A DNA stretch of 30,130 bases from Azolla caroliniana (GCA_043228905.1 JBHGNT010000379.1:1-30130); one strand, 5' to 3'. Positions 1 through 30,130 are shown, counted from the stretch's first letter. Numbers and translations are program-made. The notes: a model not told the origin generated them from the sequence alone.

Positions 1-1366
1 AAACCGTCTCCGGCAAAGGTAGAAGCCATCTCCGCGATGAAGCCCGACTGCAGCTCGGTCACGGAAGTACGGAGATTCCTGGGGGCATGCGCGTTCTACC
101 ACATGTGGATCCCGCATTACGCACACGTCGCGGAGCCACTGTACGGGTTGCTGAAAAAGGGGCGAAGGTTCGAATGGCTAGACAAGCACGCGGAATCGGT
201 CCGGAAGCTGAAAGAGGCCCTTGCAGCGGCACCGGCAATCCGGAAGGCGGTTTACGGGAAGGGTACCCCGGTATTCATAACGGTGGATACCAGTCCGACC
301 GGGATCGGATGGGTCGTGAACCAGGAAGACGAGGACGGCAATCGGTTTCCGATCCGATTCGGCGCGAAAGTCCTCAGTGAACGGCAGCGAGGATACGCCC
401 AGGTTAAACGCGAACTCTGGGGTATTGTTTCGGCGGTTAAGGCCGACAAAGACTACCTGATAGGGACGGAAGTGATCATCGAGACGGATTGCCTGCCGAT
501 TCTCGGTATGGTTTCCGGATGCGCGACTCCGGACCTGGCGATGCTCAGGTGGATAGCGTACATCAAGTCCCTGGACCCGGAAATACGACACATTTCCGGG
601 AAAGACAACGCCATGGCCGACATGCTTTCGAGGGCGAGGTTCGACGACGAGGGCGGCATGGTTTCGGAAGACGAAGAAGTCGGCGTGGATTTCTTCGAGG
701 CGGCATACATAACGACCGACGGGATGAGCACTCCGGCGCTTAACGAGTTCGACGCGAGCAAGTACGACGGGGAGTGGCTGCAGATCGGCGGGTTTTTGAA
801 GACAATGACGCCCGATGCGTCATGGACGAAGGACGAGGCCAACCGGATCCGGAAGAAAGCGTATCGATTCTTTCTCCGAGATGGGCATCTATGGAAGCAC
901 CCGAAGAAGAGGGACGGCGTCCCGCTCCGAGTGGTGGCGATGAAGGAAGTACAGGAGGAGCTACTGGCGGCCTACCACGACAGCCCTTGGGCTGGACACC
1001 GTGGAACGTGGGCGACGTTTGAGAAGCTGAAGGGAAAGTACTGGTGGCCGGGATTGTACCGGGACGTGCATCGGTTCGTGTCAACTTGCGAGAGTTGTCA
1101 GATGCACTCGATAGTCCGACACCGGGACGGGCTTCACCCTACGTACCCTCCGACTATCCACTTCAAATGGATGGTAGATCTGGTGACGATGCCGATGGGG
1201 GTAGGACAGATGCGGTATCTGGTCCTAGCGCGGGAAGACCTGACGAACCAGGTGGAAGGCCGGGCCCTTCAGAACAAGACGACCGCGGCCGTGTGTCGGT
1301 TCCTAGTCGAGGACGTGATATGCCGGTACGGGTGCGTCGGGAAGATCGTGGCTGACCGAGGGGAGT
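1..1366 (+). CDS. pol: Ty3/Gypsy pol fragment, copy A (RT C-terminus, RNase H, integrase Zn finger and start of core), truncated at both ends
   Basis: Frame open from base 1 (KPSPAKVEAISAM..). Motifs VRRFLGACAFY, TVDTS..ELWG..ETDC..NAMADMLSR (RNase H), H-X6-H..C-X2-C, WMVDL..IVADRGE. Homology to copy C stops at ADRGE; the ORF tail to 1428 is read-through into inverted sequence. Confidence 0.93.
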
Positions 1367-2396
1367 CTCTGCTCTCCACGGCCAGCTGGAACTGGTCGTA
1401 CCCTGAGTATAGATCCCCGACCGAATAAATTGACCTTCCGGCGAAGGCCTCCGCGAACTCGTCTATGGTCGGTCCGATTCCTGCGTTCCGAATGGTCACT
1501 CGATTGACCGGCTGCAGGTCCTGGATGAAGCGCAGCGAACCGTTTTTCTTCGGTACGGTAAACCATCGATTCGAATATGGGGCGCTCGACGGCTCGAGAA
1601 TTCCCATATCAACTTTCTGCCTCAGCAGCTCCATCAACTTCGGGATGTGAGCTCTCGGAACCGGGATTGGCTTGAGATTCCATGGTACATGCGGTACCGT
1701 GAATATCACCATCGGCTCCACGATCGTCGGGTCAACGCACCCGATTTCCTCCGGCGAGAATGCGAAGGCTTTCCCGTGCCTTCCGAGCATTCTCCGAAAC
1801 CGGTCTTCCTCCGCCGGCAGTAGGAACCCGCCCCCACCGATTTTGAGCTCTCGGAGCGTCTCGTCAGTGAAGGTGTGCCCTATGCAGGCCGGATCTCGTA
1901 GACTAGGGTCTGATGCAACCCCTTTGATTCTCGACGCGCTGTCCTCCGGTAAGGGTGCCGCTACTGGCCTTACCTTCCGGTCCACAGTCTTGTACTTGGT
2001 GTTCACGTGGGCCGTCCGAACTGACTCGAGCCCTCGACCGAAGTCCGCGATGACTTCGTACATCTCCTCGGAACACACCGGTATCGTCCGGTCTTCGTTA
2101 AGGCCTTCTTCGACTACCTTCCCCAGCATTCCCAAGGTGTCGTCGAGTGAGACCGCCTCCACGGCCCCGTTGATTTCCTCGTCCGGGCCGAGAACTCCGC
2201 ACGCTCGAAGTCTCCCCTCCGCCTTTGTCTTCTCTCGGCCGCCGATGCCGACTATCGTACACGCTCCGCTGTCGGAGAACAGAAATTCCCTACCTGTGGT
2301 ACAAGGTTTCTTCGGTTTTATCGTACAGGTGTGGGGTTTTCCCGGGGTGTCCGGACTGTCGCGGCCCCACGCCTTGGCAGCCCTCTCTAAAAATCC
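1365..2396 (-). CDS. pol: pol N-terminal part (linker plus first half of RT), in the -1 frame relative to gag-PR
   Basis: Frame open from GFLERAAKAWG through PHVPWNLKPIPVP, GILEPSSAPYSNRWFTVPKKNGSLRFIQDLQPVN and DLYSGYDQF. Confidence 0.9.
2331..2396 (-). promoter_or_regulatory. Putative -1 ribosomal frameshift signal (G GAU UUU heptamer, 6-nt spacer, stem/pseudoknot)
   Basis: Heptamer at 2396-2390 directly before the gag-PR UAG. Stem arms GGGCUGCC/GACAGUCC; loop GUGGGG is complementary to downstream CCCCAC. Same site seen in 4 copies. Confidence 0.75.
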
Positions 2397-4513
2397 TCTC
2401 GGTTATCGGAACCGAGGGAGTCGCGGTTACGCTCGTGGTTCGGCCTAACCGTCAAAAACTGGACCGAATGGCGCCCGTCCTGGCTCTTGACCCGCGCATA
2501 GGCCGAACCATTGTCCAGCACCTTGGTCTCCATTCGCGCCGCCGTGATATACGGCTCTCCCAGTATGACCGGATGCGAAGACGTCTCCTGCACGAAGAAG
2601 TGCTGGTCAATCTCGACGTCGCCGATCTTGACTCGCACATTCGGACAGGCCCCGTGCAGTTCCTCGGTGGCGCGCGTTGCTGCCCTTATTTTCCACCCGT
2701 GCTTGGTGTTGATCGGCCATTTGCCCTTCTTATAGAAGTCCATGGACATCAGATTGATCTCCGATCCGTGGTCCACCAAAGCTATCACCGGTTCCTGGAC
2801 ATCGCCGATCTTCACCGGGGTTTCCGTGGTCGCTCGGGCCCAGTGCGGTCTCGAATAGTGGCTTTCCGCCCACTCGTCTCCCAGCGCCATGTCGTCTAGG
2901 TGCGTCGTCCGCACTTCCACCGGTCTTTCCGGTTCTGTCTCCGTTGACAGCCTCTTCCGTTTCACCAAGTCCACGATGGAGTCGTGGAACTCCTTCTTGG
3001 CGATTCCAAGCACCTCCCGTAGCGACAGCTCCACCTTGCTGTCGAGGATCCGTTCCTCCAGGACCTTTCGTAAGTCCGTGGTTCTTTCTATCTCCGTCCC
3101 CAGACGGTACCCGCCCTTCTGGGGTTTATCTTGCGTACCGGCCTTGCCGGCTTCGTCCCGTCGTGGCCCGGACCGGGTCTCGTATCGTTGTGAGGGCCCG
3201 GTCGTCCCGGGTTTTCCCACCCGCTTCTCTTCTACCAGAGCCTCGTAGTTCCGGCAAGCGGCTTCCACGAAGCCCGTCCTTTCCTCGACCGGGTCGCTCC
3301 ACCCGGTCATCTCCCGTACCCGTTTCTCCGCACGGTCCGATTCCTCCCTTTTAAGCCCTGCACCGGCAAGGCCTTCCAGCATCGTCGGCCAGAATCCGGC
3401 TTTGCTTTCCTTTCGGGCCTCGCCGCCCCCGACTCGAATGCCGGCCGACGCCGAGTAGTGGACGGTTTCCGCGTGTCGGGCCGCCGCCTCTTCCATCAAC
3501 CTTTTCATACCACCTTTTCCGTCGTTTCGGCTCAGGGCCCTTCGGGTGTCGCTGGCATGCACCCGTCCTTCCCACAGGTACACCACCCGGTCCCTCAGCG
3601 CCTCCGCGAAGTCGCCGCAGTCCTTCCGAACGTGGCCGACTTCATCGCACCACATGCACCTGTTTCCTGCCGCCGGCCGTCGGTCACGAGCCGGTTCGCC
3701 TCCTTCCCTTCGGGCCTGCGCGATTTGGAGGTCCTTTATCGCCTTCGTCAATTCCTCCAGCGCCGCTCCTCCGGTTGAGCCTCTGACTACGCCGGTCGAA
3801 GCCGAACCGGTTTCCAACCACTCCCGGGTCTCTTCCTTGCGCACCTGTGGCGCTGGTTCGAGCTTCCTTGCTGCGACCGAGCCCGACCCGGTCGCCCCGT
3901 TATCCGCCCATTCTCGCCGTTTGTCGAAACGGCCACAGACCTTCTTGACAGCCGCCCAGTCGGTAGTGAGCCCGTCTTCGGTTTCCAGCAAGAGGCCCAC
4001 TTGCTCCCGATCCCGCTCGTCGACCGACTTGACAAACAGCAAGACCCGGCTCGTGTCCAGGATGGTTCGGTCGAGCGCCGAAAGGCGCGCAAAGTTTTCC
4101 TCGAACTCCCGGAGGAGTGCCGACGCGTTTCTTCCCTTCCCCGGGGACTCCACCCATTCCATGAACCTTCGCTTCGAAAGCCGGAGCGCGTCGTCCAGCC
4201 CGTATTTCTCTAGGAGCCGACCTTCGAACTCCTCCCAGGTACGGCTCTCCGCCCGCACCTCGAGCACCTCCGCATGGATGCTCGGCATTGCCACTCGGGG
4301 AAAACCGGCAAGACGCCTTTCTTCCGGAATGTCCCGCATCAACATTTCTGCACCGTAGGACGCCAGATACTTCGTGGCATCCCTCCCATCGAACCGGCCG
4401 ATCGTGCCGACGACCGCCTCAATAGCTCTGTCGAGGGCACCGGTACCCTCGCGCGCGTTTACGATCCGATCCACGGCCGAAGCCATGGCCTCTGCGAGAT
4501 CCGACCCCCTCAT
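2387..4513 (-). CDS. gag: Gag-protease polyprotein (CCHC zinc knuckle plus retropepsin-like domain)
   Basis: Uninterrupted ORF. ATG at 4513 (MRGSDLAEA) is conserved in copies E, G and I. CMWCDEVGHVRKDC knuckle; ALVDHGSEINLM..VILGEPY protease motifs. Confidence 0.92.
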   Translation of the reverse strand: MRGSDLAEAMASAVDRIVNAREGTGALDRAIEAVVGTIGRFDGRDATKYLASYGAEMLMRDIPEERRLAGFPRVAMPSIHAEVLEVRAESRTWEEFEGRLLEKYGLDDALRLSKRRFMEWVESPGKGRNASALLREFEENFARLSALDRTILDTSRVLLFVKSVDERDREQVGLLLETEDGLTTDWAAVKKVCGRFDKRREWADNGATGSGSVAARKLEPAPQVRKEETREWLETGSASTGVVRGSTGGAALEELTKAIKDLQIAQARREGGEPARDRRPAAGNRCMWCDEVGHVRKDCGDFAEALRDRVVYLWEGRVHASDTRRALSRNDGKGGMKRLMEEAAARHAETVHYSASAGIRVGGGEARKESKAGFWPTMLEGLAGAGLKREESDRAEKRVREMTGWSDPVEERTGFVEAACRNYEALVEEKRVGKPGTTGPSQRYETRSGPRRDEAGKAGTQDKPQKGGYRLGTEIERTTDLRKVLEERILDSKVELSLREVLGIAKKEFHDSIVDLVKRKRLSTETEPERPVEVRTTHLDDMALGDEWAESHYSRPHWARATTETPVKIGDVQEPVIALVDHGSEINLMSMDFYKKGKWPINTKHGWKIRAATRATEELHGACPNVRVKIGDVEIDQHFFVQETSSHPVILGEPYITAARMETKVLDNGSAYARVKSQDGRHSVQFLTVRPNHERNRDSLGSDNREDF

Positions 4514-4535
4514 CTTCTGCTCTTCTGCCGCCTCT

Positions 4536-4553
4536 TTCACGTCGGGTTCACCA
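4536..4553 (-). promoter_or_regulatory. Primer-binding site, tRNA-Trp
   Basis: TGGTGAACCCGACGTGAA, 3 nt after the LTR end. Complement of the plant cytosolic tRNA-Trp 3' end (..UUCACGUCGGGUUCACCA, recalled sequence). Confidence 0.85.
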
Positions 4554-4556
4554 AGA

Positions 4557-5271
4557 TGTCGGGGTTGCTACGCCCTTGCGTGTAGAAAGGAGGAGGGACC
4601 ACGGGGGTCTTGAACCGAAGAACAAGAGAGAGAGAGATAAGAGAGAGAGACCCCGATTACACAGAACCGAAGTTCCGATTGCGCAGAACCGACGATTACA
4701 CAGGGACACGGCCCAACAAACAGAGAACACAAATAAACGCCGACGCAGATGGACGCAACAACGAAAGATATGTACTTATGAATGCAAGAAAATAACAGAC
4801 TAAAGTACTACAACCCTCAGTGGGGCACGAAATAGATACTAACGAAAACGAACAGGGCGGCGAACAGATGCCGACCCCTGTATGTCGCGACGCACAGAAA
4901 GGGGAAACAGGTCGGAGGTGCTGCAGGACGCACTCGGGCGTTCCACGGAACAGCGCAAGCCTCCTCGAAACCTGCACAGGTACGCGATGGAGCAGAAGAC
5001 AGAGAGAGCGGGAGAGAGAGAGAAGCTCCGAAATCGGTTCGGCAGCACTTCGTCCTCTCCGCGGGAGATGCCCACATCTATTCTTCCTCTTCCTTTTATA
5101 GCCCGTCAAGAGGCCGTTTGGCATTAACTGCATACCAACCGAATCTACCCACCTAGGATCCTCGTATGTACCTACTTCGTCCTTAGGTACTTCTTGGCGC
5201 GCGTGTGTGTGTAGAGTCGTTTCCCACGCCTTGTCCTCCGATTCCTCTTGTGGGCGGTTTTCTTCACGACA
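4557..5271 (-). repeat. 5' LTR of copy B (715 bp)
   Basis: Minus strand TGTCGTGAAGAAAACC...CCCCGACA, followed by the PBS; carries the family U5 motif. Confidence 0.9.
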
Positions 5272-6788
5272 CCGGGAAAGACAACGACATGGCCGACATG
5301 CTTTCGAGGGCGAGGTTCGATGACGAGGGCGGCATGGTTTCGGAGGACGAAGAGGTCGGCGTGGACTTCTTCGAGGCAGCATACGTAACAACCGACAGGA
5401 CGAGCACTCCGGCGCTTAACGACTTCGACGCGAGCAAGTACGACGGGGAGTGGCTGCAGATCGGCGGGTTCTTGAGGACAATGGCGCCGGATGCGTCATG
5501 GACGAAAGACGAGGCCAACCGGATCCGGAAGAAAGCGTACCGGTTCTTCCTCCGGGATGGCTATCTATGGAAGCACCCGAAGAAGAGGGACGGCGCTCCG
5601 CTCCGGGTGGTGGCGATGAAGGAAGAACAGGAGGAGCTGCTGACGGCCTACCATGACAGCCCTTGGGCCGGACACCGTGGAACTTGGGCCACGTTCGAGA
5701 AGATAAAGGAGATGTACTGGTGGCCGGGACTGTACCGGGACGTGCATCGATTCGTGACAACTTGCGAGAGCTGTCAGATGCACTCCGTGGTCCGACACCG
5801 GGACGAGCTTCACCCAACGTACCCTCCGACCATCCACTTCAAATGGATGGTAGATCTGGTGACGATGCCAATGGGGGTAGGACATATGCGGTACCTGGTC
5901 CTAGCGCGGGAGGATCTGACGAACCAGGTGGAAGGCCGGGCCCTTCCGAACAAAACGACCGCGGCCGTATGTCGGTTCCTAATCGAGGACGTGATATGCC
6001 GGTACGGGTGCGTCGGGAAGATCGTGGCTGACCGAGGGGAGTTGGACGCCGAAGAAGGCGCGGAGCTGTTCGACCGGCTTGGAGTCAAGCTCTCGCTCAC
6101 CACTGCGTACAATCCGGAGGCGAATGGAAAGGTGGAGCGCGGACACGGGCCGATCGTCAAGGCGTTGGTTCGGGCATGCGGAGGTCGAGTCGGTAACTGG
6201 CCGCGGCTGCTACCTTATGCTTTGTGGGCAGACCGGACCACGCACAGTTCGGTAACCGGGTACATGCCGACGGAGCTCATGTTCGGCCAGAAGCCGATCA
6301 TGCCGATGGAACAGACGATCTCCACGTGGGCAACGGTCGACTGGAGGGACGAGATGACCCGGGAGGAGTTGTTGGGCGCGCGTATACGACAGCTCGAGCG
6401 GAGACCGGAGGACGTGGAACTGGCTGCGGAGAAGCTCCGGGTGGCGAGGACAAAGAACAAAGCCAGGTTCGACCGAACGCACCGGCTCCGACCGAAGAAA
6501 ATCGAAGAAGGTGACTGGGTGCTCGTCTACGACAGCAGCCTCGACAACCAGCACCGAGCTACACGGAAGTTCGCACGAAGGTGGTTCGGGCCTTACGTGG
6601 TACGGAGCGCCAATGACAACGGGACATATCACCTGACGGAACTCGACGGCACGAGAATGGCGATACCGGTTGCAGGGAAGCGGATCAAAGCGTTCAAGAA
6701 GCGACACGACGACGAGCCGGACCCGGCTCTCCTAGTCAGCAGTGACGAACGATCCGAAAACGAGGAAGAACCGACGGGCGAGGAATGA
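5272..6788 (+). CDS. pol: pol 3' part of copy C (end of RNase H, complete integrase, no chromodomain)
   Basis: Near-identical to copy A over about 5272-6041. HHCC; DDE core (WMVD, VADRG, NGKVERGH); RRWFGPY module; acidic tail. The ORF start at 5205 is LTR read-in. Confidence 0.93.
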
Positions 6789-6846
6789 AGACGGGCCGGT
6801 TTTCTCCGTCCCAACTCTCTTGGCGCATACCGGAGGATGCGCGGTT

Positions 6847-6859
6847 AGGTGGGGGCGGA
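6847..6859 (+). promoter_or_regulatory. Polypurine tract of copy C
   Basis: AGGTGGGGGCGGA immediately before TGTCGTGA. Confidence 0.7.
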
Positions 6860-7652
6860 TGTCGTGAAGAAAACCGTCCATAAGCGGAATCGGCGCACCA
6901 AGGCGTGGGAACCGGTTCTTCACGCACGCACGCTCCAAGTTGTACATAGAAGCGAATTAGGAGGATAATCGGCAGGAACGGGCCCTAACACAAGTGGAGA
7001 CAAAGACCGCGCGAACAGTCTTTTCGGTCGCGCGCGCGAGCTAAGGAACTGTACGAGTCGGCGGCGTAACTACACGGATGCGTGAAGAACGGAGCGGATC
7101 CCTGTTCAAAAGGGACAGGGAATAAAGCTGACAGGACGGCCTGCTCGTCGGCCTATATAAGGAGCAGGAAAGAGCTGTTGCAGGGATCTCGCGCGGAGAG
7201 GACGAAGTGCTGTCGGACCGTTTCTGGACGCTTCTCTCTCTGTTTCCTTCCTTCTTGAGCTCCATAGCTTTTCTGTGCAGGGTTCCGAGGAGCCTCGCGC
7301 TGTTTCGAGGAACGCCCGAGTGCTTCCGGCAGCATCTCCGACCTGCTACCCCTTTGTGCGTCAAAGCGAACAAGCGCCGGCTTCTGTTCGCCGGCCTGTT
7401 CGGCTGTAACCAACCTGTGCCCCATCGAGGGTTGTAGTCGTGTTAGCCATTTTTGTTAATATACATAGTTAGTCATTCGCATCTGTCTGTGTCGGTGTCT
7501 GTTCGCGTTCTCCGTGCTGAAGGGCCGTGTCCCTGTGTATTCCCGGTCCTGCGTAGCCGGTTCTCTCTCCTTCTCCTCCCTCGCTTGCTCTTTGGTTCGA
7601 GACCCCCGCGGTCCCGCCTCGTTTCCACACGCACTTGCAAAACATCTCGACA
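6860..7652 (+). repeat. 3' LTR of copy C (793 bp)
   Basis: TGTCGTGAAGAAAACC...TCTCGACA; TATA-like CCTATATAAG near 7152; U5 motif near 7595-7615. Confidence 0.9.
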
Positions 7653-7878
7653 GCGTGTGTGTGTGTCTTAGTGTTTCTTTCTTGCTTATGTACATATGTG
7701 TGTGAGAGTCAATATTGCGTGCCCGCTCTCTCTCTCTCTCTCCCTTCGGTTGCTTCCGGTGTGCTTCTGGGATGCCCCGGAAATGGTGAAGCACGACTTC
7801 CTACGTTCCGTCACTCCCTAGTCCAAGACCCCCGTGGTCCCGCCTTTCTCCAACACGTACTCGCAAAACTTCGCGACA
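7653..7878 (+). repeat. 3' remnant of another family LTR (D), the target of copy C
   Basis: Ends GTCCAAGACCCCCGTGGTCCC...TTCGCGACA. No PBS follows, so it is a 3' or solo LTR; it abuts pol of copy E. Confidence 0.82.
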
Positions 7879-10788
7879 CCGTGACTGACCCACAATCATC
7901 CTTCATCGCGGAGATGGCTTCTACCTTTGTCGGGGACGGCTTCCGGCCGTAAGGCCTGCACAAGTGTTCGACTACCAAGATCTCCGGTTGTCCGAAGGCT
8001 GATTTTTCTCATGAGAAGGTGAGTCGCGCGCTCTCGAGTCTTTGTAGCACCTTCTCGCAGTCGCGGATGTGATCCATCACGAACCTCCGGCAACCGTCGA
8101 GCCCGACCGACTCGTCCTTGTCCTCCATTGGACATCCTTTGATCGGGATGTCGTCCAGAAATGGCATGGTGATGTCCGGGATGCAGTCCCTCAACACCTT
8201 GTTCATCGCATTCACCATGTGCGCCATTGAGTTCGTTCCTCCTTGCGGCAGGGTACAAATCCGAACTAGGCCGAGAGGAGTCCGCATCGTCGTGACATCC
8301 CTGCTCTCTACGGCTAGTTGGAACTAATCGTACCCTGAGTACAGATCCCCGAACGAGTAGATCGACCTCCCTGCAAAGGCCTCCACGAACTCATCGATGG
8401 TCGGTCCGATACTTGTGTTTCGAATGGTCACCTTGTTGGCCGACTGCAGGTCCTGTATGAAGCGCAATGTGCCATTCTTCTTCGGCATGGTAAACCACCG
8501 ATTCGAATATGGGGCACTCGACGGTTCGAGGATGCCCATCTCCACCTTCTATTTCAACAACTCCAGCAGCTTCGGGATGTGAGCTCTGGGTATCGAAATC
8601 GGTTTGAGATTCCACGGCACATGTGGTACCATCAAGATCACCATTGGTTCCACAACCTTCGGGTCTACGCACTCCATCTCCTCCAGCGAGAATGTGAAAG
8701 CCTTTCCGTGCCTCCCGAGCATTCTCCGAAACCGGTCCTCTTCCGCCGACAGTAGAAAACCACCCCCACCGATCTTGAGCTCCCGTAGCGTTATGTCGGT
8801 GAACGTGTGTCCTATGCTGGCCGGATCTCGTAAACTTGGGTCCAACGCGGCCCCCTTTATCTGTAACTCGCTGCCCTCCGGCATGGGTGCCGCGACTGGC
8901 CTCACCTTCCGGTCCACAATCTTGTACTTCGTATCCAGTTGGGCCATCCAATCTGACTCGAGTCCACTACCGAAGTCGGCGATGACTTCGTACATCTCTT
9001 CCGAACATACCAGAATCGTCTGGTCCTCATTAATGCCTTCTCCAAACACCTCCCGTAACTTCCCCAAGGTGTCGTCGAAAGAGACCGCCTCCACGGCTCC
9101 GTTGATTTCCTCTTTAGGGCCAAGAACTCCGCATGCCCAAAGTCGCGTCTTCGTCCGCTTCTTTTCCTGGCCAACTATGTCGGCTATTGTACAACCACCG
9201 CTATCGAAGAACCACAATTTTCTACTTATGGTACAAGTGTTTTTGCCTATAGTACATCTGTGGGGTTTTTCCGGGGTGTCCGGACTATCGCCGCCCCACG
9301 CCTTGATCACCCTGTCTACAAATCCCCTCGGTTTTCGGCACCGAGGGTCTCGCAGTTACGCTCATGGTTCAGTCACACCGTCAGGAACTGGACCGAGTGA
9401 CGCCCATCTTGGCTCTTGACTCGTGCATATGCCGAACCGTTGTCCAACACCTTTGTCTCCATGCACGCCGCCATGATGTACAGTTCTCCGAATATCACCG
9501 GATGCGAGGACGTCTCCTGCACGAAGAAGTGTTGATCGATCTCGACATCACCGATTTTCACTCGTACATTCGGGTAGGCTTCGTGTAGCTCCTCCGTGGC
9601 ACGCGTTGGTGCCCGTATCTTCCACCCGAGCTTGGTGTTGATCGACCACTTTCCCTTCTTGTAGAAGTCCATGGACATCAAGTTGATCTCCGAACCGTGG
9701 TCTACCAACGCCACCACCGGCTCCTGGACGTCCTCGATCCGAACAGGGGTTTCCGTATTGGCCCTGGCCCAATGTAGCCTCGAGTAATGTCTTTCCGCCA
9801 ATTCGTCCTCCAGGGCCATGTCTTCTAGGTGCGTCATTCGCATCTCCACCGGCTTCTCTGGCTCCGGCTCCATCGAAAGCCTTTTCCGCTTCACCAAGGC
9901 CATGATGGAGTCGTGGAATTCCTTCTTCGCGATTCCAAGCACTTCCCTTAGTGACAACTCCACTTTGATGTCAAGTATCCGTTCCTCCAAGACCTTTCGT
10001 AGGTCCGTGGCTCTTTCGATCTCTGTGCTCAACCGATAACCGGCCTTCTTAGCCTTGTCCGGTGCGCCGGATGCACCGGCATCATTCTGCTTCGGCCTGA
10101 ACCGGGTCTCATACCGTTGTGAGGGTCCAACCCCCCCGGTCTTTCCAGTGCGCTTGTCTTTTACAAGAACCTCGTAGTTTTGGCATGTGGCTTCCACGAA
10201 GCCCATCTTCTCTTTGATCGGGTCACTCCACCTGGTTACCTCCCGGACTCGTCTTTCCACGCAGTCCGCTTCCTCTTTCCTCAGCCTTACGCCGGCGAGG
10301 CCTTCCAGCATCACCGGCCAGAATCTAGTTTCCAGAACGGTCCGGTCAAGCACTGAGAGGTGCGCGAAGCGTTCCTCAAACTCCCGGAGGAGCACCGACG
10401 CGTTCCTTCCTTTGTCGGGGGTCTCCACCCACTCCATGAAGTCTCACTTCGAAAGTCGAAGCGCATCTTCAAGCCCATATTTTTCGAGGAGCCGACCTTC
10501 GAATTCCTCCCAGGTTCGGCTCTCGGCCCGTACCTCGAGCACCTCCGTATGGATGCCCGGCATTGCCACTCGAGGGAATCCGGCTAGACGCCTCTCTTCC
10601 GGAATGTCCCTCATTACCATCTCAGCCCGGTAGGACGCCAAGTAGCTCGTGGCATCCTTCCCACTAAACTGGCCGATCGTACTGACAACCGCCTCGATAG
10701 CCCTATCAAGGGCGTCGGTGCCTTCGAGCGCACTCACTATACGGTCCATAGCCGAAGCCATGGCTTCTGCGAGGTCCGACCCCCTCAT
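7879..10788 (-). pseudogene. gag-PR / RT pseudogene of copy E
   Basis: ORF pieces 10444-10788, 9373-10437, 8549-9310, 8324-8545 and 8009-8287 are separated by single stops. Zinc-knuckle region deleted near 10325 (TVLETR|FWPVM). Confidence 0.9.
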
Positions 10789-10809
10789 CTTCTACTCCTC
10801 TGCCGCCTG

Positions 10810-10827
10810 TTCACGTCGGGTTCACCA
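10810..10827 (-). promoter_or_regulatory. PBS tRNA-Trp, copy E
   Basis: Same 18-mer as in copy B, 6 nt after the LTR end. Confidence 0.85.
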
Positions 10828-10833
10828 AATTGG

Positions 10834-11477
10834 TGTCGCGTTATTACGCGCGTGCGTGGAGAACAAGGCGGGAGCACTAGGGTCTTGGACCGAGGAATAG
10901 GTGAGAAAAAGGGGAGGAAAGAGAGAGACGCTCACACACGTATAGACAAAGAAGCACACGGGAACGCGGCCCAACAACACAGGAGACACGAGTTGAGAAC
11001 ACTAGCGTATGTAAATAAAATATGTATGTATGCAGATGACTCGAACGGTTATAGCCGATCAGGTCGGCGAGATGGATGCCGACGCCTGATCACTCACGCA
11101 CACAAGGGAGCAAGATGGAGATTCTGCCGGAAGCACACGAGCGTTCCACGGAGCAGAATCAGCCTCCTGAGAACCTGCGCAAAAGAAAACTATGGAGAAC
11201 GACAGAGAAGAAGAGCTCGGTCCCAGTCCGACAACACTTCGTCCCCTCTAGCGTGCGATACCTTCTCTCCCCATCTCCCTCTCTTTTATAGCTCAAGGAG
11301 GGAGGCCGTTTCACCCGTTTACATCACATTAATTCTCTCTATAGAATATTGCTACCTAGGATTCGACTTTTGTGCCTACCTATCTACTATACAACAAGGG
11401 GCGTCGTGTCCACGTGTAAGGGCCGGTTCACACACGCTATACATGGTTTGCGCCTGGGGACGGTTTTCTTCACGACA
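10834..11477 (-). repeat. 5' LTR of copy E (644 bp)
   Basis: Minus strand TGTCGTGAAGAAAACC...ACGCGACA. Confidence 0.9.
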
Positions 11478-11521
11478 ACGTTATACCCGGTTTCCGCCTA
11501 GGGACAGTTTTCTCCACGACA
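11478..11521 (-). repeat. 44-bp 5' tip of another family LTR (F), interrupted by copy E
   Basis: Minus strand TGTCGTGGAGAAAACTGTCCCTAGGCGGAAACC resembles the starts of LTRs C and G. Confidence 0.75.
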
Positions 11522-12010
11522 ACATTACCCCCAATGTTAGTAGAGGCACTTTTCCAACTTGTAGTCTTTCTTCATAGGATACATAGCCAACCACATGATA
11601 GAATATCTCATCAAGCCTTTAAGGCCTCTCGATCATTGTATGAGTCTGGCTATACTAGCTCATGGTATGGCATGATGGTGAGTTTGCTTCTTGTGAATGT
11701 TCTAGACATTAATAACCTACCTCCCCTTAGGTACAACCACACGATTGATAACACTTTAATCTCTCATGAGGACCACAATAAAGTACTACGCCAAGACATA
11801 TGACAAATTTACAATCGGCATAAATGGATCACCCTACGAGAGCCACTCCCATCTAAAATATTGTACTATGAGGAACACTTTATGCACTTCACCGAGTTAG
11901 ATTTTATCACGTGGCCAAAATATCTAGTTGTATTCTTACCACATGCACTGAGGGTTGCCATTGGACAACTTCGAATATCATCTTACCAACTTGAGATTGA
12001 GAATGGACGT
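11522..12010 (+). mobile_element. Degenerate non-LTR retrotransposon (LINE) ORF2 C-terminal fragment
   Basis: AT-rich. Translates near 11945-12010 to ALRVAIGQLRISSYQLEIENGR, matching the LRxSSHxLxIExGR motif that precedes the C-terminal Cys domain of some LINE ORF2s. Confidence 0.65.
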
Positions 12011-12615
12011 TGTCGTGAAGAAAACCGGCCATAGGCGGAATCAGAGAGAAAGCGCGTAAACCGGCCCCTACACGGATGGACGCGTGACTGGATACTTTGT
12101 ACACGAACCGGTGGATGTGACTACTAAGCCGCGCACATTTATTAAGGTCAGAGGGTACAGGGAATAAAGGGAAGAGGATAAGGGAAAACGAATATCGCGT
12201 GTTGGGAAGAGAAGAGCGTTGATGCAGAACGGAGGGCCGAGCTCTCTCTCCTCGGGTCGTCGCTCTCTGTAGGTGTCGGGAGGTCGCTGCCTCTGCTTCA
12301 CGGACAGCCCGTCTGCTTCCAGCAGGGTCGTGTCCTTCCCCCCCTTTGTTTCTTGGAGTCGTGTCACTGTCGCCGGTGTGCGTGAGTAGGGTCCCCGTGT
12401 CGGGTCCGTCGCCGCCTTGTCGGTTGTAACTGTCGGATTTGTAATCTCTTGTTTGTAATGTCTTGTCAATATAATTAAATGTTACGTCCTATATCTCCTC
12501 TTCTCGCTTCTACGTGTCTGGGAATCTCTCTCTCTGTCTCTCTCTCTCTCGCTCCTCGGTCCAAGACCCCCGTGGTCCCGCCCCTTTCTACATGTACGCG
12601 CGTAACAACGCGACA
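12011..12615 (+). repeat. 5' LTR of copy G (605 bp)
   Basis: TGTCGTGAAGAAAACC...ACGCGACA, followed by the PBS. Confidence 0.9.
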
Positions 12616-12619
12616 TATT

Positions 12620-12637
12620 TGGTGAAGCCGACGTGAA
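12620..12637 (+). promoter_or_regulatory. PBS tRNA-Trp, copy G (1 mismatch)
   Basis: TGGTGAAGCCGACGTGAA. Confidence 0.8.
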
Positions 12638-12659
12638 CGGGCGGAAAAGGAGTTGAAAG

Positions 12660-15600
12660 ATGAGGGGATCAGAGCTAGCAGAGGCAATGGCGGTGGCCGT
12701 CGACCGGCTAGTGAGCGCTCGTGAGGGAACGGGTACCCTCGACAGAGCCGTTGAATCGATCATCGACTCTGTAGGCCGTTTCAGAGGGAAAGACGCCACA
12801 AGTTATTTGGAGGCTTACCGGGCCGAAATGATCATGAGGGATATCCCGGTGGACAGGCGGCTGTCCGGATTCCCTCGGGTGGTGACGCCGGGCATCCATG
12901 CGGAGGTGCTACAGGTGCTGGCCGGATGCCAGACGTGGGAGGAGTTCGAGTTGCAGCTCCTCGAGAAGTACGGGTTTGACGACTCGCTCCGGCTGTCGAG
13001 GCGGGACTTCATGGCGTGGGTGGAAAGCCCCGGAAAAGGGAGGAACACGTCAGTGCTCCTCCAGGAATTCGAAAAACGGTTCGCGCGGCTGTCAACGCTG
13101 GACCGGACGGTGCTCGAAACAAGTCGAGTGCTGCTGTTTGTCAAGTCGGTTGATGCGCTCGACAGGGAAAAGGTGGGTCCCCTACTGGAAACGGACGAAG
13201 GGCTCACGACGTATTGGGCCGTGGTAAAACGGGTCTGCAGCCGTTTCAACAAACGGCGCGATTGGAGCGACGGAAGCACGTCGGGGTCAGGGCCGGTCCT
13301 GGGGAGGAGGCTCGAGGAGCCGGTTTCGGTGCCGGCTGAGAGGAAGGAAGAGACCCGAATCCGGCCAGAGTCGGGGTCGGCATCGAGCGACGTGGTCAGA
13401 GGCCCATTCGGAGGAGCGGCTCTGGAGGAGCTAACACAAATGGTGCGCGACCTGCAGATCGCACAGGCCCAGAGAGACAGCGGTGAACAACCTCGCGACT
13501 GAAGGCCGTCGGTTGGGCAGCGGTGCATGTGGTGTGACACGATCGGTCACATTCGGAAGGATTGCGCGAATTTCGCCGACGCGCTCAGGACCAACGTGGT
13601 GTACCTCTGCAACGGGCGGGTACACGCGAGCGAGACCCGGAGAGCCCTAGAACTGAATACGGGGCGCGACGGAATGAAGAGGTTGATGGAAGAGGTCGTG
13701 GCACAGCACGTCGAAGCCGTCAACTACTCGGTGTCGGCGGGAATTCGGGTCGGGGGTGATGAGACCCGGAAGGCGAAGGACTCCGGATTCTGGCCGCTAG
13801 TGCTAGAAGGCCTCTCCGGAGTTCGGCTGAGGAAGGAAGAGGCGGACCGCGCGGAACAACGGGTCTAGGAGGTCACCGGTTGGGACGATCTAGTCGAAGA
13901 GAAAACGGGCTTCAAGCCGCTTGCCAGAACTATGAGGTTCTGGTGGAGGACAAACGGGCAGGAAAGGCCGGAGGGGTTGGCCTCCCGAGGTATGAGACCC
14001 GGTTCAGACCGAAACCGACCGGTGCCGGCAACCTAGGCGTGCAGGATGGGAAGAAGCAGGCGGGGTTTCGGTTGAGCACCGAAATCGAGAGAGCAACGGA
14101 CCTACGGAAGGTCCTTGAAGAGCGAATCCTTGACAGTAAAGTGGAGTTGTCGTTGCGGGAGGTGTTGGGAATCGCCAAGAGGGAGTTCCACGACTCTATC
14201 GTAGACTTGGTGAAGCGGAAGAGGCTCTCGACGGAGCCCGAACTGGAGAAGCCGGTGGAAGTGCGGACCACGCACTTGGAAGACGGAGCCCTGGAAGATG
14301 AGCTAGCAGGAAGCCACTACACGAAGCCGCATTGGGCTAGGGCGACTATGGAAACCCCTGTACGGATCGGCAACGTTCTGAAACCGGTGGTGGCATTGGT
14401 AGACCATGTATCCGAAACCAACCTGATGTCCATGGATTTCTACAAGAAGGGTAAATGGTCGATCAACACCAAGCATGATTGGAAGATACGGGCAGCGACG
14501 CGCGCCACAGAAGAACTACATGGGGCCTGTCCGAACGTACGGGTGAAAATCGACGATGTCGAGATCGACCAGCACTTCTTCGTGCAGGAGACGTCCTTGC
14601 ATCCGGTTATACTAGGAGAGCCATATATCACGACGGCACGGATGGAGACCAAGGTGCTGGACAACGGTTCAGCCTATGCAAGAATCAAGAGCCAGGATGG
14701 GCATCACTCGGTCCAGTTCCTAATGGTGCGACCAAACCACGAGCGTAACCGCGAGGCCCTCGGCAACGAAACCTGAGGGGATTTTTAGAGAGGGCTGTCA
14801 AGGCGTGGGGCCGCGATAGTCCGGACACCTGGGAAGAAACCCAGAGAAAGACCTGTACCATAGGAAGGAAATTTTGGTTCTCCGACAGCGGAGATTGTAC
14901 TATAACCAGCGTCAACGGCAGGGAGAGGAAGCGAACGGAGGATCGGCTCAGGGGATGCGGAGTCCTCTTCCCCGACGAGGACATCAGCAGCGCCGTGGAG
15001 GCGGTCTCTTTTGACGACACCTTGGGCGAACTACGAAAGGTGATCGGTGAAGACCTTAGGGAAGACTGGACCGTTCCGGTAGGGTCAATGGGAATGTACG
15101 AAGTCATCGCTGACTTCGGGGAAAGGATCGGGTCAGATCGGACGGCCCGGGTGGATACGAAATACAAGACTGTGGACCGTAAGGTGAGGCCAGTTGCGGC
15201 ACCCTTGCTGGAGGGTAGCGAGGAGCGGATAAAAGGGGTCGCGTCGGACCCAAGTTTACGAAATCCGGCTGGCATAGAGCACCGGTTCACCGACATAACG
15301 CTACGGGACATCAAGGTCGGTGGGGGCAGCTTCCTACTGCCGGCGGAGGAGGACCGGTTTCGGAGAATGCTCGGGAGGCACAGGAAGGCTTTTGCATTCT
15401 CACCGGAGAAGATCGGGTGTGTAGATCCGACAGTTGTCGAACCGATGGTGATCTTCACGGTACTGCATGTACCGTGGAATCTCAAGCCGATTCCGGTGCT
15501 GAGAGCTCACATCCCGAAGTTGATGGAGCTCCTAAAGCAAAAGGTGGAGATGGGTATCCTCGAACCGTCGAGTGCCCCGTATTCGAATAGGTGGTTTACG

Positions 15601-15698
15601 GCGCCGAAGAAGAACGGCACGCTGCGCTTCATCCAGGACCTACAACCGGTCAACAAGGTGACCATCCATAATGCAGGGATCGGATCAACCATAGACGA
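12660..15698 (+). pseudogene. gag-PR / RT pseudogene of copy G
   Basis: ORF pieces 12660-13502, 13527-13868, 13880-14776 and 14995 onward are homologous to copy B; stops arise from CGA/CGG codons. Confidence 0.9.
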
Positions 15699-16094
15699 GG
15701 GGAAAGAATACAACCCCGGCTTCGAACCGGACCAAGCTAGGGTAGGTTACAACAGCAGTCTGCAGCCAAGCCGCCGTTCGGGGAGCTCTCGGGCTCGTCA
15801 CACAGAGCGGGGTCTTGCACAGGAGACCGAGCAGAAATAGCCCTCAATAGTCAACCGACACCACGAAGAAGAGGAAGAAGAAGAAGAAGAACTAACCCTA
15901 AATCTAACGGTAGGCAACCCTTCTACAAGGAGAGGGATGCGTTACAATGTGGTATAAATCCCGATTTACATGGGATTCTTCGTCTCGACTTAACTCTTAT
16001 TATTCACACAATTACACGAGGGTGGGTGCAATATTTCCCGCCGATGTAGCCAATATTTCCCGGTTTCTGCCTCTGGCCGAAATTCTTCACGACA
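15699..16094 (-). repeat. 5' part of a divergent family LTR (H), 3'-truncated
   Basis: Minus strand starts TGTCGTGAAGAATTTCGG. Inserted 20 bp before the end of the 5' LTR of copy I. Left boundary approximate. Confidence 0.7.
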
Positions 16095-16118
16095 ACGCAT
16101 GTAACAACGCGACATATT

Positions 16119-16136
16119 TGGTGAACCCGACGTGAA
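16119..16136 (+). promoter_or_regulatory. PBS tRNA-Trp, copy I
   Basis: TGGTGAACCCGACGTGAA. Confidence 0.85.
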
Positions 16137-19100
16137 CAGGCGGCAGAGGAATAGAAAGATGAGGGGGTCGGATCTCGCGGAAGCCAATAGCAGCAAGGAA
16201 ACTTGAGCCAAACCCGCCAGTGCGAAGGGAAGAGACCCGAGACTGGCTCGACACCAGATCGACTTCAACCGGCATGATCAAAGGCTCGTCCGAAGGAGCA
16301 GCTCTAGAGGAGCTTACTAGGATGGTAAAGGACCTCCAGATTGCACAGGCACGGAGGGACGGCGGCGAACAGGCCCGTGACCGAAGGCCTCTGGTTGGAA
16401 ACCGGTGTTTGTGGTGCGACGCGGTCGGCCACGTCCAGAAGGACTGCGGGGACTTCGCCAAGGCAATGAGAGCCAACGTAGTGTACCTATGGAACGGTCG
16501 GGTGCACGCTAGCGAGACCCGAAGGGCCCTGAACCTGAATGTTGGACGAGGGGGTATGAAACGGCTAATGGAAGAAGCAGCGGCTCGCCACGCAAAGACC
16601 GTCCACTACTCGGCGTCGGCTGGGATCCGAGCCAGAGGTGGTGAGGCTCGAAAGGCAAACGAAGCCGGATTCTGGCTGTTGATGCTGGAAGGCCTCGCCG
16701 GCGCACGGCTAAGGAAAGATGAGGCGGACCGCGCGAATAGGCGGGTCCGGGAGGTAACCGGGTGGAGTGACTCGGTTGAAGAGAAGACGGGCTTCGTCAA
16801 AGCCGCATGCCAGAACTACGAGGTTCTAGTGGAAGACAAGCGAGTAGGTAAAACCGGAGGGGCTGGGCTCTCGCAACGGTACGAGAACCGATTCGGTCAA
16901 AGGTAGAATGAGGCCGGTGCAACCGGCGCACCGGATAAAGCAAAGAAGGCCGGGTACCAGTTGAGCATGGAAATCGAAAGAACCACGGACCAACGAAAGG
17001 TCCTGGAGGAACGTATCCTCGACAGCAAAGGGAAGTGCTCGGGATCGCCAAGAAGGAGTTCCCCGACTCCATCGTAGACTTGGTGAAGAGGAAGAGGCTG
17101 TTGACAGAGCCAGAGCCGGAGAAGCCGGTGGAAGTGCGAACGACGCACATAGAGGACATGGCACTAGAAGACGAGTTGGCAGAGAGCCACTATTCGAGGC
17201 CGCACTGGGCCAGACCGACCACGGAGACCCCTAATAAGGTTGGGGATGTCCAGGAGCCGGTGGTAGCGTTGGTGGACCACGGTTCAAAAATCAACTTGAT
17301 GTCCATGGACTTCTACAAAAAGGGGAAATGGCCGATCAACACCAAACACGGCTGAAAAATACGGGCAGTGACGCGCGCTACCAAAGAACTACATGGGGCA
17401 TGCCCGTACGTATGGGTGAAATTCAGCGATGTCGAGATCGACCAACACTTCTTCGTGCAGGAGACGTCCTCATATCCGGTTATACTAGGAGAACCATACA
17501 TCATGGCGGCACGAATGGAGACCAAGGTGCTGGACAACGGTTCGGCCTACGCAAGAGTCAAGAGCCAGGACGGGTGTCACTCGGTCCAGTTCCTGACGGT
17601 GCGACCAAACCATAAGCGTAACCGTGAGACCCTCGGTGGCGAAACCCGAGGGGATTTTTAGAGAGGGCTATCAAGGCGTGGGCCGCGATAGTCCGGACAC
17701 CCTGGAAAAACCCCACAAATGTACAGTACGGAAGAAGACTTGTACCATAGGTAGGAAATTTTGGTTCTTCGACAACAGAGGTTGTGCTATGGCCGGCGTC
17801 AGCGGCCGGGAAAGGAAGCAAGAGGAGGAGCGGCTCAAGGGATGCGGAGTCCTGTCCCCCGATGAAGAGATCAGCGGCGCCGTGGAGGCGGTCTCTTTTG
17901 ACGACACCTTGGGCGAGTTGCGAAAGGTGATCGGTGAAGACATTTGAGAAGACCGGACCGTTCCGGTAGGTTCGATGGGAATGTATGAAGTCATCGCAGA
18001 CTTCGGGGGGAGGATCGGGTCGGATCGGACGGCCCACGTGAGTACGAAGTACAAGACTGTGGACCGGAAGGTAAGGCCGGTCGTGGCACCCTTGCCGGAG
18101 GGCAGCGAGGAGCGGATAAAAGGGGTTGCGTCGGACCCAAGTTTACGGAATCCGGCTGGCATAGGGCACCAATTCACCGACATAACGCTACGGGAGCTCA
18201 AGGTCGGTGGGGGTGGCTTCTTACTACCGACGGAGGAGAACAGGTTTCGGAGAATGCTCGGAAGGCATGGGAAGGCCTTCGCGTTCTCGCCGGAAGAGAT
18301 TGGGTGCGTGGACCCGACGATCGTCGAACCGATGGTGATCTTCACGGTGCCGCATGTACTGTGGAATCTCAAATCGATTCCGGTGCCAAGAGCTCACATC
18401 CCGAAGTTGATGGAGCTTTGAAGCAAAAGGTGGAGATGGGCATCCTCGAACCGTCGAGTGCTCCGTATTCGAATCAGTGGTTTACAGTGCCGAAGAAGAA
18501 TGGCACGCTGCGCTTCATTCAAGACCTGCAACCGATCAACAAGGTGACCATCTGTAATGCAGGGATCGGACCGACCATAGACGCGTTTGTAGAGGCCTTC
18601 ACCGGAAGGTCGATTTACTCTGTCGGTGATCTGTACTCGGGGTACGATCAGTTCCAACTAGCCGTGGAGAGCATCTAGACATTACGACGATGCGGACTCC
18701 TCTCAGCCTAGTTCGAATGTGTACCCTACTACAAGGAGGGACGAACTCGGTTGCCCACATGGTGAACGCGATGAACAAAGTGCTCAGGGATTGTATCCCG
18801 GACATCACCATGCCATTCTTAGACGAGATCCCGATCAGGGGATGCCCGGTGGAGGAAAGGGACGAGATAATAGGACCAGACGGATGTCGGAATTTCGTGG
18901 CGTCTCACATCGATGACTGCGAGAAGGTGTTGTAGAGACTAGAAGGCACGAGGCTCACCTTCTCCGGGGAAAAATCAGCCTTCGGGCAATTAGAGACCAT
19001 GGTCTTTGGGCACCTATGTGGACCATATGGTCGGAAACCGTCTCCGGCCAACGTGGATGCCATCTCCGCGATGAAGCATGACTGCAATTCGGTTACTGAG

Positions 19101-19408
19101 GTTCAGAGATTCTTGGGAGCATGCGCATTCTACCATATCTAGATCCCGCATTACGCCCACGTCGCGAAGCCGCTGTATGGGTTGCTGAAGAAAGGGCGTA
19201 AATTTGAGTGGGGAGACGAGCATACAGAGTCAGTCCAAAAGATGAAGGAAGCATTTGCCACGGCACCGGCGCTCCGAAAGGCGGTCTACGGCAAAGGCAC
19301 TTCGATTTACGTTGTCGTGACGATTTTTGGCTACGGTGTGAAACCGAGTGAGATGAATAAACCAAGGATGTGCAACATTGCACATACACTTAGCAAATAA
19401 GCCTCCTA

Positions 19409-19503
19409 AGGCCTAGTGGCACTTAAGTTCATACAGAGGGGTGCAAGCAAGGTTTGAACCTTGCACCTCTAAGATACAAGATAATTGCCTTACCACTAGG
19501 ACA
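19409..19503. promoter_or_regulatory. tRNA-like A-box/B-box module, mirror-symmetric
   Basis: CCTAGTGG (19412-19419) and its reverse complement (19493-19500) flank the central GGTTTGAACC (19451-19460). Confidence 0.55.
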
Positions 19504-19570
19504 ACTATCATATAGTGTAGATTTTATGTATTTCCTTTTCATATACAAATTATAGACGAAACAACCATAG

Positions 19571-19682
19571 AAAACCATGTGCACAAAACCATGGTTTTAA
19601 ACCCATGGTTTGTGCATGACATAAGCAAAACCATGTGCACAAAACCATGGTTTTAGCCCATGGTTTTGTGCATGTCACGAGC
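19571..19682. repeat. Two tandem 56-bp units, each internally palindromic
   Basis: AAAACCATGTGCACAAAACCATGGTTTTA..CCCATGGTTT(T)GTGCATG occurs twice. Confidence 0.85.
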
Positions 19683-21126
19683 ATGGAAAGACCTATAAAA
19701 GCCTCTAGTTGGGCTTGTGTAAGGGGGGCTCAATATGTGATATCACCAACACCATTATCATCAATATAATTATATTTGTCTTTATCATCTTCATATTTTT
19801 CTACTTCTCAAGTGCACAATTTTTCTTCTTCTCAAGTAAACCAATTTCATCTAATCTTACATTGATCATCATCTCTTTGATAATTCCGCGAACATCCTCC
19901 CCAGTCCAAGACCCCGGTGGTCACTCGAGTAGCACACGCACGCGTGAATCTTCGCGACAACGTAACCGTAGACACGAGTCTGAGCGGGATCGGATGGGTG
20001 ATCAACCAAGAGGATGACGTTGGCACGAGGTTCCGCATCCGGTTCGGCGCGAAGGTCCTCAGTGAGCGACAGTGAGGATACGCCCAGGTTAAACGCGAAC
20101 TCTGGGGTATCATTTCGGCGGTGAAGGCCGATAAAGACTACCTGATCGGGACAGAGGTCGTTGGACGAGACCAAGTCAAAATACGGATGCTGAAGAAGGC
20201 TCTCAACCGGACCTTCTCAATGAAAGACTTGGGTCCAGCAAGACAGATGTTGGGGATGCACATCATTCGGGACCAGTCAGTAAAGCAATTATGGTTGTCA
20301 TAGGAGAAGTATGTGACAAAGGTGCTTCACCGGTTCAACATGTTAGAGGCGAAACCGGTCGGATCGACACTTCCGGCAAACTGCAGGCTATCCGGTAAGC
20401 AAAGCTCGAAGATGAAAGCAGAGAAGGCGGATATGATGAAGATTCCATATGCCTCTGCTGTTGGGAGCTTGATGTACGCAATGGTGTGTACCCGACTGGA
20501 TATAGGATACGCAGTCGGAGTGGTGAGCCAGCTCATGAGCAATCCCGGCAAGGAGCACTGGAACGCGGTCAAATGGATACTCCGGTATTTGAAGGGCACT
20601 TCAAATATGTGTCTCCGATTAGGCTCCGGAAAGCCTCAACTGGACGGTTTAACCGATTCGGACATGTCGGCTGATGTGGATACCAGCCGGTCTACATCCG
20701 GGTATGTAATGACATATGCAGGGGGAGCTGTTTCGTGGCAGTCGAGGCTGCAGAAGACGGTTTCATTGTCAACCACAGAGGCGGAGTACATGGCAGCTGT
20801 GGAAGCCGGCAAGGAAATCTTGTGGATGAAGGACTTCATCGGAGAGCTCGGTATCCGGCAAGATGAATACCGACTCTATTGCGACAGTCAAAGTGCCATC
20901 CACCTTGCTAAGAATGCGGCCTACCATTCCCGGACGAAGCATATCTAGCGGAGATATCACTGGATCCAGGAAAAAGTAGATGACCAGGAGTTTGCGCTGA
21001 CGAAGATCCACACGACTGAGAATGGGTGAGATATTCTGACCAAGGTTCTGATACCCGACAAGCTGGATGCATGCCGGAAGCGAATCAGACTGATCAGACA
21101 CCCCATGCCGGAGTGAAGGGGGAGTT

Positions 21127-21882
21127 TGTTGGGAGACAGGTCCCTCCGGATGGGAAGGGAGAAGAACAGTGCCGATGAACAAACTCGGCCTCGGCCGAAA
21201 CCGGATGAGGAGTACCCGGCTACGGAGAGCCGGATGGTGCAGGCCCGGTGTGAACCGGATGAGGAGTACCCGGCTACGGAGAGCCAGATGGTGCAGGTCC
21301 GGTGTGAACCGGATGAGGAGTACTCGGCTACGGAGAGCCGGATGGTGCAGGCCCGGTGTGAACCGGATGAGGAACACCGGGCTACGGAGAGCCGGATGAC
21401 GCAGACCCGGTGCGAACCGGAGGAAGAGACATATTCGTAAATATGTTTCTAAGAGCCTATCGAGGCTACATTTGTAAATAGCCGAAAAGTCACATTAGTA
21501 TAAATATGACTTAGGGCAAACCTTCTTCAGTTAGTAGTTGTCATTTTTCTTGTTGGAGAAAAAAGAAGAGACAGTACGTAACGTTGTACAGAGAGAGAGA
21601 GAGAAAGAGGTCGCTGCCTCTGTTGTAACCGCCGCCTGTGGCGAAGATCGTGAGTCCGAGGTCATTGCCTCCGTGAACTCACTGTTTTTTGTACATTCTT
21701 ACATAGTGACAGTTTGCAGCCTGTGGGCTGTCGTGGTTTTTCCCCTAGTTTGGGGTTTTCCACGTAAACCTCCTGTGTATCTTCATCTTCTTTGTGTCGT
21801 GTTCTATTTCCCGTTTTCTGTGTATCATTCTAAGCTCGGTTGTGGCCGAGCGTTGCGCATAAGGAACGACCAATTCCCGTCA
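21127..21882 (+). repeat. 3' LTR of the truncated Copia (about 756 bp)
   Basis: TGTTGGGA...TCCCGTCA after the PPT; blocks homologous to the LTR at 24266 (TATAAATATGA, GGGGTTTTCCACG). Confidence 0.82.
21199..21426 (+). repeat. 54-bp tandem repeat, 4 full copies plus a partial, in the Copia U3
   Basis: AACCGGA recurs at 21199, 21253, 21307, 21361 and 21415. Confidence 0.92.
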
Positions 21883-22174
21883 TGTTGTTCACCTTGATTG
21901 TAATCAAGGTGCACCGAAGTATTTATACAAGAATGTGGTGGTATGCATGTAAGCTAGGAAACAACTAGAGAATGCATGGAAACTTCTAGAGAGTGCATGT
22001 CTATGCATTCTCTAGAAGTTTCTTGAAAGTTTTAGTGATTAACTTACATTGTAATAAGTTGAAACTTATAGAATACAATAATGCATAGATGGAATGTAGC
22101 TCAATTGGTAAGGTTACCTAATAAGACCAAGATGTCATGGGTTCGACCCTCTACATTCCATCGTGTCTATGACA
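21883..22174 (-). repeat. 3' LTR (probably interrupted) of the chromovirus
   Basis: Minus strand PPT AGAGGGAGGATAA then TGTCATAG; TCTAGA-rich repeats; TATAAATA at 21927-21920. Left end uncertain. Confidence 0.75.
22090..22160 (+). other. tRNA-like sequence inside the chromovirus LTR (antisense to the element)
   Basis: TGGAATG/CATTCCA acceptor-like stem, A-box TAGCTCAATTGG, B-box GGTTCGACCC; no convincing anticodon arm. Confidence 0.6.
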
Positions 22175-24265
22175 TTATCCTCCCTCTAAGGCCACCTCTC
22201 GGGACTCGCGACTGGCTTATGTGGGTATCGTTGATGAAAATGTGAATGGCCTCTAGGGCATTTTGTAAATGTGTAACTAGTTCCCATGTGGCGTCCGAAA
22301 TGGGGTAACCTTTCCATAAGACCAAATATTGGAGTTGTCGACGACGATATCAAGAGTCGAGGATTTGGTCAACCTCATTTTCTTCACCCGTCGACAATTC
22401 CACAGGTGTGGTGGAGGAGGGTGTCGTCCTGGAATTCGAGAAGGATGGTAGAGTTCGAGGAGGAAGACGTGAAAAACATCGTGAATCCTGAATGTTGGAG
22501 GAAGTGCTAACCGGAACGCGACTGGGTTGATCCGCTCGATGATACGAAAGGGGCCTAGTCTTTTGTAGTCCAATTTTGCACAAGGATGTGTGGTGGCGAT
22601 GTGATGACGTAATTGCCAAACCATGTCCCCGATTGCAAACATCGGTGCAACTAAGCGATGTCGGTCCGCTTGATATTTATAGTGGTCACCAACAACACGG
22701 AGCTCCAAGGAGAGGTCACGATGGATATCGTGTAAAGCGCGGGCACACGTCTCTACTGAAGGATTGACCGAAGTTGCAGGTATGGAAATGCTGAAACGAG
22801 GGTGAAATCCATAGTTTGCAAAGAAGGGGGAAACCTTAGTCGAAGCATGGATACTATTATTGTAAGCAAATTCCGCCATTGCAAGGAAGTCCACCCAATC
22901 CTCCTGTTGGTAGCTCACGGTACACCGAAGGTATTGTTCGAGGATTTGGTTGACTCGCTCCGTTTGTCCATCAGTTTGAGGATGGTATGTTGAGGACAAG
23001 TTGACAGAAGTCCCGAATGTTTGTAGAAGTCGTCACCAAAAGTGGGAAATGAATTGAGAACCTCGATCAGAGGTGATATCCTCGGGTAAGCCTTGTAATC
23101 GAACAACATTTTTAAGAAAAAGATCAGCTGTCTCTTCCCCGGAAATGGCTTTGGAACATGGAACAAAGTGAGCCATCTTCGAAAACCGATCGACAAGGAC
23201 TAGCATCGTGTCATGTCCACCAACCATAGGGAGGTCGGTGATAAAGTCCATGGATAGAGAGACCCATGGTTGACGTGGAACGGGGAGCGGGCGGAGAAGA
23301 CCATATGGTCGATGGTGAGGCGTTTTGGACCGAGCACATACATCACATGTCTTGATAAATTCCTTGGCAAATTTCCAAGGTTGGGACCACCAAAACCCTC
23401 GAGATAGCAATTCCAGGGCTTTTGTAACCCCAAAGTGGCCGGCAAGAGGATCATCATGACAGTTTTGTAGAACCCGTGTACGACATGATCCTTCGGGAAC
23501 GTACAAGAGATGATTACAATATAATAAACCATCCTGGGTTGTAAATTGGTTGAGATATGAGCTTTTCATGTCAGGAGATCGGTCATTAATGCGACGCATG
23601 ATTTCTTTTACGAATGGGTCTGACACGGTTGCCGCGGCGATCTCGTTAACCAAAGAATCATCATGCAGGTGGCAAACATCTGAAGTTGATCGATCCGCAA
23701 CAAACAATGGAATTGTTGTGAATATGCATCATCTCCTAGGCGCAATGAAAAATTAGGTCGTCGAGAGAGGGCATCAGCTTTCCCATGTTGAACTCTGAGT
23801 CGAAACAAGATCTCAAAGTCGTAGTCGGCGAGAAAAGATGACCATCGGGCTTGCCTCCAATTCAATGTACGACTGGTGGTGAAGTAAATTAGATTTTTGT
23901 GGTCGGTTAGCACCTGGATAGGATGTTGGGCCCTAGCCAAATAGGGTCGCCATTCGGTGAAGGCAGATATGATTGTTGCCAACTCCTTGTTGTAGACTGG
24001 ATAATTGATTTCCAAGGCGGTAAACTTCCAAGAGTAGAAGGCAACAGGACGTAGTGTGCCCTCGTCGTTTGGTTGGGATAGGATAGCTCCAATGGCAAAG
24101 TTAGAGGCATTGGTTTCGACTTGGAAGGGCCTTGTGGGGTCAAGGTGGACCAACACTGGGGTTGTGAGAAAAGCTGCCTTGAGGGCATCAAAAGCATGTT
24201 GCGCCACAAAGGTCCAAAGAAATGGAGTATCTTTTCTTGTAAGGAGGATTAGATGTTGAACTAAA
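22175..24265 (-). pseudogene. pol: Chromovirus (Tcn1-like) pol 3' half: RNase H, integrase, chromodomain
   Basis: QVETNASNFAIGAIL, TDHKNL, HDDPLAGHFG..CDVC, SMDFITDLP, SDRGSQF, HPQTDGQTERVN, LGPF; chromodomain EVDQILDS..LQYLVLWKGY..ATWE near 22230-22385. Several frameshifts. Confidence 0.9.
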
Positions 24266-24837
24266 TGTTAGGATTTCGGTCCCTCTGGATGGGATACAAG
24301 TACCCGGCAACAGAAGACCCGGTGAGAACCGGATGACGCAGGCTCGGTGAGAACCTCTCACCGGATGAAGGGACATATATGGAAATATGTTTCTGAGAGC
24401 CCTTTGTGGCTATATTTGTAAAAAGCTCGAAATTCATATTAGTATAAATATGATCTAGGGCAAACAAGAGTTGTGTATTATTGAGTTGTCATTATTTGTT
24501 GTATAGAGTTATTGGTGTAACTACTGTACAAAGCGTAGCAGCTGGAAAGAGAAAGAGAGACAGAGTGAATCTCTGTTGTAACCGCCACCAGGCAAAGACT
24601 GTGAGCACGAGGTCATTGCCTCTGTGCTCCCCTGTTGTATTCTCCTTACATAGTGATAGTTTGGACTCTGTGGGCTCCCATGGTTTTTTTCCCGTTTGGG
24701 GTTTTCTACGTTAACTTCTTGTGCATTCTCTTCTGTTTGTGTACTTACTTCCATTTCTCCATTTGTATTGTGTATGATTATCATTAAGTTATCTAAGTCT
24801 CGGTTGTGGCTGAAGATTATTCTGCATATTCTCTTCA
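24266..24837 (+). repeat. Copia 5' LTR
   Basis: TGTTAGG...CTCTTCA; about 34 substitutions versus the 3' LTR by manual count (about 94% identity). Confidence 0.96.
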
Positions 24838-24840
24838 AAC

Positions 24841-24852
24841 TGGTATCAGAGC
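24841..24852 (+). promoter_or_regulatory. PBS tRNA-iMet
   Basis: TGGTATCAGAGC, 3 nt after the LTR. Confidence 0.95.
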
Positions 24853-24868
24853 GAAACGACACAGAAAA

Positions 24869-27800
24869 ATGGAAGATTTGTTGGGAGGCATGTTCAAGCT
24901 CACTGGCTCCAACTACTCAGTGTGGAAGTCGAAGATTAGGGACATGCTCGTTGTTAAAGATCTTTGGTTGTCGGTTCAGTTCGGGGATTAGAGACCAGAC
25001 AAGATCGATGCCACGATATTGGAGGTGATGCACATGAAGACAACGGCGTACATATGGTGCATTATCAACATGAGCCCGTACAACAACTTCAATGAAGAGA
25101 CCAAGGCTCATGAGCTCTGGGAGAAGACCAACATTATGTTTCAGAACAAAAATGTTGTTAATCGGGTTTCAGTATTTTGGAAGCTAGTGAGGCACCGGTA
25201 CCAAGATGGCTCCAGTATGGCGGAGCACATGAATGCCTTCTAGGGGCTGATTCACCAGGCAACCTCATTGGAAGTACCTCTCACCGATGAGGTACTTGCT
25301 CTACTCCTGCTCAATTCCCTCTCAGATAGCTGGGAGACGTTAGTTGTCACGTTGGGCAACGCCGGGCCGGAAGGAAAACAGTTATCCCTAGCAAGAGACA
25401 AGTCGAGCTTGCTAGATGAGGAGGCGTGTCAGAAAGATAAGGATACGAGCTCTGACTCCAAAGCGTTCCTTACCGAATCGGAACACAGAAGACAAAGGAA
25501 TCGGAGTCCCCAGAATCGGGAAAAGTCAGGGACACGGTCAAAGTCAAGGGGAAGGCCCACTTGCTTCTCCTGTGGGAAGCCGAGGCACTTCCAGAAGAAC
25601 TGTCGGCATTTCCAGAAAGACAAGGAAATCGACAATACCGATTCGAAGCGGTCACCGGATAGGAATGACAAAGATCGGAGAGGACCGGACCGGAAGGGAA
25701 TGACGGCAATCACGGCAAGTGAAGAAGAGTTGATGCTCATCACCGAGGAGACTGAGTTGAACCTTGCCGGCGATGAAACAACGTGGGTTGTTGATTCCGG
25801 AGCGTCATTCCATCTTACCCCGGACCGGAAATGCTTCTCATCCTACACAGCCGGTGAGCACGACTGTGTCCAGATGGGGAATGAAGGTACATGCCGAATT
25901 GTCGGCATAGGAGACGTGTGGCTGACAACACCAACCGGATGCAAGCTGTTGTTGAAGGATGTTCGACACATTCCGGAGGTTCGACTGAACCTGATATCAG
26001 CCGGTCGGCTAGATGACGAAGGCTACACGGGTACCATTCGGAACGGTGTCATGAGGTTCTACAAAGGGAGCCTAATAGTGGCTCGAGCCCGGAAGGTCAA
26101 CACATTGTACTTGATGAATGCTCGGATATGTCCGGAAGAAGTGAACGTGGCATCCGACACTGCCGGTGAGCTGTGGCACAAGAGACTGTGTCACATGAGC
26201 GAGAACGGGATGAAGAGGCTTGCCGATGACAACCTCATTCCGGTGAAAGACGTGCATCTTGAGAAGTGCACCGACTGCCTGGCCGGTAAGCAAAACTGGA
26301 CCTCCTTCCACTCAAGGCCACCGATGAGACGTAATGCACCACTGGAGCTGGTGCATACCGATGTGTGTCAAGTGGACACGAAGTCACATGCCGGATCGCA
26401 GTACTTCATGACGTTCATAGACAACCACAGCCGGAAGCTGTGGGCCACACTGTTGAAGACGAAGGATCAAGTGTTATCCGTCTTCAAGGAGCTCCACACA
26501 AGAGTGGAAAGAGAAACCAGCCGGAAGCTGAAGGCGGTTCGAGCAGATAATGGAGGCGAATACCGGGGGCAGTTCGAGGAGTATTGACGCTCAAAGGGAA
26601 TCCGACTCGAATTTATCGTACCGAAGACGCCCGAACTAAACGGGCTGGCCAAGAGGATGAAACGGACCATAATGGAGAGGGTTCGGAGTATGCTAGCACA
26701 TGCAAAGTTACCCAAGACGTTTTGGGTTGAGGCGCTGGCGACAACGACGTACGTGATAAATAGATCACCCTCAGTACCCTTGGATGGAGACACGCCGCAG
26801 AGAGTGTGGACCGGTAAGGAAGTGTCTTACCGACATTTGAAGGTTTTCGGGTATCTCGCTTACGTGCATGTTGCAAAGGACCGGAGAGCAAAGTTGGATC
26901 CAAAGTCCCGGCCTTGCATATTCCTCGGATACGGCGATGATGAGTTCGGCTACTTAGTGTGGGATCCGGTCGACAAGAAGGTTTTTCGGAGTCGAGATAT
27001 TATCTTCATGGAGGACAAGACCCTTGCCGGCTGGGAGTCAGAGAAGAAGAAAATGAACTCCAAGTCGACCGGTAAGGATCAGTTCAATGAGATATGGACC
27101 TACCCGTCTAAGAGCCAGTTGACACTCGAAGAACCGGCCGGTTACAGCGAGGACACCGCACCGGCAGAAGAAGAAGAAGAAGCAGAAACCGGAACCAGCC
27201 AAGACCCCGAATCGGATTCGGATGAAGAACAAACAGAGGAGTTGGTTGCTGAAAGCCAAGGATGGAGATATCCTCTCAAAGACAGAAGGCCCCCCTGGAG
27301 ATTTCCGGATCCACATCATGTACCGCTAACCGATGAGGGGGGGCCTGAAAGCTTCAAAGAATCGAAGGATGACACCCATAGCCGCAAGTGGTTAAGTGCC
27401 ATGCAGGACAAGATGGATTCCCTGCATGAGAACTACACGTATGAATTGGTGGAGTTGCAGAAAGGAAAGAGGGCACTCCGAAACAAGTGGGTGTATAAGT
27501 TGAAACCGGGAGATGCCGGCAACCCCCCAAGGTACAAAGCCAGGATCGTGGTGAAGGGATTCCAGCAGAAGAAGGGAGTGGACATCGACGAGATATTTGC
27601 CCCGGTAGAAAGATGACTTCCATCCGAACGGTACTGAGCATAGCGGCAAGCATGAATCTCGAGGTAGAGCAGTTAGACATGAAGACGGCGTTCCTTTACG
27701 GTGACCTTGAAGAGGAGATCTACATGCAACAATCGGAAGGATTTGTGTAGAAAGGGAAGGAGCACCTAGTTTTCCGGTTGAAGAAGAGCCTATACGGACT

Positions 27801-28837
27801 AAAGCAGGCTCCCTAGCAATGGTACCGGAAATTTGACTCCTTCATGACCGACCAAGGGTACCACAAGACGCAGGCCGATCACTGCGTATTTGTGAAGAAG
27901 TTCGAAGGTGGAGACTTCCTAATACTCCTCCTGTATGTGGACGACATGTTGATCGTCGAACGAGACCTAGTCAAGATACGGATGCTGAAGAAGGCTCTGA
28001 ACCGGACCTTCTCAATGAAAGACTTGGGTCCGGCAAGACAGATATTGGGGATACCTATCATCCGAGACTAGTCAAAGAAGCAATTGTGGCTATCACAGGA
28101 GAAGTACGTGACAAAGGTGCTTCAGTGGTTCAACATGTCAAATGCTAAACCGGTCCGATTGACACTCCCGACAAACTACAAGTTATCCGGTAAGCAAAGC
28201 CCGAAGACGAAGGCAGAGAAGGCGGATATGATTAAGATACCATATGCCTCTGCCATCGGGAGCTTAATGTACGCAATGGTGTGTACCTGACCGGATATTA
28301 GATACGCAGTCGGAGTGGTGAGCCAATTCATGAGGAATCCTGACAAGGAGCACTGGAATGCGGTAAAATGGATACTCTGGTACTTGAAAGGCACCTCAAG
28401 TATGTGTCTCTGATTCGACTCCGGTAAACCCCAACTTGACAGTTTCACCAATTCAAATATGTCAGCTGATACGGATACCAGCCGGTCAACATCCGGATAC
28501 GTCATGACATATGTAGGGGGAGTTGTTTCGTGGCAGTAGAGGTTGCAAAAGAGGGTTGCGTTGTCAACCACGGAGGCAGAGTACATGGCGGTTGTGGAAG
28601 CTAGCATGGAAATACTATGGATGAAGGACTTCATCGAAGAGCTCGGGATCCGGCAAGATGAATACCGGCTCTATTGCGATAGTCAAAGTGCCATCCACCT
28701 TGCGAGGAACGTTGCCTATCATTCTAGTAGGACAAAGCACAATTGGGTCAGATATGCTAACCAAAGTACTAACACCCGACAAGCTAGATGCATCCAAGAA
28801 GAGGATCGGATTGACGAAGCATCCCATGCCGGAGTGA
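24869..28837 (+). pseudogene. Copia gag-pol pseudogene
   Basis: CFSCGKPRHFQKNC knuckle, WVVDSGAS protease, WHKRLCH..CTDC, VHTD, ADNGGEY, YKARIVVKGF, LYVDDML, STTEAEY. Many premature stops; deletion near 28740. Confidence 0.94.
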
Positions 28838-28845
28838 AGGGGGAG
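28831..28845 (+). promoter_or_regulatory. Copia polypurine tract
   Basis: GGAGTGAAGGGGGAG before the 3' LTR. Confidence 0.88.
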
Positions 28846-28847
28846 TT

Positions 28848-29419
28848 TGTTAGGATTTCGGTCCCTCCGGATTGGATACAAGTACCCGGCAATGGAAGAC
28901 CCGGTGAGAACTGGATGATGCAAGCCCGGTGAGAACCTCTCACCGGATGAAGGGACATATATGGAAATATGTTTCTGAGAGCCCTTTGTGGCTATATTTG
29001 TAAAAAGCCCGAAAGTCATATTAGTATAAATATGATCTAGGGCAAACAAGAGTTGTGTATTATTGAGTTGTCATTATTTATTGTATAGAGTTATTGGTGT
29101 AACTACTATACAAAGCGTAGCAGTTGGAAAGAGAAAGATAAACAGAGTGAATCTCTGTTGTAACCGCCGCCAGGCGAAGACTGTGAGCACGAGGTCGTTT
29201 CCTCTGTGCTCCCCTATTGTATTCTCCTTTCATAGTGATAGTTCGAAGTCTGTGGGCTCCCGTGGTTTTTTTCCCGTTTAGGGTTTTCCACGTTAACATC
29301 CTGTGCATTCTCTTCTGTTTGTGTACTTACTTCCATTTCTCCATTTGTACTGTGTTTGATTATCATTAAGTGATCTAAGTCTCAGTTGTGGCTGAAGATT
29401 ATTCTACATATTCTCTTCA
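28848..29419 (+). repeat. Copia 3' LTR
   Basis: Direct repeat of 24266-24837. Confidence 0.96.
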
Positions 29420-30130
29420 CTAAAGACGAACAACCATTGATAAATCATCGATAGAAATTTGCAAAACCAAGGAATGATTGTACCTCTTTCAACCGAGTAG
29501 GGGTAGGCCAATCGGTGATTGTCGCCACTTTGCGTGCATCCATTGTGATTCCGGAGGGTGAAATCACGTAGCCTAGGAATTCTACAAAGGTCCGATCAAA
29601 TTCACATTTCTCACTTTTGGCGTAAAGTCCATGTTCCCGAAATTTGGATAGGACCAATCAGACATGTCGGGTGTGCTCCTCTATGTTGGAAGAAAAAACT
29701 AAATTGTCATCAAGGTAGATCACCACGAAGTGATCGAGATACTCTGGAAATATATTGTTCATCATGTGTTGAAAGACCACATGGGCATTGGTGAGACCAA
29801 AAGGCATCATCTTGTACTCGAAATGTCCATAGCATGTTCGGAAGGCCATTTTCCACTTGTCTCTTGGCTTGATACGCACCAGATTGTAGGCTCCCCAAAG
29901 GTCGATTTTGGAGAAGATATGGCCGGTTCGAAGTCGGTCAAGAAGTGTTGGAATTAAAGGAAAGGGGTAACAATTAGGTACCGTAATTTTGTTGAGACCC
30001 CGATAATCCACACATAGGCGTAATGAGTCGTCCTTCTTCTTGACAAATAAGATTGGGTCTCCAACTGGTGATTTGGAGGGTTGAATGAAGCCCTTAGCGA
30101 GGTTTTCATCCAGATATGTGTGAAGGGCCT
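29420..30130 (-). pseudogene. pol: Chromovirus RT (upstream part of the element at 21883-24265)
   Basis: [40 protein letters not shown]. Rejoining across the TSD gives FINGCSSLVQHLILLTRKDTPFLW. Confidence 0.93.

What the first reader, a model, noticed from the sequence alone, without database searches (positions are those of the whole stretch)
5272..19963. Gypsy family appears to integrate at CpG-centred 4-bp target sites
Seen: the 4 bases outside every visible outer LTR end are CCGG (5272), GCGT (7653), CCGT (7879), ACGT (11478), ACAT (11522), ACGT (12007), ACGC (16095) and ACGT/ACGT (19309/19960). Seven of 8 insertions are NCGN, and the eighth is the CpA expected from deamination of ACGT. 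Solo LTR J shows the duplication is 4 bp because the host frame is restored. Two of the targets lie in the AT-rich LINE remnant, so host GC content alone is a weak explanation. Known: most plant LTR elements make 5-bp TSDs with weak consensus (the Copia here made CTAAA). Inference: this chromodomain-less integrase reads CpG, possibly methyl-CpG, a sequence-level route into TE-dense DNA that would explain the self-nesting.
Basis: partly seen in the sequence, partly recalled or inferred. Interest (0 to 1): 0.82.

Follow-up and report, generated by a model that had tools for sequence, protein, structure and literature searches.

The report
Phygy-like plant retrotransposon inserting at CG
These nested jumping-gene copies nearly always sit in 4-base target sites with CG in the middle; the pattern is real but was already published for the moss Phygy lineage, to which this family likely belongs, and the idea that it reads methylated CG is untested.

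Summary
All 8 flanks are as stated (7 NCGN, 1 NCAN; P about 1.5e-8). Only element J shows both copies of the duplication (ACGT/ACGT), and one copy restores the host RNase H frame. It replicates outside the window: 77 of 90 unique 3' LTR flanks from metagenome contigs have central CG against 3.8% background, as do 13 of 15 5' flanks. CG lies at positions 2-3 from both ends, which fixes a 4-bp duplication. It is not new: Neumann et al. 2019 (PMC6317226) report 4-bp NCGN sites in all 186 Phygy elements of Physcomitrella. This family fits Phygy: no chromodomain, no extra RNase H, compact interior, Physcomitrium protease-region homologues 53-71% identical. REXdb reference sequences could not be compared directly. 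The methyl-CpG idea is untested and gets no support here: NCGN share is equal in CG-poor and CG-rich flanks, and TG/CA centres are not enriched. Only 10 of 90 outside flanks are family DNA, so the motif does not explain this window's self-nesting. One small new lead: a clade-conserved Glu/Asp at the integrase position of foamy-virus Ala188.

The parts
1..1365 (+). Element A: RT end, RNase H, integrase fragment of the family; broken off at a junction with B
1366..5271 (-). Element B: 5' LTR 4557-5271, primer site, gag-protease ORF (DUF4100 hit), RT N-part; inserted in C
5272..5275 (+). Target flank CCGG (B in RNase H of C); empty site seen in copy A 585-612
5272..7652 (+). Element C: integrase ORF 5274-6788 (D194, D253, E288; Glu256 at codon 6039-6041; no chromodomain), polypurine tract, 3' LTR 6860-7652
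7653..7656 (+). Target flank GCGT (C in LTR of D)
7653..7878 (+). Element D: 3' part of an LTR
7879..7882 (+). Target flank CCGT (D in RT of E)
7879..11477 (-). Element E: 5' LTR 10834-11477, primer site, broken gag-pol
11478..11481 (+). Target flank ACGT (E in LTR tip of F)
11478..11521 (-). Element F: 5' tip of an LTR
11522..11525 (+). Target flank ACAT (F in CG-poor repeat); the one non-CG site
11522..12010 (.). CG-poor (1.8%) high-copy repeat hit by F and G; LINE label unconfirmed
12007..12010 (+). Target flank ACGT (G)
12011..15699 (+). Element G: 5' LTR 12011-12615, primer site, broken gag-pol, truncated in RT
15700..16094 (-). Element H: 5' part of an LTR
16095..16098 (+). Target flank ACGC (H in LTR end of I); empty site seen in G LTR
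16095..20158 (+). Element I: LTR end, primer site, broken gag-pol, interrupted by J and cut by a Copia fragment
19309..19963 (+). Element J (19313-19959) with family LTR termini and AT-rich interior, flanked by ACGT/ACGT; one copy restores the host RNase H frame

Best explanation
These are nested copies of a chromodomain-less Ty3/gypsy retrotransposon, likely of the Phygy lineage, that sit in 4-bp target duplications centred on CG, and the integrase itself likely picks that sequence regardless of methylation. Shown: 4-bp duplication; symmetric consensus V-C-G-B (A>C,G, almost never T first; T>G,C, almost never A last), extending weakly to C/A before and G/T after. From the literature on retroviral intasomes: a 4-bp stagger needs a sharp bend at a flexible central pyrimidine-purine step, and T is avoided at the joining base. 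Inferred: bending alone would accept CA, TG and TA, so the near-exclusive CG needs extra base readout by the integrase. The clade-conserved acidic residue at the Ala188-equivalent position and the conserved C-terminal-domain loop (about residues 420-437) are candidates, untested. The few CA/TG/TA sites would be later deamination or tolerated bendable steps.
For: Window 7 of 8. Outside: 77 of 90 unique 3' flanks NCGN vs 3.8% background, log10 p about -95; CG at no neighbouring offset (0 of 90 at offsets 1 and 3). 5' flanks 13 of 15 CG at -3..-2, 0 of 15 at -2..-1 or -4..-3. CG is 77 of 87 pyrimidine-purine centres vs 16% expected. First base T in 2 of 77 vs about 34% of background NCGN. G at +5 in 42 of 90, p=5e-8. 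In public DNA runs of three coded organisms, contigs leave the G junction mainly at 12007/12008, i.e. they share ACGT/CGT and then diverge (40/19, 54/28, 10/6 contigs in X4, X6, X13). Phygy: 186 elements, 4 bp 100% NCGN, no extra domain (PMC6317226 supplement 5). 17 Physcomitrium gag-protease homologues; the 16 that passed the length cut are 53-71% identical over the protease region and lie in the same tree, together with one more, P0392 among them. Nearest solved structures are foamy-virus (4-bp) and Ty3 intasomes. PMC4422553 passages on flexible centre and T avoidance. ZAM integrase binds a CGCGCG site in vitro (PMC2527525).
Against: Phygy membership is indirect: the REXdb sequences were not readable, the Physcomitrium proteins carry no lineage label, the tree was the quick one on 188 protease-region columns with no outgroup, and the window family is not sister to them with starred support. 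No Physcomitrium name was among the 120 listed hits of either integrase/RNase H search. Estimated element length 6.9-7.3 kb is below Phygy's 7,656-9,968 bp. Of 10 apparent solo LTRs in the contigs only 1 (L030) has matching flanks; I attribute the rest to collapsed assembly because 5 contigs show one LTR with both polypurine tract and primer site, but did not prove it. No biochemistry: direct readout is inferred. The Ala188 position acts outside the duplication in retroviruses, so it may not explain the central CG.
Confidence: 0.78

Rival explanations
1. The integrase (or a host cofactor) prefers methylated CpG, steering the element into methylated repeat DNA without a chromodomain.
For: 6 of 8 window targets are in the family's own DNA. 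Outer, older copies have lower CpG o/e (1.03-1.08) than inner ones (1.17-1.24), so these repeats do seem to undergo methyl-C decay. Phygy is reported enriched in liverwort centromeres (PMC12885004 passage).
Against: No methylation data. TG/CA, which carry a 5-methyl like methyl-C (own knowledge), are 8 of 90 centres vs 13.8% background. NCGN share is the same in CG-poor and CG-rich flanks. Only 10 of 90 outside flanks are family DNA. A CG-type target exists for Drosophila ZAM and is bound by bacterially made integrase in vitro; that the fly largely lacks CpG methylation is recalled.
Confidence: 0.1
2. Only DNA bendability is read: any pyrimidine-purine step works and CG is simply the most deformable one, with no base-specific contact.
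For: 87 of 90 centres are pyrimidine-purine; flexible centres are general for 4-bp integrases (PMC4422553).
Against: CG takes 77 of 87 such centres against 16% expected; TA only 2 of 90 though 6.3% of background; the retroviral preferences are described as weak.
Confidence: 0.1
3. The pattern is an artefact of LTR end definition, CG-rich hosts or search pattern.
For: Host elements are CG-rich (6-11%); the LTR ends themselves are CG-rich; 9 of 10 apparent solo LTRs in contigs have unmatched flanks.
Against: The search pattern ended at the LTR terminus and did not include the flank; 28 primer-side ends are not NCGN; flank background is 3.8% CG; J restores the frame.
Confidence: 0.02

Closest known systems
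Phygy lineage (non-chromovirus Ty3/gypsy, REXdb; Neumann et al. 2019, PMC6317226)
   Same: 4-bp NCGN duplication, no chromodomain, no extra RNase H or extra ORF, coding region fills the interior, primer site that I recall as tRNA-Trp type, Physcomitrium homologues
   Different: Host is not Physcomitrium at the sequence level (53-71% protease-region identity); estimated 6.9-7.3 kb vs 7.7-10 kb; Phygy was defined as species-specific, while homologues here also include Riccia, Adiantum and Ceratopteris proteins
TatI subclade (same paper)
   Same: 4-bp duplication, tRNA-Trp primer, about 9 kb
   Different: TatI always carries an archaeal-type RNase H; none found here; no NCGN preference is listed for it
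Selgy (same paper)
   Same: Non-chromovirus, compact, 4-bp duplication
   Different: tRNA-Ala primer, about 5 kb, no NCGN preference listed
Drosophila ZAM/Tirant errantiviruses (PMC2527525, PMC5408687)
   Same: Ty3/gypsy integrase with a CG-type palindromic target (CGCG), attributed to the integrase itself
   Different: Animal env-bearing lineage, CGCG(Cg) rather than VCGB; relatedness not tested here
Prototype foamy virus intasome (PDB 4e7k, 3os0-2; PMC4422553)
   Same: Nearest solved integrase by sequence and fold; 4-bp stagger, flexible central step, T avoided at the joining base
   Different: Weak YR preference rather than near-strict CG; small neutral Ala188 where this clade has Glu/Asp

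Membership tests
Phygy | Groups with Phygy in RT/RH/INT phylogeny (REXdb) | tested here: inconclusive
   REXdb files too large to read. Proxy: unlabelled Physcomitrium gag-protease proteins are close homologues and lie in two clades of the same quick, unrooted protease-region tree; none among listed RH/INT hits
Phygy | 4-bp TSD with NCGN | tested here: met
Phygy | No chromodomain | tested here: met
   Pfam on C integrase to its stop and on 3 full pol homologues; model C-terminus beyond the SH3-like domain is low-confidence tail
Phygy | No extra domain (aRH) or extra ORF; polyprotein fills interior | tested here: met
   gag starts within about 50 nt of the primer site and pol ends about 70 nt before the 3' LTR
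Phygy | tRNA-Trp primer binding site (81%) | tested here: inconclusive
   One conserved 18-nt primer site in 4 window copies and 28 loci; its assignment to tRNA-Trp is recalled; no tRNA in window, motif in no paper
Phygy | Length 7,656-9,968 bp (descriptive, P. patens only) | tested here: not met
   Interior about 5.7 kb from coordinates plus LTRs of 605-793 nt gives 6.9-7.3 kb; the paper calls size of little value for classification
TatI | Archaeal-type RNase H domain | tested here: not met
   No second RNase H family hit in pol
Chromovirus (Tcn1 etc.) | Chromodomain, 5-bp TSD, self-priming | tested here: not met
   only 24% identity to the other Ty3 integrase in the window
Methyl-CpG-reading integrase | Prefers methylated over unmethylated CG | not testable with these tools
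   No methylome or assay; indirect signs do not favour it

The most novel reading that the evidence does not exclude
The Phygy-type integrase, with its unusual acidic residue at the target-contact position, selects methylated CpG and so reaches heterochromatin by reading DNA methylation directly instead of histone marks, across mosses, liverworts and ferns.
Probability: 0.1. Interest if true: 0.75.

Novelty: new member of a known kind. Interest (0 to 1): 0.2.

Why it matters
The motif is in print as one sentence and one table cell (only PMC6317226 came up as relevant in the NCGN search), with no mechanism found in my searches. This work adds a refined symmetric consensus, a second host and a candidate residue. 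An LTR integrase with about 85-90% CG specificity is a handy model for how intasomes gain sequence specificity, and its CG duplications could serve as a methyl-C decay clock. If it read methylation it would be a new targeting route, but nothing here shows that.

Tried and rejected
No whole genome is held, so no genome-wide logo or age strata. Paired flanks in metagenome contigs: 1 of 10 match, rejected as a TSD test because of collapsed LTRs. L030 empty-site check failed: only the right flank aligned to the window repeat. My first frame check around J was out of frame and was redone. Age test for deamination weak: p=0.08; 40 of 45 vs 37 of 45. Cluster members gave no organism names. Atlas search gave only generic Gypsy integrases. 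LINE label: no Pfam or Atlas support. Earlier scan findings: none. PMC12810828 and PMC7466625 passages did not bear on target motif or Phygy naming; PMC9002660 only lists the name. The careful tree did not finish; the quick tree was used. Supplements 1 (per-element table) and 3 (sequences) of PMC6317226 could not be read and bear directly on membership.

Full report
Observation. The window holds a nest of Ty3/gypsy copies of one family (A to J) plus Copia and another Ty3 element to the right. Listing every LTR-type end confirms the eight outer flanks at the stated coordinates: CCGG, GCGT, CCGT, ACGT, ACAT, ACGT, ACGC and ACGT/ACGT. Inner ends face the primer site or the polypurine tract and are not NCGN, so the LTR runs TGTCG to CGACA and the flank is host DNA. 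Seven insertions show one flank only. J shows both: the host reads GKGTSIY on the left and TVDTSLSGIGW on the right, against GKGTPVFITVDTSPTGIGW in copy A, leaving room for exactly one codon when ACGT is counted once. With each host's CG frequency the chance of at least 7 of 8 is 1.5e-8. The Copia duplication CTAAA is confirmed.

Replication. No genome is held. 65 of 122 align to the window over 100 nt or more, median 77%, maximum 91%, so they are the same or sister subfamilies, from few samples. Of 122: 28 face the primer site, 1 has no flank, 93 are outer ends, 3 duplicates were dropped, 90 remain. Central dinucleotide: CG 77, CA 4, TG 4, TA 2, other 3; flank background CG 3.8%. CG is 0 of 90 at offsets 1 and 3. 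Of 34 LTR starts in the same loci, 18 face the polypurine tract, 16 are outer, 15 unique; 13 have CG at -3..-2 (L105 is counted at both ends, so 13 of 14 without it). CG at positions 2-3 from both LTR ends is only possible with a 4-bp duplication. The consensus is symmetric: first base A55 C19 G13 T3, fourth base T43 G25 C16 A6, then G in 42 of 90 at +5, mirrored by C in 8 of 15 at -5. Contigs from public DNA runs (4 of 20 listed runs per call) agree: at the G junction the best-supported loose ends begin at 12007 and 12008 in runs of three coded organisms, with unrelated sequence beyond (83 rows not shown); the majority line past an LTR end reads ACGT in all four runs. Against: of 10 apparent solo LTRs in the contigs only L030 has matching flanks; five contigs carry one LTR with both polypurine tract and primer site, which points to collapsed assembly.

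Identity. Domain order is gag, protease, RT, RNase H, integrase with no chromodomain and no second RNase H. Named integrase homologues come from Riccia, Adiantum, Ceratopteris and, distantly, the fungus Smittium (120 of 172 and 120 of 268 listed). The gag-protease search listed 17 Physcomitrium patens proteins among 120 of 226. In a quick protease-region tree (127 of 131 rows) they form two clades and the window copies lie within the same radiation, without starred sister support. The host is therefore likely a non-seed plant; I did not identify it.

What is known. Neumann et al. 2019 (PMC6317226; passages, section 9 and supplement 5 read) write that Phygy elements have an insertion preference for NCGN, and tabulate 186 elements, 4 bp 100% NCGN, tRNA-Trp primer 81%, 7,656-9,968 bp, no extra domain. 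Jedlicka et al. 2019 (PMC6911290; passages) found GC-rich centres in 4-bp duplications and mostly 4-bp ones for Phygy. Phygy is also reported in a liverwort (PMC12885004; passages). This family meets the duplication, chromodomain and structure criteria, is somewhat shorter (6.9-7.3 kb), and its primer site is tRNA-Trp by recall only. The defining phylogenetic test against REXdb could not be run. I put Phygy or immediate sister at about 85%.

Mechanism. The integrase has D194, D253, E288 and is closest to foamy-virus and Ty3 integrases by sequence and predicted fold (model pLDDT 72, pTM 0.49). For retroviruses a 4-bp stagger favours a flexible central step, T is avoided at the joining base, and local preference is largely independent of chromatin (PMC4422553; abstract and passages). 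That explains the pyrimidine-purine centre and the missing first T. It does not explain CG taking 77 of 87 such centres against 16% expected, so extra base readout is inferred. The residue aligned to foamy-virus Ala188 is Glu256; 175 of the 184 stored homologues with a recognisable motif have RGE or RGD there and 8 more have xGE (234 examined, 50 without the motif), whereas retroviruses have small neutral residues. This is a lead only, as that position acts outside the duplication in retroviruses. ZAM shows that a gypsy integrase can bind a CG-type site on its own (PMC2527525, PMC5408687; passages).

Methylation and nesting. Nothing here measures methylation. NCGN share does not change with flank CG density (39 of 45 vs 37 of 43; 88 of 90 flanks long enough), TG/CA centres are below background, and 10 of 90 outside flanks are family DNA, although such assemblies lose repeats. 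The family's own DNA is 2-3 times richer in CG than average flanks, which gives a modest push to self-nesting but does not need methyl reading. Searches for a methyl-CpG-targeting retrotransposon integrase or a Phygy mechanism found nothing relevant; the library lacks most subscription papers.

Verdict. Real, replicated, 4-bp CG-centred targeting; already described for Phygy; new host, refined consensus and one candidate residue. Interest 0.2.

Noticed in passing
window 6039-6041 (C integrase Glu256): The clade has D-R-G-E/D after the second catalytic Asp, placing an acidic residue where foamy virus has Ala188 and retroviruses small neutral residues.
   Followed up: partly
window 19313-19959: J has family LTR termini but an AT-rich interior with a palindromic 56-nt repeat pair (19571-19682); its right half matches L020 at 77% over 307 nt, so it may be a short non-autonomous derivative or a distinct subfamily LTR.
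   Followed up: partly
window 1-20158: Family DNA has CpG o/e above 1; inner copies A-C 1.17-1.24, outer copies E, G, I 1.03-1.08, matching nesting order.
   Followed up: partly
window 1365/1366 and 15699/15700: Two deletion junctions (A|B and G|H) both cut the host element at nearly the same place in RT (B just past FQLAVES, G just before it); no LTR end at either junction.
   Followed up: no
window 2390-4537 (-): Pfam DUF4100 hits the gag-protease region; this DUF appears to be part of the Phygy-type gag-protease ORF.
   Followed up: partly
window 1269-2402 (-), 14749-15699 (+): Pol starts in a different frame overlapping the gag-protease end and has about 250 residues before RT with no Pfam match.
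   Followed up: no
window 21145-21468: Five 54-nt tandem units inside a Copia LTR.
   Followed up: no
window 24266-29419: Near-complete Copia with CTAAA duplication inserted in the RT/RNase H of another Ty3 element (22277-24265, 29420-30130, minus) whose integrase has a Tf2-like SH3 domain.
   Followed up: partly
L016, L068, L101: The same TCCA flank occurs three times after an LTR end, twice with a polypurine tract upstream; may be one multi-copy junction rather than a target site.
   Followed up: no
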